Origin: a virus
Virus record (IMG/VR): IMGVR_UViG_3300035698_018106
Location: 102,717 to 166,716 of that record
Reading direction: 5' to 3' (one strand)
Length of the DNA stretch: 64,000 nt
Shown here: positions 1 through 64,000 of the stretch, piece after piece
How the letters are laid out: each line of letters opens with the position of its first letter
How positions within the stretch are numbered: position 1 is the first letter of the stretch
Made by a program: the position numbers and the translations under genes
Notes under the pieces: generated by a model
Told to the model about the DNA's origin: nothing
Seen by the model: the letters and a program-made list of their open reading frames with translations, nothing else
The model's database searches: none

Positions 1-1573
1 CTAAACTTGCATAACTAAAATCTAATCCAGCATGTTCTCTAGCTAATTGTTGAGTTATTTTTCTTCCAACATTATCATATCCAAGAATTTGAATGACTTT
101 CTCATATGGTATAGACTTAATATTTTTAAATGCATTAACAAATATTTCATTAAGTCTAGTTCCTGGTTCTAATCCAAATTCTCCTAATGATTCTCCACCA
201 TTTTCTAAAACAAATGCCCATAATTCATACATATTAGCAAAACGTTTAGCAAATGGCTTTAATCTTTCACCACCAACACCTTTAAGATCTAAAATACCAG
301 AGGCCGATGCTAATTTCTTAGAAATTCTACCAACACAATGTTCATTAGAACAAGATAAATGAATCTTATTGAATGTTAATTTAGTTCCACAATCAGGACA
401 ATTTGTTGGTAAATTTACTGGTTCTCCTGGTGTATAAATTACTTTTTGAATCTCAGGTATTATATCACCGGCTTTAGCTATTGAAACACTTGCCCCTATA
501 CATATACCATTATCAACCAAATATCCAGCATTATATCCAGACGCTCTTTTTACAATTGTTCCGGCTAATTCGACTGGATCCAAAAGAATAACTGGTGTAA
601 GTTCTCCACGTTTCGAAACATTCCATTCAATTCCAATAACAGTTGTTATGGCTCCTTCAGGAACAAATTTTATAGCAATTGCCCATTCAGGATCATGATC
701 ATTTTCTCCTAATATTTCTCTAACCGGAACTGGCATAGATATTACAACACCATCCAATTGAAATTTATAAGTTTCTCTTAATTTTTCAAATTTCTTAATA
801 ATATTAATATAATCTTCATGTTCAAAAATTATATCATGATTAGTAGTACAAAATGTATTATGATTAAAATGAGATGGATGAACTTGTTTTCCGTTAACTA
901 AAAAATGTAATGGAATAAGAGTAATATCGTCAATTTTTTCTTGGTCATAATCATCTTTTCCAATTACACCTGCCACAAAATTTCTAGCATTTGCATATTT
1001 TCCATCTTCTCGTTTACCAAAATATTTTTCTTTAAATAAAGAAAGTTTAATGACAGCTTCACATCTAATTTCAATTGTATCTTCTTCTTCAATATTTAAT
1101 CCTTGTATGACTAATTCTTCTTTTACTTTAGACCTTAGTCTAGTTGTTACATCTTTACCTTCTAAACCATCTCCTCTAGTAAGAATATTATTTAAAGTTG
1201 TACACTGATAAATAATATTAATTGCTGATCCATCAAATTTAGGTGATCCAGAAAGTCTAAAACCATTTCCAACAACATTTTGACATTTTCTAAGCCATTT
1301 TTTATATTCATCCTCTTGATAATTAATAACTTTATCAATTCGTTCTGTTTGAATTTTTGCTAATGAAAGCATTTTTGTTGGGTGAGCAAAATCAAAATCT
1401 TTTCTTTTAGAACCAACCTGTTCAATAACTTTAGAACCATTATTCTTAAGAATTTTCTCAAGTTCATCAAATTCAGCATCTGTCATTAGATCTTCAATAC
1501 GATCTTCATTACCTTCATAATAAGCAATTTTAGCTTTAAGATACTTATTTTCTAAAATTTGTTGATTATTCAT
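1..1573 (-). CDS. ligA: NAD+-dependent DNA ligase (LigA family), partial. The C-terminus runs off the window start. An in-frame TAA at 830-832 interrupts the reading frame.
   Basis: Minus strand starts at the ATG at 1573-1571. Translation shows the Ia-like N-terminus (MTDAEFDELEKIL), adenylation motif I (SPKFDGSAINIIY, KxDG), TRGDGLEGKDVT, EIRCEAV (motif III-like) and NARNFVAGV (NPRNAAAG-like). The TAA at 830-832 follows. The same frame then continues with FQLDGVVI (motif IV), AIAIKF (motif V), ITPVILLDPVELAG (OB domain), KAGDIIPEI, a CPDCG...CSNEHC Zn finger and the HhH motif LGYDNVGR. No ORF for this region was present in the supplied track. Confidence 0.7.
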   Translation of the reverse strand, partial: MNNQQILENKYLKAKIAYYEGNEDRIEDLMTDAEFDELEKILKNNGSKVIEQVGSKRKDFDFAHPTKMLSLAKIQTERIDKVINYQEDEYKKWLRKCQNVVGNGFRLSGSPKFDGSAINIIYQCTTLNNILTRGDGLEGKDVTTRLRSKVKEELVIQGLNIEEEDTIEIRCEAVIKLSLFKEKYFGKREDGKYANARNFVAGVIGKDDYDQEKIDDITLIPLHFLVNGKQVHPSHFNHNTFCTTNHDIIFEHEDYINIIKKFEKLRETYKFQLDGVVISMPVPVREILGENDHDPEWAIAIKFVPEGAITTVIGIEWNVSKRGELTPVILLDPVELAGTIVKRASGYNAGYLVDNGICIGASVSIAKAGDIIPEIQKVIYTPGEPVNLPTNCPDCGTKLTFNKIHLSCSNEHCVGRISKKLASASGILDLKGVGGERLKPFAKRFANMYELWAFVLENGGESLGEFGLEPGTRLNEIFVNAFKNIKSIPYEKVIQILGYDNVGRKITQQLAREHAGLDFSYASL

Positions 1574-1657
1574 TTATTCATTTTTAAATTAATAGTTAAA
1601 TATAACAACAAAAGTTGGGATAAAAAATATTATCCCAACTTTATTTATAAAAAATTA

Positions 1658-2392
1658 TTACTTTTTAAATCGATGATCATCAAATGGTAATTCCAATTCA
1701 TGAATTTCACAAAATTTATCAATTGTTTTCATTTGAGCAAACGTCATCTTCTTAGGTAATATAAAATCAGATTTAGTACCGGACCATGACATTATTCTGA
1801 CCCAACCTAAACCTTGTAAAAATTCAAATGGATAATTATGTACAGATTCAGCTAACTTTGTTGCCGAACCTTCTATACCATATTTTTGATCCATCCAAGA
1901 AGATGCCCATCTATTATGATTTGCATTATCTAATCCAGTATAATTTCCTGACCTATCTATCCAAGCATTTCGTAATTCCATTTCAGGAGCTTCTTTAAAT
2001 TTCTTATCTAAAGTATCATCTACCTTAATATTATGAATTTCAGCATATTTTTCTTTTATACCTCTTTGGTCAGGTATAAAATATTGCCAATGTTTCTTAT
2101 AATTATTATCAACCATAAGCCAATTGAGTTCATCATTAGTTAATTCACCCCACCCGCGTTCTTTTAATATAATATCATTAGATGACTTTAACTTAATTAT
2201 ATCATTTCTGATTATTTCTGCTTTTTTCTCTTCTTCCTTAGCAATTTTATTCCACATTGCTGTTTCTTCAATTAGGCGTTTGCATTCAACATCTATTGAT
2301 GTAACATACTTTTCTAATTCAGAGGTTGACATATTAGCAGTCTCATTCTTAGATAATGGTTTAAATTTTATTTTCTTTTTCATATAAAGCAA
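1658..2392 (-). CDS. hypothetical protein
   Basis: 244-aa ORF, co-directional with neighbours. No recognisable motifs. Confidence 0.5.
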   Translation of the reverse strand: MLYMKKKIKFKPLSKNETANMSTSELEKYVTSIDVECKRLIEETAMWNKIAKEEEKKAEIIRNDIIKLKSSNDIILKERGWGELTNDELNWLMVDNNYKKHWQYFIPDQRGIKEKYAEIHNIKVDDTLDKKFKEAPEMELRNAWIDRSGNYTGLDNANHNRWASSWMDQKYGIEGSATKLAESVHNYPFEFLQGLGWVRIMSWSGTKSDFILPKKMTFAQMKTIDKFCEIHELELPFDDHRFKK

Positions 2393-2431
2393 ATATAACC
2401 ATTTATTTCTAAATAAAAAACTTTATGCATA

Positions 2432-2929
2432 TTATTTTGGGAAATTAATCTCTTTTGTTAATTCTGAGCTCATATCGCATAAATCATTGGCTCTAATTTC
2501 AAATGTGGCGTTTGGATATCCATATATAGGATCAATTTCTAATTCAATATGGATTTCATCTGGGATAATATCTGTAATTGGACATATGAATTCTTTTCCA
2601 GATTGTTCAAATATTACTATTCTATTAAGAATTTCTTCCCATTCTTTACAAGTTCCATTTGAATATTTAACTTTTACTCTAGTTTTAAATCTAGTATCAG
2701 AAAAAAATCTGAATACAAGTGGGAAATCTGTAAAGAATGCAGTTTTGTCACCTATTATAGATATAGAGAACCTAGCAGTTCTTTTATTTTTTACTTTTTT
2801 ATATCTAGGGGCAGTTATTTTAAATCTACATTTATTTACATCAGATTTATCATAAAGCTTTTGTATAAACAATAATAAGAAGATTGCAACAATAAGTAGT
2901 CCTAAAAAGATTCCAGCGTTTACTAACAT
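2432..2929 (-). CDS. hypothetical membrane-anchored protein
   Basis: 165-aa ORF with a hydrophobic N-terminal helix (AGIFLGLLIVAIFLLLFI). Confidence 0.45.
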   Translation of the reverse strand: MLVNAGIFLGLLIVAIFLLLFIQKLYDKSDVNKCRFKITAPRYKKVKNKRTARFSISIIGDKTAFFTDFPLVFRFFSDTRFKTRVKVKYSNGTCKEWEEILNRIVIFEQSGKEFICPITDIIPDEIHIELEIDPIYGYPNATFEIRANDLCDMSSELTKEINFPK

Positions 2930-2938
2930 AAAACGGAG

Positions 2939-3712
2939 TTATTTTTCTTCTAGGGCTTCAATTCGTTCCCTTAATATTAATATTTCATTCTTAAGATTAA
3001 TATCAGTAGACGAATCTTCTATTATGATATTATTAGCTTTTATATTTCCGTCCACATTTAATTTATATATCCCTGGAATATTTCCAATTCCAACGTTTCC
3101 TGTAGATGATATAAGAAATTTAAAATCTGAATAACTACCAGATGAAATTCCTAAAATTGGTCTATTAATAACACATCCATTATTAACATTTCTAGCATCT
3201 AATATTATTGCTGGAATATCAGTATTTTCCCCTTCTATAACTTTACCTATAAAATATAAGCCTGAGTCATCATCATCAGATCCAACACCTATAATTTGAG
3301 GTAAAAACCCACTATCTGTAGCATTTCCTATAGATATACCAAATATACCATCCCCTATATGAAGAGCAGTTGTTCTCGTGTTAACAGGGACACTGATATC
3401 AAATCTATAATCATGTAAAGGATATCTATTTAAACCAACTTGTCCGTCTCTAAAAAGGAACGGAGTGTCGTCTAGAGGATTTTGAATAGAACAATCAATT
3501 TGTATATCTCCTGTAGAACTATTAGATATAATTATATTAGAAGAACCTATTAAAGAGGTCCATCCAATATTGTCATTATGAGATAAAAATTTAACATCGT
3601 TTTCTTCATTAGAAAATAATGGAACCAATTCAACTATATTAAAATTATCACTTCCATCTTTAGTTATTTGGTTAAGAATTAAATTTTTATTATCTTTTTT
3701 ATTAAATGACAT
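2939..3712 (-). CDS. hypothetical protein with a Gly-rich beta-repeat region (GNVGIGNIPG) and a C-terminal coiled coil
   Basis: 257-aa ORF. Gly/Asn/Ser-rich with a GNVGIG motif reminiscent of phage fibre proteins. C-terminal heptad-like sequence LKNEILILRERIEALEEK. Confidence 0.4.
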   Translation of the reverse strand: MSFNKKDNKNLILNQITKDGSDNFNIVELVPLFSNEENDVKFLSHNDNIGWTSLIGSSNIIISNSSTGDIQIDCSIQNPLDDTPFLFRDGQVGLNRYPLHDYRFDISVPVNTRTTALHIGDGIFGISIGNATDSGFLPQIIGVGSDDDDSGLYFIGKVIEGENTDIPAIILDARNVNNGCVINRPILGISSGSYSDFKFLISSTGNVGIGNIPGIYKLNVDGNIKANNIIIEDSSTDINLKNEILILRERIEALEEK

Positions 3713-4510
3713 TTATTTTTTTGGATCGTCTTGTTTTTTATCAGAATTTTTAGATTCTAAAGGAGGTTTGCGCTTTTTCCATTCTTTTTTAAGTTCTCCT
3801 AAATATTTACAATTTTCATATTTTTCTTTATCTTTAAATGATTCTATCATTCGATCTATAACTTCATCGATATGTTTATTTTCTATAATTACAATGGTTT
3901 TAGTATCAGCAAAAATAACAAAAGGCTTATTTTCTTCAATTGGTTCCTTATCAAAATTTTCACGGACGTAATCATATATCTTCTGAGATAATTGTTCCCA
4001 ACCTCCATCTATATAAAAATTATCATTTTGTTCGGTTGGATTAAAACTTAATAAAACTCTCTTATCTTCAGTGTATCCCATAGTCGTTAAGAAAATCATA
4101 CTGGTAGGATTTATAGATTCAGATGCTTCAATATCCCGGGCATTTTCCTCAGCAATAATATGAGTTTTTTCATGGATAAATTCTCCCATTTGTTCTAACC
4201 ATTTAGGATAGGTTTTATATTGAATATCATCAGTTAGATTCCATGAAGGATCTATTTCAGAGTCATGTATTAATATTATATGTGAATAAACATCATAATC
4301 GACCATATCAGAACAAATTCTATTAAATTCAATATCGACTGGTTCTTCTATCTCACCCCATAAACACCAAGTATTAGGTACTTCTGGTAATCTAAACGAA
4401 GATACAAATTTATAATCTTTAAATGTCTTGGATAATTCATCGTCGGTATAAACTTTATCTTTAGGATACATCTCTTCCGCTATTCCATTACTATATATAA
4501 TTAGGCTCAC
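3713..4510 (-). CDS. hypothetical protein with a basic C-terminal tail
   Basis: 265-aa ORF abutting the upstream gene. No motif recognised. Confidence 0.45.
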   Translation of the reverse strand: MSLIIYSNGIAEEMYPKDKVYTDDELSKTFKDYKFVSSFRLPEVPNTWCLWGEIEEPVDIEFNRICSDMVDYDVYSHIILIHDSEIDPSWNLTDDIQYKTYPKWLEQMGEFIHEKTHIIAEENARDIEASESINPTSMIFLTTMGYTEDKRVLLSFNPTEQNDNFYIDGGWEQLSQKIYDYVRENFDKEPIEENKPFVIFADTKTIVIIENKHIDEVIDRMIESFKDKEKYENCKYLGELKKEWKKRKPPLESKNSDKKQDDPKK

Positions 4511-4575
4511 ATTAAAGTTTTTTATTTGAAAATATTTTATAATTATTATATGTATCTAAATCTAAAAAGTTTACT

Positions 4576-5619
4576 TTATTTGTTAAACCTTTTAAATGCT
4601 GCATTTGTGATATGTTCATAATCTACATATCCAATAAACTTATGAATTTTATCATATCCACAATAACTCATATTTGTCCGTAAATAATCTTCAAAATTCT
4701 CTATCCAAGATTCTAATGTATATTCTACTTTTTGTTTCTTTGTTATTCCTTCAGCTGTTTTAATTTTATCTTTACCCCATTTTCTTTGAACAGCTTTAGT
4801 ACTCATTCCTCTATATTCTTTTTTAATAGTAAATCCCTTTTTCCATAATCTATTCGCTAGTTTATATGGGATTTTAAAACCTAAAAAATAATTACTTCCA
4901 GAACTTTCGATAGCTTTATTAAAAATAGATCCTAACATTATATAATCAGCACCTAATCCTAATGCTTTTATGATATCATCATATCCTTGCATACCACCAT
5001 CAATAACTATTTTAGTATTCCAGAATCCTCCTTTTATCTTTTCTTCTCTACATTCTTTTATTAAAGATCCTATAGGATAATTAATTGCGGCATTTGCTGC
5101 AGTTGTACAAGCCCCACCAGTTCCTATAGAGCATCTTATATAATCTGCGCCGGCCATTGCTAAATTTTTATATGTTAAAGGGTGGGCAACATTACCAACC
5201 ATTAAAATGATAAAAGGGCGTAGTTTCTTAATAGCTTTTATAACATCTATTAATCTTTGCATATGACCATTAGCTATATCTATTAATATACGCGGGTAAT
5301 GTTGAATATATTTAGTATCATATATATCACCATTTGCTGCGCGCTCTAAATCTTTTTCTATTTCAACAAGTCCTAATGATTGAAAATATTTACCTTTATT
5401 TATAAGATGTTCATCTTCAAATCCTCTAGGTAAACAAGGCACTATTTTATTTTGTATATAATGTTCTAGATTTTTCTCTGAAATAACAGTATCCATTGGA
5501 GATGCCATTAATGGTAAAGTTCCATCTTGTTCTGTATCACATTCACTTCTACTATTAATTGGGCTAACAATAGCAGGAGTAATTACAATGTCTTTTAAAT
5601 CGAATTTAATATCTTTCAT
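4576..5619 (-). CDS. GMP reductase-like protein (IMPDH/GMPR TIM-barrel family)
   Basis: 347 aa, the same length as GuaC. Motifs: LPLMASPMDTV (compare IIAANMDTV), CSIGTGGACTTAANA (compare GIGPGSVCTT, catalytic Cys loop) and VIDGGMQGYDDIIKALGLGADYIMLGS (compare SDGG...GADFVMLGG). There is no CBS-domain insertion. Confidence 0.55.
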   Translation of the reverse strand: MKDIKFDLKDIVITPAIVSPINSRSECDTEQDGTLPLMASPMDTVISEKNLEHYIQNKIVPCLPRGFEDEHLINKGKYFQSLGLVEIEKDLERAANGDIYDTKYIQHYPRILIDIANGHMQRLIDVIKAIKKLRPFIILMVGNVAHPLTYKNLAMAGADYIRCSIGTGGACTTAANAAINYPIGSLIKECREEKIKGGFWNTKIVIDGGMQGYDDIIKALGLGADYIMLGSIFNKAIESSGSNYFLGFKIPYKLANRLWKKGFTIKKEYRGMSTKAVQRKWGKDKIKTAEGITKKQKVEYTLESWIENFEDYLRTNMSYCGYDKIHKFIGYVDYEHITNAAFKRFNK

Positions 5620-5649
5620 AATTTTTATATGATAAAATATTTAAAAAGT

Positions 5650-6447
5650 TTAGATTAATTTATCTTCTTCATCTTCTTCATCAAATTCATCATCTTCAGG
5701 GAATGTAATTTCTTCTTTTGGTGGAAGATTAATTTCATCATCGGGTAACATTGCTGGTTGTGGTCCTGAAATTGAAGGTCTAACTAATGGTTCATTTTGA
5801 GATGAAGGCTGTTCAGGAACTTTTGAATCTATTTTTGGTTCTAGAGGTTCTTCTATATCATCTGGTTCATTAGTAGTAACAATAATATCGTCCTTTTTGA
5901 CATTATCAACAGGAATACTTTTATCATGAATATCTAATGGTTTTTCTTCATCAGGTGATGATATATCTGTATCACTATAATCTGTTGGAATTTCTGGAAC
6001 ATCATCTGGAACAATAGATGGCTTAAATGTAGGTTCTGATTTAGGTACTACTGGTCTTTGTTCAACATCTTTTTCTTTTGGCATTAATTTGTCAGCAGGT
6101 TCTTCAGTTTTTGGAATTTTATCACTAATGGATATCTTAGGTTTTCCGGTTTCTTTATCTACATCTAATACAATTTCTTTACTTCTATTAGATACGCTTC
6201 TCCATTTATTTTTATCTAAATCATAAAATGCAGCCACTTTATCTGATGATGGATTTTCTCCTGTTGGCTGTTCGGCAGTTGGTACATATTTCATCATAGT
6301 TGTACCTTTTGCGGGTCTAACATCTCCATCAATTTTTATAAATTCGAAATTAAGAATCTTTTTATTAAGAACTTTTCTAAGTTCCTCAACAGAAACTGGT
6401 TCTCCAACTAAAAGTTTTTCATTAAGAGTAGACCTAACAATATGCAT
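5650..6447 (-). CDS. hypothetical protein with a conserved-looking N-terminal domain and a Pro/Asp/Glu-rich disordered C-terminal tail
   Basis: 265-aa ORF. The C-terminal 180 aa are low-complexity (P, E, D, K). The GGATATATAAAATAA motif lies 10 nt upstream. Confidence 0.5.
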   Translation of the reverse strand: MHIVRSTLNEKLLVGEPVSVEELRKVLNKKILNFEFIKIDGDVRPAKGTTMMKYVPTAEQPTGENPSSDKVAAFYDLDKNKWRSVSNRSKEIVLDVDKETGKPKISISDKIPKTEEPADKLMPKEKDVEQRPVVPKSEPTFKPSIVPDDVPEIPTDYSDTDISSPDEEKPLDIHDKSIPVDNVKKDDIIVTTNEPDDIEEPLEPKIDSKVPEQPSSQNEPLVRPSISGPQPAMLPDDEINLPPKEEITFPEDDEFDEEDEEDKLI

Positions 6448-6481
6448 ACAAAGTAGTTTATTTTATATATCCAATAAAAAA

Positions 6482-6506
6482 AGCTCTGAGTTATCAGAGC
6501 TTTTTT
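6482..6506 (-). terminator. rho-independent terminator downstream of the RNR gene
   Basis: Stem AGCTCTGA / TCAGAGCT with loop GTTA. Flanked by an A-run on one side and a T-run on the other, so it could act bidirectionally. Confidence 0.6.
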
Positions 6507-6526
6507 ATCCTATTTTTAATAATTTA

Positions 6527-9076
6527 TTAACCACACCTTGAAAAACTACAAGATGTACAATGAACACACCCTTCTTCTCTTATTAAATCAGCTTTACAAT
6601 CAGGACATTTCTCTTCTAATTTTACAGATTCTTCATATCTGCTCAAGTATCTCCTAACAACTGATGAAAAAGAAGTAATATTTTCATCTATTTTTTTAAT
6701 TACATTATTAACATGAGATATAGGGGCACCATGACGCAATAACATAGAGGCAGTTAACGTTAATATTTTAAACTCAATTCTATCTGCGGCTATTTGAAGT
6801 TCTTCTATTTCAAATTCACCATTAATAAACTTATAATGTCCTTTTTTAACTTTGATAATCTTACCTGTTGTGTTTTTAAGACTTGGAGGATTCTCAAACC
6901 CCATTATTTCATAAGGTCTATTAGTTCCAGGCCATTTACCTATAATAACAGCAAAATCTCTTCCATCTGCTTTAGCAGCATAATAATCTGCTTCTAATTC
7001 TTTAGGTCTTTTTGGTGCATTTGATTCTGGAAATTCTTCTATTTCATTTGTTTCTTCTTTTTTACTTAATATAACACCTGTTCTAGATCCTTCTCTATAA
7101 ATAGTGCAACCTTTGCATCCGGCTTTCCAAGCTTCAAAGTATATATCATTAACTTCTTTCTTAGTTGTTTGTGATGGTAAATTATGAGTTACTGAGATTG
7201 AATGGTCAATCCATTTCTGAATAACACCTTGCATTCTTACTTTTTCTAAATAATCAATTTCATGAGATTCAGATCCTGCCCAAGGAGATTCTTTTATAAT
7301 ATCATTTAAATTAGATTCAGATAAACCATTAAGATAAATATCAACATCAATTATTTCTTTTCCTTCTTTAGTAGTTTTATACCATTCTAAGAATGTAGTA
7401 TGTAAAACATTAAATTCTTCCCATGAATCACCATTTTCATCAACAAAATCAATTTTAACAGTAGGATCATTAGGATTAACTTTTTTCCTTCGTAATGATA
7501 TAATTTTAAATACAGGCTCTATACCTGAAGTGGTTTGAGATGCTATTGCTAATGTACCAGTTGGAGCAATAGATAATGAAGCGATATTTCTTCTACCATA
7601 TTTTATATAATCCTCATATTCTGCAGTACTAAAATTAGCAGAAATAATTCTATTAATGAATGGATTATTAGATTCTTTATCGTAATTCCATATAGGAAAT
7701 GCTCCTCTTTCTTTTGCTAATTGAACAGTTTCTTTATAACAACTAACAGCTAGATTTTTAAATATTTTATCGATGAATTTAGTAGATTCTTTAGATCCAT
7801 ATCGCATACCTAATTTAGCTAGCATATCACCTAGTCCTAATACACCAATACCGGTTCTTCTTCCATTTCTTAGCACAGTCAAAACATTATTCCATGTTTC
7901 CAACTCAACTCTTTTTAATAGTTTAGCTTCCGGATCTTTTTTAATTTTTGCTAAAATCTTCTCTATTTTTTCTTCTTCTAATGATACAATATCATCCATA
8001 GTACGTTGAGCAAATCTAGCAGTTTTTTCTAATTTAGCCCAATCTATTTTAGCATTTTTCTTAAATGGATTTTTAACATGATTTGATAAATTAAGTGATC
8101 CTAATCTACATGAATCGTAAGATGACAAAGGAACTTCGCCACATGGATTTGTTCCTTTAGTTTCGAATCCTAAATCTGCATAACAATCTGATGGAGATTC
8201 GGATATTATTGAATCCCAAAATAAAATGCCTGGTTCTGCATTTTTATGGGCCATTTCAATAGTTTTATCCCATAATTCTTTGGCTTTTATCCTTTTTATA
8301 TACATACCATTATCTAATTTATGAATAGCATCATATGGTGTTTGTATATCAATTTTAGGTTGTTTGTTTGTTGTTGGCCAATGTAGAATATAATCTTGAT
8401 CTTGTTCAACAGCTTTCATAAACTCATCAGTTACTTTAAGAGAAACATTAGCTCCAGTAACTTTAGATAAATCCGCCTTTTTAATAACAAATGTAGGGGA
8501 ATCTGGATGATTAACATGCATACTAATCATTAATGCTCCCCTCCTACCGTCTTGTGCAACTTCTCTAGTTGTGTTTGAATATCTATCCATAAATGAAGGA
8601 GCGCCGGTTGAAGATTGGGCTGAGTTATTAACATAACTGCCTATAGGTCGAAGATTTTCTATAGTAATACCAACACCTCCTCTTCTTTTCATTAATTGTG
8701 CAATTATTTCATCAATATTAATAATTGCGCCATAAGAATCAGAGTTATTATCTATAAAAAAACAATTTCCAAGAGATGACATTTGGTAATTATTTCCTAA
8801 CCCAAATAATATAGACCCTCCATAAATGAAATTTCCAAATCCTTTTAAATTATCATATATCTCTTCTTTATTAAGAGGGTGTGGATATTCTTGTTCTTTC
8901 CTAAAAATCTCATTTGTTATTCTATTAATAGTATTATCAGGCATTAATTCTATAAACTTTCCTTTTTCTTTAAGTGCATACTTATTAATCCAAACTTGTG
9001 TTGCTAAATTATCACCCTTAAAATAAGGTAAAGTAGCATCATTAAGTTGATCAATTGTATAGGTTTCATTAGTCAT
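6527..9076 (-). CDS. nrdJ: ribonucleotide reductase, class II (adenosylcobalamin-dependent, monomeric NrdJ-like) with a C-terminal Zn ribbon
   Basis: 849 aa. Active-site motif TNPCGEVPLSSYDSCRLGSLNL (the class II NPCGE...CxLGSxNL pattern). Glycine-rich GGVGI segment. C-terminal CPDCKADLIREEGCVHCTSCSFSRCG. Confidence 0.8.
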   Translation of the reverse strand: MTNETYTIDQLNDATLPYFKGDNLATQVWINKYALKEKGKFIELMPDNTINRITNEIFRKEQEYPHPLNKEEIYDNLKGFGNFIYGGSILFGLGNNYQMSSLGNCFFIDNNSDSYGAIINIDEIIAQLMKRRGGVGITIENLRPIGSYVNNSAQSSTGAPSFMDRYSNTTREVAQDGRRGALMISMHVNHPDSPTFVIKKADLSKVTGANVSLKVTDEFMKAVEQDQDYILHWPTTNKQPKIDIQTPYDAIHKLDNGMYIKRIKAKELWDKTIEMAHKNAEPGILFWDSIISESPSDCYADLGFETKGTNPCGEVPLSSYDSCRLGSLNLSNHVKNPFKKNAKIDWAKLEKTARFAQRTMDDIVSLEEEKIEKILAKIKKDPEAKLLKRVELETWNNVLTVLRNGRRTGIGVLGLGDMLAKLGMRYGSKESTKFIDKIFKNLAVSCYKETVQLAKERGAFPIWNYDKESNNPFINRIISANFSTAEYEDYIKYGRRNIASLSIAPTGTLAIASQTTSGIEPVFKIISLRRKKVNPNDPTVKIDFVDENGDSWEEFNVLHTTFLEWYKTTKEGKEIIDVDIYLNGLSESNLNDIIKESPWAGSESHEIDYLEKVRMQGVIQKWIDHSISVTHNLPSQTTKKEVNDIYFEAWKAGCKGCTIYREGSRTGVILSKKEETNEIEEFPESNAPKRPKELEADYYAAKADGRDFAVIIGKWPGTNRPYEIMGFENPPSLKNTTGKIIKVKKGHYKFINGEFEIEELQIAADRIEFKILTLTASMLLRHGAPISHVNNVIKKIDENITSFSSVVRRYLSRYEESVKLEEKCPDCKADLIREEGCVHCTSCSFSRCG

Positions 9077-9118
9077 ATTAACATATTTATTTTAATTCAT
9101 TATTTTTAAGCTGTATTA

Positions 9119-10555
9119 TTAAATAGTAGCTTTTAATCTTCGTTCTTTAATTTTTTGCAATTCATCCATCTCAATATCTGCTCTTTGAGATGTCTTTTTA
9201 GCCACTTTTCGTTGAGCATAAAAGTTAGCTAATATTTCTGGTATTAATGGTTCAAATGACGCGTCAAAAACAGCTCCAGATGAACATTTTATTTGATTAT
9301 CATTAGTTTTATAAAGTTTATCTTTGGTTATAAAATTCTCTATAGATATCATAAATTGTCTCATGATAGAAGGATAAAGAGATGCAAAGTCAAAAGAAGC
9401 TACCCAACCATATAAACCAGGTACAGGCTCAAATACAAAAGCTCCTTCGAATTGTTCTCTTTGTTTCTTATCCCATATTTTCGGAAATACTTGTTTCCTT
9501 TTATATGCATATCTAGATAAAGTGGCTTCCAACATTTGTATAGGAGAAAATGCATTCATAGCTTCAACCTGAGTAATATTTCCAAGTCCTAAGAAGGTAC
9601 TCATGGTTTTCAACTTTTCGTCCATTAATTCAACAAGAACAGAATCAATAGCATTATAGAAAACATATAATTCATAATCTTTATTAAACAATTCTTGAAA
9701 TGTTCCACCATATTTAACTTTTCTAATTCCGGTAGCTGCTTCAGCCACAAAATCTAATGTATTATTTTCCTTTACATCAATTGTTCTATCCCATTTCATA
9801 TAAATGGACATATAATCAACAATTAATTTATGTTGAGGAAGCATGATAGTCTTTGTTTTACCTCTGTCTTTTATTCTGTGTTCATACCATTGTCCGGTGG
9901 GTGACATCCAAGATATATCCATTCCTAATCTTTTTGTACATCTATTATAAATATACAACCAATCATATCCCCAAAAATTCCACCCTGTTATAAGAGGTGC
10001 TGTTCTAGCATAATTATATAACCAATCATATAACATATCAGCTTCATTATCATATTGTTTATAAACAAATTTATATTGTCTATCGTATTTGTCAATATGT
10101 TTATTAATGCTTTTTTCTATTCTATCGCATTCTTCACCCGATAAAGGTTTTAAACCAAATACTATGATATCCGGATATCTAACCCATGATATTGAATTAA
10201 TTCTATTTTTTGCCTCATCAGCTCCTGGAAATCCTTCATCAGTAACATCTACTTCAATATCACAAGCATATAATTTAGGGAGATTACGTTCGAATAAATG
10301 TTTTGTGTTAGCTTCGCCTGCATCCATAAAAAATTCTTGAATTCTGTGTTTATCAAGAAATTGTGATGGTCTTTTTGAAACTGGTTTATTGTCCCATGAT
10401 TTAATACCAGGAACAGCTTTACTTTGTTGATTAGTATATGAATAAGAATATTGGTGGTTTGAGGGTATAGCTAATTGAGAAAAAGCTACTTCACCTTCTT
10501 TATTAATGTATGAGACGACCATACGTCCTTGTCTTTGTTCTATATTTATTACCAT
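9119..10555 (-). CDS. DNA polymerase, family B, T4 gp43-like: N-terminal fragment (3'-5' exonuclease domain through polymerase motif A) only
   Basis: 478 aa, collinear with T4 gp43 residues ~100-470. Matches: LYACDIEV (Exo I; T4 VANCDIEV), ITGWNFWGYDWLYIYNR (T4 FTGWNIEGFDVPYIMNR), FYNAIDSVLV (Exo II; T4 YNIIDVESV), FEGAFVFEP (T4 FPGAFVFEP) and SFDFASLYPSIMRQ (motif A; T4 SFDLTSLYPSIIRQ). The ORF stops before the KxxxNSxYG and YGDTDS motifs. The RNR start codon lies 42 nt downstream. Confidence 0.8.
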   Translation of the reverse strand: MVINIEQRQGRMVVSYINKEGEVAFSQLAIPSNHQYSYSYTNQQSKAVPGIKSWDNKPVSKRPSQFLDKHRIQEFFMDAGEANTKHLFERNLPKLYACDIEVDVTDEGFPGADEAKNRINSISWVRYPDIIVFGLKPLSGEECDRIEKSINKHIDKYDRQYKFVYKQYDNEADMLYDWLYNYARTAPLITGWNFWGYDWLYIYNRCTKRLGMDISWMSPTGQWYEHRIKDRGKTKTIMLPQHKLIVDYMSIYMKWDRTIDVKENNTLDFVAEAATGIRKVKYGGTFQELFNKDYELYVFYNAIDSVLVELMDEKLKTMSTFLGLGNITQVEAMNAFSPIQMLEATLSRYAYKRKQVFPKIWDKKQREQFEGAFVFEPVPGLYGWVASFDFASLYPSIMRQFMISIENFITKDKLYKTNDNQIKCSSGAVFDASFEPLIPEILANFYAQRKVAKKTSQRADIEMDELQKIKERRLKATI

Positions 10556-10640
10556 GTATCTTGTTTAAATATTATATTCTGATTTTGGAATAAAGTTTAC
10601 CTAATATATGTTAAAGATTATTAACGCTTTTCTGATAACA

Positions 10641-10678
10641 AAGGTTTAGTGATATATATCACTAAACCTTTTATTTAT
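10641..10678 (-). terminator. 30-bp perfect palindrome (hairpin) followed by a T-rich tract. It lies between the DUF4406 gene and the polymerase gene.
   Basis: AAGGTTTAGTGATATATATCACTAAACCTT at 10641-10670, followed by TTATTTAT. It could be a terminator or a regulatory RNA hairpin upstream of the polymerase. Confidence 0.4.
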
Positions 10679-10697
10679 AATAATCTCATTATTAATA

Positions 10698-11084
10698 TTA
10701 TAAGTCTATCAAAGCCTGATAACCATTGCATTTAAAATGATCATTTAGATCTTCTATTGAATGAAAAATAGGTATACTATGTTCTCTTGCAACTGCTTCT
10801 TCTCGATCTGCTCCTGAACTAGGTATTTCTTTTCCTTTTTCATCTACTGGATGAATTCGTAACAAAGCATTACATGTTTTCACAAAACAAAAATCTAATG
10901 TTAATAATTCTTCTTCAGAAATAGTAGGATCAAATATAGATTGGAAATGAGATAATAAAGGGGTGTATGGAAAATATCCTAACTTCATTAGTTTTGAAGC
11001 TGTTTGAATTTGAATATTAACCATATGTGGTATCCATCCTTTAGTATATGGACTAGCTATATAAACCTTTATTTCTTTTTTCAT
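10698..11084 (-). CDS. DUF4406 / nucleoside 2-deoxyribosyltransferase-fold protein (Rcl/DNPH1-like)
   Basis: 128 aa. N-terminal KVYIASPYTKG resembles the KIYIAGPMTG signature. The C-terminal ...GADREEAVAREHSIPIF resembles the conserved ...G..IE...A...G.PV end of the family. Confidence 0.45.
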   Translation of the reverse strand: MKKEIKVYIASPYTKGWIPHMVNIQIQTASKLMKLGYFPYTPLLSHFQSIFDPTISEEELLTLDFCFVKTCNALLRIHPVDEKGKEIPSSGADREEAVAREHSIPIFHSIEDLNDHFKCNGYQALIDL

Positions 11085-11317
11085 GAATTTAATTTTCCGT
11101 GTTCTTTCTTTATATCGTTAGCTGTTTTAATAGATATAATATCTAAGTCTGTTAATGTTGATATTGCTAACATATAAGCACCATCATTAGTTATTTCGCT
11201 TTGATTGGTTTTATAATTTAAAACAGTATCAACCATATGTTGTAAAGCATTACTAGAAATACTATCTTTTTCATGAGTTTGTTCTAATTCTGCTAATTTT
11301 TTAAAATTCAGTTTCAT
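11081..11317 (-). CDS. hypothetical protein
   Basis: 78-aa ORF overlapping the downstream gene by 4 nt (translational coupling pattern). Confidence 0.4.
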   Translation of the reverse strand: MKLNFKKLAELEQTHEKDSISSNALQHMVDTVLNYKTNQSEITNDGAYMLAISTLTDLDIISIKTANDIKKEHGKLNS

Positions 11318-11325
11318 ATCTTGTA

Positions 11326-12015
11326 TTATTTGTTATTTGTACTTCCAAAACCACCTTCGCCTCTATCATCTTGTAAACCTTTAAAGAAGGTTTTCTCAGC
11401 TTGGGGTTTATCTTTAATATCGAATATTTCAACAGGAGAAGTAAAAACTGGAGTTTCTATAAATTGGATAATTTTCATATTCTCATAAATGCGAACATTT
11501 TTAGTAGATGTATTAATAACACTTATATGAATTTCTCCTTTATATGTATAATCGACTACTGCCGCTCCGAAAATTAATCCTAATTTTGTTGCAACACCTG
11601 ATTTATTATTTACAATTAAAGCTCTCCCAGGGGAAGCCATTCTAGATTTTATACCTCCTGGAATCATAGCTCTACTATGTGGTGCTAATAGAAAATAATT
11701 TTCTCCTTTTTCATCATCGTATTTTATAATAGAATCATTATCATCATTTAAATCATAAACAATAGAAGCTCTTGTATCATTGGGATTTGATAATGTTCCG
11801 GATGCTATACACACTCTTGCATTTATTTCTAAATAATCAGGATTAACACATTCCCCAAAAATCAAAGGATTTATTTCTTTAATGTCTTTAATAAATTTTT
11901 TATCAAATTTAGGTACAAAAAAATCTATTCCGGCATCATATTCAAATGCTCTCTTTGGTGATATAACATCTCTTATTTTTAAGAACTTAATTGTTTCGTT
12001 AATTGGTTTACTCAT
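11326..12015 (-). CDS. dut: dUTP diphosphatase (trimeric dUTPase)
   Basis: 229 aa. Motif 3-like GAAVVDYTYKGEI and C-terminal motif 5 RGEGGFGSTN (the RGxxGFGSTG pattern). Confidence 0.75.
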   Translation of the reverse strand: MSKPINETIKFLKIRDVISPKRAFEYDAGIDFFVPKFDKKFIKDIKEINPLIFGECVNPDYLEINARVCIASGTLSNPNDTRASIVYDLNDDNDSIIKYDDEKGENYFLLAPHSRAMIPGGIKSRMASPGRALIVNNKSGVATKLGLIFGAAVVDYTYKGEIHISVINTSTKNVRIYENMKIIQFIETPVFTSPVEIFDIKDKPQAEKTFFKGLQDDRGEGGFGSTNNK

Positions 12016-12080
12016 AATATTTTATATGTTTGTTTTATTTTTATATAAAATTTAAACACATAAGTTTTAAAAAATCAATA

Positions 12081-13040
12081 TTATTTATCATGTTTTAAAT
12101 AAGGAGTAATAGAATTGGAAATTAAACGAGTTTTATATGATTCAGTTACATTTTCTTTAGAAGTTAAAGTGGCTCTAGGAAGTTGTTTTCCTTCAGCATA
12201 TATAGTTAATATCTGATCTCCTTTAGAATATTTTCTTATAGTATTGTCTGGATTTTTACCATATTTTTCCCAACCACTTTTTTCTATTTTTTCTAATACA
12301 TTTGGAATAGTATCTGTTATAAATACTCTATCAATTCCTGATTTTCCTGGTTTAAATTCATATGATATACCTAAACCATCTAGGGCATCTTTAGCTTTTA
12401 CATCTTTTAATGCTATATCATCTCTTAAAGACGTTTCATTAACTGTATCAGATTTCTTCTTTTTTATTGAAGTTAATGGGTGATCAGGTACGTGTTTAGA
12501 TGCCTTTTGGTAATCATCTAGAGTTTCTATATTAAATGATTCATTTTTATTTTTGAAATCTTGTAATATCGTATTTGTTTTAGAATCCTTTTTCTTGAAT
12601 GGAGGTTTTACACCCATTTTTTTAGCCATCATATTTCCGATTTTATCATATGGATTTATATTATTTTCGTTAGTTTGTGTTCCTATAGAAGCATCACTCC
12701 AACTATCTCCTGAACCAGAAGGTCCATCTGTATTTAATCCAGCTGATGCAGCAGGTACTGCACTTCCCATTCCTGGTGTATTAACAGTAGTTGCCATTGG
12801 AGCAGATACGCCACCAACATCTTCATTCACAGTCCCCATCAATTCATCATCAGATAAATTTATTAATAATCCATCCCATTTTTTTATAGCCATTTCTTTT
12901 GTTTTAGAAGGAGGCCCTTCTGCATGACATATTGAACATGTTATTGCATAACTAGCTTTTTCACCACTTGGCATTTCAGCATCTTTTCCTAGAGAAAATA
13001 CCCAAGTTTCATTTGAATTACAAAAAGGACATTGTTTCAT
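12081..13040 (-). CDS. Lar-like (restriction-alleviation family) Zn-ribbon domain protein with a disordered linker and a C-terminal domain of unknown function
   Basis: 319 aa. N-terminal MKQCPFCNS...CSICHAEGP...EMAIKKWDGL matches the CPFCG...C..C...GP....A...WN pattern of the Lar family. The Gly/Ser/Thr-rich segment is low-complexity. Confidence 0.5.
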   Translation of the reverse strand: MKQCPFCNSNETWVFSLGKDAEMPSGEKASYAITCSICHAEGPPSKTKEMAIKKWDGLLINLSDDELMGTVNEDVGGVSAPMATTVNTPGMGSAVPAASAGLNTDGPSGSGDSWSDASIGTQTNENNINPYDKIGNMMAKKMGVKPPFKKKDSKTNTILQDFKNKNESFNIETLDDYQKASKHVPDHPLTSIKKKKSDTVNETSLRDDIALKDVKAKDALDGLGISYEFKPGKSGIDRVFITDTIPNVLEKIEKSGWEKYGKNPDNTIRKYSKGDQILTIYAEGKQLPRATLTSKENVTESYKTRLISNSITPYLKHDK

Positions 13041-13043
13041 AAA

Positions 13044-13583
13044 TTATTCTATTAATTTTGTTAAAACACCTGATATTTTAGATGCCAAATTTATTGTTTT
13101 TTTATTATCATCATAAAAATATATAGTATCATATTGTTGTGATAATTCTATTAATTCTTTTTCTTTCTCTATAGAAACATCAGTAACTTTATCTTTAATA
13201 CCAACAGTTATAATATTATTCATTGGAATATTAACATTATTTCGTTTAATAAAGGTATAAATAGCCATTTGTGCTTCTTTATTTCTTCCTGTTAGTATAT
13301 ATATTTCTGCATCAGTTCTTATAGATTTCTTATCCATATCTATTTTTTTAAGAAGTGGCCACATTTTATATTTATCTGCTTTTAAAGTAATCCGTGGATC
13401 ATCAAAATCGCTAGTGTCTATAATTTCTCCATCGCTTAGTTCAAATTTATTAAATTCGTCTGGAGTTAAAGATTTAATTTTCTTATTATTTTTATATATA
13501 TGGATTTTCGCTTTAGATTTAACTAATGTTTCATCAAAATCAAATATATAAGCTATTGTCTGAGGTACTATTCTTGCTCGCAT
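13044..13583 (-). CDS. HAD-superfamily phosphatase
   Basis: 179 aa. N-terminal IFDFDETLV is the HAD motif I (DxDxT). Confidence 0.55.
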   Translation of the reverse strand: MRARIVPQTIAYIFDFDETLVKSKAKIHIYKNNKKIKSLTPDEFNKFELSDGEIIDTSDFDDPRITLKADKYKMWPLLKKIDMDKKSIRTDAEIYILTGRNKEAQMAIYTFIKRNNVNIPMNNIITVGIKDKVTDVSIEKEKELIELSQQYDTIYFYDDNKKTINLASKISGVLTKLIE

Positions 13584-13618
13584 AAAAATTAATTATATAA
13601 TTTATTTATTCATAAAAA

Positions 13619-13643
13619 AGGAGACCCTGAGATCTCCTTTTTA
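13619..13643 (-). terminator. rho-independent terminator downstream of the acidic-repeat gene
   Basis: AGGAGA-CCCTGAGA-TCTCCT hairpin with an A-run on one side and a TTTTT run on the other. Confidence 0.5.
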
Positions 13644-13665
13644 TATTATGTAAGTGTTTTTATTT

Positions 13666-15201
13666 TTATGCGAAAGGATTCACGCCTTTTTTGCCTGGTT
13701 CTGGTTTTGAATCTTTATCATCAGAATCTTTATCCTCATCGTCATCATCAGAATCTTTATCGTCATCATCAGAATCTTTATCGTCATCATCAGAATCTAT
13801 ACCAGGTTCGTTTGATTCTTCGCCAGTATCTTCTAAACCAGCAAAATCAATTGTATCTTCTACTCCTTCAGCGCCTTCTACTTCAATTTCTCCACCAAAC
13901 ATGTCTTCAATATCAACACCTTTACCTTCTAACCAACTTTTAAGTACTTCCCAATTTTCAGCATTAACTTTTATTTGTTTACCATCTGCGATTGGCTCTT
14001 CATCATCTATTGCAATATCTTCTCCTTCTCCTTCTCCTTTAGCAGGAACTTCATCTATAACTTCTTCTTCACCTGGTATTTCAGTAGATACTTCTTCATC
14101 ATCTTCCCCAAATGTTTCTAAATCACCCATACTAAATTCATCATCTTCATCATCTTCAGTAAGATTAGGTATCATAGCTTTTTCTTCTTTTTCCATACCT
14201 GTAACAGATTCTTCAATTTCTGGAAGGTCACTTGTTTCGCTAGCATCTTCAGTTTCGCCATCAATGCCCCCATCAAGATTTAAATCAAAATCATCTATAT
14301 CATCTCCACCTTCTTCTCCATCAATAGGTGCTAAAACATCAAGTCCTCCACCTTCTTCGCCATCAATAGGTGCTAAATCATCTGATTGATCTATTACTTC
14401 TTCAGCTTCAACACCTAATTCAGTTAATTCACTTATAGCTTCCTCTATATCATCAACAGTTATAATAAATTCGGTTATCTCCACTCTATCATCCGAATCT
14501 GCATCCGTATCTAGATCAGTATCTAGATCTTTATCATCATCGTCATCAGAATCTTTATCATCGTCATCAGAATCTTTATCATCGTCGTCAGAATCTTTAT
14601 CATCGTCATCAGTATCTACATCAGTATCTACATCAGTATCTACATCAGTATCTACATCAGTATCTACATCAGAATCTTTATCATCGTCATCTTTATCTTC
14701 TTCATTTAGCTTAGTTAAACGTTTAGCTTTTATTTGTTCAACTAAAGCTCTGATACGAGCTTCTCTTTGCTCTTCTTCATTAAGTTGACTTTCTGATTTT
14801 TCCTTTTTTTGTATTACGGATTTAACTTCTTTTTCTTCATGAAGTTTTCCTTCTTCAATTCTAGCAGTTCTTTCTAATAATCGTTGTCCTAATTTAGATA
14901 ATTTATAAGACACTAAACCATTTTTATTTTCAACCATAAAGAAATTAGCATTTCTTTTTAGCCACATGTTAGCTGCAGCATTAGGATTTTTAGAAGTTTC
15001 ATTTAAACCAGCTATAAATCTCTTAAGACTACCTCTTGTAACTTTTTTACTTTCAGATACAAAGTTTAAAACTTGATCTCTTAAAGGAGCTCTAGATCCA
15101 ACAACTACAGGTTGTTTATTCCCATATTTTCTTGTTAAAGTAATAGCTTTATTCTCGTTAAGATACTGACCTAAACTTGTCTGTACATACATTTTTTTCA
15201 T
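13666..15201 (-). CDS. hyper-acidic tandem-repeat protein. It has an N-terminal basic domain followed by ~370 aa of D/E-rich repeats (DTDV x5, DDDDKDS x7).
   Basis: 511 aa. The N-terminal ~140 aa are basic (K/R-rich). The remainder is dominated by Asp/Glu, with repeat blocks at both ends encoded by exact DNA tandem repeats. Confidence 0.6.
   Translation of the reverse strand: MKKMYVQTSLGQYLNENKAITLTRKYGNKQPVVVGSRAPLRDQVLNFVSESKKVTRGSLKRFIAGLNETSKNPNAAANMWLKRNANFFMVENKNGLVSYKLSKLGQRLLERTARIEEGKLHEEKEVKSVIQKKEKSESQLNEEEQREARIRALVEQIKAKRLTKLNEEDKDDDDKDSDVDTDVDTDVDTDVDTDVDTDDDDKDSDDDDKDSDDDDKDSDDDDDKDLDTDLDTDADSDDRVEITEFIITVDDIEEAISELTELGVEAEEVIDQSDDLAPIDGEEGGGLDVLAPIDGEEGGDDIDDFDLNLDGGIDGETEDASETSDLPEIEESVTGMEKEEKAMIPNLTEDDEDDEFSMGDLETFGEDDEEVSTEIPGEEEVIDEVPAKGEGEGEDIAIDDEEPIADGKQIKVNAENWEVLKSWLEGKGVDIEDMFGGEIEVEGAEGVEDTIDFAGLEDTGEESNEPGIDSDDDDKDSDDDDKDSDDDDEDKDSDDKDSKPEPGKKGVNPFA
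13739..13801. repeat. 21-bp tandem repeat x3 (unit cgtcatcatcagaatctttat) inside the acidic-protein CDS
   Basis: Direct reading. Encodes DKDSDDD repeats. Confidence 0.8.
14531..14607. repeat. 21-bp tandem repeat x~3.5 (unit catcgtcatcagaatctttat). A second array of the same family lies in the same CDS.
   Basis: Direct reading. Confidence 0.8.
14611..14670. repeat. 12-bp perfect tandem repeat x5 (agtatctacatc) encoding (DTDV)5
   Basis: Direct reading. Confidence 0.9.
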
Positions 15202-15281
15202 ATTGTTAACATTAATTTTATAATTTAATTTATATATTCATTTAAGTATTAATACTTTTGATAGTAAAGTGTAACATTGAT

Positions 15282-16349
15282 TTAACTTGATGCGATTGAA
15301 TTACTTGGCCATGATTCTTCCATATCATCTTCAATAAACTCATTATAATTTAATTTATCAATAATTTCTACCTTATTATAAGTCTTTCCTAAAAATTTAA
15401 TGATATCCATTTCATCATATTCAGGATCATATGAAATTTTCTCAAATGTATCAGAATTTCCTTTTTTTACATGACCAAACCATTCACCATCAGGAGATAC
15501 TTTATAAATTTTTCCTATAAAATTATTTTTACCATCATCTATCTTTACATAAAAAACATAATCATTTTCTATATAATTGTTCTCATCTCTTTTTTCTTGA
15601 CCAACTAATTCAACATATGCTTCAGATAAATCATAAAAACTATCTGTTGCCATAGGATTAGTAACATCTATATTAATTTTTTCGTTTTTAGCTTCTTGAA
15701 TTCTTTTACATATAGAAGTTAGCTCTTCTTTAGATCCATTAATTTTCAAATAAGCATACTCATCATATAGTTCTTCTAATAAACTTGGATTATTATCTGA
15801 TATTAAAATTGATTCATTTGGAGGGGGTATAACAGAAGATTGGTCAGTTCCAGGTTGTGGTTGCGTTTTGGCTTGTTGAGCTAATGTTTCAGCCTCTTTT
15901 TGTTGTTGAGCTACTCCTGCTTTTTGTTCTATTTCTGCCATAGCTTTCTGAATAGGAATTTTAGCATTTTGTATATCGGCAACTTGTTTTTGTAAAGCAT
16001 TTATTTGCGTATCTTTATCAAGAAGTTGTTTTTGCCCACTAGCGTATTGTTGCATTAAAGCTGGATCTGTTATGGCTACATCTTCATTTATTTTTTTCAT
16101 ATCGTTTAATTCTTTTAATTCTTTTAATAGTTCTTGGAGTTGGTCTTGGTCTCTCCAATCATGACCCTTTCTATTATCATGATTAAAGTCTTTAATTAAT
16201 TGATCAGCCTTAGATGAATCAATTTTAATTTCCTCTAAACCATCCGGACCTGATATATCATACTTTTTATAATAATGGTCAGCAAAAGACGTCAATTGAT
16301 CAGGATTTAAGTCATTTTTATGTGCTAAATCTATTATTTTTATTTTCAT
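15282..16349 (-). CDS. hypothetical protein with a central Gln-rich coiled coil
   Basis: 355-aa ORF, 1 nt from the downstream gene. No motif recognised. Confidence 0.45.
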   Translation of the reverse strand: MKIKIIDLAHKNDLNPDQLTSFADHYYKKYDISGPDGLEEIKIDSSKADQLIKDFNHDNRKGHDWRDQDQLQELLKELKELNDMKKINEDVAITDPALMQQYASGQKQLLDKDTQINALQKQVADIQNAKIPIQKAMAEIEQKAGVAQQQKEAETLAQQAKTQPQPGTDQSSVIPPPNESILISDNNPSLLEELYDEYAYLKINGSKEELTSICKRIQEAKNEKINIDVTNPMATDSFYDLSEAYVELVGQEKRDENNYIENDYVFYVKIDDGKNNFIGKIYKVSPDGEWFGHVKKGNSDTFEKISYDPEYDEMDIIKFLGKTYNKVEIIDKLNYNEFIEDDMEESWPSNSIASS

Positions 16350-16350
16350 A

Positions 16351-18186
16351 TTATGATATTATTTTTCGTTCAGTTTCTGGTAAATTACTAGGTTCAAATT
16401 GAGTAATTATAGAACCTTCCCATGTTCTATATTCATTTATAATACTATCATAAAAATTATGAATTGCTTTCGGCGTTATTTCCATAAATAATGAACCATT
16501 TCCATCTTCAATTGCTCTATATGCTGGTAATTTATCTTTATTATCCATAGCGCCAATATTAAATTCAGATAAAACATTAAGTTTACCTCCCATAATTTCT
16601 TCTTCAAAAAATAATTGCAAAGACATATCCGATTCTTTACCCTTATCTGTAAAGAATATTAATGGTTCGTAATGTGGTCTAACAAATTCAAATATTTCTT
16701 TAAGACTCCATGATTCTAACATCATAAAAGAAGGAATAAGCGATTTATTAAAGTTAGATAAAGATCTCATTTGAGCTTTTATTGCTTCATTACTTAAATG
16801 AAAATCTGATCCTTTGAGATCTTTTTCTCCACTAACTGCAGCTATTATAACTGGAACATTCCATTGATTATGTATTTGTTCTATATTTGTCATTTGAGCA
16901 CTAGTGAATGGTGTAAATTCAGTAAGATATATAGCTACTCTATCTTCACCTTGAGGTACTTCTCTAGGATTTGGTACAAAAGCATTTTGAATAGAAGAAA
17001 TAACTCTCATATTATCGATATCATTAGGTTGACGTCTTTTAAGAGTTTTAACTGTAATATTATCAGATCTTCTTTCATTTATAGATTCATTTATAAAATC
17101 TATTGAATTACGCTCTTCATTTGTTAAATCAGATATTCTATCTACAAAATTATTAAATTTAGTAACTATAGATTCTGATAATAATCCATATGGTTTTTTA
17201 TATTTTCTAAATGATGAAAGTATTACTCTATATAATGCTTCATAAATAGGATCTTCATTAATTAAATTAAGTGCTTTTTCATTTTTAATGAATTTTTTAT
17301 TTAATTTGCCAATATTATTATATTGAGGTGAAGTTAAATATTTTGGTTCTAATCCTTCTGCTATTTGTTCTGTTTTACAGTATTCTACAAATATATCACT
17401 AACTATTTCAATATACATTTCTGAAAGAGTTTCGGATTGTATATTCGGGAAAGAATAATCATTGACAAATTCAGTTAAACTTAATAATACGATATCATAA
17501 AAATCTCTAGAAGAATGTTGTTTTTGATAAGCTTCATTTAATAGTTTGAATTCATAAGAAAGTACTTGTAATAAAGATTTTTTAGATTTAATAACTATAC
17601 CTTCTATAATATCTTCTCCTGAATATGATAATCCGAAAGTTTTAGAAACTAATTCACTTAATGTATCATATTTACAATCATCATAACTTTGAGTATCATA
17701 ATCAATTAAACATTGTTTTTGTTCTTCATTTAATTTCCCTTCAAATAAAACTGGTGGTCTACCCATGCAAAGTATTCCAGCCCATTCATTTATTTCATTA
17801 TAATTATAAGATTCTATTATCTTTCCATTTTCTCTTTTAGTAATATCTGTTAACACATATTTGGGTAAGTTTGTATATGGTATTCTATGAGGTCGTTCAA
17901 TAGGAGTATATGCAATTCCAAATCTTATACCTTCTGGAATAAATGTATCATCTATTATAATAGGTATTTCTATTAAGGCGGATTCCCATATATCATTTAA
18001 TGTTCTTTCAACTAATGTTATTTCAGAATTATCTTTTTTAAAGAAAATAATTTCTCCATCTACTTTTTCAAAGAGGATTCTAAATGTATCTAGTTTTTCG
18101 GATATAACTATCTCATCATTTAGTACTTTGTCAACGTAGTTTCGTCCTTTTTTTTCTAAGACCTGACTAATCGTATTTAATCCCAT
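16351..18186 (-). CDS. Rnl1-like RNA ligase nucleotidyltransferase domain (N-terminal) followed by additional domains, including a degenerate cytidylyltransferase-like segment
   Basis: 611 aa. ILFEKVDGEI is a motif I (KxDG) candidate at ~residue 41. EDIIEGIVIKSKKS at ~195 matches Rnl1 motifs IV and V (T4 Rnl1 [20 protein letters not shown]). The C-terminal RVAIYLTEFTPFTSAQM...NVPVIIAAVSGEKD aligns with the N-terminus of the 621-aa paralogue (IIIMIPGGFKPTTGAHL...NVKEVKVIVGPKERD). Confidence 0.45.
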   Translation of the reverse strand: MGLNTISQVLEKKGRNYVDKVLNDEIVISEKLDTFRILFEKVDGEIIFFKKDNSEITLVERTLNDIWESALIEIPIIIDDTFIPEGIRFGIAYTPIERPHRIPYTNLPKYVLTDITKRENGKIIESYNYNEINEWAGILCMGRPPVLFEGKLNEEQKQCLIDYDTQSYDDCKYDTLSELVSKTFGLSYSGEDIIEGIVIKSKKSLLQVLSYEFKLLNEAYQKQHSSRDFYDIVLLSLTEFVNDYSFPNIQSETLSEMYIEIVSDIFVEYCKTEQIAEGLEPKYLTSPQYNNIGKLNKKFIKNEKALNLINEDPIYEALYRVILSSFRKYKKPYGLLSESIVTKFNNFVDRISDLTNEERNSIDFINESINERRSDNITVKTLKRRQPNDIDNMRVISSIQNAFVPNPREVPQGEDRVAIYLTEFTPFTSAQMTNIEQIHNQWNVPVIIAAVSGEKDLKGSDFHLSNEAIKAQMRSLSNFNKSLIPSFMMLESWSLKEIFEFVRPHYEPLIFFTDKGKESDMSLQLFFEEEIMGGKLNVLSEFNIGAMDNKDKLPAYRAIEDGNGSLFMEITPKAIHNFYDSIINEYRTWEGSIITQFEPSNLPETERKIIS

Positions 18187-18227
18187 GTTTTTATAATATT
18201 TGTTTATTTTATTTATTCAATAAAAAA

Positions 18228-18258
18228 GGGAGACTATTAATAGTCTCCCTTTATTTTT
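18228..18258 (-). terminator. rho-independent terminator
   Basis: Stem GGGAGACTA / TAGTCTCCC with loop TTAA, followed by TTTATTTTT and preceded by AAAAAA. Confidence 0.65.
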
Positions 18259-18270
18259 ATAATGATACGC

Positions 18271-18885
18271 TTATTTTTTTCTCCTAATATAGACTTTTGG
18301 TTTATGTGATTCATTAAGATCTTCATCTTTATCACAATTTTCTTCTATTTCTTCGTCTTTATCTATTTCTTCGTCTGATGAACTTTCTGATAATTCAGTT
18401 CTAATTTTTAAAATGAATTCATCTAATGAACCAGCAAATGCTTCTGTAATAATATCAGAAATTACAGTTGGAGATAATACATCTTTAATATTATCACCTT
18501 TAACTTGACTATACATTTCGTCAATAACAGTATAAAGTTTATATTTGAGATCTGTTTGTCTCATTGTTTCGTTTAACAATATAGTAGCTTTACCTTTTAA
18601 GAAATTCTTCTTTTGAAGAGGGGTTGAATTCTCAGTTAATGTAGTTTCTCGTTTCTGGAGAAAATTCATTCCGGATTCGCTTAAGCCTGATTCTTCTGAC
18701 CAATATTTTCCTAATTCAGTAAGAAATGCAACTTGGCTTTTCTCATTTAAATCATGAATTGCTGTTAACTTATAATGTTCTAAAAGTGAAGCGTATATTT
18801 TTTTAAAATCTCCAAGAATATTACTCTCGTGTAATTTTTCGCTCTCATTAACTTTTCGTTTATATACAGTTGAAAATTTTCGCAT
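18271..18885 (-). CDS. hypothetical protein with an acidic C-terminus
   Basis: 204-aa ORF. Confidence 0.45.
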   Translation of the reverse strand: MRKFSTVYKRKVNESEKLHESNILGDFKKIYASLLEHYKLTAIHDLNEKSQVAFLTELGKYWSEESGLSESGMNFLQKRETTLTENSTPLQKKNFLKGKATILLNETMRQTDLKYKLYTVIDEMYSQVKGDNIKDVLSPTVISDIITEAFAGSLDEFILKIRTELSESSSDEEIDKDEEIEENCDKDEDLNESHKPKVYIRRKK

Positions 18886-18952
18886 TGTATAGTATCTTTT
18901 ATTTTATATATTCTATATATTCGTGAAAATATTAATAGTTGTATTAGTTTTG

Positions 18953-19270
18953 TTATTTTTTCTTAATAGAATGAATACTTTCTATCATATAATCTTCATC
19001 CATTCCTAAATTATAGTAATCTTCAAAATCTTCTTGTTGTCTAGGTGACTTATCTTTTAACTCAGGAGCCTCAATATCAGATTGTCTAGCCATATCCATA
19101 ACCATTTCAATGTTTTCCATAAAAAATTCAAATTCATCTTCTTCAAGTTGAGTTCTCATATAATCAACTACAACTTTATAATCAGCTGTTTTATCAGCTG
19201 ATTTATTCATATCATAGAATTCTATGATATCCTCTACAAAATTTTGTAATATTTCTTTTACTCTTCCCAT
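18953..19270 (-). CDS. hypothetical acidic protein
   Basis: 105-aa ORF. Confidence 0.4.
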   Translation of the reverse strand: MGRVKEILQNFVEDIIEFYDMNKSADKTADYKVVVDYMRTQLEEDEFEFFMENIEMVMDMARQSDIEAPELKDKSPRQQEDFEDYYNLGMDEDYMIESIHSIKKK

Positions 19271-19310
19271 TCCGAATCAATTTTATTTTATATATTTAAG
19301 CTAGAATCTT

Positions 19311-20843
19311 TTAAAGTTGAATTTTGAATCTTTTATAAGGGAAACGTTTTTCAGCGTAAATATCTCTTCTAGCATCCGCATGTCTCATTAAATAATTTTT
19401 TCGTTGATATCCACTTCCAAACTCATAATTATCAAAAAAATCAATAACTATAACCTTTTCTTTACCTGACATAAGTCTCATACCTCTACCCAAAACTTGT
19501 CTTACTATAAAATCTGATTTATAAGATTCCACTACAAAAATAGTATGTAAGTTTAAAATATCTATACCTTCAGAAAAAGTACCAATAGATGCAACAATTA
19601 TCACATCATTATTGTCTTCCATTTGTTTTTTATAATAGTCTCTATTATCTGCACCTGTACCACCATCTATGTAATAGACGCTTTTGTCTGTGTTCTCTTT
19701 TATCCAATTATATATAGTCCTACCATAATTATTTTTAATGTCACTAAATAACACTAGAGAGTTTTTAGTGGTTTTACTTATCATATCAACTATATAGTTA
19801 AAACGCTTTCTGGATTCCCTTGCAACATCCTTCTCTAAATTTAATAATTTAGCTCCATCTTTATCTTCAGCAGGTACATTTCTTAAATCATATAATTTTT
19901 TCTTTATATTGTTTTCAAGATAAGAAAATTCTAATCCTATTACTTCTATAGGGGTTGCATTCCCGGCATCAATTAAATCAGAAGAATGAATAGTATATAC
20001 TTTTGGTCCTAAATATGATTGAATAGTAAATGAATCACAAGAATCTTCTTTTGGAAGTGTTCCAGTTAATCCAAATTTATATTCTGCATTAAAACATTTA
20101 ACAAGAATACTTTTAATTGAATTGGCTTTAGCATGATGGGTTTCGTCTACACAAACAGCATCAAACTGTGCAAAATATTCTAATCCTTTTTTTGATAAAG
20201 TTTGATATGTTCCAAAAACTATATCAATATCTGTTTCATCATCTCTTTTCTTTGCTCCACCAAATGCGCATACAGATTTCCAATTAGGTCTCTTATCACA
20301 TCCATCTTCATATTCATAGAATTTTTCTTCTGATTGTGTTACTAATCCTACATTAGGAACAACATATAACATTTTAGGTTTATTAAGAACATCATGTAAG
20401 TATTTAAATATTAAAAAGGCTATAAGTGTTTTACCTCCTGATGTTGAAATTTCTTCTGTACAATTCTTAAATTTAATAACTCGGGCAGCACCTTCTAATT
20501 GATAATCTCTAGGTGTTATTTTAGAAGCACTGAAATATTCAGTTGCCCAAATTTTAAATGTACTAGCATCAAATTTATCATCAATCATAGAATCCATACC
20601 ATTTATAGATAAAGGGAAATGGAATTTTGTACAAACCTTTTTAATTTCCATCCACATACCGATAGGAATTCTACCCCATCTATCCATAAATTTAACATCT
20701 CCATCCCAATGAGGTACTTTTTTCTTAATGATGAAATAATTATCGACTTTTTTAGTCATAGAATATTCCAACTGTTCATATTCATTAGCTGTAGATTCTA
20801 CTATTTGTAGAAATTTCTTATCATCTGTTACTTTTAGTACCAT
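19311..20843 (-). CDS. uvsW: UvsW-like SF2 DNA helicase (recombination and replication fork remodelling)
   Basis: 510 aa (T4 UvsW is 502). Collinear matches to T4 UvsW: HWDGDVKF (NWDGRIRL), DYQLEGA, SGGKTL (Walker A), DETHH (DECH), KFGLTGTL (KFGLSGSL) and VIIVASIGTFSEGIDILNLHTIFVV (IIIVASYGVFSTGISVKNLHHVVL). Confidence 0.85.
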   Translation of the reverse strand: MVLKVTDDKKFLQIVESTANEYEQLEYSMTKKVDNYFIIKKKVPHWDGDVKFMDRWGRIPIGMWMEIKKVCTKFHFPLSINGMDSMIDDKFDASTFKIWATEYFSASKITPRDYQLEGAARVIKFKNCTEEISTSGGKTLIAFLIFKYLHDVLNKPKMLYVVPNVGLVTQSEEKFYEYEDGCDKRPNWKSVCAFGGAKKRDDETDIDIVFGTYQTLSKKGLEYFAQFDAVCVDETHHAKANSIKSILVKCFNAEYKFGLTGTLPKEDSCDSFTIQSYLGPKVYTIHSSDLIDAGNATPIEVIGLEFSYLENNIKKKLYDLRNVPAEDKDGAKLLNLEKDVARESRKRFNYIVDMISKTTKNSLVLFSDIKNNYGRTIYNWIKENTDKSVYYIDGGTGADNRDYYKKQMEDNNDVIIVASIGTFSEGIDILNLHTIFVVESYKSDFIVRQVLGRGMRLMSGKEKVIVIDFFDNYEFGSGYQRKNYLMRHADARRDIYAEKRFPYKRFKIQL

Positions 20844-21042
20844 TAATTATATTTTCTTTTATTACCTCACCACAAGTTTGACATATATTAGCTTTCCTGA
20901 TACTACCTATACGCCACATATAATCTTCTTCTTTTACTATTGTATGCGGACATTTTTTTCTAATTTTCTTTAGAGTTTCTGAAGCTACTTCAATATCTTT
21001 ATAACATTTCTTTACCCATCTTTTAATATCAAAATTATTCAT
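20821..21042 (-). CDS. small Cys-containing protein (CPH...CQTC), positional analogue of T4 UvsW.1
   Basis: 73-aa ORF immediately 3' of uvsW, overlapping it by 23 nt. Confidence 0.35.
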   Translation of the reverse strand: MNNFDIKRWVKKCYKDIEVASETLKKIRKKCPHTIVKEEDYMWRIGSIRKANICQTCGEVIKENIINGTKSNR

Positions 21043-21322
21043 ATATTTTTTTTGATATTATTTTTTCAAAAACTTCTTCCATATAATTTCTTCCTGATTC
21101 CATTTTATAATCTCTGGAAGATTTCCAACAATTCCACTTAAAGAACTTACCATCAGATTTTCTTTTAACGATAGTATCCCATGAAGGACCATCAGAATAT
21201 TCATCAGTTCTTATAGTTTCTATAAAGTCATAAGTTTCTTCTCTTAATCCCCATTGTCTTCCACCAGTAAAATCAAAATCTTCTACTTCTTCTGACGTTA
21301 AATTAATTCTTTCTTTATTCAT
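21035..21322 (-). CDS. hypothetical protein
   Basis: 95-aa ORF, 8-nt overlap with its neighbour. Confidence 0.4.
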   Translation of the reverse strand: MNKERINLTSEEVEDFDFTGGRQWGLREETYDFIETIRTDEYSDGPSWDTIVKRKSDGKFFKWNCWKSSRDYKMESGRNYMEEVFEKIISKKIYE

Positions 21323-21323
21323 T

Positions 21324-21794
21324 TTATTTTCCTCTTGTTATTTGTTCAATTTCTATTCGTTTAGGAATTGCATATATAAGATTATCTATAGTACTACAAG
21401 TTCCTTGTATAAATTTAGAATGATTATCTAATATTTCTCTTTTTTCAAGCAAATCAGATAATTGTGTTTGTATTTTATTATTTTTAGAAGTTTCATTAGG
21501 ATATCTAATATTAGACTTATATGTCCAATATTCATATTTTTCTACGTATTGTCTTCTATACTCTTTATTTATAATTATCAATTTTGATAAAAGATAATGA
21601 TAATATTCTATACATATTTGACGTTCTGTATATACTTCAGTCATTAATTCGCTAACTTTAAGAACACTTTTCATCTTAGATGACATATCCTCAACTCTTT
21701 TATTCCATTCTTCTCTTTCAGTTATAAATTTTTCTTCTAAAGAAGGTTCTTTTTTTATATCTGGATTAATGTTAAAAAAATCTACTTCTCCCAT
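21324..21794 (-). CDS. hypothetical protein
   Basis: 156-aa ORF. Confidence 0.4.
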   Translation of the reverse strand: MGEVDFFNINPDIKKEPSLEEKFITEREEWNKRVEDMSSKMKSVLKVSELMTEVYTERQICIEYYHYLLSKLIIINKEYRRQYVEKYEYWTYKSNIRYPNETSKNNKIQTQLSDLLEKREILDNHSKFIQGTCSTIDNLIYAIPKRIEIEQITRGK

Positions 21795-22123
21795 GGCATA
21801 GGTATTAAATTTAAAAATTCGTGCGCTGTTTTTTTAAGTGTATCTAGATACACCCAATGTTCGGAAATTTCATTATTTGAATTCAAATATGTAATAAATG
21901 CAACATCTGCTGGATAAGTGCTAGAAGGATGGCCTTTCATTACTTGATGTATCTTTTTCTTAGATGTTACTTTTTCTGTCCAAGATTTTAGTTTATCTTC
22001 TTTAGATAATTTTAAAATTTCACATGGTATTACAGTTTGATCTGTATCCCATTCATTAGATTTAGATATAGAATTTAATTTATAAACTATATCATTTTTT
22101 TTAAAAGAGTTTTGTGCTAGCAT
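21782..22123 (-). CDS. hypothetical protein
   Basis: 113-aa ORF. Confidence 0.4.
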   Translation of the reverse strand: MLAQNSFKKNDIVYKLNSISKSNEWDTDQTVIPCEILKLSKEDKLKSWTEKVTSKKKIHQVMKGHPSSTYPADVAFITYLNSNNEISEHWVYLDTLKKTAHEFLNLIPMPWEK

Positions 22124-22292
22124 CTTTTTTAAATTTATTTGTCTTAATTATTGATTTAACTGAAACTTCTACAACTTTCGCTTTCTTTTTTATTTTATCT
22201 TCTGTAAGTCCAAAAGAAAAATCAACATCTCCCATTAAATCACTTTCGATACCAAAAGAATGTGTTACTATAGTTTTTAACTTATGTTCCAT
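22101..22292 (-). CDS. hypothetical protein
   Basis: 63-aa ORF in a tightly packed operon. Confidence 0.3.
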   Translation of the reverse strand: MEHKLKTIVTHSFGIESDLMGDVDFSFGLTEDKIKKKAKVVEVSVKSIIKTNKFKKDASTKLF

Positions 22293-22297
22293 ATTTA

Positions 22298-23419
22298 TTA
22301 TATATCAATAGCATCTAAAGGATCTCCGGAGAAGTAACTTATAAAATCTACATTTTTAATTTTTTGTTGTTTAAAATAAATTACTATATCATTTAGATCC
22401 CATTTTTTTCGATAAGGTAAATTAAAATCTCTTTTGAATTTATCCCAAAGAAATACATTATGGTTTTTATTAATTTCAATTAATGCGTTTTTATCTCCTG
22501 TTGGATCGGAATCATAAAAGAAATTCACAGGTATATCAACGGGTAAATCTTTATTTGCTCCTGTGTTTGCAATAGAATTTTTAAATAGAAATGCATCCAT
22601 TGGACCTTCAAATAGTGTAATAGTTCTACTAAAATTTATTAAACATATGTTATATATCATTGATAGCGTATCTAGATAATTAACTTGCTCATTAGTTAAT
22701 AAAAGTAGAGGATTATTAATTTTATCTCTTAATTTTGATAAAGTAAAAGAATTAAATCTATTAAATCCTTTAAATAAACGCATTTGTGCTCCTAAAATCT
22801 TACCTGTTTGGGTAAGGTTTAAAATTAAGAGATAATTATCATTTGGATGATATAGAAATTTGTTAAAATCATATTGTTCTCTATTTTTTAACCATGACCA
22901 CATAGGGGTATCTTTAACTTCTATAACACCTAAACTAGTTTTAATATCTTGACGATCAATAGCATATTTATCTATACTTTCCATATCTAAAAGTTCAGAC
23001 ATGTCATATTTTCCTCCTGATGTAGATTTAAAATCGCCTATATTATCCATTAAATAATTTATAGCGCCTAATTCTAAAATTATATCATGCTCTTTAAAGA
23101 ATCTATCTATCCTCATAAATTCTGCACAATTATGACATTTGAAAAAACCAGCGTGTTTTCCTGCTAGTATAAAATTCCCCCTTTTAGCATAATCACTTTT
23201 CATACTATCTCCACAAATAGGACAAGCGAAACTGATACGATCATGATGAGGTTGGATTTGAGTTTTTCCATGTGAATTCGGAAATCTTTTCTCAAGAATA
23301 GGTTTTAATAAATCTGTTAATTTATCTTTATATTCTCCAGTAGTTAGCTTTGCATCTAAAGAAGAATGGAGAGATGAATCAAAGCTCATCTCTCCATTTA
23401 AAATCTTGTCAATTGACAT
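22298..23419 (-). CDS. 61: DNA primase, T4 gp61-like (Zn-ribbon plus TOPRIM)
   Basis: 373 aa. ISFACPICGDSMKSDYAKRGNF...FKCHNCAEFMRIDRFFKEHD aligns with T4 gp61 LRFRCPVCGDSKTDQNKARGWY...IHCYNCNYHAPIGIYLKEFEP. LFEGPMDAFLFKNSIANTGA aligns with T4 VLEGPIDSLFIENGIAITGG (TOPRIM). Confidence 0.85.
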   Translation of the reverse strand: MSIDKILNGEMSFDSSLHSSLDAKLTTGEYKDKLTDLLKPILEKRFPNSHGKTQIQPHHDRISFACPICGDSMKSDYAKRGNFILAGKHAGFFKCHNCAEFMRIDRFFKEHDIILELGAINYLMDNIGDFKSTSGGKYDMSELLDMESIDKYAIDRQDIKTSLGVIEVKDTPMWSWLKNREQYDFNKFLYHPNDNYLLILNLTQTGKILGAQMRLFKGFNRFNSFTLSKLRDKINNPLLLLTNEQVNYLDTLSMIYNICLINFSRTITLFEGPMDAFLFKNSIANTGANKDLPVDIPVNFFYDSDPTGDKNALIEINKNHNVFLWDKFKRDFNLPYRKKWDLNDIVIYFKQQKIKNVDFISYFSGDPLDAIDI

Positions 23420-23423
23420 GATT

Positions 23424-24413
23424 TTAAAGATTTCCTAAAACATCATTAATATCTCCTATTCCGCCAACACCAACTTCAGGTAAGTCCGGTAGATCAATAC
23501 TAGGTAAACCTGCCCCGCCTGGTGTATTACCTACATTTAGATCATCTAGTGATATATCACTAGATGTAATACCACCATTATTAACATCAGATACTGGATT
23601 ACTACCATGTGTTTGTGCTTGAACAGATGCTATATTATTAGTAGTATTAACTTGTCCTGTTACAGATGTTATAACTCCATTAACATAATCATATGTATCT
23701 TGATCCCATTCTTTGAAACCGTATTTTCCTAAATTAGGAGAATTATTAACAAGATAATCAAATACCATTTTCTTATCTGTTGTTGGAGTAATAGGATTTA
23801 ATTTTCCTTCTCCATCTGGAATACATAATGGAATTACCTGATCAACAAATTTTGATTGATCATAGTTATTGAAACCTGATACCTTTGTAATAGTTAAAGC
23901 AAATGCTTTACCTCCTAATAATTCAAAAGGATTATGTGGTTCTCCAATTACAGGTTTCAATTCTGCATTAATTTTTTCCCATAATTTCTTACCAAAACGA
24001 TATGCTAAGATTTTACCTTCAAGTTCTGGTTGTTGCTTATCTTTAATAACTTGTATTAAACATGCAAAATTATGTCGTCTTGAAAAAATATCGGCTTTTT
24101 TCTGTTCTTGAACTGACGGACTTTTCTTAAGTTTAAAATACATATCTTGTAAAAGAGATGGTTTTCCTACTGAAGATGGGCAGTCTACGAAACGTCCTTT
24201 TTGAGTTACTGGATCTACTAACCACGATACCCACTTTTCTTGAATTGATTGTCCTGGATTTTCATGCCATGGAATTAAACGGATAACTGATTGGTATACT
24301 CCGCCTTGGCCTTTGTCGGCGCCTACTTGGTAATCTTCGGCGTTTTTCTTGTTTTGTTCACCCATGTCTACTTTTGGGCTGAACAATGCATCAAAATTTT
24401 CTAATTCACTCAT
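23424..24413 (-). CDS. 32: single-stranded DNA-binding protein, T4 gp32-like
   Basis: 329 aa. GVYQSVIRLIPW (T4 GQAVIRFLPS), ILAYRFGKKLWEKINA (T4 VFKYRFGKKIWDKINA), FALTITKVSGFNNYDQSKF (T4 FVLKVKQVSGFSNYDESKF), and an acidic C-terminal tail ...DISLDDLN (T4 ...DLDDLLNDL). Confidence 0.9.
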   Translation of the reverse strand: MSELENFDALFSPKVDMGEQNKKNAEDYQVGADKGQGGVYQSVIRLIPWHENPGQSIQEKWVSWLVDPVTQKGRFVDCPSSVGKPSLLQDMYFKLKKSPSVQEQKKADIFSRRHNFACLIQVIKDKQQPELEGKILAYRFGKKLWEKINAELKPVIGEPHNPFELLGGKAFALTITKVSGFNNYDQSKFVDQVIPLCIPDGEGKLNPITPTTDKKMVFDYLVNNSPNLGKYGFKEWDQDTYDYVNGVITSVTGQVNTTNNIASVQAQTHGSNPVSDVNNGGITSSDISLDDLNVGNTPGGAGLPSIDLPDLPEVGVGGIGDINDVLGNL

Positions 24414-24640
24414 TGTTTTAAGTCTTTTTAGTTTTTAAGATTCTAAATTTTTTAGAATTCTAAGTTTATTAATATTTGTAATCTTTGTAATCTTTTAAGG
24501 TACCTTTTAGATTGTTTACTATAGTTTATATATCAAAAAAGCAGTAAAGTTTTTTAACTTTTTGTTAAAGTTTTACTACCTCTAAGTTATTACAATCCAA
24601 TACATTAAAATCACATTAACATACTCTTAACACAAAAGAC

Positions 24641-25009
24641 TTAACACTCATTTTTTACATTTTCTAATTTTTTAATATTTGGATTATATGTATCTAGTTT
24701 AATACATTTATGGAGGATTTCTAATGTTTCTACCTCAGTGTAATTATCAGGTCTTATATAAAAGCACTCTGGTTCTATTGGTATATTATTATACAAATAA
24801 ATCATTTGCGCACTGTCTTTATAATCTACACTTATTAAAAACCGAATATTGTTTTTGATTTGATATTTTTCCATAAAAGCATTATCGGGAATAACTTCAA
24901 AATCCATAGATACAATATTAACATCTGTGTTAATTAATAAAGTTTTAATAGATTTATAAGATGCTTGAGAAAAAATATTTAACTCTTTAATAAATTCATT
25001 ATTGTCCAT
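24641..25009 (-). CDS. hypothetical protein
   Basis: 122-aa ORF. Confidence 0.4.
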   Translation of the reverse strand: MDNNEFIKELNIFSQASYKSIKTLLINTDVNIVSMDFEVIPDNAFMEKYQIKNNIRFLISVDYKDSAQMIYLYNNIPIEPECFYIRPDNYTEVETLEILHKCIKLDTYNPNIKKLENVKNEC

Positions 25010-25045
25010 ATAATTAGTATGAACAATAATAGGTTTAGTTTTATA

Positions 25046-25504
25046 TTAGTATAAAACTAAAGTATTTGGGTCATTATGGTCATATTCAGGATCAATTACG
25101 AATCCTTGTTTTATAAAAGCTTCTTCAGCATCATTTGTGAATGGGTGAAGTATAATAGGCAATTGATATTTTGTTTTTAGAAAGTTAAATACCTGTTTAC
25201 TTATGCTAAATCCTCTAAATTTATATCCAATATAGATCCAGTTTATAATAATATCTTTTGTTCTTATTTTATAATCTATAACACCACATACTATATCATT
25301 ATTATAAATTACAAAAATATTAGTTCCTTTGACAGAATCTAATATCATTTCATCTGTTTCATTGGTATAATCAAATTCTGAATCTATAAATTTTTCTGAA
25401 TCCTTAAAATTTTTAACTAACTTGATATTATTTATTAATTTCGCTCTCATTTTATTCCCATCCTTTTTGAACATCTGGAGAGAAGTTCGCATACGAAAAT
25501 TCAT
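25046..25504 (-). CDS. hypothetical protein (possible GNAT-like fold). The true start is probably an internal Met (ATG at 25450-25448), which avoids the overlap with the upstream gene.
   Basis: 152-aa ORF. IGYKFRGFSISKQVF weakly resembles GNAT motif A. The 5' 53 nt overlap the upstream CDS in another frame. Confidence 0.35.
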   Translation of the reverse strand: MNFRMRTSLQMFKKDGNKMRAKLINNIKLVKNFKDSEKFIDSEFDYTNETDEMILDSVKGTNIFVIYNNDIVCGVIDYKIRTKDIIINWIYIGYKFRGFSISKQVFNFLKTKYQLPIILHPFTNDAEEAFIKQGFVIDPEYDHNDPNTLVLY

Positions 25505-27317
25505 CTCTAGATACTAACTTAACTACATTACCATTTAAATCACTACATGCAAAACCCTCTTGATTAGTTTTCTTTAAATCTCCAGATTTCATCTTAAGAT
25601 AAGTTTGGAATTTACCAATATTATTAAGTTTACTTATAAAGATTTCTTTTAGATTTGAAATTTCAGATATCATATGTATAATATATATCCATTCTTTATT
25701 TGATTGCTCTATAGCGTCAATCATCTCGGCAAATCTAACTATAACTTTATTTTGTCCTTTTTCAGTTTTAAGTTTACCTGCTTCCATTAACGATCTATTT
25801 TGAAGGAATTCTATAAATTCTGCAAGAACACCTTCTATCGAATTAAATGAATTAATTTTTACATTAGCTTTAATTAAAGAGTTCTGATAAATGTTAAATA
25901 ATTTTATAAGCTTTGTTGATTTGATTATATCATGATAATTAGTAGATATTTTAAGTGTTTTACCTATTACATTTAGATCAGTTAAAATAATTTCTATTTC
26001 TTTAGATTCTTCTTCTGTAAAGTTTATAACCCCTGCAAATGACTCAATATAAGGGTCTGTCATTAACATATTATCAATACTTGTTAATTCGGAAGATTTA
26101 GCATCATAACTAGCGCTAACATTTTCTAAATCTTTTCCTGTATATCTAGTATGCCATGTAATACCTATATCTGCTTTATTTATAAGATTTCCTAAATCTG
26201 ATTTTTTAGGTATAACATAATAAATAGTGTTTGGATGAAATGCCCAATAAGGTTCTCCTTCTATTTCGGCATCTTGTAATGACATATCATCAAATAAGAA
26301 ATCACCTTGCCAAATTTCTCCTTTTGGAAGATTAATTTTATCTATGTATTTTAGAAATGTTTTTAATTTATAAACTAATTGAGGTCTTTCTCCTAATTCA
26401 GATTCTATTTCAGCAATTGTTGAAAATACTTTTGGAGATTTTGAAAAAAGTCCTTTCATTGCAATACCATTATCTGGTAATCCTGGAAATTTAGACCATG
26501 CAAATATAGCAGGGGCTCCATCTATCTTTACAGAAAGACTCATATCTTCTTTTTTAGTTGAACCCTTTAGATCATTATATAAATTATTAAACATTTTTAG
26601 AACCCAATCAATTCCCTCTACTCCACCAAGTAATACTAAATCCTCAGCATGTGTCATATGCTTATTTACTTTTGATACTATAGTAGATTCATCTAATTTA
26701 TTAGACCCACCTAAATATTTCCATATATTTTCTATTTGATTTACTGAATTTTCAGGATATCCTGAAGCAAAACCTTTAAAATCGTCATTTTTGATATCTT
26801 CTCTTAATATAGATGCAGAAATTAATTCACCTTGATGTGGTCCATTTTTAAATTTCATAGGATCTACATCAATTACTAATTCAACTATTTCAACATCTTT
26901 AGGTACTCCATCAAAATATTTTCCTCCAGGTTGATTTTGTGTAGTAAAATCAACTACTCTTTTATAATCATCGCCTTTTGTACTAGCTCCTAACGCATAA
27001 CGACCTGGAGGTAAATCTTCAACTGCTTTATATGCAGTCAAAATAGGTGATGGATATTTTGATTTTTCTATAGATACATTAGAGATATGATTAGTAAGTT
27101 CTTTAGCAATCTTTACTCCTAAATCTTGACTTATTCCATCTCGTTCTTTAGGACCAACTATTACTTTAACTTCTTTTACATTTGGATGTTGAGCATATCT
27201 ATAAATTAAATCCAGATGAGCTCCTGTTGTTGGTTTAAACCCGCCCGGAATCATAATTATGATATCTGGTGGGTTTTTTGTTTTATCCCATTCTTTAATT
27301 GTCAGAAATCTTTTCAT
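25452..27317 (-). CDS. Two-domain protein: an N-terminal cytidylyltransferase-fold nucleotidyltransferase domain (NMNAT-like GxFxPxTxGH) and an Rnl1-like RNA ligase domain
   Basis: 621 aa. IIIMIPGGFKPTTGAHLDLIYRYA matches the (H/T)xGH nucleotidyltransferase signature. LSVKIDGAPAIFAW at ~residue 262 resembles ligase motif I (T4 Rnl1 ILTKEDGSLVSTY). AEIEGEPYWAF...YYVIPKKSDLG resembles Rnl1 motifs IV and V (EGYVAV...KIKSDWY). Confidence 0.45.
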   Translation of the reverse strand: MKRFLTIKEWDKTKNPPDIIIMIPGGFKPTTGAHLDLIYRYAQHPNVKEVKVIVGPKERDGISQDLGVKIAKELTNHISNVSIEKSKYPSPILTAYKAVEDLPPGRYALGASTKGDDYKRVVDFTTQNQPGGKYFDGVPKDVEIVELVIDVDPMKFKNGPHQGELISASILREDIKNDDFKGFASGYPENSVNQIENIWKYLGGSNKLDESTIVSKVNKHMTHAEDLVLLGGVEGIDWVLKMFNNLYNDLKGSTKKEDMSLSVKIDGAPAIFAWSKFPGLPDNGIAMKGLFSKSPKVFSTIAEIESELGERPQLVYKLKTFLKYIDKINLPKGEIWQGDFLFDDMSLQDAEIEGEPYWAFHPNTIYYVIPKKSDLGNLINKADIGITWHTRYTGKDLENVSASYDAKSSELTSIDNMLMTDPYIESFAGVINFTEEESKEIEIILTDLNVIGKTLKISTNYHDIIKSTKLIKLFNIYQNSLIKANVKINSFNSIEGVLAEFIEFLQNRSLMEAGKLKTEKGQNKVIVRFAEMIDAIEQSNKEWIYIIHMISEISNLKEIFISKLNNIGKFQTYLKMKSGDLKKTNQEGFACSDLNGNVVKLVSRDEFSYANFSPDVQKGWE

Positions 27318-27377
27318 TATGCTAATGTAACCAATTTTTTAATACAAAAAATATTTTTTGTTAAAATATAATTAAGA

Positions 27378-28124
27378 TTATAAATTTGATATTGTTCTTA
27401 TCATTGAGATGAGACTAGGTTGTGGATGACAATCTTGTTTATCACTTGGTTTTCTAAAAGATACATGTGTCCATACTCCTGGTGTGCCATCTAGAGCCCT
27501 CTGAGATACATCCCACATATCTTCATTATATGTTAATGGTATATTATAACTAGCACCCCAAAGGAGCAGAAGTTCACCGACAGATGCTAATTGTTCATCT
27601 GTATATGTTTCATAATATTTAAAGCCTCTAAATCCATCTTTATATTCTGTAACAGGACAATTTACAATATTTCCATAACAGGCATAATACTTTCCAGAAA
27701 CTGTTTTTTTCATTCGTGGTGTACCATCAGAATTCTTTCCGAATCTCATTTCTGTACCATCTCCTAAAACTAAGCCACCCCAATTATCGAATTCAATTCC
27801 AATTGAATATTTATCTAAAATATACTTTCCTTTTACACCTACATGAGATCCAAAAAATTTAGATGAAAATAGTTGATTAATAGTACCATCTCTGTCAATC
27901 ATTGCACATGTTGATACTGACTTATAGTTTTCCCAATGTTTTAAGTCTCCTGTAATTCCATCTCCACTAACAGTATGATGTAATATTATTTGAGACTTAG
28001 GATGTACTTCTTTTTTATATCTAGTCCATGGAATTTGTTTAAGTTTTTCATCTTTTATATCTAAAGCTTTTAATGAACTCCACTTATTAGAACCATAAAC
28101 AGTTACTTCTTCTATATTTGCCAT
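27378..28124 (-). CDS. N-acetylmuramoyl-L-alanine amidase (amidase_2/PGRP family) endolysin
   Basis: 248 aa. QIILHHTVSG (Zn-binding His motif) and KQDCHPQP near the C-terminus, matching the amidase_2 ...DCPG signature. Confidence 0.7.
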   Translation of the reverse strand: MANIEEVTVYGSNKWSSLKALDIKDEKLKQIPWTRYKKEVHPKSQIILHHTVSGDGITGDLKHWENYKSVSTCAMIDRDGTINQLFSSKFFGSHVGVKGKYILDKYSIGIEFDNWGGLVLGDGTEMRFGKNSDGTPRMKKTVSGKYYACYGNIVNCPVTEYKDGFRGFKYYETYTDEQLASVGELLLLWGASYNIPLTYNEDMWDVSQRALDGTPGVWTHVSFRKPSDKQDCHPQPSLISMIRTISNL

Positions 28125-28166
28125 AATTTTATTTTATATTATATATTCATATGACATAATTTCGAC

Positions 28167-28628
28167 TTAAATTTTTAATAGATTTTTTTTATAGATTTTT
28201 ATAATTCGCTCACATTTTTGTTTCCAATTAGGACTACCAAAAGAACTTATAGCTTTTGTTGGTGAACAATTTTTTAAAATCATTTTATTTTCTGTCCAAT
28301 CATCATCAATATGCCAAACGAAATTGTTTTCTTTTAGATAAGGCCATTTATTATCCATATTTGTAAAGTGCACTTTTTCTAATGGAAGTCCTATATCTTT
28401 AATAAGATCAAATAATTCAAAGTTAGTCTCATCAACATGATGTGTGGTATGATATTCAGCTTTATAAAGAGCATCATCACCAAATCTAGTTGTAGTAATC
28501 CATACATCATACCCTTTAATTATTAATTCCCTAGCATATTCTTTTATTGAAGGGAGTTCAATAGTGCCATCAAAATCAAATGATAAGCTAATATTTTTAT
28601 TTTCATTCATAGCGTTAAATATAACCAA
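28167..28628 (-). CDS. HAD-superfamily hydrolase (phosphatase)
   Basis: 153 aa. N-terminal SFDFDGTIE (DxDGT, the same motif as the T4 Pnkp phosphatase domain, DVDGT). Later HIDDD motif. Confidence 0.55.
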   Translation of the reverse strand: MVIFNAMNENKNISLSFDFDGTIELPSIKEYARELIIKGYDVWITTTRFGDDALYKAEYHTTHHVDETNFELFDLIKDIGLPLEKVHFTNMDNKWPYLKENNFVWHIDDDWTENKMILKNCSPTKAISSFGSPNWKQKCERIIKIYKKNLLKI

Positions 28629-28647
28629 AAAAATTAGACTAAAAAAG

Positions 28648-28678
28648 GGACATTATAATAATGTCCCTTTTTATTTTA
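28648..28678 (-). terminator. rho-independent terminator
   Basis: Stem GGGACATTA / TAATGTCCC (9 bp) with loop TAA, followed by TTTTTATTTT and preceded by AAAAAA. Confidence 0.7.
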
Positions 28679-28690
28679 TTTTGATAATTA

Positions 28691-29029
28691 TTATCCATGT
28701 ACTACGTAATCTCTAATAGCTCTGGCTCCTTTTTCTGTCATACGACTTTTTGAATCTCCATTATCATCAATATATTTTTCAAAGAAGCCATATTTTAACA
28801 TTATACCATAAAAACCAACAGCACCTTCTCTCATATCTACTATAACAGTCATTAATTCTGTATCAGTTAACACCGGAGTAGCATCCTTTATTAATTTTTG
28901 TTTAATTTTGCCTTCTATAATTTTTATTAACGATTCTTTATTAGCAAATGGAATACTAAGATATTCGTCAAATTCTCCATCTCTTATTCTCTGTTTAATT
29001 CCAGTTAAATATACATCTTTGCTTTCCAT
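28691..29029 (-). CDS. hypothetical protein
   Basis: 112-aa ORF. Confidence 0.45.
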   Translation of the reverse strand: MESKDVYLTGIKQRIRDGEFDEYLSIPFANKESLIKIIEGKIKQKLIKDATPVLTDTELMTVIVDMREGAVGFYGIMLKYGFFEKYIDDNGDSKSRMTEKGARAIRDYVVHG

Positions 29030-29159
29030 AGTTATTCATTTTATTTTATTTATGCAAGATATTTGTATATCAAGTATAAAAATAATGTTTTTAACAATAG
29101 CTTAACATCTTCATATTTAACTGATTTTTAACAATATTTATGAAACTTGTTCCAGAAAG

Positions 29160-29365
29160 TCCATATAAATATTACTTGAGCCCCGTGAAAAGTAATATCT
29201 TTATAGTATAAAGAAAAGAAAGCTGTTAAATAAATTTATTATTTCAGAAAGTTTAACTTAACTTTAACAACAGCTTGGAAACCAAGTTTTAAAAATCCAT
29301 ATAATAATTACTTGAGTTTTTGAAAAAAATGAAAAGTAATTTCTTAGTAAAGAAAAGAATTAAAG
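29160..29365. repeat. Two ~65-bp direct repeats (29160-29222 and 29296-29365), each containing an ATTACTT...AAGTAAT hairpin. A separate AGCTGTT...AACAGCT inverted repeat sits in the spacer. The whole element lies in a 345-bp non-coding region.
   Basis: The unit TCCATATAA(A/T)(T/A)ATTACTTGAG..AAAAGTAAT(A/T)TCTT..AGTA(T)AAAGAAAAGAA occurs twice, 136 bp apart. The spacer contains AGCTGTT(29221-29227)/AACAGCT(29269-29275) and a TTGGAAACCAA mini-hairpin. Confidence 0.7.
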
Positions 29366-29374
29366 AGAATATCT

Positions 29375-29998
29375 TTAAAACCCGAGCTTTTCTATTAGAG
29401 TTTCTATAACAAAATAACTATCTACTAAATCATCTATACCAGGCACGTAATTAGTTTTCTTTTTAAGAGTAGAAGGATCTGTTCTTAATAATTCATTTAA
29501 CTTATTATCTAACACTTTTTCAGAAAAAGCATTTATCATTGAATCCTTTCCTCTCTTATCCTTTCCTGCACAACCTGCAATAGATTTTATTGTTAATGGA
29601 GCGTATGTATATATATTCTCATACCCATAAAGTTCAGATAAACCTCGCACCAAAATATATCTATATCCTGCTAATTGTAATCCAGCATCTCCTTTAGATC
29701 CAAAAGAAGATCCTTCAAATCCTATAATAACTTTTTCATCACCTACTATATCTTTAACTTTATCTATTATTTTATCAGATAAAATAGATGCCATTTGAAC
29801 ATGATATCTAAATTTTTCTGAAGAATCTGTTCCTTTTGGTAATCGTTCTCTATTATCAATGTCAATATTAGCTCTTCCTAATATCTCTATAGATTTTTTA
29901 TCTAATTCTAATGGCCAAAATTTAAAACTCAATTTTCCATCTTTTAATATTGCACATGCAGTTTTATTACATGAAAAATCAAAACCGATATATATCAT
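29375..29998 (-). CDS. RuvC-like Holliday junction resolvase (RNase H fold)
   Basis: 207 aa. MIYIGFDFSCNKTACAIL (RuvC IILGIDPGSRVTGYGVI), VIIGFEGSSF (catalytic Glu region), TIKSIAGCAGKDKRGKDSM (RuvC VKQTVVGIGSAEKSQVQ) and C-terminal GIDDLVDSYFVIE (RuvC DAADALAIAI). Confidence 0.55.
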   Translation of the reverse strand: MIYIGFDFSCNKTACAILKDGKLSFKFWPLELDKKSIEILGRANIDIDNRERLPKGTDSSEKFRYHVQMASILSDKIIDKVKDIVGDEKVIIGFEGSSFGSKGDAGLQLAGYRYILVRGLSELYGYENIYTYAPLTIKSIAGCAGKDKRGKDSMINAFSEKVLDNKLNELLRTDPSTLKKKTNYVPGIDDLVDSYFVIETLIEKLGF

Positions 29999-30135
29999 AC
30001 TTTTTATTTTTAAATGTTTATAAATTATATAGAACCGTTGTAGAGTATACAGAGACGTATATCAGTTCTTTTGTTACATAAAGATTATAGTAATATATGA
30101 CTTAATAAAATCTATCACTAAATTAAATATTGTAT

Positions 30136-30468
30136 TTATTTTCCTAATGCAATACCTATTGCTGTTGTTACTAATCTACTTGTTAATAATTTACCAAATG
30201 TACCTTTTTGATCAATACCTAGAGCTTTACATATAGCTTTTCCTATTGAAGGACCAATTAATGCTCCAGCAGCTCCACCAATTAATCCACCAAGTAATCC
30301 TTCATCTAAATCTTCTCCTTTTTGGATTTTATCTAATATGATATCGTATGCTTTTTCGGCTTCATTTAATTCTTCAACCGATATATCTATATTTCTAAGA
30401 TCTTCTGCTTCAAATATTCTACTTGAAGAACTTAATTTAATTTCATTGTATGTTGGTAAATGTTGCAT
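30136..30468 (-). CDS. small glycine-zipper membrane protein
   Basis: 110 aa. C-terminal GLLGGLIGGAAGALIGPSIGKAICKALG, i.e. GxxxG repeats. Confidence 0.4.
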   Translation of the reverse strand: MQHLPTYNEIKLSSSSRIFEAEDLRNIDISVEELNEAEKAYDIILDKIQKGEDLDEGLLGGLIGGAAGALIGPSIGKAICKALGIDQKGTFGKLLTSRLVTTAIGIALGK

Positions 30469-30497
30469 GATCCTATTTTATTTTATATATTCGACTT

Positions 30498-31061
30498 TTA
30501 ATCTTTATATGTGTCTCCTGTTCTATTTTTTATCTTAAATCTATTATATCTTATACCTAAAGTGAATGTATTAAATTCTGCTGCAGTTGTTGCATAACTT
30601 ACCTCAAATTGAGATAAACCAGTTGGTACTATTTTTTCAAATTCAAATGCAACTAATTCAAACCCATGCATATCCAAAAAACTAACATACATAGGTGGCC
30701 AAAAAACATTACCTTCTTGATATTTTAAAAATTCTTGTATTTGTTCAAAAATAATCCAATATGTTATAAATCCTTCAGATAACTTAAAAGTTACATCTAA
30801 ATTCTTATCAAAAATAGCCTCTAATTCTTTTCCACCTTTATATCCAATTTCAAATTGAGATTGTTGTTGAATAAGAACATTTAAATCCATAGGAGGCATT
30901 GTAACACTTTGTATAGAAGCATTAAAAAAATCTTCTATAGTCTGATATGGTAATTTTAGACGTTTAATAATTGGTTCCCATTTAGTAACTACCGAAGGAT
31001 AGAAAAAATTTGGTGGGAACCAAATTGTAAACATATTAGATTTAGCATTTAATATTGGCAT
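30498..31061 (-). CDS. hypothetical virion or tail-associated protein
   Basis: 187-aa ORF. It is the first gene of the structural cluster, downstream of a 716-aa ORF (order and sizes reminiscent of a sheath/tube pair). Confidence 0.35.
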   Translation of the reverse strand: MPILNAKSNMFTIWFPPNFFYPSVVTKWEPIIKRLKLPYQTIEDFFNASIQSVTMPPMDLNVLIQQQSQFEIGYKGGKELEAIFDKNLDVTFKLSEGFITYWIIFEQIQEFLKYQEGNVFWPPMYVSFLDMHGFELVAFEFEKIVPTGLSQFEVSYATTAAEFNTFTLGIRYNRFKIKNRTGDTYKD

Positions 31062-31074
31062 AATTAATTAATTT

Positions 31075-33225
31075 TTATAAGCGGCTAGCTAATTTTTTAT
31101 TTGGGTTAATTTTAGGCGTTGCAACTTTAGTTCCTCTCATTCTTTGATAATCAACTTTAATAATTTCTTTAGCTGGAAGAACAGGTTTAGTTGGTTTTCT
31201 TGGTTTCTTAATTGTAGGTTGAACTTTTTCTAATGTATTATTTGTTATTGTTAAGGCTAAATTTTCTTTTTCTAATATATTAATTCTGTCAGCTAACTCT
31301 TTTTCTTTAGTTGAAACCTGTTTTGTATTATCTTTCACTGGTTGTTTTGTTAAAGTAGAATTTTTATTAACTGTACTAATTTCTGAATTTCCTTTTTTAT
31401 TAGCTTTATCGGTATCTAATTCTTTTTGTAGATTACTATTAGATGCTTTCGCTGTAACTAATTGTTTATTTAATTGAGCTATTACTTGTTGGTAATTTTG
31501 TTTAGAAGTATTTTCTTCGTTTTTATCTTGTAAACTACTAAAAACTCCTTCATAAAAAGCATAACTTGTCCCATTAGGATTCTTAACCAAAATAGAGAAA
31601 TTATTATTAGTTTGACTTAATAAATTAGCTATTTGATTTTTAGATAATTTAAATTCTAATTCCCCTAAAGCAGTATTCATATTAGTAGAATATGTAGGAA
31701 CTATATTAATTTCAGAATTGTCAGCTAATACAAATGATAACTCATAATTATAAGCACCAGATAAATCTACATTTTCTCTTTGTGAAGCTGTTTCATTATA
31801 TTTTTCAAATTTAAATTTATATAAAGAATCAGTTTGTTTAAAATAAAGTTGTCCTGTACCTTGTTCATATATAACATTTTCTTCATTATATACAATATTT
31901 GTAGTATCAAAAAATACCTTTGTAAATTTAGTTTGTATTGGACCACCACCTGCTAATATATTAGCTTGTTCAGGCTCTAGTTTATTAAATACTTTATAAG
32001 GTAATATATTATCTACATTAATTCTCTGAAATTTAAGTCCGTATTTTTTAGGATCTACAGAAGAAAAACTAGCTCTTCTAATAATTTGGGATCCATCCAT
32101 TCTATTACTTAATCTACATACATATTGAATAGTATAGCTTGAGTCTATATCAGAATTTCTTAAAACAGGTCTAAAATAATTAGGTATACTAAAATTAGAA
32201 TCTTGAGTAAACGAGAATTGCTGATTTAGTATACTAGAATTTCCATAATGTTCATAAATATATAATTCATGAATGACTACCCATTTAGCTGTTTCAGAGC
32301 CATATATATTAGAAAATTCTTCATAATTATCATTAGGATTATTAGAAGTATATAATGGTATTCTCCCGCTTTCTATATCTCCCATTACTTCTCCAATAAT
32401 ATTATCATTCCATGTAGCATAAAATTCTATAAAATCACCTGCTGTTGATTCTAATATAAGAGCATTAAAACTATCTGCTACACTAGTAACTGGTAAATTT
32501 AAAGATACTTTTTCTGGTAAGGTAAATGTATTATCATCAGTTGTTGGATCAGCTTGAACTGTAGGAACAGTACTATATGTAATAAATACATCTGATAAAG
32601 GGGCGATGCCTAATAATTGACCTAAAGATGTATCATATATTCCGGGTGTTCCAGCTGATTCATTTCCTAAATCATAAATAGATGGTATTTTAAATTCTAT
32701 ATATTTGTCATAAAATCGATTTCCTAAATATAAAGATTGAGAAGAAAATTTTACTACATCTGCACTTCCTAATGCATCTGGTTGTTTAATATAAGTAAAA
32801 TTAGAAAGATCAACTAAATCATCATCATCATCTTCTGCTCTTACTTGTAAAAGAAAACCAGCTATATCATCAAAATTATAACCAGATATTACATGTAATT
32901 TAATTGTATCATGTGCATATTCATTTGTATTAACGGCTATAGAAGAATCAAAAAATTGAAAACTTTGATTGGGATATGTATAATTATTAAACCATATACT
33001 TCTATCAACATCTGTCGCAATTGAATTTAATTCTAAAATATTATTAGTTGATCCTAATGCATATCCTTTATTATTATTAAAAAATTGTTTAACTCCAGAA
33101 GTTGTCTCAGCAACAACCGGACCCATATTAGATATATCTAATTGTTCACCATCTCTACTAAATTCATATTCTAAAAGAAGAAAATCATTTATTTGTACAT
33201 ATTTACTTATATTTTGAATAGCCAT
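31075..33225 (-). CDS. structural protein with an N-terminal beta-rich region, a C-terminal coiled coil and a Lys-rich tail
   Basis: 716 aa. Heptad-like sequence ...IAQLNKQLVTAKASNSNLQKELD...ELADRINILEKENLALT..., then KKPRKPTKPVLPAK. Confidence 0.45.
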   Translation of the reverse strand: MAIQNISKYVQINDFLLLEYEFSRDGEQLDISNMGPVVAETTSGVKQFFNNNKGYALGSTNNILELNSIATDVDRSIWFNNYTYPNQSFQFFDSSIAVNTNEYAHDTIKLHVISGYNFDDIAGFLLQVRAEDDDDDLVDLSNFTYIKQPDALGSADVVKFSSQSLYLGNRFYDKYIEFKIPSIYDLGNESAGTPGIYDTSLGQLLGIAPLSDVFITYSTVPTVQADPTTDDNTFTLPEKVSLNLPVTSVADSFNALILESTAGDFIEFYATWNDNIIGEVMGDIESGRIPLYTSNNPNDNYEEFSNIYGSETAKWVVIHELYIYEHYGNSSILNQQFSFTQDSNFSIPNYFRPVLRNSDIDSSYTIQYVCRLSNRMDGSQIIRRASFSSVDPKKYGLKFQRINVDNILPYKVFNKLEPEQANILAGGGPIQTKFTKVFFDTTNIVYNEENVIYEQGTGQLYFKQTDSLYKFKFEKYNETASQRENVDLSGAYNYELSFVLADNSEINIVPTYSTNMNTALGELEFKLSKNQIANLLSQTNNNFSILVKNPNGTSYAFYEGVFSSLQDKNEENTSKQNYQQVIAQLNKQLVTAKASNSNLQKELDTDKANKKGNSEISTVNKNSTLTKQPVKDNTKQVSTKEKELADRINILEKENLALTITNNTLEKVQPTIKKPRKPTKPVLPAKEIIKVDYQRMRGTKVATPKINPNKKLASRL

Positions 33226-33243
33226 TGTTTATTCTTTATTTTT

Positions 33244-34056
33244 TTACCATTTAAAAAGATTATAATTTATTCCAAATCCTATTATTAAAGTTGGTTGTTG
33301 ATTAATAAAATCATATCCCATACTAAATGATGGACCTATACCAAAACCTTTAAACCAACCACCTCCTGATTTATCATAATCAACATAAGTTCCTTCTAAT
33401 AATTTGGCTTTAAAAGCAGGATGGGAAGTTCTAGCAAATATTTTTATTTTATCACCTTCATATTTTTGACCCCATTCAAAGTCCATTTTAGATTCTCTAT
33501 TAGTGATAAATGATTTTTTATGATTAATAGAAATTTCTGGAAGATAATTTTTTGGAGCATTTATTCCTATTATTGTAGTACCTTTATAAATATCATATGT
33601 TATTTTTGTTGTATCGTAATAATAAGCTAATTTCCAATCTATACTCCAAGTAGAATCATTTAATTTTTTTGGTTTTTCATATTCTGATTTTAATTTATTA
33701 AAAGCTTTTTGAAGATCATCTTTATCTTGATTTAAATTAAAAATCATCCTTGAATATGTTATAACCTTTCCTTTTTCCTTATTAACTTGTTCTGCTAAAT
33801 CTGAATTAAGTTTTTCTAACTCATCTATTCCAGCTTCAAAACCACCAACAGATGCTTCCATTTTATCTGATTTAGTTTTAATCATTTTAACCGAATCATT
33901 TAAAACTTCTATATTTCTTTCAGTACGATGTATAGTCTCCTTTAATTCTGAATTTTTGTTGCATGTATTTAAGAAAAATATAGCTAATGATAATATTACA
34001 ATATATCCGAATATTTTACTATTAACAAACTCCCAAATTATTTTTAATGTTTTCAT
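33244..34056 (-). CDS. membrane-anchored protein with a coiled coil and a C-terminal beta domain
   Basis: 270 aa. N-terminal hydrophobic helix IFGYIVILSLAIFFLNTC, then a coiled coil. Confidence 0.4.
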   Translation of the reverse strand: MKTLKIIWEFVNSKIFGYIVILSLAIFFLNTCNKNSELKETIHRTERNIEVLNDSVKMIKTKSDKMEASVGGFEAGIDELEKLNSDLAEQVNKEKGKVITYSRMIFNLNQDKDDLQKAFNKLKSEYEKPKKLNDSTWSIDWKLAYYYDTTKITYDIYKGTTIIGINAPKNYLPEISINHKKSFITNRESKMDFEWGQKYEGDKIKIFARTSHPAFKAKLLEGTYVDYDKSGGGWFKGFGIGPSFSMGYDFINQQPTLIIGFGINYNLFKW

Positions 34057-34067
34057 AATTTAATTTT

Positions 34068-34508
34068 TTATCCAATTGATGTGTCATCTATATCTACTAT
34101 TAATACTTCATGTTCTTCTGCTATTTTAGGAACTCTTATATAAGTTTCATTAGTTTGTAAACCTGTAGATGGATCTATAATAGGATCATTAGTAGATGGA
34201 TCAAATAAAGGTCTGATGCCTGTTACATCACTAATAATGATATTTTTAATCTTTTCATTTGCAAACATTAAGATATCACCACCATCTATATCTCTTAAAT
34301 ATTGAAAATATTGATTATCTGGTATTATATCTAAAATATTTAAGTTATCTCGTTCTTTTTTTAAATATGCATCCTTTGAAACATATTTTTTTGTATTAAT
34401 CTTAACTGAATTGCTATTCATATCAACACTGTAACCTATGCGTATATAAACTTGATTAATTATTACCCCTCCTAATATACTAATCTCTTTTTCTATTAAT
34501 AATGCCAT
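34068..34508 (-). CDS. hypothetical protein
   Basis: 146-aa ORF. Confidence 0.4.
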   Translation of the reverse strand: MALLIEKEISILGGVIINQVYIRIGYSVDMNSNSVKINTKKYVSKDAYLKKERDNLNILDIIPDNQYFQYLRDIDGGDILMFANEKIKNIIISDVTGIRPLFDPSTNDPIIDPSTGLQTNETYIRVPKIAEEHEVLIVDIDDTSIG

Positions 34509-34536
34509 AATTTTTTAATTTTTAATTTTTAAATAT

Positions 34537-36426
34537 TTAAACTGTTTCTTTAAATGAGTTAGGATCTATTAATGTATCTGATGTACTAACAACATACCAC
34601 CCATTTATAACTCCTGATGGGGAACCACCATTCCATATAAGCTTAGCATGGTAGTGTCTTGTACCTACTAAACTTGAACTCCATTGATATATTGTTGTTG
34701 TCCCTGATTTAATATTAATATTCATAGGATTTCCTGAATCCTCAATGGCTTCTAACATAATATCAACTTCAAATGGTATATTAGATAATGTAAAATTAGT
34801 TAAATCTATATTATAAATCTTAGTTCCTTCATAATCATTAATTAATCTATAATTAAGAAATCTTCTTTTTAATGGTGTATTTGTTGTAGAGGAACTAACT
34901 GAAACATCTATAGAATAATTTGCTTCATCTATATATTTATCTGCTTTTGTGACATCTTCTAGATATATATCACCGCCATTTGAATCAATATAAACTCCTT
35001 TATCACCATCTATGTTAATGAATCCATCGCCGGCGTTTATGTTAATATTAGCTACATTATCTGCATCATTTGTAATACCTGTTAATATATTGATATCTCC
35101 TGCCTTTGATGCACTTTCTTGGGTATTACCATCTCCACCTGCCCCTGAAACTATATTTATATCTCCTCCACTTCCAACATATGTATTACTTCCTATAGAA
35201 TCTCCACCAGGTCCGGCGATAATGTCAATATCTGAACCTTTACCTGCTGATGAATCATCCGCATACGCATAACCACCTATACCACCTAATAATGATATAG
35301 TTCCTGTTCCGCCTCCAGTATCTGCATTACTATATACACTACCTCCATTACCTGCAATCAATGTTACGGCTCCTGATTTTTTAGCAGTACCAATAACACT
35401 TCTATTGGCAGCAGATCCTGATGTTATTAAAATATCTCCGCCAGCTCCCTCTGTTGAAAAAACACTCCCAGATCCTGAAGATGTTATATTAATTGATCTA
35501 GCAATAGTAGATTCTGAAATAAAATTTATATCTAGATTACCTGATATTGATGATTTTAAATCACCTTCTAATATAATATTTCCATCAACACTTACATCAG
35601 CAGTAATATATGCATTGGTAATAATAGCAGTATTACTAACATTAATATTATTATCAAAAACTGCATTGTTAATAACACTTAAATCATTATTAATAATTAA
35701 ATCATTATTAATATATGAATCTCCAATAATATTAACATGTTTAAAATCTAAGGTTAAACTAACATCTCTGACTAAACCAGTATCTGTAGTATTTCCTAAT
35801 CTCCAATGACTTATATTTGAATGTTCTTTAACTAATGCTATAGCACCTTCAGGTTTTGCAATATCATTGGTATTTGACCATATTGAATATGGATGATAAT
35901 AATTATCATTTACACCTATAGAATTATCTACATATTTGATTTGAGCATAATCAACAGCTCCTATACCATATATACCATTTCCTGATTGAGGAGATAATGC
36001 ATAATTATTAATAGTTCCAGATACATATACATTGTCAACTAAAAATTTCTCTGTTGAATAAGAATTTGAATATCTTATGAATTCTGGTAAACTTTCTGTC
36101 TCTGTACCTTCAACAAAAATGGTGCTAGTATTTAATCTTGAACCAGTTGTAGAATATAATAATGTGGCATTTAAATCTATTTCATATACCCTTCCATTAA
36201 CATCCACAAATAAATCTCCAGTTTGATATTTTCTATCTGGATATCCAGGAATATAATCAGCAGATTGAAAAAGAATTTGATTATTTGCTATTTTTATACT
36301 TAATTGTGTAGTATCAACAGCCCCATCAAATTCTGAGAAATAGGTAGATATACCTAATAAACCATTTGAACCATCGGCTCCTTGCGTTCCATATCCAGGT
36401 AATCCAGGTGCATATATATATTTCAT
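34537..36426 (-). CDS. tail-fibre-like protein with an N-terminal collagen-like Gly-X-Y run and a Gly-rich beta-helix repeat region
   Basis: 629 aa. N-terminal APGLPGYGTQGADGSNGLLG (6 G-X-Y triplets). Central GSGSVFSTEGAGGDILITSGSAANRSVIGTAKKSGAVTLIAGNGGSVYSNADTGGGTGTISLLGGIGGYAYADD... with periodic repeats. Confidence 0.5.
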   Translation of the reverse strand: MKYIYAPGLPGYGTQGADGSNGLLGISTYFSEFDGAVDTTQLSIKIANNQILFQSADYIPGYPDRKYQTGDLFVDVNGRVYEIDLNATLLYSTTGSRLNTSTIFVEGTETESLPEFIRYSNSYSTEKFLVDNVYVSGTINNYALSPQSGNGIYGIGAVDYAQIKYVDNSIGVNDNYYHPYSIWSNTNDIAKPEGAIALVKEHSNISHWRLGNTTDTGLVRDVSLTLDFKHVNIIGDSYINNDLIINNDLSVINNAVFDNNINVSNTAIITNAYITADVSVDGNIILEGDLKSSISGNLDINFISESTIARSINITSSGSGSVFSTEGAGGDILITSGSAANRSVIGTAKKSGAVTLIAGNGGSVYSNADTGGGTGTISLLGGIGGYAYADDSSAGKGSDIDIIAGPGGDSIGSNTYVGSGGDINIVSGAGGDGNTQESASKAGDINILTGITNDADNVANININAGDGFINIDGDKGVYIDSNGGDIYLEDVTKADKYIDEANYSIDVSVSSSTTNTPLKRRFLNYRLINDYEGTKIYNIDLTNFTLSNIPFEVDIMLEAIEDSGNPMNINIKSGTTTIYQWSSSLVGTRHYHAKLIWNGGSPSGVINGWYVVSTSDTLIDPNSFKETV

Positions 36427-36435
36427 AATTATATT

Positions 36436-39400
36436 TTATTTTTTATTAAATGTAAATGTTGTAAAAAACGATTTATTAATATCCTTTGGAATTGATATTT
36501 TGTAAATATACTCATCATTTATTAATGATAAAGAAGATTTAAAATTTTCATATTTTTCTTTAAATTGATCATCTTTGTTATAAGCTAATATCTCTGCATT
36601 AAACAATTTAGATAATACCTCTATATCTATTTTATTTATAGAAATATTATAAGTATTAAGTACTGTTTTAATTATATATCTATTAATAATATCATCAGAT
36701 ACATTTGGTAAATTATTCCAATTTTCAATGAATTTTATAGTAGATGTAAATAAATCAAGAATAGTTTTAGTTAAGTTATATTCTAAAATATATTCGTCTT
36801 CTAGTGTATTTAAATTTGTATTACTAGAATTCCATTTATCTAATATTAATTGGTCTGGTAATGAAATAGTTTTAGATCCAAAGAATGAAGGTAGTTCTAG
36901 AGATGAGTTAAATCCATCTACATAACTATCAATTGTATTTGTATCTAATTTATAATAATCTCCATCCCATAATGATAGAAAAGGACTTCTATTAGTTAAA
37001 AATGCAATATTATTTGATGTATCATTAACTCTAACCTTATCAACAACTTTATTATGCCAATATTGTGTTATTCCATTATATGATAAAGTATTTGTATTTG
37101 ATAAAATAAAATCCTTTTCAACTATGTTAATTAACTCCGATGCTTCATTATTACCAAAATTTAAAATATTATTAAAAATAGGTTTAAACCCTCCATTATG
37201 TATATAAATTCCTATTTCAGTGTTATTGTTAGAAATTAAATATTTAATAGGTTCATATAATGTTATCTCCATTGGTTTATCAGGGAAAGATTCTGAATCT
37301 ATAATATTATCTTCTTGAATAACATAATATTGAACATTATTATTATCAATGATATCTTTAATTAAATCCATATCACATGTAGTATCTTTGTAAAAATTTT
37401 CATTATTACTGTAATTATAACCAACATTCACTATACTATCATTATAACTAACCGAATCTTTATTATAATTGTAATTAATATTTTTTTGATTAAATGATGA
37501 AAAGGATTCTAATCCAAAATTAAATATTCCATTATTAACCTCATTAACAGATGTAGAATACGCATTAAATATACTATTTGTTTTATCAACTGGTTGATAA
37601 TTAAATTGTGCAAATGGTGAACATATACTAGAATCATAATATAAAGAAGTATCATATATATTTTTTATAGTTGTTGAAATACTAGCAGTATTTACTATAA
37701 AAGGTGATTTGATATAAGAATATTTAGATTCAGATGAATTAAATCCTGTAAAATTCTTATTATTTATTGAATTTTCATCAATTAGAATATTTTTTCCACC
37801 AACCTTTGTACTATATCTAGTATTATAATTCATAGAATCATTTCCTTGATACCATATTATTAAAACAGTTTGTGTATTTTCGTTAATTATAATCTCCATA
37901 GGAAGATTACTTTTCATATTTATAGATGGCGAAGATATCATTGAAAATTTATATCTATCCCAATTATTTACGTTCAATAATTTTTCTCCTGATGATGTAA
38001 CAGCTATTCCTAAACGCAATCCTTTGATTAATGATATCACTTGATTTTCATATAAACTATAATATAATATAGAAGATCTCACACTAGTACCTTCTACATC
38101 ATTATTTGTATATAACATTTTAGAAAAAATATCAACATAAGGATTATCAAATATAAGGTCTCTCAGAGTACTTCTGTTACCATTAGATTCAATTACATCA
38201 TTAATGTCATAGTATATATAATCTTTCCAATTATCTTCATCAGATGATAAGTATTTAAAAACAGGATATGATATTTCTGAATTATATGTTGATATATCAC
38301 TAGCCGCTAAGAAATTAGAATATTTTCCAGATGCATTATAACTATACATATTATTAGATAACATTAATCTCATTTCATTACTTCTTACATCATCACCTAA
38401 ACCACTCCATTTTGAAACGGTAGGTACTACTAATCCATATTTTAAATTCCTTTTATATGTAGATGAATCATAATAATCATCTATATTTTCTTCAGATCTA
38501 TTACTTCTATATGATGTATAATTATGAGATCCATCAATTTGGTTATATGTAATAGTAGTTTCAGCGTATGTATTAATATTTGCATCTCCAAAAAATGTAT
38601 TAAATGGAAATGGTTCTATATTGGCGTTAAACGTAAATGTAGAATTATCTATGGTACATGTACCTTGTCCTTTTGTTATTTCAAATGAATTTCTTTTATT
38701 TAATGTGATTGTTTCACTAGTATTTAATTCTATTTTATATGTGTCTAAATCTGTTTCTCTTGTATTCCAGTATTTACTTTTGAAATCCATATCTGTTGAT
38801 AAAGAATCATAAACAGTAAAATCAAAATCTTTAACAGGATTAATACCCATTAATGATACAGATATTGGATATACATCATATCCCCATAATTTTGATTCTT
38901 TATCTAATTTAATTAGATTACTTGATAATAATAAACATTTATTCTCACTTGATAATGGATCTTCTACTTTAAAAAATTCATGATTTTGAACTCCTGTACT
39001 TATATCAAACTTCATAAATAACCTATTCCAATTATCATAAGATGTATATAACATGTTATCTGTAAAATATTCACTTATTGAAGAATCAATAGAATATGTA
39101 TATAAATTTTTCGCATTGATTAATCCTAATGTAATAGACATTCTATCTCCATATAACTCTAAATCTATAGGACCATATGAGGAGTCACTTAATATTCTAG
39201 TAAAATCCGAAGCATCTGGAGTAAAAGATCTATAAAATGATATATCAGAAGGTGTAGCTGTACCATTAAATGTACTATTAACATCTCCTATATTAAATGC
39301 AATTTGTGACGTAATTCTTTGAAATAAATAATCATCACCATTATCATCTATTTCTATAGATAATCCATCTTCTTTAACAACTATTACATTAAAAGGATTA

Positions 39401-41175
39401 TTATTATCATAATCATTAAACATGTTAAAAGCTATACTAATAGCTTTTATCTGATCTGATATAGATCCTTTAGATGAAAATGATGTTCTATATAATTCCG
39501 GATATCCTGGTTTGGGTTCATTAAATGAAACATAAGGGCCAGCCTCTCCTGCTTCAAAAACATCAGACTCTGTACTATAAATTTCCCATATAATAGATTT
39601 AGATTTATTAATTAATCTCAAATGCTCACCTTGATATAACTCATTATTAAGATTAAATGATATAAATGTTTTTATTGTTTTATTTATAGATTTAGTGTTG
39701 AATATATTTGTTCCTAATTTATTAGAATAATCTGAAACTTCTTCTCCTATTCCATCAAATTGTGAAGTATTATTTATTCGTTCTATTTTATCTCCATCAT
39801 TTCTAATAAATAATCTATTTTGATAATCAGTTGATATATATCCAAACTCATCAAATATTGATGAATCAATAAAAGATGACATATCTTTTGAATCTAAAGA
39901 TATTACAGAAGAATCCATATAATATGGTTCATCTTTATAGTAAAAGAATTTATATAATTCATTTTCTGTAAGATATAAACCATAATATCTATTCATTGAG
40001 TATAAAGAAACATCAGGATCATTAAAAACAAATTCTATATTTAATAAATTCGGACATAATAAATTATTACGCTCAAATCCAGAAGAAACAAATGCATTTA
40101 AATCGGTAAAATTAGATGTAGCTTTTTCAAAGAAATAAGGAACTTCTGATCTTCCTGTTATGATACCTTTATCAACAGCTATACCTGACCATGTATTTGG
40201 ATCATTTGAATTAAGAGATAAATTAACAGGAGATTGAATATTCAATAATTCATTTAAATGATTATTTAAATAATTTCCACTAGCTGTATTTTCTTTTAGA
40301 TTCCAAGATTTAATTAAATCTCCATCTGATATATATTTATTAGCTAAATCGCTTAAATCGTAATTAATTTTGTCATATGTTTCTTCATTAAATGTTCCAT
40401 CTAATCTAAGTACAACAAAATAATCAGGAATTTTAGAATTAACCCATAAAGGAGCTAATATTGAATATTCTTCATTATATAATTCATCTACTAATATTTT
40501 AGATCCATAATTATAAGTTGTATTATATTGATCAAAAAAATCGGTTTTTGGGTGAGATATATCTAATGTATTTTCATCATCTACTCTAAAGATTTCACCT
40601 TCTGGTAACGATTCAAAAACTCTTCTTATATCACCTGATAAGAATGAGTTTCCTGAAACACTTTGTTTCCTGTATTTTTTATTAGATAAAATATCAGAAA
40701 CTTTAAATGTATCTAAAAACATATTATCACTACCATCAATTCTTAACTTAATATTTCCAGAATACTTAGGATTAGTTCTTAATAATAAATAAGATGCTTC
40801 ATTATCAACTAATGTATTTCCTGTTTCATATGAATTTATATTTTCAGAATCTAATAAAAACGGACGATTATAGATGTTAACATAGATATCTGGCTCACTA
40901 CCTAAAATATCTTCTAATAATATACTGGCATCAAAATCTTCTACTGAATCTGAAAAAATATGAAATGCTCCATTGATTCCTGATTCTACTCTTAATGCGC
41001 TAGACGCATCATTTGTATTATTAAGACTAGTATTCCAACCATTAACATAAATATCATTATTTGGTGAAATGACAGTTGGTTTTATTAAAGCATTTATACC
41101 ATCATATTCTAAAACCAAAAACGCTGTTGGATCTTGAGATGTTAATATTATATTTTTTTCGAAATTCTTTATCAT
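36436..41175 (-). CDS. very large virion structural protein (fibre or baseplate), N/S/Y-rich
   Basis: 1579-aa uninterrupted ORF in the structural operon. Confidence 0.5.
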   Translation of the reverse strand: MIKNFEKNIILTSQDPTAFLVLEYDGINALIKPTVISPNNDIYVNGWNTSLNNTNDASSALRVESGINGAFHIFSDSVEDFDASILLEDILGSEPDIYVNIYNRPFLLDSENINSYETGNTLVDNEASYLLLRTNPKYSGNIKLRIDGSDNMFLDTFKVSDILSNKKYRKQSVSGNSFLSGDIRRVFESLPEGEIFRVDDENTLDISHPKTDFFDQYNTTYNYGSKILVDELYNEEYSILAPLWVNSKIPDYFVVLRLDGTFNEETYDKINYDLSDLANKYISDGDLIKSWNLKENTASGNYLNNHLNELLNIQSPVNLSLNSNDPNTWSGIAVDKGIITGRSEVPYFFEKATSNFTDLNAFVSSGFERNNLLCPNLLNIEFVFNDPDVSLYSMNRYYGLYLTENELYKFFYYKDEPYYMDSSVISLDSKDMSSFIDSSIFDEFGYISTDYQNRLFIRNDGDKIERINNTSQFDGIGEEVSDYSNKLGTNIFNTKSINKTIKTFISFNLNNELYQGEHLRLINKSKSIIWEIYSTESDVFEAGEAGPYVSFNEPKPGYPELYRTSFSSKGSISDQIKAISIAFNMFNDYDNNNPFNVIVVKEDGLSIEIDDNGDDYLFQRITSQIAFNIGDVNSTFNGTATPSDISFYRSFTPDASDFTRILSDSSYGPIDLELYGDRMSITLGLINAKNLYTYSIDSSISEYFTDNMLYTSYDNWNRLFMKFDISTGVQNHEFFKVEDPLSSENKCLLLSSNLIKLDKESKLWGYDVYPISVSLMGINPVKDFDFTVYDSLSTDMDFKSKYWNTRETDLDTYKIELNTSETITLNKRNSFEITKGQGTCTIDNSTFTFNANIEPFPFNTFFGDANINTYAETTITYNQIDGSHNYTSYRSNRSEENIDDYYDSSTYKRNLKYGLVVPTVSKWSGLGDDVRSNEMRLMLSNNMYSYNASGKYSNFLAASDISTYNSEISYPVFKYLSSDEDNWKDYIYYDINDVIESNGNRSTLRDLIFDNPYVDIFSKMLYTNNDVEGTSVRSSILYYSLYENQVISLIKGLRLGIAVTSSGEKLLNVNNWDRYKFSMISSPSINMKSNLPMEIIINENTQTVLIIWYQGNDSMNYNTRYSTKVGGKNILIDENSINNKNFTGFNSSESKYSYIKSPFIVNTASISTTIKNIYDTSLYYDSSICSPFAQFNYQPVDKTNSIFNAYSTSVNEVNNGIFNFGLESFSSFNQKNINYNYNKDSVSYNDSIVNVGYNYSNNENFYKDTTCDMDLIKDIIDNNNVQYYVIQEDNIIDSESFPDKPMEITLYEPIKYLISNNNTEIGIYIHNGGFKPIFNNILNFGNNEASELINIVEKDFILSNTNTLSYNGITQYWHNKVVDKVRVNDTSNNIAFLTNRSPFLSLWDGDYYKLDTNTIDSYVDGFNSSLELPSFFGSKTISLPDQLILDKWNSSNTNLNTLEDEYILEYNLTKTILDLFTSTIKFIENWNNLPNVSDDIINRYIIKTVLNTYNISINKIDIEVLSKLFNAEILAYNKDDQFKEKYENFKSSLSLINDEYIYKISIPKDINKSFFTTFTFNKK

Positions 41176-41181
41176 AATTAA

Positions 41182-43485
41182 TTAAATATTTGCTTCAAAT
41201 TCGTCATATATAGCTGGTGTAGTATTTACGATCGCTTGTAATAATTGTTGTAATGTACCTGTTATTTGAGGAGTAGTAGATGTTGCTCCTGGATTATGTA
41301 AAGTAACGTATGAGTTATTACTAACATTATTTAATTGATTTTGTATATCAGTAACGTTAGTTTCATTAATTGTACCATTTATATCTTTTTTTGATAAATC
41401 ATACGCTAAGTTAACAGCTAGATGTTTAAAAAATGTACCATCACCTGAATTTGGATTAGGTACGCTATCAGCAATATGTGTTATTACTCCAGATGCATTT
41501 AATGTTTCTTCTAATTGTATATTATTTTCTTCACTTACTGCATCAGTTAATATATTTGTTATTTGATCTGATCCGAATAAATTAGCTGGAAAATCTTTAA
41601 TTATAGATTCTGACCATGGGGATTTTCGTGGATTATTTGGCCATCCAGCTTCAGAAATAGATTTAATTCTAAATTCTACTTTTTCACCTTTTCTAATAGC
41701 TAAATCGATTTGATTAATATTAACTTCTTCTCCATCAGCTATATTAGGTTGCTCCCATACATATTGACCTAATGATACATCATATATTCTAGTTTTTATA
41801 GAAGACATAGATGTAATCCAATCAGAAAATACCCCTCTTTTTACTTGACCTGTACTAGAATCTGTATGTGTAAAAGTTTTTAAATCAACACCTGTATTAT
41901 CTAATTTAAGATATCTATATGATAATTCAAACTGTATAATTTCTTGATTTTTTTCTGCATCATTATTTGACTTTCCAATTGGAATATCGAAAAATCCACG
42001 CACTCTATATTTAGGATTAGCATTTACTGCATCACTTTCATATGCTAGTGTTGATAATGATCTAACTAATGATTGATATTCAACAGTTCTTTTAGATAAA
42101 TCACTAACATTTAACGCAATTTTAGTATTTAAGTCTTCTCTTTGAGCGGGATCTGTAATATTTACTAATTCAGCTTTTTGTTGAGCAATTGTAGATTTAA
42201 GACTATTTATAATAGTTTTAGTTGATTCTATCTGAGTTTGTGTTTTTTTAACTTCATCTGTATCTAATGCTGCATTTAATTGAGTATTGATTTGTACAAC
42301 ATTGAAAGCCGAAGCTTCTAATAATGGAGCATCAGGATCTATACCAAAGAAAGCAGGTATAAATTTTTCTTTTGCTTCCCCTTCCATTTTTTTACCAAAA
42401 TCAGACACATATTCATTATAATATGATTCTAATGTAGTTTCTCCATTTTCAATAATTAAATTATTTGTGTAAAATGGCATACCTAAACTCCAATCATCCC
42501 CTAGTAAATTATAATCATCATTAATACCTTTAATAAAAATTATATTACATTCATTATATCCAACAGGTATTTGAGCTGTTTTAGTAGAAAATGGGGCGCT
42601 ATATATTTCAAATGATTGATTAACAGTTGGGTGATCCATTCCTATCATTGCTACTAACTGAACTCTTTTCTCAGAAACTTCAAGATCAGAAACTTTATAA
42701 ATAGAATTATTAAAACGAAGAAAATCTCCTTTTTTTAATTCTAAATTTTTTACAACTGGTTCATCTGATGGTATTCCATAATTTAGAGAATCTAAAATAT
42801 ACCATTGAGTTTCATCAATTTCTCTTTTATCTATAATTAAAAAATATCCTGTAAATGGTTCTGTATTAAGAGGTAAATCATGAATTTCATCATCTTGCCA
42901 ATATTTTTTATCATTTTCTCCTAAATAAACAATTGTGTCATAATATGAACGTTCTTGATCAATTATGTTATCTAAAAACCACTGAGTTTCTGTATCTGAA
43001 GAATTATCAAAAATAACTCTTCTTACTGATATTCTATCAGATCTATCATCTATTTTATTTTTTAATTCAAACGATACAGTTAACTGTGGAAACATAAGAG
43101 ATTCAAAAAACCAATTGTTTCTTATATCAAACGTTTTAGGAGGTATAATACCTTCTATCATTATTGGAGATATAGGTACAGGTATTGTCTTGACTTCTCT
43201 AAATGTACCATCTTCTAATAAAACTTTCCCTTCACCTTTTATAAAAGTATTCATTGACTCTACAGCAACATTAACTTTATTTATTGTAGTATTATATGAC
43301 GGAATTTGATATGTTATTATAGAAGGATCTCCTGTTATAGAATCATCTTCCTCTATGTACATATTTACTGTATCATTTTGAGTAGTTAAACTCTCATTAG
43401 TTGCAACAGCAAATTCTAATGCTATATTAGATTGTTTAATTAAATTATTAACTGTTTCGGTAAAAGAATTAACTTTATTTGCCAT
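41182..43485 (-). CDS. virion structural protein with a central coiled coil
   Basis: 767-aa ORF. Heptad-like segment ...KKTQTQIESTKTIINSLKSTIAQQKAELVNI... Confidence 0.45.
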   Translation of the reverse strand: MANKVNSFTETVNNLIKQSNIALEFAVATNESLTTQNDTVNMYIEEDDSITGDPSIITYQIPSYNTTINKVNVAVESMNTFIKGEGKVLLEDGTFREVKTIPVPISPIMIEGIIPPKTFDIRNNWFFESLMFPQLTVSFELKNKIDDRSDRISVRRVIFDNSSDTETQWFLDNIIDQERSYYDTIVYLGENDKKYWQDDEIHDLPLNTEPFTGYFLIIDKREIDETQWYILDSLNYGIPSDEPVVKNLELKKGDFLRFNNSIYKVSDLEVSEKRVQLVAMIGMDHPTVNQSFEIYSAPFSTKTAQIPVGYNECNIIFIKGINDDYNLLGDDWSLGMPFYTNNLIIENGETTLESYYNEYVSDFGKKMEGEAKEKFIPAFFGIDPDAPLLEASAFNVVQINTQLNAALDTDEVKKTQTQIESTKTIINSLKSTIAQQKAELVNITDPAQREDLNTKIALNVSDLSKRTVEYQSLVRSLSTLAYESDAVNANPKYRVRGFFDIPIGKSNNDAEKNQEIIQFELSYRYLKLDNTGVDLKTFTHTDSSTGQVKRGVFSDWITSMSSIKTRIYDVSLGQYVWEQPNIADGEEVNINQIDLAIRKGEKVEFRIKSISEAGWPNNPRKSPWSESIIKDFPANLFGSDQITNILTDAVSEENNIQLEETLNASGVITHIADSVPNPNSGDGTFFKHLAVNLAYDLSKKDINGTINETNVTDIQNQLNNVSNNSYVTLHNPGATSTTPQITGTLQQLLQAIVNTTPAIYDEFEANI

Positions 43486-43505
43486 TTTTATTTTTTATTT
43501 TATTA

Positions 43506-45830
43506 TTAAACTCCTTTTAGAGTATTTATTTCTATTTGTTGATCATCTATCATAGATTTTAATTCTTTTATACCTTCCACTAAGTAAGCTATCATTTTGT
43601 CATATTCAATCTGTTTAAATGATTCCATAATGGAAGGATCTGGATATTTAACATTATTAACAACTTCAGGAAATACTATTTCTACTTCTTGAGCTATAAG
43701 ACCAACATGTTTAGTACTCACATCATATCCAATTTCTTTAGATTTCTCATTATAATTGAAAGTATATCCATTAATAGCATTTAATTTATTTAATACATCT
43801 GCACCTGAAATATGAACTAAGTTTTCTTTAAATCTTTCATCTGATGTATTTGCTTCATAACTTAATTTTCTAGATGTTGTATTATAAACAACTTTATATG
43901 CTTGAGCACTACTAGATAAATATGTATATATGCCTCCACCATCTGACATATTAATATTTCCTGAAATATTAAAATTAGATGAATCTATAACTATAGTTTC
44001 TTTAGAGAACTTCATATATGAAGATGTATCTATTGTAATAGCCGGCGTATCAGTTCCAGTATAAATATAGACTTCTCTATTATTAGTAGTAGATCCAATT
44101 TGTAATGGAGATCCGTATCCAAGAATTGTATTTCCAGAAGAATCTTTAATTGCATTTTCAATTGTAAGATCATTAACTTTAAGATCTCCATTTATTTCCA
44201 TATTAAATGATGGATCTGGGATATCAGTAAAAATTCCTACTCTACCCTTTAACATATAAATAGAAGAATCAACTAATGGATCTTCTCCATCTTTGAATAA
44301 AGCTAATGAATTATTAGTACCTTTTATATCTGTCCCTATATTATTAACTTGATATTGTAAATCTGATAATGAATCAGCTTGTTGATTTTGGATATCTGAA
44401 ATATCCATGTATTGTTCTGTTATATAATTTATTGTTCCTGTATGAGCATTTAAAATTTGAAGAGATTTCTCTAAATTTGCAAATACATCAGTCCAATTTT
44501 CTAATGCAGCATCTGATGATGTAGACTTATCATATATTACAGCTTGTGTATCATCAATTATGTTTTCTGATTTGATATTTATTCTAAATGAATAAGACGA
44601 TCCAAAACCAGATGGACCACTTTGGTATTTTTGTATTGTGGGTATAGATATCTCAGTATCTGGAAAACCAGATGTACTACCTTGCGCCGCATCTAAAAAT
44701 AAAATACCTAATAGATTAGTTGTTAATATTTTATCTAAAGTATTATTATATACTGTATAATATATTAATACTGCATTAAATTCGAAAAAGTCATCAACGG
44801 CATCTTCAATAGCCATCTTATCATATGTTAATTCATCATCTCCAAATATATTTTTTAAATTATCTAAATTATATTCAATTCCTAATGCATCAACGTTTGA
44901 TCTTTTAAATTCATATGTATCACTACCTGTATATTTTAAGTTATAATTGTAAATATTAGAATCTAACATAATAGAAGAATCTGTACCATAGAAATTTCCA
45001 TCTGTATTAACTAATAATCCCTGGGCTGTATACCACCATCCAGGTTGATAACCTAGACCATCACTTGCATCAACAGACATACTCCATGATCCAACTGATG
45101 TACTAGAATCTGTTACATCATATGAAGCTCTAAAACTTAATCCGTCAGGATGTGGCGATGTATAGTCTTCCCTCCCTAATATAGAGTTTCCACCTTCCAT
45201 TGACATTTCAGATTGATAATTATCATCATAATCTTGTTTAAAGTATACTCTAGTTTGACCATGAGAAGTAGGAATTAAAACATATGTTTCGTTATATGTA
45301 CCAAAATTATCTGTTCTTATAGATCCAGCTGAAATTTCACCAACATATTTCACCACTGAATTATATCCAACTGAAGAATCTGTATCTATTTCTTCTATCC
45401 AATACCCTTCATTTGAATTATCTTTTTCCCAACGAACTGCCCCTGATTCTTTTAACCATTTCCAAAAAACTCTTTCTGAAACAGTTTTAAGTATAGCAGG
45501 ATTATATGTTTTTTCTGATAATAAATTAGCTTCTAAATTTAAAGCATAATTCTGGAAACTTTCAGCTATTACAACTCTACCATCTTTAATATTATTAGAT
45601 TCTTCATAATTTTTGAATGCTCCATTAATTCCTAACACATTAAATTTATTTTGTTCTAATGTATCAGGCGCAGTTACTTCTGGAATATCTAATAAAGCAT
45701 AATGAGACATTTTAACTACATTATTTCTTTCATTGATATTTAAACCTATATCTTCAACAGCTGAACTAAATGTATACATAGTTCCACCCTGAGTTCTCAT
45801 TCTCTTTACAAATGGTGTAATATTTGACAT
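43506..45830 (-). CDS. tail fibre or tailspike protein with a C-terminal intramolecular chaperone (peptidase S74-like) auto-processing domain
   Basis: 774 aa. The C-terminal ~110 aa, SDERFKENLVHISGADVLNKLNAINGYTFNYNEKSKEIGYDVSTKHVGLIAQEVEIVFPEVV..., match the conserved S(D/N)xRxKxNI...GxIAQEVxxVxPE pattern of endosialidase-type chaperone domains. Confidence 0.6.
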   Translation of the reverse strand: MSNITPFVKRMRTQGGTMYTFSSAVEDIGLNINERNNVVKMSHYALLDIPEVTAPDTLEQNKFNVLGINGAFKNYEESNNIKDGRVVIAESFQNYALNLEANLLSEKTYNPAILKTVSERVFWKWLKESGAVRWEKDNSNEGYWIEEIDTDSSVGYNSVVKYVGEISAGSIRTDNFGTYNETYVLIPTSHGQTRVYFKQDYDDNYQSEMSMEGGNSILGREDYTSPHPDGLSFRASYDVTDSSTSVGSWSMSVDASDGLGYQPGWWYTAQGLLVNTDGNFYGTDSSIMLDSNIYNYNLKYTGSDTYEFKRSNVDALGIEYNLDNLKNIFGDDELTYDKMAIEDAVDDFFEFNAVLIYYTVYNNTLDKILTTNLLGILFLDAAQGSTSGFPDTEISIPTIQKYQSGPSGFGSSYSFRINIKSENIIDDTQAVIYDKSTSSDAALENWTDVFANLEKSLQILNAHTGTINYITEQYMDISDIQNQQADSLSDLQYQVNNIGTDIKGTNNSLALFKDGEDPLVDSSIYMLKGRVGIFTDIPDPSFNMEINGDLKVNDLTIENAIKDSSGNTILGYGSPLQIGSTTNNREVYIYTGTDTPAITIDTSSYMKFSKETIVIDSSNFNISGNINMSDGGGIYTYLSSSAQAYKVVYNTTSRKLSYEANTSDERFKENLVHISGADVLNKLNAINGYTFNYNEKSKEIGYDVSTKHVGLIAQEVEIVFPEVVNNVKYPDPSIMESFKQIEYDKMIAYLVEGIKELKSMIDDQQIEINTLKGV

Positions 45831-45854
45831 ATTTTATTTTTTCTTTTTATTCTT

Positions 45855-46499
45855 TTATGATATTGTATAATTTCCTTGAGATTCTTTCACAATCCAAGAA
45901 GGACCATATGATGCATCATATGCTATTATTATTAATTTCACCCATCCACCTGCTACAACCTCAGAATGTGTCATTGTAAGTATATCATCACCTCCGTCAA
46001 ATGATCTAGTTAATACTGTAAAATCATCAATACTAGTTATACCAGGATTAAACATTATTCTTACTTCCTGACCTAAATTACCATTTTGTAATCCATAATC
46101 TAAATCATTACCTATTTTAATATAAGGCGTATCGATATCTATAAATGAATATCCAGACTTTTCATATGGCCAAATTGGATTAGTAGATGTGTCAGATGTT
46201 GCAATTCGTGTTGATGTATCTCCTTCATTATAAGTATTGACAAAATCCATATCAATAGTTGTAGTGTTTTCATACCAATTAGTAAATTGTTGTTTAACTG
46301 TTAAATTATCTGTAATTACATTAACAAATTCTCCTGTTGATCCTTTAATTCTACCAGATGTAACTACTGGTTTAATAAGAATTCCGGAAGATTCATCATA
46401 GAAAACATCAAGCGATCTTTCTACATTAGTAAAATTATCATTCCAAATTTTTGGAATAAGAGTTATTAAAGTTTTTAATGATAGACGAGTCCAGTCCAT
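45855..46499 (-). CDS. virion structural protein (first gene of the leftward structural operon)
   Basis: 214 aa. The GGATATATAAAATAAAA motif lies 9 nt upstream. Confidence 0.45.
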   Translation of the reverse strand: MDWTRLSLKTLITLIPKIWNDNFTNVERSLDVFYDESSGILIKPVVTSGRIKGSTGEFVNVITDNLTVKQQFTNWYENTTTIDMDFVNTYNEGDTSTRIATSDTSTNPIWPYEKSGYSFIDIDTPYIKIGNDLDYGLQNGNLGQEVRIMFNPGITSIDDFTVLTRSFDGGDDILTMTHSEVVAGGWVKLIIIAYDASYGPSWIVKESQGNYTIS

Positions 46500-46505
46500 A
46501 ATATT

Positions 46506-46522
46506 ATTTTTATTTTATATAT
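46506..46522 (-). promoter_or_regulatory. conserved 17-nt motif GGATATATAAAATAAAA (candidate late promoter, similar to T4 TATAAATA)
   Basis: Exact 17-mer shared with 52600-52616. A 15-mer match is at 6458-6472 (minus). Confidence 0.4.
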
Positions 46523-46641
46523 CCTTTAAAATAAAAGTAGTACCCTGTATATTGAAATTTTTTTTAAAAACACCACATTAAATACTATTCACATAGATAT
46601 ATAACTAAAATAACTTATTATAACATCAAACGCAAAATAAA

Positions 46642-47850
46642 ATGATCAAACAAGAATTTAATTGGGAAATGTATAACGACGGATATACAGGAAATAAACT
46701 AGTTTCCAATATGAAAATCATAGGTTCAGATAATATTAAAAGCAAGTGTTTTTCACGAGAACCATATGCTCAACGCCTTTTTGACACATATACAAATCAA
46801 AGTGGGAATATAATCAAAAAGGATTTAAATAAAGGGGATTGTGTTTTAGTTAATGATATTTTCAATATAACTAATGAAACAATAGATATAGAAATAGCTG
46901 GAGGAATGTCGGTTACTATAGATCTTAAAAGAGAAAAAAGATTTCTACAAATGTTTGGATTTAACGATATTTCCGATTTTTCAGAAAAAATATCCAGCAG
47001 ACCTTATTTAGACAAATTATTAGAAGAGAATTTAAAGGCATATGTAATTGAAGCATCTCCTTCAATTAAAATTTCATTATGGCAAGGATATCTAATGGGA
47101 ATTAGAGAAGAGTTTATGGATCAAATTAATAATCCATCAAAAGCATATAATTGTAAAGTTAAAGAAGCTAATAAAGGCGGATTCTTTGTAGAAGTCCAAG
47201 GTTTAGATGCTTTCATGCCAGGTTCATTAGCAGCTCCTAATAAAATAAATGATTTTCAATCATATGTAGGTAAAGAAATAATTGTTATGGTAGAAGATTA
47301 TCTTAATGATATGAATTCTTTTATTGTATCTCATAAAAAATATATTAAACATATATTACCTCAAAAACTATCTGAAATAGATACCATGGTAAAGCATTCC
47401 GGTAAAGTAACAGGCGCATCAAAATATGGAATATTTATAGAATTTGGAGAATTTTTTACTGGATTACTTCATGAATCTAAAATGACAGAAGAAACAAAAG
47501 CTTTATTCAAAGCATGGCATTATAAACCAGGCGATCCTATTGAGTTTTATGTTGGGGAAATTACAAAAGATCTTAGAGTTATTTTAACCGAAGAAGATCC
47601 TCAAGTAAAATTAGCAAAAATACAAACCTTTGTAGTTAATAACGCAAATAAAGTGGTTGAATCAAAAATTGTTGCTATAATGAAATTTGGTGTAATTGTA
47701 AATGTTGATGATGTTACAGGATTAATTCCATTAAAAGAATTTAAAAAACATAGAATATTTATTAATAACTTTATAGTTAATGATACTATAAAAGTAGAAT
47801 TCGACGAATTTAATGAAGATAAGATTTTGTTTAAGTTAGGTGGAGTTTAA
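46642..47850 (+). CDS. S1-domain RNA-binding protein (at least three, probably four, S1/OB repeats; bS1-like)
   Basis: 402 aa. Repeats: KVKEANKGGFFVEVQGLDAFMPGS; HSGKVTGASKYGIFIEFGEFFTGLLHESKM; VESKIVAIMKFGVIVNVDDVTGLIPLKEF. Each fits the S1 signature G.V......G.FV......GL.H.S. Confidence 0.55.
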   Translation: MIKQEFNWEMYNDGYTGNKLVSNMKIIGSDNIKSKCFSREPYAQRLFDTYTNQSGNIIKKDLNKGDCVLVNDIFNITNETIDIEIAGGMSVTIDLKREKRFLQMFGFNDISDFSEKISSRPYLDKLLEENLKAYVIEASPSIKISLWQGYLMGIREEFMDQINNPSKAYNCKVKEANKGGFFVEVQGLDAFMPGSLAAPNKINDFQSYVGKEIIVMVEDYLNDMNSFIVSHKKYIKHILPQKLSEIDTMVKHSGKVTGASKYGIFIEFGEFFTGLLHESKMTEETKALFKAWHYKPGDPIEFYVGEITKDLRVILTEEDPQVKLAKIQTFVVNNANKVVESKIVAIMKFGVIVNVDDVTGLIPLKEFKKHRIFINNFIVNDTIKVEFDEFNEDKILFKLGGV

Positions 47851-47860
47851 TAAAAATAAA

Positions 47861-47893
47861 GGTGTATAGTCATAATGTCTGTACACCTTTTTT
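47861..47893 (+). terminator. rho-independent terminator
   Basis: GGTGTATAG / CTGTACACC stem followed by TTTTTT. Confidence 0.6.
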
Positions 47894-47930
47894 ATTTTGA
47901 ATAAATAAAATAAACAAATATTTATCTTGT

Positions 47931-49352
47931 ATGAGTAAACCACGTAAATATTCACTTCCTGAAGTTTTCAATAATGTGAAATTAGGAGTAGTCTTTGAAT
48001 TTTATTCTTCTAAAGATATTAATTTTATTATTAATGATTTAAAGAAACTCACAGTTAAAGAGATTTTTTTAACTGATACAGATTCTTATGTAGCTACTTA
48101 CGCAAAACCAATACTTATAAGAGAATATATTGCTGAAAAACCTAAATATTCTTTCCAATTAGCACAACAACAATATAGTTCTATTATACCATTGATTGAG
48201 AATGTATTAGAATGGATCTCAGAGACATCAGATTGCACAAACGATACTTTAATGAGGATTAATATGTCCTTTGATCATAGTCGCTTAAAAACAATTTATG
48301 ATATCTCTAAAATGAACCCCCAGAAACTTATTCTTAAAATAGATGAAGATTTTATTTATTCTAGATTTCCAGAGAATGAATATTCTCCTTATTCTAGATC
48401 AGCTAAACAATTATCACCATTATCTTCGGCATTATATACTGATAACTTAATTAAAAATGTTAACTATATAATAGGTGTTCCAAATACAAATTATTATGGA
48501 ATCAATTTTGAAAATTATACAAGAGGTATTCTAGAATTTAATTATATAGGTGGTTTAGATTATTCATCAAAGAAAAAGGAAATTTTAGAATTATTAGAAT
48601 ATTATGTGATTATCACATTTAAAAGTTTAAACGAAGCAGATTATTCAAAAGAAGAATTATATGAATTAGAAAAAATGACTGAACGTTTTTATAAAATCCA
48701 AGAAGCTTATTATGATCCAATTCAATTCTTTAAGTTATTTCCCGATATAAGAGTTTCAATTGATTTAGAAATTAATGATCAAATCATTAAATCCTTTTGG
48801 CCAAAATTAAGAACAAATTTATTTAATGTTATTATTAATAACAAAATGGATAAAGGACAATTTAATTATGATTCAGCTTATGGAATTTATCAATTAAGAA
48901 ATGCTGAAATTGATTGCACATCTTTAGAGAATTTTGATCTTATTCAATGTGAAATACAAGGCGTTATAAAAAATTGTAATATCATGTTTAGTGAAATAAA
49001 TAATGCCAGAGTATATAATTCCAAAATAGTTAAAAATAATAAGGTATCAGATTCATATATTTATCATTCAACTATAGATTATGACAATGCAATAGATGGA
49101 TGTGTAATAGAAAATAATTTTGAAGTTATTAATTGTAATATTTTAAATAGTACTCTTAAATTTATTACATTAGGTAGACGTGCAAAATTAGATAAATATA
49201 CAGTTATTATAGATAAAGAACATAGATTACCACAACCAGCTTCCGGAGTAGAGGTAGAAGAAATTCGCGACTATAAATGGATTCAAAAAATGAATACTCA
49301 AAAAGAAGATCATATATTTGGAAATGAATATATAAAGAAAACTTATATATAA
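47931..49352 (+). CDS. hypothetical virion-associated protein with a C-terminal beta-helix-like Asn-rich repeat region
   Basis: 473-aa ORF in the baseplate gene cluster. Confidence 0.4.
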   Translation: MSKPRKYSLPEVFNNVKLGVVFEFYSSKDINFIINDLKKLTVKEIFLTDTDSYVATYAKPILIREYIAEKPKYSFQLAQQQYSSIIPLIENVLEWISETSDCTNDTLMRINMSFDHSRLKTIYDISKMNPQKLILKIDEDFIYSRFPENEYSPYSRSAKQLSPLSSALYTDNLIKNVNYIIGVPNTNYYGINFENYTRGILEFNYIGGLDYSSKKKEILELLEYYVIITFKSLNEADYSKEELYELEKMTERFYKIQEAYYDPIQFFKLFPDIRVSIDLEINDQIIKSFWPKLRTNLFNVIINNKMDKGQFNYDSAYGIYQLRNAEIDCTSLENFDLIQCEIQGVIKNCNIMFSEINNARVYNSKIVKNNKVSDSYIYHSTIDYDNAIDGCVIENNFEVINCNILNSTLKFITLGRRAKLDKYTVIIDKEHRLPQPASGVEVEEIRDYKWIQKMNTQKEDHIFGNEYIKKTYI

Positions 49353-49372
49353 GTTCCAAAAAAATATTCTAT

Positions 49373-50107
49373 ATGACAAAGAAAGAATTAATTGAAATGA
49401 TTAAAGATGAACTAACAGCTAGCTGTAGTTTACCCTTTAGTCCTCCAGATAAAGAAATCGACCGTATTATCAAATTAGAATCTAAATGGTTATATAGAGA
49501 ATACAGAGACGCGATATACACTAGATGGTATGTTTTAGATAAAAAATATTATACTACTCCAGAGTTTAAAAACACAAGAACTTATCAAATGCCTGAATGT
49601 GTAATGGGTATAGAATATGTTTATGAACTAACTGGCGGAAGTAGAGTTTTTGGTATTCATGATCCAGATATGCAATTTGATAGATTAATGGCAGCCGACC
49701 TTTATTTAACTCCTTTATCTTCAGATCAAATAGCATATAGAACTATACAATGGTCATTTTGGGATTTAGCTCGATCTTTTAATCTTAGAGATATTCAAAC
49801 ATCTTTCAATATTAATACACATAGACTAGGAATTATTGGTAGAGATCCAGTAGAATCTTTATTCGTTATGACAAAAAATACTATTCCAGATGCGGATTTT
49901 TATGAAGATCCTGTAGTTATAAAATGGTTTATAGCCAAGGCAAAAATATCTTTAGCTAAAATTCTAGGAACATTTAATTATAATCTTTTAGGTAATGTTA
50001 CTATTAATTATGAAATGTATAGATCTGAAGGTACTGAAGAAATAAAAGAATTAAAGGAATATATTAATGGATCAAATGTTCCAGACTGGTTCCATATGCT
50101 TAACTAA
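49373..50107 (+). CDS. hypothetical protein (baseplate cluster)
   Basis: 244-aa ORF. Confidence 0.4.
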   Translation: MTKKELIEMIKDELTASCSLPFSPPDKEIDRIIKLESKWLYREYRDAIYTRWYVLDKKYYTTPEFKNTRTYQMPECVMGIEYVYELTGGSRVFGIHDPDMQFDRLMAADLYLTPLSSDQIAYRTIQWSFWDLARSFNLRDIQTSFNINTHRLGIIGRDPVESLFVMTKNTIPDADFYEDPVVIKWFIAKAKISLAKILGTFNYNLLGNVTINYEMYRSEGTEEIKELKEYINGSNVPDWFHMLN

Positions 50108-50121
50108 AAAAATTAATAATA

Positions 50122-51921
50122 ATGTCTATAATAAGATCTAATATAAATGAAAGTCCGGACGTATATGAATTTGAAAAAAACAAAATGATTTCATGGAATG
50201 ACGCAGATGCTTATCCCATTGGTGTAAATGATATAGGAGAGGTTGGATTTGGAGTAGAAAGCACAACTCATAGATATATTGATAAAAAATATCCAAATTA
50301 TCAAGGTAGAGTTTGGCCTAAATCAAATGTTGTTACTTTTTGGGATTATCCACCCCAACGTTCGATAAAGTCTATAGTTAAACAACTAGCTTTAGAATTT
50401 AAAGAAATAGATATTAATACATTAAAAATTGAAATTGATCATCCAATTAATTTCTGGGAAACTTATACATTAGATACTTATCCAAATATAGGTCAAGATA
50501 TAGAAAAATTCAAAAGAAATAATAGAAAACAACATCAATTGTCTCCTTTAAAAAAATCTAAAGATAGAATAGTTCCAGATGGGTTAGGATCAAAGAAAAA
50601 AGCATTTCCTAAACATCTTAAACCTTTTGAGAGTGTACAAGAGAATTTAAATGAAAGTCCGGACGAAATATATCAATATCAACCATATAGAAAAACTATA
50701 GCAGTTTGGAATAATCCAGATGCTAGAGCATTTGGTATTATTAATAGTAAAATGTATGGTACTATTAGATCATCAGGATCTCATGCGGATATATTAGAAG
50801 ATAATAATTTAGGTAAAGAAGGTTGGATGGCAAGAGCACAATTCAAATATCCAGGTAGAATATGGCTTAAGAAAAAATTAATTACGTTTTGGGTATATCC
50901 AGAAAATATTAAAAAATTAGAAGAAATTATAAAAGAATTAGAGATTTTATATAAACAAGATATATGGAATGATAATGAATTTAAAATTGAAATTAATAAA
51001 ATAGATAAAGAAGATATTCCAAATATGAACAAAGATTCCAATGCGGCCTGGGTTATGTTTAATGAAGAATCAGCTGATATTATACCTCTTAAAGATTATA
51101 ATGGATCAGTAGATCCAACTGGAATTAATAAAGATCATATAAAATCCCCATTAAATAAAGATAAAAAAATTATTCCAAAAGGTACTGGATCTAAACGATA
51201 TGGTTCTAAAAAACCATTAAAATATAGACAATCTATGTATGCTGAAAGTGTTCAAGAGAATTTACTTAACGAAAATCCAAATAATATTATAAAACCTTCA
51301 ATATGGAAACAACATAAAGATGATGTTAACTATACCCCATCATATACTATAGAATATGATGAAGAAGGAAATATTCCTTTTGGATATTATGGAAAAGATA
51401 AAGTTTTTATATTTGGTGAAGATGATGATTCTCATCATGATTTACATGCTAACATAAAATCATTAGAAGCAGAAGAAATAGAAGAAAGAGGTAAAAATTC
51501 TGGGAGAGTATTTACTTCAGAAAAAGTGATATCTTTTTGGATATATCCAAAAGATAATGCAGAATTAATTAAAGTAATCAAAGATATTGAATCTCATACA
51601 GGATTGCATATATTGAATGATCCTAAATGGTTAATAGAAATACCAGATGGAATATTTAAATCATCTTTATATAAAGATGATACATCTAATAGTGGTTGGG
51701 GTACATGGTATCCTAGAGTAGGACAATTACGATTTGTTCCAGTTTCTGAATATAAAGGGGATCATAAAAGATCTGAAAAAGAACTTAAAACTCCCCATAC
51801 TAAAATAGGTAAAGGAGAAGGGGCTCAACAATATCATTCTTCTAAAGCATCTTCTGGTAAATTTAAAGCAGAATGGAGACATAAAATGAATAACGAAAAC
51901 TTCTACCCAAGATTAACATAA
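50122..51921 (+). CDS. protein of three tandem ~180-aa homologous domains, each ending in GR(V/I)(W/F)...(V/I)(T/S)FW(D/V/I)YP. Function unknown.
   Basis: 599 aa. Repeat anchors: NESPDVYEF...GRVWPKSNVVTFWDYPP; ESVQENLNESPDEIYQY...GRIWLKKKLITFWVYPEN; ESVQENLLNENPNNII...GRVFTSEKVISFWIYPKDN. Confidence 0.5.
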   Translation: MSIIRSNINESPDVYEFEKNKMISWNDADAYPIGVNDIGEVGFGVESTTHRYIDKKYPNYQGRVWPKSNVVTFWDYPPQRSIKSIVKQLALEFKEIDINTLKIEIDHPINFWETYTLDTYPNIGQDIEKFKRNNRKQHQLSPLKKSKDRIVPDGLGSKKKAFPKHLKPFESVQENLNESPDEIYQYQPYRKTIAVWNNPDARAFGIINSKMYGTIRSSGSHADILEDNNLGKEGWMARAQFKYPGRIWLKKKLITFWVYPENIKKLEEIIKELEILYKQDIWNDNEFKIEINKIDKEDIPNMNKDSNAAWVMFNEESADIIPLKDYNGSVDPTGINKDHIKSPLNKDKKIIPKGTGSKRYGSKKPLKYRQSMYAESVQENLLNENPNNIIKPSIWKQHKDDVNYTPSYTIEYDEEGNIPFGYYGKDKVFIFGEDDDSHHDLHANIKSLEAEEIEERGKNSGRVFTSEKVISFWIYPKDNAELIKVIKDIESHTGLHILNDPKWLIEIPDGIFKSSLYKDDTSNSGWGTWYPRVGQLRFVPVSEYKGDHKRSEKELKTPHTKIGKGEGAQQYHSSKASSGKFKAEWRHKMNNENFYPRLT

Positions 51922-51930
51922 AATAATTAT

Positions 51931-52188
51931 ATGAAAAAGATTAAAAAAGTATTTTATAATATATTTTTGAGAAATAGTTCTATTAAAGTATTAGCTGCTT
52001 GTTTATTAACAATTATATTTATTATAATTGGAGAAAAAAGTAATATACAATCAAATATATTTGATATTGCTGCAATTATAACTGGAGGATATGTTATATT
52101 ATTTTCAATTACAGGTATGATTTTTGCTTGGATTATAAATCCAATAAAAATCATAATAAAGAAAAGGAAAGAAAATGTGGTGGATTAG
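51931..52188 (+). CDS. small membrane protein (2 predicted TM helices); holin-like candidate
   Basis: 85 aa with two hydrophobic segments (VLAACLLTIIFIIIG, AAIITGGYVILFSITGMIFAWII) and a basic C-terminus. Confidence 0.4.
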   Translation: MKKIKKVFYNIFLRNSSIKVLAACLLTIIFIIIGEKSNIQSNIFDIAAIITGGYVILFSITGMIFAWIINPIKIIIKKRKENVVD

Positions 52189-52546
52189 TATTCTTTTTAT
52201 GATAATCGCCGGCATTTTTAATGCAGGTATGGATGTTTTAAAAAATAGATGGAAAACATCAATCTTTAAAACATGGAAAAATCAACAATGGATAAATCCA
52301 ACTTTATCATGGACAAATAAATATAAACCTAAATCTAAGATAGGAGATAAGATAATGTCAACTGTATTAGTATGGGTTACTGATTTATGGCATTTCCTTA
52401 AAATGTTAATGTTAATAAGCATATCATTTGCAATAATATTTTACAATCCAATAATATCATGGTGGATAGACATATTAATTTTATATTCATCTTTTACTAT
52501 TCCATTTGAATTTTTCTTTAGCAGATTATTTATTAAAAAAATATAA
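52175..52546 (+). CDS. small membrane protein (about 3 TM helices)
   Basis: 123 aa. Overlaps the previous ORF by 14 nt. Confidence 0.4.
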   Translation: MWWISILFMIIAGIFNAGMDVLKNRWKTSIFKTWKNQQWINPTLSWTNKYKPKSKIGDKIMSTVLVWVTDLWHFLKMLMLISISFAIIFYNPIISWWIDILILYSSFTIPFEFFFSRLFIKKI

Positions 52547-52568
52547 TTATTGAAAAAATAATAAAAAA

Positions 52569-52592
52569 GGAGATCTTCGGGTCTCCTTTTTT
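52569..52592 (+). terminator. rho-independent terminator with a UUCG tetraloop
   Basis: GGAGATC-TTCG-GGTCTCC hairpin followed by TTTTTT. Confidence 0.65.
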
Positions 52593-52599
52593 ATTTTAT

Positions 52600-52616
52600 G
52601 GATATATAAAATAAAA
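52600..52616 (+). promoter_or_regulatory. conserved 17-nt motif GGATATATAAAATAAAA (candidate late promoter) 4 nt upstream of the gp25-like start
   Basis: Exact repeat of the motif found upstream of the 45855-46499 gene. Confidence 0.4.
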
Positions 52617-52620
52617 CTAA

Positions 52621-52983
52621 ATGATTCAGGATATATATATTCGCCCACCATCTGATCCAAACTATAAAATAAATGTATTAGACCATGCAGATCCTATAGA
52701 AAGTATCATTTCAAAAATTAAAATGATTTTAGGAACAAGACAAGGTCAAGTTATGGGGGATCTTAATTTTGGTATTGGAATTGAAGATTTAATATTTGAA
52801 ACTAAGATAAATAAAGTTCGATTAGAAGAAGATATTAGTCGACAAATAATGGAATATGTAACCGAATCATCTATATATAAAATAGAACCAAAGGTAACTT
52901 TTGGAAAAGATGAAGGATATGATTATTGTGTTATAGATATTTATATTGATAATCAAAAATCTTTCGGAATTTTAGTAAAATAA
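52621..52983 (+). CDS. 25: baseplate wedge protein, gp25/GPW family
   Basis: 120 aa. ...ILGTRQGQVMGDLNFGIGIEDLIFE... parallels T4 gp25 ...ITTRKGSRPFDPEFGCDLSDQLFE... Size and position immediately before a ~640-aa gene match the cyanophage-type gp25-gp6 arrangement. Confidence 0.6.
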   Translation: MIQDIYIRPPSDPNYKINVLDHADPIESIISKIKMILGTRQGQVMGDLNFGIGIEDLIFETKINKVRLEEDISRQIMEYVTESSIYKIEPKVTFGKDEGYDYCVIDIYIDNQKSFGILVK

Positions 52984-52995
52984 AAAAAATAAAAT

Positions 52996-54909
52996 ATGCC
53001 TAATAATATATTCAAAACAAGCCGAATTAGATTAGCAGAACTATATCAAGATTCTATTAATTTTCTTAGTACAACATACGGAAATGTAGGACAATACTTC
53101 ACCATGGGATCACCTATGGGACAGTTACTACAAATTATGTTAAACTATGGCAGAATGATACTTTTTTATAATGAGGATTCTATTACAGAACTAAATATTA
53201 AAACAGCAACAAGATCTGATAGTATTAGAGGTTTAGCAAGTTTAACAGGACATAATCCATCAAGATCTATGGCAGCTAGAGGATCATTAACTCTTGCCTA
53301 TAATGGTGAAAAAATAGAAACATATTCAAGCACTATAGTAATTCCTAATTATACTACATTGACTAACCAATCAAATGGTTTAACATATACTATAACTTTA
53401 CCTGGAGAAGAAGCAAGACTTAATTTAATAGGAGCAGATAATAAATTAGTAACAAATATAGTTCAAGGAAGCATAGAATATCAACAGGCTACAGGAACTG
53501 GAGATCCTTTACAATCCTTTAATTTTTCAACAAAAAAAGGTGCAAGTATAGACCAATACTTTGTTAATGTTTTTGTTAATGGAAAATTATGGCCTAAACA
53601 AGAATCTACTTTAGATATGTCATTTGAATCGGAAGGATGTTTAATAAAAACAGGACAAACTGGTGGTTTAGATGTATTTTTCGGTAATGGATATAATGGT
53701 AAAATCCCACCAATGGGAGCTGCTATTTTAGTCGAATATTTAATAACTGATGGCGAATCTGGAAATATAGATTCTACATCTGTTAATCAACCTAATCAAT
53801 GGAAATTCACCACCCCGGGATTTGCTATTAATGGAGATCAAATAGATTTAAATTCTGTATTAGCTGTATCTATTGAAAATGATATATTATTTGGTACATT
53901 AGAAGAACCTTTATATTTAACAAGATTATTAGCCCCACATACTTCTAGAAGTTTTGTATTAGCAAATTCTGTTAATTATATATACTTTCTAAGAAAATTA
54001 AACATGTTTACTATTATTGATGCTATTCCTGGATTTGCTACATTTAATGATCAATATACATTAGATAAATATAATCAATCAAAAAGCACATACGAACAAA
54101 TAAATCAACAATATTTAAGCATATCTGCTACGTATGGACCAGATTCTGAACAAGGGAAATCAAAAAAAATAGAACTTAACACAGCAAATACTGCATTACT
54201 ACAATCTCAAAAAATGTTAGAAGAGCAAAAGAAAGATGATAACACTATTTATCTTTTCTTGATACCAGATGTTAATAAAAGAATTACACCAGGAACTGAT
54301 TATTTTAATGCACCACTAGAAGCATTTGAATTAACAGATAATGAAAAATTAGCAATCTTAGATTTAATTGAAGAGAGCGGTCAACGTATTGTTACTTTAG
54401 ACAATTCTATTTTAGAAATCCAATATCCTAAATTTGTTATCAATATGTCTTTAATATTATGGGATGGACATGAATATGATGTTGTAAGAGAAACTATATT
54501 AAGTTCTTTATCTGATTATTTTTTAAAAAATACTAGAAGAGATAGAATTCCGGTATCGGATTTAGTTAGAATAGTTGAAGGTGTTGAAGGTGTTGATTCT
54601 GTAAATATATGGTTTGATGCTGATAAAGAAAATTTTAATATTTATAGAGATAATTATGGTATTGATGAATATGGAGATATTATATTACAACGAAATGTTA
54701 CAGATGCATGGAATAATAAAGTTCCTGTAAAAGATATATATGCTTTATTTAGAGGTGGATTTGAAAGTATTAATGGTGTTGAATATGATGACAGTACAGA
54801 GAAGAATAAATTATCTACTGTAAATATTCAAGTAAGAGGATATACAACAAAGGATTTAAACGAAGAACATAATCAAGCTATTATAAATAATATAGGAACA
54901 GGCTCATGA
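52996..54909 (+). CDS. baseplate wedge protein, gp6-like. The call rests on synteny and size.
   Basis: 637 aa (T4 gp6 is 660) directly after the gp25-like gene. No motif was verifiable by eye. Confidence 0.4.
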   Translation: MPNNIFKTSRIRLAELYQDSINFLSTTYGNVGQYFTMGSPMGQLLQIMLNYGRMILFYNEDSITELNIKTATRSDSIRGLASLTGHNPSRSMAARGSLTLAYNGEKIETYSSTIVIPNYTTLTNQSNGLTYTITLPGEEARLNLIGADNKLVTNIVQGSIEYQQATGTGDPLQSFNFSTKKGASIDQYFVNVFVNGKLWPKQESTLDMSFESEGCLIKTGQTGGLDVFFGNGYNGKIPPMGAAILVEYLITDGESGNIDSTSVNQPNQWKFTTPGFAINGDQIDLNSVLAVSIENDILFGTLEEPLYLTRLLAPHTSRSFVLANSVNYIYFLRKLNMFTIIDAIPGFATFNDQYTLDKYNQSKSTYEQINQQYLSISATYGPDSEQGKSKKIELNTANTALLQSQKMLEEQKKDDNTIYLFLIPDVNKRITPGTDYFNAPLEAFELTDNEKLAILDLIEESGQRIVTLDNSILEIQYPKFVINMSLILWDGHEYDVVRETILSSLSDYFLKNTRRDRIPVSDLVRIVEGVEGVDSVNIWFDADKENFNIYRDNYGIDEYGDIILQRNVTDAWNNKVPVKDIYALFRGGFESINGVEYDDSTEKNKLSTVNIQVRGYTTKDLNEEHNQAIINNIGTGS

Positions 54910-55199
54910 ATAAATATGAATTAAATGTAGATAATCAAGAAGAACGACAACTTCATAAAATTCGTCCTTCTTATTTAGGTCAAGCAAAACACTTAAATGA
55001 TGTTTTTTTAAATCTTGGATATGATTATAGAGGAAATTTACTTAAAAATGGATCTTCTCCTGAACTATGGGCTAATCCACAACAAATTGACCTATATAAC
55101 CGATTAGAAGGATTAATTATGTTTGTGTTAGAAAATACAAAAATGATAAAAAAATGGTTTTCTATTGCTCATGATAAAAATACAACCAGACTAAATTAA
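54906..55199 (+). CDS. hypothetical protein
   Basis: 97 aa. ATGA overlap with the gp6-like gene. Confidence 0.4.
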   Translation: MNKYELNVDNQEERQLHKIRPSYLGQAKHLNDVFLNLGYDYRGNLLKNGSSPELWANPQQIDLYNRLEGLIMFVLENTKMIKKWFSIAHDKNTTRLN

Positions 55200-55229
55200 T
55201 GTCTCTAACTAAAGATAAAAACCATCATA

Positions 55230-58200
55230 ATGAATCTTTCAAATTGGAAATTATTCGATAAATCAGGAAGTCCTTTAAACTGGCTTCATGATTCTTATTT
55301 AAACTTATCATTTTCTTCTGGTCCAGGAGCTAAATCTGCTGCGGGATATTTAAATACAGATCCTAGTGGTTATATATCATCATCAAAAATAACTAATAGT
55401 GGATTTTATTACAGTAATCCAACCAATGTTTCTTATCAATATGTATTAGATGATCCAATAATCGATGTTAATATAACAGCAGACTCTTCTATTACTTATA
55501 AAGATGTATCTGTTTTTGATCCGGAATTAAATAATACATTAGGAATTAGTGGATTATATGATATAGACGTATCTACACAATTTATTTATCCTTCTACCAC
55601 ATATGCCAGTGCAATTTATTTAACACCTGTATCACAAGGATTAGTAGAAACCGAACATATTTATATATTTGAACAAATTGGAGACCAGTTAGTTAGACCA
55701 TATGATTCATCTACATCTACTATTGTAATACAAATGATTGGTAATGAATCAGAAATATCGATGTTCTTAGTAGATGATGATACACAAACTATAACATGGA
55801 CCGACTCATTAGAATATAATTTAGATGAATGGCAACCAAATTCACCTATACCTATCAATATTGGTTTTAAATCAGATGATGAAGGAGTTTATGAAAGAAG
55901 AATGAGAATTTATAATGTAATAGATGATGTCTATTATATCATGGGTGAAATTCTAGTTAACGCTGAGTCAATTGGAGAGGATGAAAGGTATAGAACCTTA
56001 TTAGGAAATTTTGGTTTGCCAGATCCTAAAGATATGCCTTCTTTATTTAAAGAATCTGATATTAATGAAGATTTACCCGATTTTGAGATAATAAATCATA
56101 AATCTAAACAGATGATATTAGATCATGATCAGATAATACCATATATAGGAACTTATAAAGCGCTTATTAATGCAATTAAATGGTTAGGATATGATGACAT
56201 ATATATTAGAGAATGGTTTAAAAATGTAAAAGAAGATACAAAGCTTTCTTTAGTCGTTCCATTTGATGCGAAAGATAGATCACAAACAATTTTAAAATTC
56301 TCTCCTGATGAAAGAAAGGCTCTTAAAAAACTAAATCAATTATCTTTAAATTATTGTATTAATAAAGAAACAGGAGATATTGATAAATGGGGCACACCTG
56401 AAACAGAAAACTGTTACGAGTTTAATATAAAAGAAGTTTTTGTAAAACTGTTATCACTTAAAAAATGGTTAGAAACTAATATAATAGGTGTACATGCTAG
56501 AATTATAGATGTTACAGGAGAAGGAGTTTATTTCGAACGATATGTTAATAGAGCATATGCTACGGGAACACATGGATTAAAATATGCCGATAATCAAAAA
56601 ATTACGCCTTATACTTCTCCATCAGATTCTGAATTAATACAAGGGGAAGCTTCTATTAATATGACATTAAAAGAATTCTCAGGATTAAAAATTGATGATT
56701 ACCAACAATATAGATTAAGTGATTTTGTAGATTATGTATGGAATCCTAAAGATCCTAGTAATTCAATAACATTACAAGATCCATCTTATTTAGCAGATCC
56801 TAGTTCTTATATAGAAATAGGAGCTCCATTATCTCACCCATTTGCTACATTAAAAGATATTCAATGGAAAGCATCTGTAGAAAAACCATTATCTGGAGTT
56901 GTTCCAGAAACGTTGGCTACTAAACCGTTATGGATATACGATAATAAAATTAAATTTTATAATATATTTGATTCATCAACAGAATTTTTTGATGTATCTA
57001 CTAACTTAGATGTTTTTGTAGAAGATGGATTAATTAGATCATCTTCAAATAATGATTGGACTAATTCAATTGAATATAGTATATATCCAAACACATTCTT
57101 TTATTTAGATTCTTCTTCTGACAGGATGTTAACTGCCGATGCGTCATATGCAATATTATCAGGTTCAGGTATTATTTATCAAAATGATGTTTCAACTTCA
57201 TATAATGTTAATTTAAATAATACAGACCCAAGCTATTTTTATGTTAATGTTGATTCAAGTATATATGTAAAAACAGATACTAGTACATCAATACAAACTA
57301 CGTTAGTGCGAGGGTATATTATGGAATCTTCTACTGGAACTAAGTGGTCATTTGATTCAAATGTTCATTTACAAACAGATATTAATTCTTCACTTATATA
57401 TGGATATGATGATACTTATCGTGTACCTTTATTAAGCATGATGAATTATAAGACTGATGATTCAAGTGATAATGTTATTAAATTTGATACAAATAAATCA
57501 TATCATTTAGAAATTAATAATGGAAAAATCGTAATGGATACTAATTTAGTTCCAGATGAGCGATATACTATTAAATTTAATTATGATGAAGAATATTATG
57601 ATCAAGAAATTAATTTAAATGTTGAATATATTTCTCCTAGAATGCCATTATATGTGGTAGATCCTAGCGTATATTATTGGGCTGATCCATCTGGTTTATC
57701 TGGTGGAGATTCTTCATTATCTATTGATAATAGTACATATACAATGGTGGTTAACCATATTGGAGAATATGCTATAGATGCTCATGCATGGGATGGATAT
57801 AATACTATGTTTTATAATCCTGCTAGAGAACTTCATAATGTATATATGAAAACACCTACCATTTATTCTCTTATAGATAATTCAGTAAATGTTTTAAATA
57901 AAGTAGAGACTAATTTATATATGAATTCTATTGATGTAAATAATATTATTAATACAAATAATAAACCAATTTTTGATAGACATGCACCTAATATAGGTTT
58001 ACGATTAGAATTTGATAATAATAGCAAACCTTATTTAGTTGCTCCTTATGTTACTTATTTTCAAGATGTACCAGCAGAAGATTCATATATGAAAATTTAT
58101 AATGTATCCGAAGATATATTAACCAGAGTAGGTAATACTATTACTATAGATAATACATATCAAGATTTTTATAATGGAGATGATGTTAATATTATGTATG

Positions 58201-59036
58201 TTTATAAAGGAGATTATTTAATAGTTGATCAATCAACAGCCACCCTAACTTCTGGAGGACCAAATTACACAGTTGATAATATTCCAGCATCTTTTGTATT
58301 AGATGGCTCCCATGATATGTATATTACTAATACTACAGAACGATCAACTTCAAACTTAATATCTAATGGAATGGATCCATTGGTACTAGATATTAACGGT
58401 TACATATTTAATGAAAATCAATTAGTTGATTTAATAGTTGAAGATTCATCTACTGGTTATAAATTTGGCGCATCATATAGAGTAGATAATATCTCAGGAA
58501 ATACACATACAATGGATAGATCATTTCCTGAATTTATAGTTAATAATTTATCTAGATATACTATAACAGCTCGACATGCATTTGGAAACTTTTCTAATTT
58601 TATTATGGATATTTCATCTGCGACTGAAAAAGATTCAAGTTTTGAAATATACACAGATAAAGATTATAGAGAATATTTTATTGATAGCACTTTTGTTATG
58701 ATAAATACTGAATTTGATCATGATTATGTTCATGATCAATGGAATGATGGATTAATAAATAATACTCATTATTTATATGATAAAGCTATTAATATAGATG
58801 TAAGTACATTAGTTATATTTAAAGCCCAATATGATTCATCTACTTATATTAATAAGCAAAAAAATATTTTTACTGTTAGAAATAATATATCCAAAGATTT
58901 AATTTTTAGAGTATATAATGATAGTGTACCTTTTATATTTGACACTCCAGGATATTATGATGTAACAGCAGGAAGTTATGATAAATACGGAAACTTAGCT
59001 ATTAAATATTTTGAAGGTTTAATTAATGTTACATGA
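55230..59036 (+). CDS. large baseplate or structural protein (gp7-like by position)
   Basis: 1268-aa ORF following the gp25 and gp6-like genes. Confidence 0.4.
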   Translation: MNLSNWKLFDKSGSPLNWLHDSYLNLSFSSGPGAKSAAGYLNTDPSGYISSSKITNSGFYYSNPTNVSYQYVLDDPIIDVNITADSSITYKDVSVFDPELNNTLGISGLYDIDVSTQFIYPSTTYASAIYLTPVSQGLVETEHIYIFEQIGDQLVRPYDSSTSTIVIQMIGNESEISMFLVDDDTQTITWTDSLEYNLDEWQPNSPIPINIGFKSDDEGVYERRMRIYNVIDDVYYIMGEILVNAESIGEDERYRTLLGNFGLPDPKDMPSLFKESDINEDLPDFEIINHKSKQMILDHDQIIPYIGTYKALINAIKWLGYDDIYIREWFKNVKEDTKLSLVVPFDAKDRSQTILKFSPDERKALKKLNQLSLNYCINKETGDIDKWGTPETENCYEFNIKEVFVKLLSLKKWLETNIIGVHARIIDVTGEGVYFERYVNRAYATGTHGLKYADNQKITPYTSPSDSELIQGEASINMTLKEFSGLKIDDYQQYRLSDFVDYVWNPKDPSNSITLQDPSYLADPSSYIEIGAPLSHPFATLKDIQWKASVEKPLSGVVPETLATKPLWIYDNKIKFYNIFDSSTEFFDVSTNLDVFVEDGLIRSSSNNDWTNSIEYSIYPNTFFYLDSSSDRMLTADASYAILSGSGIIYQNDVSTSYNVNLNNTDPSYFYVNVDSSIYVKTDTSTSIQTTLVRGYIMESSTGTKWSFDSNVHLQTDINSSLIYGYDDTYRVPLLSMMNYKTDDSSDNVIKFDTNKSYHLEINNGKIVMDTNLVPDERYTIKFNYDEEYYDQEINLNVEYISPRMPLYVVDPSVYYWADPSGLSGGDSSLSIDNSTYTMVVNHIGEYAIDAHAWDGYNTMFYNPARELHNVYMKTPTIYSLIDNSVNVLNKVETNLYMNSIDVNNIINTNNKPIFDRHAPNIGLRLEFDNNSKPYLVAPYVTYFQDVPAEDSYMKIYNVSEDILTRVGNTITIDNTYQDFYNGDDVNIMYVYKGDYLIVDQSTATLTSGGPNYTVDNIPASFVLDGSHDMYITNTTERSTSNLISNGMDPLVLDINGYIFNENQLVDLIVEDSSTGYKFGASYRVDNISGNTHTMDRSFPEFIVNNLSRYTITARHAFGNFSNFIMDISSATEKDSSFEIYTDKDYREYFIDSTFVMINTEFDHDYVHDQWNDGLINNTHYLYDKAINIDVSTLVIFKAQYDSSTYINKQKNIFTVRNNISKDLIFRVYNDSVPFIFDTPGYYDVTAGSYDKYGNLAIKYFEGLINVT

Positions 59037-59338
59037 AAAGACGTCCAAACAGAATCCCAGATAACATAGATATAGAAAAATCTTATTTAGAAATTGATGG
59101 ATTAGGTTGGAGATCGCCAATACATTTATCAATACATTCGATAATGGATTTAATGGAATTAGAATTACCACCTGCTCCAAATGTAAAAATTGTCACTTTT
59201 GAAGATCAAGATTCCTCGATAACTCGTCCACCTGATACATATTCAATTGATACATCTTTACATTTATCTGTAGATGAAAATTTTCTATATGTTTGGATAA
59301 ATAATAGATGGAAACGATTACCTTTATCTAATTTTTAA
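59033..59338 (+). CDS. hypothetical protein
   Basis: 101 aa. 4-nt overlap with the upstream gene. Confidence 0.35.
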   Translation: MKRRPNRIPDNIDIEKSYLEIDGLGWRSPIHLSIHSIMDLMELELPPAPNVKIVTFEDQDSSITRPPDTYSIDTSLHLSVDENFLYVWINNRWKRLPLSNF

Positions 59339-62300
59339 TAAGGTGGAAATCCAGGAAATCCAAATGTTTTAGCTCCGGTTGGTACAAAATTAGTAGTTAG
59401 CCATGCCCCCCATTTTATATTTTTTATTGGATTTAATTCTTCATATGCTGGAAAGGCATCTTTATTCTTTATTAATATTGATGATGCTTTTCTAATAGCT
59501 TCGAATTTTTGCTCGTTAAATTCAACTATACCTGACATAAATCCTTCATTATCTAATTTAAATGGCTTTTGTATTTTATTTACAATAGATTGATTAGATA
59601 ATTTATTTAAATCATCATCAATTTTTTTAAAAACTCTAGGACTTGGAGGACTTTTAATTGTTGCAAAAAAATCGGCTTGATAAGGTTGAAGTGTTATTGG
59701 AAGTGGAGCTACTATCTTCTCTGCTTTATCAATTAATTGTATTAAAGAATCTAGTGTTGTATTAATAGTTTTTTCGGATACTTCTAAAGATTTAAGTACT
59801 TTATCTGTATTGTTAATTCCAATAGAACCACCTCTAGAAACAGGTTCAATTAATGCGTATTTTTTCTCTAATTTCCATTTATTAGATTTTAGTTTAGTTT
59901 CTTCTTCTTTTAATATGTTTTTCTTAGATTCCCATATTAAAGATATCTTTTTATTTTTAGTAGTTTTTGGTGGTCTATTATTCTTATGATTTTGATATGA
60001 TTGAGTAGCTAATTTAATATCAGGCTCTATTTTATTAATATCATTTTTTATTACATCTAAGTGTTTTTGAACAGTATCCTTTTTAAGACTACTTAGTTGA
60101 TTTAATAATTTTTCTTTAATTTTATTAATTTGTTTTTTAATTACAGCAATAGGATCAGCTAATGGTAATGCATATCCACTAGTTAGATTTACAAATAAAG
60201 TAAAAGGAAATATATAAATACCTGTTATTGATAATCCAAATACTATAAATCCATAATCAGTTTCTATTGGCTTTATTGGAATATAAACCGTAGGTAATTT
60301 AAGAGGTCCTGTTGGTAATATTAATCCCGTTGACCACCCAGTTATAGGATTTAATACACTTGCTAATGTAGCTGCTGACATATATTTAAACCAATACTTA
60401 TTGTTACTCATATCTGTTGAACTGGCTTCTATCCCATCAGGTAAACATATACCTGTTTTATCATCAGGATCATTAGTTATAACATATTTTCTGTATATAA
60501 CATCAGTAGTTTCTATATTATAATATTTTAAAGATGATGGTAAATTATTTAATCTATCTTCTAATTCTTTAATTTCTAACGGAATATTTTCAAATCTTTT
60601 CCATATCGTTTTTATATAATTATCAATCCAATTCCCTTCGGTTATAACTCTAGATTTTTTATTAGAAGACTTTTTAGATTTATATTTTTTGGTAATATAT
60701 GTTATGTTAATTTTAAATTCTACTAAAAATAAAATTTTGTTGACATATAATTTATTATCATTATCATTTAATTTATTCTTTTTTGCTATACTATTAAGCC
60801 AGTCTTCTACATCACTTAATTTTTTATTTTGGTTATATAACCAAACACCTGTACCAAAATTTTTTCGTTGTGACTTAGTAATTCCATCTTGAAAATCTAC
60901 CATTAACTCATCACCTTTATCTGATATAGTTTTAGATTTCTGTCCATCAATTACATATCGTTCATTTATAAATTGATTAATTTTTAATCTAAAATCAGCT
61001 TCAATTGAATTAGGATCTTTAATACCATTTAGATTTACACCTAATTCAAATAAATAATATTCTATCATTGAATACTCCCCATCTAAAGGAACTGTTTTTT
61101 TAGCTATATTTTTTGATGATACCATAACATCTTTTAAATATCGATACAAAGATATATCTTCTTTATCAATATCTTCTTTTATTAAAGTAAGTGTTTCATT
61201 TACAGCATTTTTCTTTACATTACTTTCACCTGTTATTTGTTTAATAGCTTTATTATAAATATCATAATTATAATCCCAAGTCTTTTTTAATGAATCAAAT
61301 TGTTTACGCATATTAATATTAAGGCCTATTAGTGATTTTGCGGATGGATTACTAGTAGTAATAATAGAATGTCTCATCATAATAGGATATAAAGATACTA
61401 CTTCCCAATCCTTTAAAAACATCTTAACATCTGACAATTCCTGATATTTAGAGTTTAACTCTTCTAATGTTTGTCCTAAAACCGTATCTGTAGGTTCTGA
61501 GATGTCACTGATTACAATAGAAGAATCATGTAATATGGTAACTTTACCATTAATAGGAGAGTACACTGATTGATCCCCTATTATAGCTATTTTAGTTTTT
61601 GAATTTATAATTTGTCCTTTTTTAACTAATAAATTCCATTTGTCTTTTCGTATATTTTCTATAATTGCTTTAGTTGAATAATCAGGAGCAAAACTAGAAT
61701 TAAATATCAATTCTGGTTCGGAAATTCCTGGAATTGGACAAGAAAATTCAGCGGCTTTTATAGCAAATGGTTCTTTTGGCACTATACTTTCATCATCTTC
61801 TGTATGTTGACATATTAATTCAGTATCTAATTCAAAATTAGATGGCAATATATTATCAATAGTATTTTGAATATCATTGATAATTGAAATATCTTCATTA
61901 TTATCAGATGAATATACATAATCTAAACACATTTTTTCTTTAAGCTTATCTTCAGCATTTTTTTGAGATTTTTTCTTATTAGATAAGTATATAAATGAAG
62001 CAATTCCAATAGTTATAATTAATACATCTATTTTTTTGAAAGCAGACTTTATTTCATCCCATTCATCTCCATTATTTTTTTGGATAGATGATAGTGTTAT
62101 TCTAATTATTTTTTGTATATGTTTTATTCTAAAATTAGAAGGAAAATCTGTATCTTTTAGTAAATTAATAGCTAATTTAGTAACATACACATATAAAACT
62201 AATGTATTGATATATTTAGAATTATCACTTATATAATTTGTTGCAGAATCTTTTAAATTATTTGTTTTCATTATACCATCGAAATGGTTTTTATTAGTTT

Positions 62301-62751
62301 TGTTTAAACAACATAATTCATTTTTAATAAATTTATCAATTTTAGAAGATAAATCATCTGATTCAGAAAAATCTCCATCTTTAATATTATCTATTAAATT
62401 ATATTCTCCTAACTTATCAAATGTCGCAGTATGTAATGCTTCACATTTAAGTAATGCTGCATTAACTATATTATCAGATTCTAAATCATTAGATATTGAT
62501 AATATAGCATTTGTATACGGATTTTTTTTTATATCTACTTTTAATTGATTTATGTCATCTAAATTAAAACCGTTTGTTTTTGATTGGTTCTTTTTGATTA
62601 ATTTAGACATTGTTTCTTCTAATGTTTTTAATCCTTGAGAAAAAAGCAAGTCAAGAGACTTCGGAATACTAAAAAAATCAAGTTCTTCTTTTAATGATTT
62701 TGTTAATATTCCAGACAAAAATTTTAAAATTTCTTTGGCTATAGCTGTCAT
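59335..62751 (-). CDS. large protein with internal hydrophobic/TM segments and helical regions (tape-measure-like or ejected internal protein candidate)
   Basis: 1138 aa. Hydrophobic stretches VLIITIGIASFIYLS and GFIVFGLSITGIYIFPFTLFVNL. It lies next to the hub spike gene. Confidence 0.4.
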   Translation of the reverse strand: MTAIAKEILKFLSGILTKSLKEELDFFSIPKSLDLLFSQGLKTLEETMSKLIKKNQSKTNGFNLDDINQLKVDIKKNPYTNAILSISNDLESDNIVNAALLKCEALHTATFDKLGEYNLIDNIKDGDFSESDDLSSKIDKFIKNELCCLNKTNKNHFDGIMKTNNLKDSATNYISDNSKYINTLVLYVYVTKLAINLLKDTDFPSNFRIKHIQKIIRITLSSIQKNNGDEWDEIKSAFKKIDVLIITIGIASFIYLSNKKKSQKNAEDKLKEKMCLDYVYSSDNNEDISIINDIQNTIDNILPSNFELDTELICQHTEDDESIVPKEPFAIKAAEFSCPIPGISEPELIFNSSFAPDYSTKAIIENIRKDKWNLLVKKGQIINSKTKIAIIGDQSVYSPINGKVTILHDSSIVISDISEPTDTVLGQTLEELNSKYQELSDVKMFLKDWEVVSLYPIMMRHSIITTSNPSAKSLIGLNINMRKQFDSLKKTWDYNYDIYNKAIKQITGESNVKKNAVNETLTLIKEDIDKEDISLYRYLKDVMVSSKNIAKKTVPLDGEYSMIEYYLFELGVNLNGIKDPNSIEADFRLKINQFINERYVIDGQKSKTISDKGDELMVDFQDGITKSQRKNFGTGVWLYNQNKKLSDVEDWLNSIAKKNKLNDNDNKLYVNKILFLVEFKINITYITKKYKSKKSSNKKSRVITEGNWIDNYIKTIWKRFENIPLEIKELEDRLNNLPSSLKYYNIETTDVIYRKYVITNDPDDKTGICLPDGIEASSTDMSNNKYWFKYMSAATLASVLNPITGWSTGLILPTGPLKLPTVYIPIKPIETDYGFIVFGLSITGIYIFPFTLFVNLTSGYALPLADPIAVIKKQINKIKEKLLNQLSSLKKDTVQKHLDVIKNDINKIEPDIKLATQSYQNHKNNRPPKTTKNKKISLIWESKKNILKEEETKLKSNKWKLEKKYALIEPVSRGGSIGINNTDKVLKSLEVSEKTINTTLDSLIQLIDKAEKIVAPLPITLQPYQADFFATIKSPPSPRVFKKIDDDLNKLSNQSIVNKIQKPFKLDNEGFMSGIVEFNEQKFEAIRKASSILIKNKDAFPAYEELNPIKNIKWGAWLTTNFVPTGAKTFGFPGFPPY

Positions 62752-62753
62752 AA

Positions 62754-63353
62754 TTATTCATTCACTGGGATAACATGCTCTTTTCTGATTTGTTCTCCTT
62801 CTTCATCATGAAAAGAGTATACTCCTTTTCTAAAAGTTAATTCAAACGGTTCTTCTAATTTTTTGGCATATTTTTTACCTTCTCCTGGATTAACATATGC
62901 TAACGTCATATGTGGGTGATAATCTGGATAAGTTTGAGTGTTACTAAAATTATTTTCAAATTTATCTCTATATTGTTGAAGCTGATCACTAACAGGTACA
63001 TCATATTTAACAACATCATATTCTTCACCTTCAAAATATGAAATTTCATCTACTGTTACAGTAAGTGCTTCAATATCATTTTGTATAAGGTCCATTATTA
63101 TTTCCGGATCAATTTCATCCTCATGAATTCCGTATAATACAGTTACATGGGGATTATCTTCTAAACCGTATGAATCATCATATGGCTTTGTATATACATC
63201 TTTGGGGTCAATACCATCAGTATGTTTTTCCTTCCAATCAGAAATATCATTGGCATCTAACATAACACAACCATATGTCTTTTGTTCTTTATTTTTCTTA
63301 GGTTTTTCTTGATTGGTACTATCCCACTCATTTATTGATATAAATTTCTTCAT
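62754..63353 (-). CDS. 2H phosphoesterase (LigT / cyclic phosphodiesterase superfamily)
   Basis: 199 aa. Two H-x-T-x motifs about 75 aa apart: NPHVTVLYG and HPHMTLAYV. Confidence 0.55.
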   Translation of the reverse strand: MKKFISINEWDSTNQEKPKKNKEQKTYGCVMLDANDISDWKEKHTDGIDPKDVYTKPYDDSYGLEDNPHVTVLYGIHEDEIDPEIIMDLIQNDIEALTVTVDEISYFEGEEYDVVKYDVPVSDQLQQYRDKFENNFSNTQTYPDYHPHMTLAYVNPGEGKKYAKKLEEPFELTFRKGVYSFHDEEGEQIRKEHVIPVNE

Positions 63354-64000
63354 TATATTGATATTTTTACATTAGTACTTGCCATTGCAATTTTAGCTGC
63401 CTGAACTTGCCCCACCATCGCTCCGCCTGTTATTGGTATTTTTGCATTATCCATCGCAGTAGCCATTGTATTTAATAAAGCAAAAACTGGTTCGGCTAAT
63501 AAAGCTTGTCTATATGGTCCTGGTCCAATTTTTGTTGTATTAGATCCAGCTATTATTACTTCATCTGCTGTTACTTCTACTTTAGATGCTGCAGCAACAT
63601 TTACTTCATTCTTTGTTACTATTCTAGTTACATCTGATTCCATTTGTATGATAGAATCACCATCTTCTGTAGATAATGTTATCATAGAATCTGGTGTAAT
63701 TTGCATATATGATTCTTTATAGAAAAATAATAATCCAGACTGAGATTGATGCATTATCTTAATATTATAATCCGGATCCCATAATAAAACATGAGTCCCT
63801 TCATAATCTTCTTTTATCTCATTAACTAGATCATTATCGATATTTTGTAAAGCATTTATTTCCGGAGACGAGATATCTCCATTATTAAATTCTATTCTTA
63901 CGAATTGTCCAATTTTTGGTACAGATAAATTACCACTTCCTGACGAACCATATATACTATTGTTTACAGGTGTTGCCCATGGTATATGTTCATCTATAAT
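63353..64000 (-). CDS. baseplate hub / central spike protein, gp5/gpV (VgrG-like) family. Partial: the N-terminus lies beyond the window end.
   Basis: The reading frame is open from 64000 down to the stop at 63353. The upstream part translates to ...PKIGQFVRIEFNNGDISSPEINALQ..., which fits the phage gpV/gp5 OB-domain signature (P.VG..V.V.F..GD...P). The C-terminal part is Ala/Gly-rich (TKIGPGPYRQALLAEPVFALLNTMATAMDNAKIPITGG). Confidence 0.5.
   Translation of the reverse strand: MIDEHIPWATPVNNSIYGSSGSGNLSVPKIGQFVRIEFNNGDISSPEINALQNIDNDLVNEIKEDYEGTHVLLWDPDYNIKIMHQSQSGLLFFYKESYMQITPDSMITLSTEDGDSIIQMESDVTRIVTKNEVNVAAASKVEVTADEVIIAGSNTTKIGPGPYRQALLAEPVFALLNTMATAMDNAKIPITGGAMVGQVQAAKIAMASTNVKISI

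Follow-up and report, generated by a model that had tools for sequence, protein, structure and literature searches.

The window analyzed here, by which we mean the whole stretch of 64,000 nucleotides from the virus record IMGVR_UViG_3300035698_018106, belongs to a tailed phage, as indicated by its genes for gp32, a UvsW-like helicase, PolB, a baseplate wedge and tail fibres. Its GC content of 27.4% agrees with the AT-rich phage (about 30% GC) that the original prediction, made from the DNA alone, had proposed. A megablast search with 20 kb of the window gave no match among 50,697 phage records, so the phage has no close sequenced relative in that collection, and a tRNA scan of the window found none. 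The gene under study had been described as encoding a GMP reductase-like protein of 347 amino acids; it is indeed an ATG-to-stop reading frame on the minus strand (table 1) and sits in a block of replication and nucleotide genes together with those for NrdJ and dUTPase, two neighbors that had also been named and that both score above the cutoffs of their profiles. Two other proposed members of the same purine module fared differently. The supposed DUF4406/Rcl protein corresponds to a reading frame of 128 aa with a sub-threshold match to DUF7768 (23.3 bits, cutoff 26) and no match in NCBIfam or the PDB, while no HAD phosphatase was found in the replication and nucleotide part of the window by Pfam and NCBIfam searches of every reading frame of at least 90 aa, by tblastn with the HAD_SAK_2 protein of a relative or by a scan for the DxDxT motif. 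The window also contains candidate counter-defence genes, namely a 2H phosphoesterase with a weak match to Acb1 and a Lar-like domain.

Table 1. Features of the GMP reductase-like gene and its surroundings (positions are those of the window)
Feature	Position	Strand	Evidence
GMPR-like CDS, 347 aa	4576..5619	-	ATG-to-stop ORF; PF00478; PHROG 9582; AF2 model; Foldseek
Upstream gene, 265 aa, N-terminal WYL_2 (Sm-like SH3 barrel), acidic Pro-rich tail	5650..6447	-	PF10902, E 6.3e-13
NrdJ, class II (adenosylcobalamin-dependent) RNR	6527..9076	-	TIGR02504, 482 bits (cutoff 400); PF02867, E 1.2e-93
dUTPase-domain protein, 229 aa	11326..12015	-	PF00692, 39.6 bits (cutoff 22); below NCBIfam dut cutoffs
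Upstream copy of 56-nt imperfect direct repeat (family D1), holds start codon	5605..5660	.	73% identity
Downstream copy of 56-nt direct repeat (family D1), spans stop codon and following intergenic region	4526..4581	.	73% identity
Catalytic loop, residues 164-173, SIGTGGACTT	5101..5130	-	Alignment to E. coli GuaC G181/G183/C186/T188
Cys171 codon, predicted thioimidate nucleophile	5107-5109	-	Alignment to GuaC Cys186
Asp207-Gly-Gly, ribose-hydroxyl and phosphate binding motif	4993..5001	-	No variation in any alignment, canonical GMPR and IMPDH included
Flap region, residues 269-294, YRGMSTKAVQRKWGKDKIKTAEGITK, ends Glu290-Gly291	4738..4815	-	Clade spacer counts, alignment
Clade-specific insertion of ~20 residues (residues 242-266, strand-strand-helix), before YRGM	4822..4896	-	Alignment and hhalign gaps

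The gene for the WYL_2 protein lies 30 nt upstream of the GMPR-like gene on the same strand, and the two are probably transcribed together; the pair is kept in the closest relatives, yet just 8 of the 80 lineages have it. A single terminator-like hairpin was seen around the gene, between nrdJ and the WYL_2 gene (6477-6506), and promoter-like sites are not enriched there (30 found versus 39.9 expected). The two 56-nt repeats bracket the GMPR-like gene at a spacing of 1079 nt, and their core, ACTTTTTA-N11-ATATAA, has only these two copies in the 64 kb window. We rejected the idea that the repeat is a general promoter motif, since it is present only at the two flanks of this gene.

The 347-aa protein belongs to the IMPDH/GMPR superfamily. 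As had been anticipated, its best profile match is PF00478 (123 bits versus a cutoff of 25.6, E = 1.9e-35) and not another TIM-barrel family: The matches to FMN_dh (25.7 bits) and Glu_synthase (22.8 bits) are marginal and cover the shared phosphate-binding segment only, and no NMO (nitronate monooxygenase) or DHODH profile matched at E values up to 1. Its identification as an FMN-dependent TIM-barrel oxidoreductase was rejected on these grounds. The AF2 model (pLDDT 85.8, pTM 0.86), with disorder only at the Cys loop and the flap, forms a (beta/alpha)8 barrel superposable on solved IMPDH and GMPR structures. Foldseek retrieved 5uxe, an IMPDH (E = 3e-24, TM 0.75), and 2bwg, human GMPR1 (E = 1.2e-23, TM about 0.75), so that both enzymes come out equal (E about 1e-23, TM about 0.75) and the fold search is uninformative for separating them. 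At the level of finer classification, the best NCBIfam match is the GMP reductase model NF003470, aligned over its full length, with 106.5 bits versus an equivalog cutoff of 397. The other GMP reductase models follow with 85.3 bits versus 492 (TIGR01305), 96.2 versus 344 (NF003966) and 91.9 versus 466 (TIGR01306), so that all four cutoffs are missed by 3- to 5-fold; the IMP dehydrogenase model TIGR01302 gives 97 bits versus a cutoff of 481.5. Hence the protein is divergent and not a canonical GuaC: The length, the motifs and the missing CBS domain for which it had been called GuaC-type are all there, but it fails every GMPR equivalog cutoff and falls into a virus-dominated lineage of its own.

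The motifs on which the GuaC-type assignment had been based are all found in the protein, as LPLMASPMDTV (residues 35-45), CSIGTGGACTT (residues 163-173) and VIDGGMQGYDDIIKALGLGADYIMLGS (residues 205-231). Gly166 and Gly168 align to G181 and G183 of E. coli GuaC, which we take, following the UniProt/HAMAP annotation, to be the glycines of the K+ site; Asp207 aligns to Asp219, and Gly271-Met272 to Gly268-Met269 of the same enzyme. Cys171, Thr173 and Glu290 align to Cys186, Thr188 and Glu289, the residues that E. coli GMPR requires (PMC2525682). In a diverse alignment of the clade the presumed catalytic Cys, whose conservation had been regarded as decisive, is invariant, the C-x-T/S pattern is universal and both Thr173 and Glu290 are conserved in at least 90% of the sequences. 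Asp207-Gly-Gly, Gly271-Met272 and Glu290-Gly291 are invariant or nearly so, and the residues aligned to the canonical motifs of the IMP/GMP site are all conserved, including the ribose-binding Asp. In six relatives in the clade an intein interrupts the protein at the catalytic Cys; five of the junctions could be read exactly, and each lies directly before this residue, which is thus the +1 residue, and such insertions would speak for functional constraint at the site. The position following C-T-T is occupied by Ala, Ser or Thr in the clade, versus Arg or Lys in the four canonical GMPRs and the E. coli GuaB with which it was aligned.

To distinguish GMPR from IMPDH we followed the criteria of PMC2525682, according to which a truncated flap and the absence of the Arg418-Tyr419 dyad mark GMPR. 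The flap spacer is of 15 residues in 217 of the 242 clade sequences that could be scored; GuaC has 17 residues there, type 2 GMPR 10 and GuaB 24. None of the same 242 sequences has the Arg-Tyr dyad of IMPDH (sought as R[YF]), and the dyad region of IMPDH falls in a gap of the 347-aa protein, as does the CBS region of E. coli GuaB, bearing out the claim that there is no CBS insertion. The low pLDDT of the flap in the AF2 model is that expected for a mobile flap. The truncated flap, the absence of the dyad and of CBS domains and the full-length alignment to both GMPR types bear on the question of GMPR versus IMPDH that the original prediction had raised, and they favor a GMPR-like enzyme. The opposite reading would be that of a CBS-less IMP dehydrogenase converting IMP to XMP, which would boost guanine nucleotides and hydrolyze the E-XMP* intermediate through ancestral water activation by the Thr-Glu pair. 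This pair, which is present here, can activate water in IMPDH, yet the loss of Arg418 slows hydrolysis by IMPDH about 1000-fold (PMC2525682), and no member of the clade has the dyad, nor does the flap reach the length of that of IMPDH, from which it differs by 9 residues. That IMPDHs head both the Foldseek results and the PDB sequence matches (4mz1, a CBS-deleted bacterial IMPDH, E = 1.7e-25) also points toward this reading, but the PDB holds far more entries for IMPDH than for GMPR, which biases the ranking, and the IMPDH profile aligns only over the C-terminal two thirds of the protein. Considering also that an enzyme boosting G fits poorly with carriers that all lie at 24-38% GC, we regard an IMP dehydrogenase as very improbable.

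Comparison with the characterized enzymes underlines how the protein combines familiar and private features. Its identity to the canonical GMPRs aligned is 25-30%. It resembles type 1 GMPR (E. coli GuaC, human GMPR1/2; NF003470/TIGR01305; EC 1.7.1.7) in being a single-domain barrel of ~345 aa without CBS, in the Cys-x-Thr loop, in the Glu-Gly following a short flap, in the ID(I/V)ANG and GMS(S/T) motifs, in an aligned flap Arg (AMKRH in GuaC, AVQRK in the 347-aa protein) and in the full-length profile alignment (hhalign score 243). However, it has 26% identity to E. coli GuaC, its flap is 2 residues shorter and carries its own invariant motif, and in the viral clade the insertion precedes YRGM and the Arg after C-T-T is replaced. 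With type 2 GMPR (Bacillus and Staphylococcus GuaC; NF003966/TIGR01306; PDB 1ypf) it shares the architecture, the catalytic residues and the best profile score (hhalign 249, E = 2e-36), at 29-30% identity (29% to Staphylococcus GuaC), whereas type 2 enzymes have a flap of 10 residues, FGSAS in place of YRGMST and CITK in place of CTTA. IMPDH (GuaB; TIGR01302; EC 1.1.1.205) has in common with it the barrel, the catalytic Cys and Thr and the Asp-Gly-Gly and YRGM motifs, but the viral protein is without the CBS/Bateman subdomain and hhalign covers only the C-terminal 215 columns (score 197). The insertion before YRGM is a gap in all canonical GMPR and IMPDH sequences aligned and is larger in Lak phages. 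The flap motif GMSTKxVQ..WGK is invariant in the clade, with Gln278, Arg279 and Trp281 among the invariant flap residues.

The closest known relatives are the proteins of PHROG 9582 (E = 1.9e-47), for which "dehydrogenase" is a database label only. These homologs, from the crAss-like phage cr108_1 (YP_010111148), Lak megaphages and the huge phages LR756500-504, belong to the same lineage with 34-46% identity over the full length; the cr108_1 copy likewise lies in a nucleotide-metabolism block, adjoining thymidylate synthase and with a B12-dependent RNR, a dUTPase and a thioredoxin nearby. At 50% identity the lineage falls into about 420 clusters; its viral contigs number at least 539 and include T4-like, crAss-like and Lak phages as well as other huge phages, whereas only about 7 loci were counted in 185,579 species genomes. 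Four cellular members are in genomes of 43-50% GC, and the two cellular contexts that we examined (L093 and L098) are non-phage. A link to 7-deazaguanine through a radical-SAM neighbor at L098 was considered and rejected, for this neighbor weakly resembles glycyl-radical activases and not QueE. In a rough NJ tree the clade forms its own branch, apart from GMPR1, GMPR2 and IMPDH. The best explanation is that the gene belongs to what appears to be a virus-dominated fourth lineage of the superfamily, and our literature search found no characterized phage GMPR of this lineage.

The viral carriers are restricted to AT-rich genomes: Among the best 80 matches per scan, 115 of 115 viral loci have 24-38% GC, with a median of 31%; Lak-B8 has 26%, LR756502 31% and LR756500 24%. 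A control with NrdJ under the same sampling gives a median of 35%, and there 21% of the loci exceed 40% GC and the highest value is 58%; p-values for this comparison are inflated because only the 80 best matches per scan entered it and the loci are not independent. The proposed link with AT-richness thus survives a control that has the same sampling bias, even if the few cellular members in genomes of 43-50% GC do not follow it. In metabolic terms, this poses a question: What would AT-rich phages gain from an enzyme of this kind? By a narrow balance of probability we incline to the explanation that the gene encodes a stand-alone, NADPH-dependent GMP reductase that adjusts the purine balance to AT-rich replication; GMP as substrate, NADPH as cofactor, the direction of the reaction and the physiological role are what we infer. 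Cys171 would attack C2 of GMP, ammonia would leave with the aid of a Thr173-Glu290 proton relay, and the resulting covalent E-XMP* thioimidate would be reduced by NADPH to IMP, which PurA and PurB of the host would then convert to AMP. Surplus guanine nucleotides, for instance from degraded host RNA, might in this way become adenine nucleotides for replicating a genome of ~73% A+T. The conversion would depend on the host enzymes, given that neither PurA nor PurB was found in the window and that no Lak entries appear in the listed organism and host tallies of phage PurA homologs, which are mostly PurZ-type and in actinophages.

The same chemistry could serve a different end. Depletion of guanine nucleotides, rather than supply of adenine, could shut off host translation and stringent signaling through lower GTP and GMP, or starve defence signaling that derives from GTP. 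All evidence at the level of enzymology is common to this proposal and to adenine supply, and the missing phage PurA and PurB to finish a G-to-A conversion, like the other candidate counter-defence genes of the window, would be in keeping with depletion. We nevertheless consider it unlikely: It leaves the AT-richness of all viral carriers unexplained, while NrdJ-carrying relatives are not all AT-rich; the gene accompanies genes of dNTP supply (NrdJ, dUTPase, thymidylate synthase), not anti-defence genes; and no result ties it to a defence system. In the wider sample, dUTPase adjoins the gene in 13 of 80 dereplicated lineages; counted up to a distance of 10 kb, it occurs in 19 of them and RNR in 13. 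Of the purine module originally envisaged the recurrence of dUTPase and RNR stands, as a loose association, and the HAD and DUF4406 members are not confirmed. Clustering of 1,766 neighboring reading frames revealed no obligate operon partner, the commonest, dUTPase, being present in 15 of 64 groups, which is what would be expected for a shunt of one enzyme.

The private flap motif, the insertion and the Ala, Ser or Thr after C-T-T imply that substrate or cofactor specificity could differ from that of GMPR. One way to read these traits, to which we give little credence, is a different Cys-dependent reaction at C2 of a purine nucleotide, acting on dGMP, XMP or a 2-aminopurine/2,6-diaminopurine nucleotide, or as a step toward a modified-base precursor. 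A separate lineage failing all equivalog cutoffs, the invariant Gln278 and Trp281 of its flap and the lack of a basic residue after C-T-T would suit such an enzyme, as would two neighbors of the gene: 11 of 80 lineages have DUF1599 ("nucleotide modification associated domain 1") within 10 kb, and 14 of 80 have a glycosyltransferase next to it. But these two associations are confined to 4 and 3, respectively, of 22 groups at 60% identity, the canonical residues of the IMP/GMP site are conserved, and a multi-step modification pathway would need the obligate partner gene that is not seen; moreover, no enzyme of the IMPDH fold is known to us from any purine-modification pathway. In a broader version, which we hold to be doubtful, the lineage would be a fourth functional class with a specificity of its own, be it for another purine nucleotide substrate (deoxy or 2-amino), another cofactor or another physiological direction, the flap motif, the insertion and the lost basic residue acting as its specificity determinants.

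Returning to the GMP reductase that we favor, confirmation of its activity would reveal a widespread auxiliary metabolic gene by which AT-rich phages re-route guanine nucleotides to the adenine pool, which would complement the well-known pyrimidine route, where dUTPase and thymidylate synthase lead to dTTP, and would link a single enzyme to the base composition of viral genomes. A superfamily that is mechanistically well studied would gain a fourth lineage with a distinct flap, and a PHROG labeled only as a dehydrogenase could be named by its function. Should the activity differ from that of GMPR, the lineage would represent new purine chemistry in phages. Among the remaining neighbors of the gene, an HD hydrolase is found in 17 and a metallophosphoesterase in 16 of the 80 lineages.

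The gene under study encodes a protein (hereafter the query) of the IMP dehydrogenase (IMPDH)/GMP reductase (GMPR) superfamily, probably a divergent, virus-lineage GMP-reductase-like enzyme. Its start codon is credible, since homologs align with the N-terminus from residue 1-5. The motifs quoted in the original prediction are all found (LPLMASPMDTV, CSIGTGGACTT and DGG...GADYIMLGS), and the Pfam search that it proposed gives a PF00478 (IMPDH/GMPR) match of 123 bits, E 1.9e-35; a different TIM-barrel family is not indicated, as FMN_dh and Glu_synthase produce marginal matches confined to the shared phosphate-binding segment. The top NCBIfam model is GMP reductase NF003470, matched over full length, and no equivalog cutoff for GMPR or IMPDH is reached in NCBIfam, with a wide shortfall each time (106.5 bits vs 397, 96 vs 344, 92 vs 466 and 85 vs 492; 97 vs 481.5 for the IMPDH equivalog model). 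The PHROGs family, phrog_9582, is labelled merely 'dehydrogenase'. With 39 homologs as input, AlphaFold2 gives a model (pLDDT 85.8, pTM 0.86) whose only disordered parts, the Cys loop (167-178) and the flap (273-290), are those that move in enzymes of this family. In Foldseek, CBS-deleted IMPDHs and human GMPR1 tie (E about 1e-23 to 1e-24, TM about 0.75); membership of the superfamily is thereby confirmed, whereas GMPR and IMPDH cannot be told apart by fold.

Activity of E. coli GMPR needs Cys186, Thr188 and Glu289, while the water-activating Arg418-Tyr419 dyad of IMPDH is missing from GMPR and the flap is truncated (PMC2525682). When the query was aligned with E. coli GMPR (GuaC) and IMPDH (GuaB), Staphylococcus type 2 GuaC and two phage GMPRs, canonical residues fell opposite its Cys171, Thr173, Asp207-Gly-Gly, Gly271-Met272 and Glu290-Gly291; GuaB differs in that its SSDRYFQ segment falls in an alignment gap of the query and its CBS pair has no counterpart there. 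Among 242 sequences with a recognisable flap motif from the clade, the virus-dominated lineage holding the query, C-x-T/S is present throughout, an R[YF] dyad occurs in 0 of 242, and the flap spacer from G-M-S to E-G measures 15 residues in 217, unlike that of GuaC (17), type 2 GMPR (10) or GuaB (24). In profile comparison, the alignments of the clade with the two types of GMPR extend from end to end (scores 243 and 249), and the one with GuaB is limited to the C-terminal 215 columns (score 197). A CBS-less IMPDH, compatible as it would be with the Foldseek tie, appears very unlikely beside these features. The clade also has an invariant flap, GMSTKxVQ..WGK, an insert of some 20 residues that precedes YRGM and is longer in Lak megaphages, and A/S/T after C-T-T where the aligned canonical sequences have R/K. 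Such peculiarities and the missed equivalog cutoffs would suit a new substrate or a new reaction, which we regard as improbable beside what is retained: the chemistry-bearing residues and the architecture are conserved. Cys-thioimidate chemistry at purine C2 is almost certain, and a GMPR, rather than an IMPDH or something else, is the probable identity of the enzyme. We conclude that the clade enzyme would work like a GMP reductase; the original prediction had correctly spotted a real feature, here placed in a divergent virus lineage outside both canonical GMPR families.

We infer the substrate, cofactor, direction and role of the clade enzyme as follows: Cys171 would attack C2 of GMP, the leaving ammonia would be protonated via a Thr173-Glu290 relay, and the E-XMP* thioimidate would be reduced to IMP by NADPH, a short flap without Arg-Tyr avoiding hydrolysis to XMP; host PurA/PurB would then finish the path from IMP to AMP.

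Hint/intein domains occupy the catalytic-Cys position in six clade representatives (P0168, P0181, P0226, P0227, P0241 and P0256), which corresponds to Cys171 of the window (codon 5107-5109). The junction motifs were found in the five other than P0181: they read GIGxGxx/CF...HN/C[TLI]T and place the intein directly before the predicted catalytic Cys, which is thus residue +1 of the extein. Inteins typically sit in essential replication and nucleotide enzymes, at the catalytic sites under the strongest conservation, and their presence at this Cys is, on sequence grounds, an independent sign of functional constraint; the insertion site appears to be undescribed in the IMPDH/GMPR fold. Neighbouring ribonucleotide reductase (RNR) genes in relatives also bear inteins and HNH domains. 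In two close relatives (loci L002 and L005) the GMPR-like gene is directly followed downstream by a NUMOD3 homing-endonuclease gene in opposite orientation. Judged from close relatives, this is a hotspot where selfish elements insert; none is present at this place in the window.

A word-indexed search with the query returned 5,444 matches at E <= 1e-10, the best 120 of which are all metagenomic, with 56-67% identity plus one exact match. An exhaustive search of 1.84 billion representatives gave 420 clusters at 50% identity with E < 1e-30, beyond the reach of the canonical enzymes, which attain about 1e-25 in the much smaller PDB set. Among sequenced phages, relatives occur in the huge phages LR756500-504 (43-46% identity), the crAss-like cr108_1 (39%) and Lak megaphages (34%). 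In IMG/VR, a pattern scan places clade members on at least 539 contigs of viruses, with lengths of 250-500 kb in many cases. Applied to bacteria and archaea (185,579 species, one genome each), such a scan yields only about 7 clade members, at 37-41% identity and almost entirely from MAG contigs; its other matches are canonical enzymes with identities of <= 30%. A rough NJ tree sets the clade apart from GMPR1, GMPR2 and IMPDH, and so far as these sequences indicate it is a distinct virus-dominated lineage. Four full-length cellular members (L093, L094, L095 and L098), on contigs of 43-50% GC, nest inside the phage clade in the same tree, which suggests virus-to-cell transfer of this small sub-branch; the two contexts examined, L093 and L098, are genuinely cellular and non-phage.

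In compositional terms, viral clade carriers (115 loci) span 24-38% GC with a median of 31% and none above 40%, compared with 20-58%, median 35% and 21% above 40% for the control, class II RNR (NrdJ; 78 loci, same tool and same best-80 bias), and with a median of 38% and 33% above 40% for viral contigs with canonical GMPR1 (80 loci), all these loci being non-independent and drawn from the best 80 matches per scan. Sequenced carriers have 26% (Lak-B8), 31% (LR756502) and 24% (LR756500). With the caveat of the four cellular members at higher GC, these data support the view, taken from the original prediction, of an enzyme under selection in AT-rich phages. The G-to-A rebalancing originally proposed is plausible and now has this comparative support; the whole statement of a GMPR-like enzyme in that role in an AT-rich phage is, on balance, the one towards which we lean. 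GMPR chemistry might instead serve guanine-nucleotide depletion, not adenine supply, an unlikely reading beside the composition data. The window encodes neither PurA nor PurB, and Lak phages do not figure among the organisms and hosts listed for phage PurA homologs. Viral contigs also commonly carry canonical GuaC-type GMPRs (575 confirmed matches, including giant-virus MAGs), and since the 80 sampled contigs with the type 1 enzyme (L279-L358) all have 25-46% GC, the link with low GC may extend beyond the clade.

The window (27.4% GC) is part of a tailed phage, with genes for gp32, a UvsW-like helicase, part of a family B polymerase (exonuclease and N-terminal), a baseplate wedge and tail-fibre proteins, and megablast found no close sequenced relative. 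Its minus strand reads dUTPase, a 78-aa ORF, a 128-aa ORF, PolB (N-terminal part), NrdJ, WYL_2 protein and, only 30 nt further, the GMPR-like gene. The sole terminator-like site in 3500-9500, a hairpin that could act in both directions, separates nrdJ from the WYL_2/GMPR-like pair. The closest relatives keep the order PolB - RNR - WYL_2 - GMPR-like - ... - NAD ligase, while cr108_1 has B12-RNR, dUTPase, PolA, thioredoxin, metallophosphoesterase and thymidylate synthase before the GMPR-like gene. HMM counts over 120 loci (80 groups at 85% identity) place within 10 kb of this gene dUTPase in 19 groups (adjoining in 13), HD hydrolase in 17, metallophosphoesterase in 16, glycosyltransferase in 16 (adjoining in 14), RNR in 13, DUF1599 in 11 and WYL_2 in 8; nucleotide-metabolism neighbours thus recur in independent lineages. 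No obligate partner emerged from these counts, nor from an unbiased clustering of the 1,766 ORFs that neighbour the gene at 85 carrier loci; a shunt run by a single enzyme accounts for recurring but non-obligate neighbours better than a pathway of several steps would. Of the nucleotide-metabolism neighbours originally named, NrdJ and dUTPase are confirmed, the supposed DUF4406/Rcl-like protein gives only a sub-threshold match, to DUF7768, and no HAD protein was found by Pfam or NCBIfam scans of the ORFs of at least 90 aa in the replication and nucleotide part of the window, by tblastn with the HAD_SAK_2 protein of a relative, or by a search for the DxDxT motif. The WYL_2 protein has a long, acidic, Pro-rich, low-complexity tail; the pair is kept in the closest relatives, where this protein reaches up to 1114 aa.

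Coordinates of the features discussed, in the window unless a carrier locus (L-number) is named
Feature	Positions	Strand	Description
GMPR-like ORF	4576..5619	minus	ATG to stop, 347 aa
56-nt imperfect direct repeat, two copies	4526-4581 and 5605-5660		73% identity, spacing 1079 nt
WYL_2 protein	5650-6447	minus	265 aa; N-terminal WYL_2 (Sm-like SH3 barrel) domain
Terminator-like hairpin	6477-6506		between nrdJ and WYL_2 gene; perfect 13-bp palindrome flanked by A6 and T6 (AAAAAAGCTCTGAGTTATCAGAGCTTTTTT)
Family B DNA polymerase ORF	9119-10555	minus	478 aa; exonuclease domain and first ~125 polymerase-domain positions
Lar-like protein	12081-13040	minus	319 aa; first ~55 residues resemble Lar restriction-alleviation protein
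S1-repeat protein	46642-47850	plus	402 aa; three S1 RNA-binding domain repeats, E 3.8e-22
2H phosphoesterase (2'-5' RNA ligase superfamily)	62754-63353	minus	199 aa, E 5.9e-13
NUMOD3 homing-endonuclease gene	L002 11058-11765; L005 11040-11711		
Neighbouring RNR genes	L002 1347-4832; L005 1451-4270		inteins and HNH domains
Cellular clade member	L093 6001-7080		Alphaproteobacteria MAG; adjoins NAPRTase and Zn-peptidase
Cellular clade member	L098 5974-7074		Draconibacterium MAG; adjoins HAD hydrolase, radical-SAM protein and glycoside hydrolase

The two copies of the 56-nt repeat bracket the GMPR-like ORF exactly, and its core, ACTTTTTA-N11-ATATAA, has no further occurrence in the 64 kb (2 matches were reached in 2 of 100 shuffles). 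The upstream copy ends in AATTATG, which includes the start codon, where the downstream copy reads AATTATA; the repeat may mark the edge of a cassette, be left over from recombination, or serve two consecutive genes as a shared regulatory element. The family B polymerase ORF, directly followed by nrdJ, appears to be split, since relatives have the same 482-aa product; its C-terminal part was not located. The 2H phosphoesterase weakly matches Acb1, an anti-CBASS protein (E 8e-5, below cutoff), and is a candidate for counter-defence by degradation of cyclic nucleotides; the Lar resemblance also falls below cutoffs (27.7 bits vs 28.6 in Pfam, 28.9 vs 39.6 in NCBIfam). The three-S1-repeat protein is unusual for a phage, and its gene is located near 46 kb, where both the coding strand and the GC skew switch.

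What the first reader, a model, noticed from the sequence alone, without database searches (positions are those of the whole stretch)
9119..10555. T4 gp43-type DNA polymerase present only as an N-terminal (exonuclease to motif A) fragment, followed directly by nrdJ; the polymerase-domain half is not in this 64-kb window
The 478-aa ORF is collinear with T4 gp43 through Exo I, II and III and polymerase motif A (SFDFASLYPSIMRQ). It stops where T4 continues into the KxxxNSxYG and YGDTDS motifs. The next gene 42 nt downstream is the RNR. No ORF in the window carries the missing palm, fingers or thumb motifs. Split gp43 (43A/43B) is known in some Aeromonas T4-like phages, but there the halves are adjacent. 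A distant second half, or loss of it, would be unusual.
Basis: partly seen in the sequence, partly recalled or inferred. Interest (0 to 1): 0.6.

Follow-up and report, generated by a model that had tools for sequence, protein, structure and literature searches.

The report
Split phage DNA polymerase, halves unlinked
This huge-phage fragment encodes only the front half of its T4-type DNA polymerase; in every related phage checked the back half is a separate gene tens of kilobases downstream, so this is a two-subunit polymerase with unlinked genes rather than a broken or lost gene.

Summary
ORF 9119-10555 (-) is a 478-aa family-B polymerase N-half with intact Exo I-III, motif A and the first finger helix. 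It ends in TAATAA, 42 nt before an intact nrdJ. No motif B, motif C or thumb sequence occurs anywhere in the 64 kb (regex, tblastn, profile HMM).

The stop falls in the "fingertip", the site where T4-like phages split gp43 into 43A and 43B. It is not an artefact: the best 120 database homologues (63-82% identity) are all 476-493 aa, apart from one 393-aa fragment.

The partner exists in relatives. Six contigs of this clade, representing five phages, carry both a 64-73%-identical N-half and a stand-alone 389-395-aa C-half. The C-half is always on the same strand, 20.4-52.1 kb downstream. In all six the gene after the N-half is a ribonucleotide reductase. The window has only 9.1 kb downstream, so its C-half probably lies about 11-43 kb beyond the left edge.

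There is no intein, intron or homing endonuclease at this break. Other huge phages (Lak and the LR7565xx genomes) place the halves 10-281 kb apart, some on opposite strands.

Verdict: a real two-subunit polymerase of known split type, with unusually unlinked genes. Interest is modest.

The parts
9119..10555 (-). PolB N-half ('43A-like' subunit), 478 aa. It carries the N-terminal domain, the 3'-5' exonuclease (Exo I-III), palm motif A and the first finger helix, and ends at the fingertip.
   Evidence: The last residue aligns to about T4 gp43 residue 520, compared with 514 for ZZ1 43A, 506 for PAU gp105 and 502 for LR756500. The best 120 homologues are 476-493 aa, apart from one 393-aa fragment.
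9077..9118 (-). 42-nt spacer between the double stop (TAATAA) of the N-half and the nrdJ start. It contains no intein, intron or endonuclease gene.
   Evidence: sequence; no Rfam family reaches its gathering score anywhere in the window; no Hint or intein domain in the N-half.
6527..9076 (-). nrdJ, the class II adenosylcobalamin-dependent ribonucleotide reductase. Here it is intact and intein-free, and it is the conserved immediate downstream neighbour of the N-half.
   Evidence: TIGR02504, 482 bits against a cut-off of 399.95; Ribonuc_red_lgC. Synteny appears.
6477..6506 (-). Terminator-like hairpin (GCTCTGA..TCAGAGC followed by T7 on the minus strand) just after nrdJ. It suggests that the N-half and nrdJ form one transcription unit.
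   Evidence: This is a consensus match only, so co-transcription is inferred.
10640..10671 (-). 14-bp palindromic hairpin between the upstream 128-aa gene and the N-half start. It may mark the end of the preceding transcription unit.
   Evidence: Inferred.
10698..11084 (-). 128-aa DUF7768-like gene, a conserved upstream neighbour of the N-half.
   Evidence: below the Pfam cut-off: 23.3 against 26 bits. Synteny appears.
11326..12015 (-). dUTPase, a conserved upstream neighbour that is also upstream of the N-half in LR756500.
2..1573 (-). NAD-dependent DNA ligase gene running off the left edge of the window. The missing C-half is predicted to lie in this direction, about 11-43 kb beyond position 1.
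   Evidence: A walk from the ligase in relatives adds 10 kb with no C-half.

Best explanation
The ORF is the large N-terminal subunit of a two-subunit, T4 gp43-type family-B replicative DNA polymerase. The polymerase is split at the tip of the fingers domain. This is the same site as the 43A/43B split of some T4-like phages, but here the two genes are unlinked.

The N-half supplies the complete 3'-5' exonuclease site, palm motif A with its catalytic Asp (DFASLYPS), and the first finger helix. A separately transcribed and translated C-half of about 390 aa supplies the second finger helix with motif B (KxxLNSxYG), motif C (YxDTDS), KKKY and the thumb. The C-half gene is predicted to lie about 20-52 kb downstream on the same strand, outside this window.

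The two polypeptides are inferred to associate non-covalently. The two finger helices would pack antiparallel, and the palm sheet would be completed from both chains, so the polymerase active site is composite and neither half can polymerise alone. No protein or RNA splicing is involved at this break.

Shown: the anatomy of the N-half, the absence of a C-half in the window, conservation of the break, and the presence and position of the C-half in relatives. Inferred: that this genome also has the C-half, and that the halves assemble into an active enzyme.
For: 1. Break position. It lies at T4 residue about 520, between the finger helices, next to the breaks of ZZ1 43A/43B (514), PAU gp105/gp110 (506) and LR756500 (502).

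2. Complementarity. On Pfam DNA_pol_B the N-half covers model positions 17-143 and the clade's C-half (L305) covers 152-413 of 453.

3. Intact active-site residues in both halves.

4. Conservation of the break. There are 948 N-half homologues at E<=1e-30, and the best 120 are all 476-493 aa apart from one 393-aa fragment. There are 648 C-half homologues, and the best 120 are 386-402 aa apart from two of about 547 aa that carry an intein.

5. Same-contig pairs in this clade. The C-half is always on the same strand and downstream:
- Ga0490011_000015, 62.9 kb, N-half 73% identical to the window's, gap 34,460 nt.
- SRR21398031_651, 132 kb, gap 52,110 nt.
- Ga0364484_10294, 43 kb, gap 20,425 nt.
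- Ga0393272_0000058, 58 kb, gap 26,689 nt.
- IMG/VR 3300003860_000004 (111 kb) and 3300027899_000001 (405 kb), independent assemblies from different samples, both with a gap of about 48 kb.

6. No Hint or intein domain in either half and no Rfam intron in the window.

7. Published precedent. Natural fingertip-split gp43 enzymes exist, and Pfu polymerase split at the fingertip and reconstituted from separately expressed fragments is fully active (PMC3061061).
Against: The C-half of this very genome was not observed, because the window's source is not in the look-up collections and the closest N-half homologue is only 82% identical. Gene order around the C-half is not fixed in the wider group, so the predicted position is only a range. 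Assembly and activity of the two subunits are untested for any member of this clade. Only the N-half stop was examined, and read-level support could not be checked.
Confidence: 0.85

Rival explanations
1. The premature end is an artefact. Either a sequencing or assembly error created the stop, or a misjoin placed nrdJ after a truncated polymerase gene.
For: Only a single window is available and the reads could not be inspected.
Against: The stop is a double TAATAA. The same end, within about 10 residues, occurs in the best 120 homologues from many independent assemblies. The N-half to nrdJ junction recurs in at least 14 IMG/VR loci and in JGI and Logan contigs. The 405-kb and 111-kb contigs from different samples show the identical arrangement.
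Confidence: 0.02
2. The polymerase half has been lost. The N-half would then persist as a stand-alone 3'-5' exonuclease or proofreader, or as a decaying pseudogene, and replication would rely on another polymerase.
For: No C-half and no other DNA polymerase is visible in the 64 kb. The exonuclease site lies entirely within the N-half.
Against: Motif A and the nucleotide-binding finger helix are conserved, although a pure exonuclease would not need them. N-halves keep their full length at 63-82% identity, which indicates purifying selection.
Confidence: 0.05
3. The halves are joined after translation or transcription, by a split intein (as in 'fractured genes' or Nanoarchaeum PolB), by trans-spliced introns, or by stop-codon recoding or read-through.
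For: Relatives use such devices elsewhere. In LR756500 and Lak-A2 the C-half is interrupted at motif C by intein-like N- and C-terminal fragments (assigned by eye from the sequence, with no Hint-domain scan), and in LR756500 an endonuclease-like gene lies between them. The nrdJ of L014 and L021 carries an intein. Lak phages have an in-frame TAG inside the N-half.
Against: At this particular break the N-half ends flush with T4-like 43A subunits, without the extra roughly 100 aa that an intein N-fragment would add. Pfam finds no Hint or Intein_splicing domain in the N-half or in the clade's C-half. The stop is TAA TAA rather than TAG, and nrdJ is what follows. No intron family is detected in the window.
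Confidence: 0.03

Closest known systems
Bicistronic (split) gp43 of T4-like phages: 43A/43B of Aeromonas phages 25, 31, 44RR and 65, and of Acinetobacter phages 133 and ZZ1 (Petrov et al. 2006, 2010, as summarised in PMC3061061)
   Same: The break is at the same place, the hypervariable fingertip between the two finger helices. The domain content of each half is the same, the halves are translated separately, and no intein is involved.
   Different: In the T4-like phages the two genes are 2 bp to 3 kb apart (PMC3061061); ZZ1 is 1.9 kb and PAU 2.4 kb. In this clade they are 20-52 kb apart, with nrdJ and dozens of other genes between them. In other huge phages the distance reaches 281 kb, with the halves on opposite strands. 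Sequence identity to T4-like 43A is only about 29-31%.
Methanothermobacter thermautotrophicus two-subunit PolB (Kelman et al. 1999, via PMC3061061)
   Same: It is a family-B polymerase encoded by two unlinked genes (85 kb apart) whose products associate non-covalently.
   Different: Its split lies in the palm, about 83 residues C-terminal to the fingertip site. It is archaeal and not a gp43-type enzyme.
Engineered fingertip-split Pfu polymerase (PMC3061061)
   Same: The split is at or near the fingertip. Separately expressed N- and C-fragments reconstitute wild-type activity, and the C-fragment needs the N-fragment in order to fold.
   Different: It is artificial and bicistronic, derived from an archaeal enzyme, and its fingertip is short.
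Split-intein 'fractured genes' (Dassa et al. 2009, PMC2677866), and Nanoarchaeum equitans PolB (from my own knowledge)
   Same: An essential replication gene is encoded in separate pieces. This architecture is present in relatives at a different site, motif C of the C-half in LR756500 and Lak-A2.
   Different: Those pieces carry intein halves and are ligated by trans-splicing. The break studied here has no intein.
Huge-phage genomes in GenBank: Prevotella Lak megaphages and LR745206, LR756500-LR756504
   Same: These are the closest sequenced relatives of the N-half (30-39% identity). The N-half ORFs inspected in Lak-B2 and LR756500 end at the same point, and all of these genomes encode the C-half at a separate locus.
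   Different: The records are unannotated. The halves are 10 kb apart (LR756500) to 281 kb apart (LR756504), and on opposite strands in Lak-A2, LR745206, LR756501 (LR756503 gave identical coordinates), LR756502 and LR756504. In Lak-B2 a piece of the C-half lies 7 kb upstream of the N-half.

Membership tests
T4 gp43-type family-B DNA polymerase | Exo I, II and III motifs and polymerase motif A, collinear with gp43 | tested here: met
   RB69 E 8e-34, T4 E 4e-30; Pfam; motif-by-motif alignment
T4 gp43-type family-B DNA polymerase | Motif B (KxxxNSxYG), motif C (YGDTDS), KKRY and the thumb in the same polypeptide | tested here: not met
   These are absent from the ORF and from the whole window. 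In relatives they sit in a separate ORF.
Split gp43 (43A/43B two-subunit polymerase) | Break located in the fingertip between the two finger helices | tested here: met
   the N-half ends at about T4 residue 520, and known 43A subunits end at 506-514.
Split gp43 (43A/43B two-subunit polymerase) | A partner 43B gene in the same genome | not testable with these tools
   The window ends 9.1 kb downstream and its source genome is not retrievable. The feature is met in six contigs of the same clade.
Split gp43 (43A/43B two-subunit polymerase) | Bicistronic arrangement, with halves adjacent (2 bp to 3 kb apart) | tested here: not met
   There is no C-half within 9.1 kb downstream or 53 kb upstream in the window. 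In relatives the distance is 20-52 kb.
Split gp43 (43A/43B two-subunit polymerase) | Non-covalent assembly of the two products into an active polymerase | not testable with these tools
   This needs biochemistry or a multimer structure prediction. The precedent is in PMC3061061.
Split-intein 'fractured gene' | Intein N- and C-fragments flanking the break, often with a free-standing homing endonuclease gene between them | tested here: not met
   There is no Hint or Intein_splicing hit in the N-half or in the clade's C-half. The termini are flush with 43A and 43B. The 42-nt spacer holds no gene.
Methanothermobacter-type split PolB | Break within the palm, after motif B and before motif C | tested here: not met
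   The break precedes motif B.
Class II ribonucleotide reductase NrdJ (the neighbouring gene) | Score above the curated cut-off of the NrdJ equivalog model | tested here: met
   TIGR02504 scores 482.1 bits against 399.95.

The most novel reading that the evidence does not exclude
Unlinking the two polymerase genes may be functional rather than neutral drift. The N-half appears to share a transcription unit with nrdJ, while the C-half sits in a distant PhoH, topoisomerase, UvsX and DnaB cluster. If the halves are regulated separately, assembly of the active replicase could be gated in timing or stoichiometry, for example by tying it to dNTP supply. Alternatively the free N-half might act on its own as an exonuclease. 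The open fingertip could also relax nucleotide selectivity, as it does in split Pfu, which might help incorporate modified bases. That the arrangement persists across hundreds of huge-phage lineages would then reflect selection.
Probability: 0.1. Interest if true: 0.6.

Novelty: new variant of a known kind. Interest (0 to 1): 0.35.

Why it matters
The result matters in four ways.

1. Annotation. About 480-aa and about 390-aa 'DNA polymerase' fragments in huge-phage and metagenomic contigs are two subunits of one enzyme. They should not be scored as truncated, pseudogenised or incomplete, and polymerase-based phylogenies and completeness checks need both pieces.

2. Enzyme modularity. The fingertip of family-B polymerases tolerates complete genetic unlinking, with 20-52 kb between the genes in this clade and up to 281 kb on opposite strands in other huge phages. 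This extends the 2 bp to 3 kb range known from T4-like phages.

3. Evolution. The series runs from T4-like phages (about 2 kb) to a sister clade in which RNR genes lie between the halves (4-7 kb), then LR756500 (10 kb), then this clade (20-52 kb), then Lak and the LR7565xx genomes (100-281 kb). A ribonucleotide reductase gene follows the N-half in three of these clades. This suggests the gap grew by cargo insertion at a junction visited by homing endonucleases.

4. Mechanism. Nothing mechanistically new is demonstrated.

Tried and rejected
- Recoded stop or read-through. Rejected: the stop is TAATAA and nrdJ follows. The Lak in-frame TAG is internal to the N-half, not at the break.

- The 'LTDTDS' match at 48069 (+). 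This was the only DTDS-like hit. It lies near the N-terminus of a 473-aa ORF with no Pfam hit and no motif B, and the C-half HMM does not match it, so it is a chance match.

- The slot between the UvsW-like helicase (19311-20843) and the primase-like gene (22298-23419). More distant phages (L092-L104) keep the C-half there. The window has only five small ORFs in that slot.

- Exact-protein look-up of window genes to extend the contig. Nothing is on record.

- Walking 10 kb past the ligase in relatives. No C-half was found.

- First IMG/VR searches for the clade's C-half. The alignment of seven sequences (A1) was too diverse to give a search pattern. The A2 search and the degenerate 'DTELH' DNA pattern returned other clades only. 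The L197-type family and alignment A3 finally hit the right contig.

- Promoter scan. Matches were below the shuffled expectation and so uninformative.

- Structure prediction.

- Literature. I found no paper describing distant PolB halves in huge phages. This is absence within the searchable library only.

Full report
**1. The observation**

The minus-strand ORF at 9119-10555 is real. It is 478 aa and runs from ATG to a double stop, TAATAA. The next gene starts at 9076, which leaves a 42-nt spacer.

The protein aligns to RB69 gp43 residues 107-433 (E 8e-34) and to T4 gp43 residues 99-499 (E 4e-30). Pfam finds DNA_pol_B_exo1 and DNA_pol_B, the latter covering only model positions 17-143 of 453. 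A MAFFT alignment with T4 gp43 shows that Exo I (CDIE), Exo II (GYD), Exo III (YNAID), motif A (DFASLYPS) and the first finger helix (QRKVAKK) are all intact.

The downstream gene is nrdJ by the curated NCBIfam equivalog: TIGR02504 scores 482 bits against a cut-off of 399.95.

The window is about 28% G+C. Its large ORFs include a T4-like replication set, with a UvsW-type helicase and a gp32-like protein, and no other DNA polymerase.

**2. The second half is not in the window**

- A six-frame motif search gave only a chance 'LTDTDS' in an unrelated ORF.
- tblastn with the ZZ1 43B, PAU gp110 and LR756504 C-halves gave no hit better than E 0.18.
- A profile HMM built from about 80 stand-alone C-halves, run against all stop-to-stop segments of at least 30 aa, gave a best E of 0.13.

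The left edge of the window lies inside an NAD-dependent ligase gene. Only 9.1 kb of sequence lies downstream of the N-half.

**3. Where the break is**

In the alignment with T4 gp43 the N-half ends at about T4 residue 520. The known split polymerases end nearby: ZZ1 43A at 514, PAU gp105 at 506 and LR756500 at 502. All of these fall between the first finger helix and the helix that carries motif B, that is, in the 'fingertip'.

The literature describes this same site as the natural split point of gp43 in some T4-like phages, where the two genes are 2 bp to 3 kb apart. It also reports that Pfu polymerase split there and reconstituted from separately made fragments is fully active (PMC3061061, citing Petrov 2006 and 2010 and Kelman 1999).

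I confirmed the adjacent arrangement in three phages. In ZZ1 the genes are 1.9 kb apart. In PAU they are 2.4 kb apart. In Providencia phage PSTCR6 two ORFs annotated as DNA polymerase lie about 2 kb apart.

**4. The break is conserved, so it is not an artefact**

The closest genomes in the phage collection are huge phages: the Prevotella Lak megaphages (39% identity), LR756500 (37%), LR745206 and LR756501-LR756504. The N-half ORFs I inspected, in Lak-B2 and LR756500, stop at the same place.

In the 5.8-billion-protein collection the N-half has 948 homologues at E<=1e-30. The best 120 (63-82% identity) are all 476-493 aa, apart from one 393-aa fragment.

IMG/VR loci at 60-78% identity share the synteny dUTPase, DUF7768-like gene, N-half, nrdJ, WYL_2 protein, GMP-reductase-like gene and onward to the ligase.

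**5. The partner exists, and it is far away**

The C-half family of this clade was found stepwise. A representative from locus L305 is 389 aa. It carries KIWLNSVYG (motif B), YMDTDS (motif C) and KKKY. It covers Pfam DNA_pol_B positions 152-413, which is the exact complement of the N-half's 17-143.

It has 648 homologues at E<=1e-30. The best 120 are 386-402 aa, except two of about 547 aa that carry an intein.

Six contigs, representing five phages, carry both halves. In all of them the C-half is on the same strand as the N-half and downstream of it.

| Contig | Length | N-half identity to window | Gap between halves |
|---|---|---|---|
| IMG/VR 3300003860_000004 | 111 kb | 64% | about 48.0 kb |
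| IMG/VR 3300027899_000001 (independent assembly, same phage) | 405 kb | 64% | about 48.0 kb |
| JGI Ga0490011_000015 | 62.9 kb | 73% | 34,460 nt |
| Logan SRR21398031_651 | 132 kb | 68% | 52,110 nt |
| JGI Ga0364484_10294 | 43 kb | 68% | 20,425 nt |
| JGI Ga0393272_0000058 | 58 kb | 67% | 26,689 nt |

In all six contigs the gene after the N-half is a ribonucleotide reductase (for the 405-kb contig, by its locus L020 matching L014).

Relatives extended 10 kb beyond the ligase show no C-half within about 20 kb of the N-half, which is consistent with these distances. By extrapolation, the window's own C-half should lie roughly 11-43 kb beyond its left edge. That is an inference, because the source genome could not be retrieved.

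**6. The wider pattern**

The N-to-C distance forms a series across groups:

- T4-like phages: about 2 kb.
- A sister clade (33 IMG/VR loci): 4.0-7.3 kb. In the three loci inspected the gap holds ORFs that look like the class I RNR small and large subunits, plus a protein of about 250 aa. The RNR assignment rests on a 23% tblastn match to nrdJ and on reading the sequence; it was not scanned against Pfam.
- LR756500: about 10 kb.
- This clade: 20-52 kb.
- LR745206: 101 kb. LR756502: 132 kb. Lak-A2: 221 kb. LR756504: 281 kb. In these, and in LR756501, the halves are on opposite strands.

A ribonucleotide reductase gene follows the N-half in three of these clades. Endonuclease-like ORFs sit at that junction in some members: a GIY-YIG-like ORF in L008 and L009 and a 647-aa ORF in LR756500. 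This fits growth of the gap by insertion at a junction visited by homing endonucleases, but that scenario remains an inference.

**7. Mechanism**

The N-half holds the entire exonuclease site and one catalytic Asp of the palm (motif A). The C-half holds motif B, the motif C aspartates and the thumb. The polymerase site is therefore composite. The enzyme must form by non-covalent association of the two chains, as in 43A/43B and in split Pfu.

Splicing is disfavoured at this break for four reasons:

- Neither half has a Hint or intein domain.
- The termini are flush with those of 43A and 43B.
- The window has no Rfam intron hit.
- The stop is TAA TAA.

A terminator-like hairpin follows nrdJ on the coding strand, and none lies in the 42-nt spacer. 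The N-half and nrdJ are therefore probably co-transcribed, although this rests on a consensus match only.

**8. Verdict**

The kind is known: a fingertip-split gp43-type polymerase. What is new is the degree of unlinking and how widespread it is among huge phages. I found no description of this in the searchable literature.

It matters mainly for annotation, phylogeny and completeness calls, and as an illustration of polymerase modularity. No new mechanism is shown. I rate interest at 0.35 and confidence in the main explanation at 0.85.

Noticed in passing
L007 (LR756500.1 236000-266000), locus 12784-27904, minus strand: The PolB of LR756500 appears to be in three pieces. The order is N-half, a 647-aa endonuclease-like ORF, nrdJ, six genes, a middle piece (motif B and motif C followed by an intein-N-like fragment), a 567-aa endonuclease-like ORF, and a last piece (an intein-C-like fragment ending VHN|S, then the thumb). 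The nrdJ gene itself looks split by an intein-like element, with a 376-aa ORF in between. This is the 'fractured gene' architecture of PMC2677866. I assigned the intein fragments by eye from the sequence and ran no Hint-domain scan.
   Followed up: partly
L023 (Lak-A2 342556-350614), 2911-5059; L307 and L308: The Lak-A2 C-half also appears interrupted at motif C (GDTD|S) by intein-like N- and C-terminal fragments on two ORFs 344 nt apart. Some members of the window's own C-half family (L307, L308, P0155, P0164) carry an intein at the same site.
   Followed up: partly
L001 (Lak-B2) 298-1074 and 8001-9491; L242: In Lak-B-type genomes the post-motif-C piece of the C-half lies about 7 kb upstream of the N-half on the same strand, a permuted order. 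In Lak-A2 the C-half is 221 kb away on the other strand. The Lak-B2 N-half has one in-frame TAG, consistent with TAG recoding, and ends in TAA at the fingertip.
   Followed up: partly
L021 11328-14984; L014 11507-14974; L332 11513-14977: The nrdJ of several close relatives carries an HNH-type intein of about 300 aa inserted at ...GTNPC|...|CGEVPL. The window's nrdJ (849 aa) is intein-free.
   Followed up: partly
L008 5226-5855 (and L009): A 210-aa GIY-YIG-like ORF with repeated KGKKHSEETKKKIS motifs sits exactly between the N-half and nrdJ in the relatives that are 76-77% identical to the window. The window has only 42 nt at that position.
   Followed up: partly
window 13666-15201 (-): A 511-aa ORF has an ordinary N-terminal domain followed by extremely acidic low-complexity repeats (DTDV x5 and DDDDKDSDD repeated). 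It has no Pfam hit, but its N-terminal part is conserved in relatives.
   Followed up: no
window 46000-46700: Coding strand and GC skew switch here. Genes from 1 to about 46.5 kb are on the minus strand and genes from 46.6 to 59.3 kb are on the plus strand. This divergent junction sits beside an S1-domain protein at 46642-47850.
   Followed up: no
window, 33 largest genes: Stop codon usage is TAA 31, TGA 2 and TAG 0. No in-frame TAG is needed to keep the ORFs open, so there is no evidence of recoding, but the absence of TAG stops is notable given the recoded Lak relatives.
   Followed up: partly
window 16351-18186 (-) and 25452-27317 (-): Two large ORFs of 611 and 621 aa sit in the replication module. 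The second matches DUF6267 strongly (E 2e-67) and the first has no Pfam hit. Homologues of the first flank the polymerase C-half in distant phages (L092-L104).
   Followed up: no
L018 (IMGVR_UViG_3300009711_000055) 3572-4984 (-) and 10001-11413 (+): This 17-kb contig holds two inverted copies of the N-half with identical scores. It is probably a fold-back assembly artefact.
   Followed up: no
L092-L104, L116-L176 (IMG/VR): In a more distant group of phages the stand-alone C-half sits between homologues of the window's UvsW-like helicase and its primase-like gene. The window has five small ORFs (20821-22292) in that slot.
   Followed up: partly
L335 / L334 (Ga0490011_000015 49292-62932): The C-half neighbourhood in a 73%-identical relative contains a PhoH-like ATPase, a topoisomerase IV-like protein, a NUMOD3 endonuclease, NUDIX, a RecA/UvsX homologue with a weak intein hit, DUF7487 and a DnaB_C helicase. 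This looks like a second replication and recombination module, distinct from the one in the window.
   Followed up: no

Follow-up and report, generated by a model that had tools for sequence, protein, structure and literature searches.

Background

Phage RNA ligases are the classic counter to host tRNA-cutting defences and are everyday laboratory tools. The best structural match to the protein described here is T4 Rnl2 (gp24.1, PF09414), in which a nucleotidyltransferase domain is likewise followed by a helical domain. T4 Rnl1 has the same covalent nucleotidyltransferase fold, but its C-terminal tRNA-binding domain is not evident in our protein. Three residues of Rnl2, R55, K225 and K227, have been implicated in adenylylation of the enzyme, and the conservative mutants R55K, K225R and K227Q keep step 3 (PMC3149579).

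At its C-terminus our protein has the fold of PPAT (CoaD) and archaeal NMNAT, which belong to the PF01467-type HIGH nucleotidyltransferases. PPAT and NMNAT enzymes are oligomers. A review of jumbo phages lists fusions of HIGH nucleotidyltransferases only with Nudix and kinase domains, and fusions of Rnl2 with HNH (PMC7824862). We found no description of a Rossmann domain of this kind fused to a ligase fold, and literature searches on DUF6267 and on fusions of ligases with cytidylyltransferase or NMNAT brought up no relevant paper. In T4-like cyanophages a ligase fold is likewise paired with a TxGH transferase, in the form of DUF6267 (PF19782) and a 'cytitidyltransferase' (T4-like GC 71, GC 190), which are adjacent genes in P-HM1 and others. 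The two proteins considered here, protein 1 and protein 2, are encoded in a single window, that is, in the whole 64 kb stretch of viral DNA that was analysed, and in protein 2 the DUF6267 pair is fused.

Results

Gene, homologues and overall architecture

An earlier note on this DNA had placed a protein at positions 16,351 to 18,186. These coordinates delimit precisely one minus-strand open reading frame (Table 1), and all of the quoted peptides were located in it: FEKVDGE at residues 39-45, EGIVIKSKKS at 195-204, VAIYLTEFTPFTSAQM at 417-432 and NVPVIIAAVSG at 443-453. A word-index search of metagenomic sequence found 241 homologues at 50-69% identity, every one of them a full-length match, and the AF2 model of the protein has a mean pLDDT of 80.5. 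The gene for protein 1 is real, conserved and constrained, and the phage it comes from is a giant, uncultured T4-like one. In a collection of cultured phages, the family was matched only by six metagenomic genomes of uncultured phages (462-735 kb); a near-identity DNA search of cultured phages gave no match. Protein 1 itself matched nothing in PF01467, NCBIfam or PHROG, its close-family profile matched no PDB sequence at E ≤ 10, and neither a curated family nor a paper on the family came to light.

At fold level, the AF2 model and Foldseek bear out the two-domain architecture that the earlier note had assigned to the protein. Its wider superfamily comprises at least 508 representative clusters at 50% identity (E ≤ 1e-3). 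Distant homologues from huge phages, at approximately 26% identity, have the same architecture, which argues that it predates the lineage of the window phage and is, as judged from these comparisons, old and widespread inside its own superfamily. Protein 1 probably belongs, as a divergent member, to a large superfamily that is uncharacterised and restricted to phages. The ancestral order in this superfamily is likely to have been an Rnl2-type RNA-ligase nucleotidyltransferase domain, a helical domain and an NMNAT/PPAT-like TxGH nucleotidyltransferase.

Table 1. Features of protein 1 and position of protein 2 in the window
Feature	Coordinates	Strand	Description or basis
Protein 1, whole gene	16351..18186	-	611 aa; Rnl2-like ligase-fold, helical and degenerate TxGH nucleotidyltransferase-like domains
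Ligase-type covalent nucleotidyltransferase domain (Rnl2/PF09414-like), residues 1-225	17512..18186	-	Foldseek, Pfam, profile
Motif I, E30-K31-L-D33-T-F-R36, candidate AMP-accepting lysine K31	18079..18099	-	Conservation, Rnl2 alignment, model
'KVDG', residues 41-44, non-conserved hairpin turn	18055..18066	-	Conservation counts, model
Motif IV, I-E195-G196-I-V-I-K200	17587..17607	-	Conservation; fits EGYVLK pattern of T4 Rnl2
Motif V-equivalent strand, L205-F213 (LLQVLSYEF)	17548..17574	-	Pattern compared with Rnl2
Alpha-helical domain, residues 226-355	17122..17511	-	In the place of the Rnl2 C-terminal domain; helices 228-355 in model
Low-confidence, indel-rich linker, residues 358-386	17029..17115	-	pLDDT <50
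Rossmann (HUP/HIGH-class) nucleotidyltransferase-like domain, predicted catalytically degenerate, residues 410-595	16402..16959	-	Foldseek, relatives, profile
Degenerate (T/H)xGH motif, P426-F-T428-S-A-Q431-M-T-N434	16885..16911	-	Aligned with GRFQPFTLGH of LR756500 homologue
Degenerate ISxSxxR motif, L553-P-A-Y-R557-A-I-E560-D561	16504..16530	-	Aligned with ISASVVRTAIKDD of LR756500 homologue
Protein 2, 621 aa	25452..27317	-	Residues 1-212, intact PPAT-like TxGH nucleotidyltransferase; 218-613, DUF6267 ligase fold

The ligase-fold domain is of the Rnl2 type

Foldseek matched residues 1-225, which are modelled at pLDDT 80-90, to the covalent nucleotidyltransferase fold with prob 1.00 (2hvr, 2hvq, 1s68, 8uch, 2vug, 5cot and 1xdn). 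The best matches were T4 Rnl2 (2hvr and 2hvq, E = 4e-7); Rnl3 (8uch, E = 8e-7), the Naegleria ligase (6vt3, E = 2.6e-5) and an Rnl5 ligase were also among the structural neighbours, and DNA ligases ranked far below the RNA ligases. Rnl1 (2c5u, E = 2.2e-5) came 12th, after Rnl2 and Rnl3. The label 'Rnl1-like', which the protein had been given before, was therefore dropped: the weak Pfam match is to PF09414, the Rnl2 type, and no match to an Rnl1 family was listed for protein 1 (E ≤ 1) or for nine scanned relatives (E ≤ 0.01). The PF09414 match of protein 1 (18.1 bits, E = 0.003, residues 98-205) lies below the gathering cut-off of 27, which is reached by the distant relatives P0277 (31.0 bits) and P0271 (27.0 bits). 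Because the relatives and not protein 1 reach the threshold, its membership is by transitive homology only. The superfamily profile matched T4 Rnl2 with an E-value of 2.6e-4 across 139 columns.

We counted residues at the expected ligase motifs in 120-121 close homologues of protein 1. In motif I, K31 is found in 118 of 120 sequences, and D33 and R36 in all 120. E30-K31 aligns with E34-K35 of T4 Rnl2, and K31 stands at the end of a strand (residues 25-31) in the model; the motif reads KLDTFR instead of the KIHGTN of Rnl2. A KxDxxR sequence, with arginine at +5 of motif I, is as in DNA ligases. The KxDG motif I that had been proposed within FEKVDGE did not survive this comparison. Specifically, K41 occurs in 90, D43 in 25 and G44 in 40 of 121 homologues, the 'KVDG' forms the turn between strands 35-42 and 45-49, and K.DG is expected by chance approximately 0.1 times in a protein of this composition.

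The proposal that EGIVIKSKKS represents motifs IV and V stands for its first half. EGIVIK is motif IV, with E195 and G196 in all 121 homologues and K200 in 115, but 'KSKKS', in which K202 and K203 vary, does not represent motif V. In a provisional register of motif V to Rnl2, which was fixed by pattern (F213 = F231) and not by a scored alignment, the positions of K225 and K227 are held by Q207 (119/121) and L209 (I, V or L in the clade); in other words, neither motif V lysine has a counterpart in protein 1. Motif III E99 and motif IIIa F119 of Rnl2 are also absent, their columns holding I91 (L, V or I in the clade) and T113 (120/120). D114, which corresponds to D120 of T4 Rnl2, is retained, and the two proteins thus share the motif I lysine, this aspartate and the EG of motif IV. 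In the window clade the domain retains K31, D33, R36, R61, D114 and E195-G196 with strict conservation.

Foldseek alignments of protein 1 to full-length Rnl2 extend over 346-380 columns, and relatives of approximately 400 aa consist of the ligase and helical domains alone. No OB domain is present in the AF2 model. The linker that follows the helical domain carries insertions of variable length among close homologues, some of them cysteine-rich.

The C-terminal domain has lost its catalytic motifs

The additional C-terminal Rossmann domain, approximately 190 residues that are absent from Rnl2, was matched by Foldseek to PPAT (4nah_B, E = 1.1e-4), NadD (5das, E = 4.8e-4) and NMNAT (4yp6), with TM scores of 0.60-0.66 for 4nah and 4yp6 and the highest, 0.66, for 4yp6. 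In relatives of protein 1 the homologous domain passes PF01467 and TIGR00125; the PF01467 scores are 33.5 bits for P0277 and 31.8 bits for the LR756500 homologue, which aligns with protein 1 over its full length (E = 2e-43). Among solved structures, the archaeal (M. jannaschii) NMNAT 1f9a is nearest to the intact superfamily domain; the relatives score far under every NMNAT/PPAT equivalog cut-off.

Intact relatives resemble PPAT and NMNAT in carrying GRFQPFH(N/K)GH or GRFQPFTxGH together with ISxSxxR, whereas protein 1 has TSAQ at the first site and LPAYR at the second. The earlier note had recognised the TSAQ site as a degenerate HxGH equivalent, and its alignment to TLGH of the LR756500 homologue confirms this. 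The replaced residues are themselves conserved: Q431 and N434 occur in all 121 close homologues and T428 in 117. In LPAYRAIED the sole surviving residue of ISxSxxR is R557, which, like E560, is found in 121 of 121. Because both NTP-activating motifs have been lost, the domain very probably has no nucleotidyltransferase activity, as had been suspected for one of the two copies; in the window clade its fold persists, together with a number of residues that are invariant.

Catalytic motifs vary widely across the superfamily

In a representative set of 92 full-length superfamily sequences, the GH of TxGH is intact in 49, all four catalytic motifs are retained by only 16, and each of the 16 possible motif combinations occurs. 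The motif I lysine is 82% conserved across the superfamily, with asparagine or glutamine in its place in 26 of 141 aligned sequences from the representative set. Motif V of the relatives, LAKxVDPxF, has one lysine, which is K in 78 and Q in 23 of 139 aligned sequences. The most conserved positions of the superfamily are G150, P572, Y258, R61, E30 and N345, and not the nucleophile.

The LR756500 homologue combines ENLDGS with TLGH, and protein 1 combines EKLDTFR with TSAQ. This pair gave rise to the idea of reciprocal decay, in which loss of the motif I lysine would go with an intact TxGH, and loss of TxGH with a retained lysine. We rejected it, since GH is intact in 12 of the 21 sequences without the lysine and in 37 of the 71 with it. 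We also considered whether the C-terminal extension of long superfamily members (approximately 1000-1288 aa) is a DUF6267 domain; neither the DUF6267 HMM nor Pfam finds anything there.

Genomic context

The protein 1 gene occupies a conserved position in a DNA-replication module, in the order gp32, primase, UvsW and protein 1, on contigs of 73-405 kb. The window also encodes RNR, dUTPase and DNA polymerase B near protein 1. DUF6267 lies within 10 kb of the protein 1 gene in at least 4 of 30 IMG/VR loci, a lower bound because many loci do not include the full 10 kb upstream. We considered whether proteins 1 and 2 are encoded in one closely linked operon and rejected this; what they share is a genome and a module.

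Comparison with protein 2

The transferase motifs of protein 2 are intact (T31-G-A-H34 and ISASILR), and its DUF6267 domain, in contrast to the ligase domain of protein 1, keeps canonical K264-x-D-G, E587-G588 and the motif V lysine K600. Proteins 1 and 2 each combine a ligase-type with a PPAT/NMNAT-type fold, in opposite order, as the earlier note had described. Its claim that the C-terminal segment of protein 1 aligns with the N-terminus of protein 2 fails for direct comparison (BLASTP best E = 1) but holds by way of a broad family profile: the superfamily C-domain profile matches the protein 2 N-domain with an hhalign Prob of 87.3% (E = 3.8e-6), and an HMM of that N-domain matches seven intact members of the protein 1 superfamily at both motifs. 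A pairwise HMM comparison gave a Prob of 0.2% for the whole proteins and P ≥ 0.29 for domain pairs, so that the Rossmann domains are linked only through intermediates. For the ligase-fold domains, BLASTP, hhalign and HMM searches found no sequence or profile similarity. They share the fold and appear, by these measures, to be different families, PF09414-like in protein 1 and DUF6267 in protein 2. A 421-aa ligase-like open reading frame of LR756500 matches both families weakly (E = 0.0036 and 0.016).

The P-HM1 cytidyltransferase matches the superfamily C-domain profile with a Prob of 95%. Kinship with protein 1 was also considered for three neighbours of DUF6267, the 596-aa one in HTVC008M and those of 435 and 485 aa in P-HM1. 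The single match was to the TxGH domain at the N-terminus of the 596-aa protein (Prob 79%).

Discussion

The earlier note suggested that proteins 1 and 2 are paralogues left by duplication and rearrangement of an RNA-repair or modification module, one of which may have an inactive nucleotidyltransferase; in this model the events would fall within the lineage of the window phage. The reversed order of the same two folds would fit such a history, as would the profile link between the Rossmann domains, the ISAS..R......D(F/Y)..F style common to protein 2, the LR756500 homologue and the P-HM1 cytidyltransferase, and the presence of both genes in one replication module and together on contigs. We nevertheless consider it very unlikely, given that the ligase domains are dissimilar in sequence and profile, that DUF6267 has a helical insert of approximately 140 residues between motifs IIIa and IV whereas the Rnl2-like domain of protein 1 is compact and followed by a helical one, and that the architecture of protein 1 is already found in distant huge-phage homologues. 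Furthermore, the halves of protein 2 are separate neighbouring genes in the syntenic relative L010 and in cyanomyophages (P-HM1). Because protein 2 is a fusion of genes that are separate in related phages, independent fusions, with protein 1 not a recent paralogue of protein 2, fit better than duplication and rearrangement. Independent fusions of a ligase fold with the same type of phage TxGH transferase point to functional coupling.

With moderate confidence, we take protein 1 to be a divergent member of its Rnl2-like/nucleotidyltransferase superfamily that arose independently of protein 2 and would act as a polynucleotide end-joining or repair protein with a remodelled active site. Its ligase and helical domains would bind broken RNA (or RNA:DNA) ends, it may have weak ATP-dependent self-adenylylation and possibly still seals activated ends, and the dead Rossmann domain would be kept as a ligand- or partner-binding module. 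The context has something of an RNA-repair flavour, which we counted for this explanation, in a 2H phosphoesterase encoded in the window and a P-loop kinase between DUF6267 and a TxGH protein in HTVC008M; to be counted against it, protein 1 adjoins gp32, primase and UvsW and not known RNA-repair genes. The ligase domain may be dead too, given the missing counterparts of the motif III glutamate and motif V lysines, and the mosaic loss of catalytic motifs is no harder to reconcile with a role in binding than with catalysis. Protein 1 would then be a full pseudoenzyme, an RNA- or nucleotide-binding scaffold, regulator or decoy that possibly docks protein 2 through the dead Rossmann domain. This we rate as rather unlikely, even though the counterparts of Rnl2 E99, F119, K225 and K227 are missing along with TxGH and ISxSxxR, motif loss extends through the superfamily to the motif I lysine itself, and the most conserved superfamily positions exclude the nucleophile. 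Former catalytic residues in pseudoenzymes usually drift, whereas K31, D33, R36, E195, G196 and Q207 are 98-100% conserved in the clade against a mean column identity of 59% in the close-family alignment. The +5 arginine of motif I also occurs together with the replacement of K by Q in motif V, and the two suggest remodelling, not decay.

Two further roles appear less probable again. Protein 1 could serve DNA replication instead of RNA repair, for example by sealing or processing RNA-DNA junctions or lagging-strand nicks. Its place behind gp32, primase and UvsW, the nearby RNR, dUTPase and DNA polymerase B genes, and the fact that no canonical DNA ligase was seen within the 64 kb window would all suit this, but its structural neighbours are RNA ligases, it has no OB domain, and the 64 kb examined belong to a genome that is probably larger than 300 kb, which leaves room for a canonical ligase outside the window. 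In addition, both DUF6267 and a gp30 ligase are carried by Stenotrophomonas phage DLP6 (PMC5349666); ligase-fold extras, in other words, coexist with replicative ligases. We judge a replication role to be quite unlikely. Since DLP6 has both genes, we also discarded the idea that DUF6267 is an exclusive replacement for the gp30 DNA ligase of cyanomyophages. It is similarly improbable, in our estimation, that in marine and huge T4-like phages the ligase fold and the phage TxGH transferase make up a conserved module of two activities, in which protein 1 would be a step-3-only sealer supplied by protein 2. Such a module would have been assembled in at least three ways, as a fusion of an Rnl2-like domain to a nucleotidyltransferase, as a fusion of a nucleotidyltransferase to DUF6267, and as adjacent genes in cyanomyophages and L010. 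In the pathway proposed, itself undescribed, the TxGH enzyme would put AMP on a polynucleotide 5'-phosphate, NMNAT chemistry being in formal terms identical to step 2 of a ligase, and the ligase-fold domain would then need only to seal. A sealing-only ligase fold would account for the many members that can do without the lysine nucleophile and the motif V lysines, and protein 1 would be a natural analogue of the engineered Rnl2 K227Q, relying for its supply on protein 2 and its intact transferase.

Our analysis defines a large family in which an Rnl2-like protein is joined to an NMNAT-like transferase. Ligase folds are associated with such a transferase again, independently, in DUF6267 fusions and in gene pairs of T4-like cyanophages and pelagiphages, and this recurrent pairing in phages appears to be undescribed. 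It provides a handle on DUF6267 and the 'cytitidyltransferase', conserved cyanophage genes whose annotation goes no further than 'hypothetical' or the name of a generic family. In nature, the motif V lysines have been lost with the nucleophile kept, a parallel to engineered adenylylation-defective ligases that could be of practical interest.

Gene and genomic setting

The interval 16351-18186 on the minus strand is exactly one ORF of 611 aa (here protein 1), and it contains all the peptides quoted in the earlier note. It is a genuine gene: a word-indexed search returned 241 matches. Of the 120 listed, nearly all spanned the full length, with 50-69% identity, and a Pfam annotation was absent from all 120. 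An exhaustive profile search (E<=1e-3) gave a superfamily, comprising protein 1 and its distant relatives, of 508 representative clusters. In the collection of cultured and deposited phages, the only matches were six uncultured metagenomic phage records of 462-735 kb. Contigs bearing homologues reach 405 kb, and the order gp32, primase, UvsW, protein 1 is conserved.

The window has a G+C content of about 27%, and its genes run in one direction, on the minus strand, as far as about 46 kb. It is part of a T4-like phage, as shown by its genes for gp32, a T4-type primase, UvsW, RNR, dUTPase, tail-fibre-like proteins and a fragment of a family B DNA polymerase. A search for tRNA genes found none. 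Other features are listed in the table.

Features of the window, of protein 1 and of the comparison loci
Feature	Location	Description
GMP reductase/IMPDH-like protein	4576-5619 (-)	E 1.9e-35
WYL_2-domain protein	5650-6447 (-)
Family B DNA polymerase	9119-10555 (-)	478 aa; exonuclease domain and start of polymerase domain only, which suggests a split gene
Lar-like ORF	12081-13040 (-)	N-terminus weakly restriction-alleviation-like, just below threshold (27.7 bits, cut-off 28.6)
Acidic protein	13666-15201 (-)	511 aa; extremely acidic, repetitive, with (DT/DV)n and DSDDDDK repeats; overlapping long antisense ORF artefact; family match sought, none found
ORF adjoining protein 2	25046-25504	152 aa; overlapped for 53 nt (25452-25504) by the 3' end of the protein 2 gene; true start may lie further downstream; family match sought, none found
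HAD-like ORF	28167-28628 (-)	153 aa; across the amidase gene from protein 2
Strand switch	~46500	divergent genes 45855-46499 (-) and 46642-47850 (+); GC and AT skew change sign
First plus-strand gene	46642-47850 (+)	402 aa; S1 RNA-binding domain
2H phosphoesterase	62754-63353 (-)	199 aa; LigT-like; PF13563 (2_5_RNA_ligase2), 49.6 bits, E 5.9e-13
Protein 1, alpha/beta domain	residues 1-225	AlphaFold2 model
Protein 1, helical domain	residues 226-355	AlphaFold2 model
Protein 1, disordered linker	residues 358-386	AlphaFold2 model
Protein 1, Rossmann domain	residues 410-595	AlphaFold2 model
Cysteine-rich linker insertion (homologues P0073, P0082, P0090)	family alignment columns ~400-450	40-50 residues; C..C....C..C, zinc-ribbon-like
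P-HM1 DUF6267 cluster	3980-7073	DUF6267 gene (T4-like GC 71) overlaps by 10 nt a 188-aa 'cytitidyltransferase' gene (GRFQPPTTGH, ISGTKMR)
HTVC008M cluster	3986-8179	DUF6267 (410 aa), 170-aa ORF, P-loop kinase (Zeta_toxin/AAA_33, 220 aa), 596-aa protein; all four annotated hypothetical
LR756500 ligase-like ORF	6698-7963 (+)	421 aa; directly upstream of the protein 1 homologue (7995-9956)

Fold and ligase motifs

An AlphaFold2 model built from 38 homologues (mean pLDDT 80.5) divides protein 1 into the four regions in the table. When searched against the PDB with Foldseek, the N-terminal part matched RNA ligases: T4 Rnl2 (2hvr, E 4e-7), Rnl3 (8uch, E 8e-7), T4 Rnl1 (2c5u, E 2.2e-5), the Naegleria ligase (6vt3, E 2.6e-5) and REL1 (1xdn, E 2.1e-4). 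The C-terminal part resembled PPAT, NadD and NMNAT (TM 0.60-0.66 on the target). Some homologues carry a cysteine-rich insertion between the helical and Rossmann domains, which protein 1 lacks. Protein 1 scored 18 bits against PF09414, the Rnl2-type family (cut-off 27), and matched nothing in PF01467, NCBIfam or PHROGs; its distant relative P0277 passed PF09414 at 31.0 bits, and all nine relatives tested passed PF01467 (23-36 bits).

The earlier KxDG candidate, FEKVDGE, proved to be a non-conserved hairpin turn (K41 in 90, D43 in 25 and G44 in 40 of 121 close homologues); from composition, about 0.1 chance K.DG matches are expected per protein. The true motif I is E30-K31-L-D33-T-F-R36, with K31 in 118 and D33 and R36 in all of 120 close homologues. 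T4 Rnl2 aligned with the broad superfamily profile at E 2.6e-4 over 139 columns, placing K31, I91, T113 and D114 of protein 1 at Rnl2 K35, E99, F119 and D120, respectively. Of the proposed motif IV/V, EGIVIKSKKS, the first part stood, since EGIVIK is motif IV, in which E195 and G196 do not vary. The variable KSKKS is not motif V, whose strand is LLQVLSYEF; Q207 of this strand is found in 119 of 121 close homologues. In relatives the strand usually reads LAKxVDPxF, which has a single lysine. Q207 and L209 are spaced from a conserved Phe as are Rnl2 K225 and K227, a register obtained by pattern matching only. Published work on Rnl2 (PMC3149579) implicates R55, K225 and K227 in enzyme adenylylation and reports that conservative substitutions there leave the enzyme able to seal pre-adenylylated ends.

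We surveyed the 92 full-length sequences of a representative set (protein 1, the LR756500 homologue and 90 cluster representatives). Every combination of losses occurs among four features (motif I Lys, motif IV EG, motif V Lys and TxGH), and only 16 of the 92 retain all four. Across all 141 aligned sequences the nucleophile lysine reaches 82% conservation, below E30, R61, G150, Y258 and N345. Reciprocal decay, in which an intact TxGH would go with a lost lysine and a retained lysine with a lost TxGH, received no support from a 2x2 table.

The Rossmann domain and its pairing with ligase folds

LR756500, a record of an uncultured phage, contains a full-length homologue (BLASTP E 2e-43), whose motifs GRFQPFTLGH and ISASVVRTAIKDD align exactly with TEFTPFTSAQ and LPAYRAIED of protein 1; the earlier description of a degenerate HxGH was therefore correct. 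Both NTP-activating motifs are gone from the Rossmann domain of protein 1, and Q431, N434, R557 and E560 are invariant. The domain is, by this conservation, constrained, and very probably not a nucleotidyltransferase. Among solved structures, the archaeal NMNAT 1f9a (GRFQPFHxGH) is closest in sequence to the intact superfamily domain.

Direct similarity between protein 1 and protein 2 (621 aa, 25452-27317, minus strand; N-terminal TxGH transferase, C-terminal DUF6267), as claimed earlier, was not found: the best BLASTP E was 1, hhalign of the two family alignments gave Prob 0.2%, and five domain pairings all had P>=0.29. The broad profile of the superfamily C-domain did match the protein 2 N-domain (Prob 87%, E 3.8e-6), and matched the cyanophage P-HM1 cytidyltransferase better (Prob 95%, 150 columns). 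The protein 2 N-domain HMM hit both motif regions in seven intact superfamily members, and the TxGH domains compared share ISxSxxR......D(F/Y)..F. The two Rossmann domains are therefore members of a single phage-associated TxGH subfamily.

Between the ligase-fold domains, profiles revealed no relation in sequence, and their topologies differ, DUF6267 having a long helical insert ahead of motif IV. A syntenic contig has the order amidase, 212-aa gene, DUF6267, gp32, primase, UvsW, protein 1 homologue; its 212-aa gene is 50% identical to the protein 2 N-domain (E 7e-63) and separate from the 418-aa DUF6267 gene. Protein 2 is a gene fusion. The data are explained better by independent fusions, joining a functional pair that recurs, than by the earlier proposal of paralogy through duplication and domain permutation.

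T4-like cyanophages carry a 'cytitidyltransferase' gene (GC 190) after the DUF6267 gene (GC 71). In Prochlorococcus phage P-HM1, gp41 and mazG lie upstream of this cluster, and a 435-aa 'possible cytitidyltransferase' without a Pfam match follows the 188-aa gene. The 596-aa protein of Pelagibacter phage HTVC008M combines a TxGH transferase at its N-terminus with DUF5824 at its C-terminus. The LR756500 421-aa ORF is ligase-like (HLNHPFED, SEKLDGYA with KxDG, C-terminal EGIVF...YKLTG) and belongs to no Pfam family; its profile matches to DUF6267 (E 0.016) and to the ligase domain of protein 1 (E 0.0036) are both weak, and it may thus stand between these two families as an intermediate.

No curated family for the Rnl2-like/TxGH-transferase fusion was found for protein 1 in Pfam, NCBIfam or PHROG, and a literature search found no description of it. 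In its passages on these terms, a jumbo-phage review (PMC7824862) names the ligases Rnl1, Rnl2 and RtcB, fusions of Rnl2 to HNH, and fusions of HIGH NTases to Nudix or kinase only. The recurring ligase-fold/TxGH pairing most deserves experimental follow-up.

Proposed function

We infer that protein 1 is most likely a polynucleotide-end-binding, end-joining protein of the Rnl2 lineage. Broken RNA or RNA:DNA would be bound by its ligase and helical domains, K31 may have kept the ability to accept a nucleotide, and the dead Rossmann domain would be kept as a ligand- or partner-binding module. Because the motif III and V counterparts are lost, weak self-adenylylation is predicted. The main rival is that protein 1 is a full pseudoenzyme. 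Within the clade of close homologues, where mean column identity is 59%, the ligase residues still present are practically invariant, which argues for a remodelled but functional ligase site rather than drift. Replication is a less favoured alternative role, to which gene position is the only pointer.

The 2H phosphoesterase of the window, which also has a weak sub-threshold Acb1 match (22.8 bits), may act in RNA end healing, as a 2',3'-cyclic phosphodiesterase, or in anti-defence, by degrading cyclic nucleotides; its presence is compatible with a capacity for healing RNA ends. The 153-aa ORF near protein 2 matched nothing in Pfam or NCBIfam and had only weak PHROG matches (phrog_1238, E 1.5e-4). 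It begins ...SLSFDFDGTIE..., with a DxDGT motif I like that of HAD phosphatases and later TTTR and DDD, and may encode a small HAD phosphatase.
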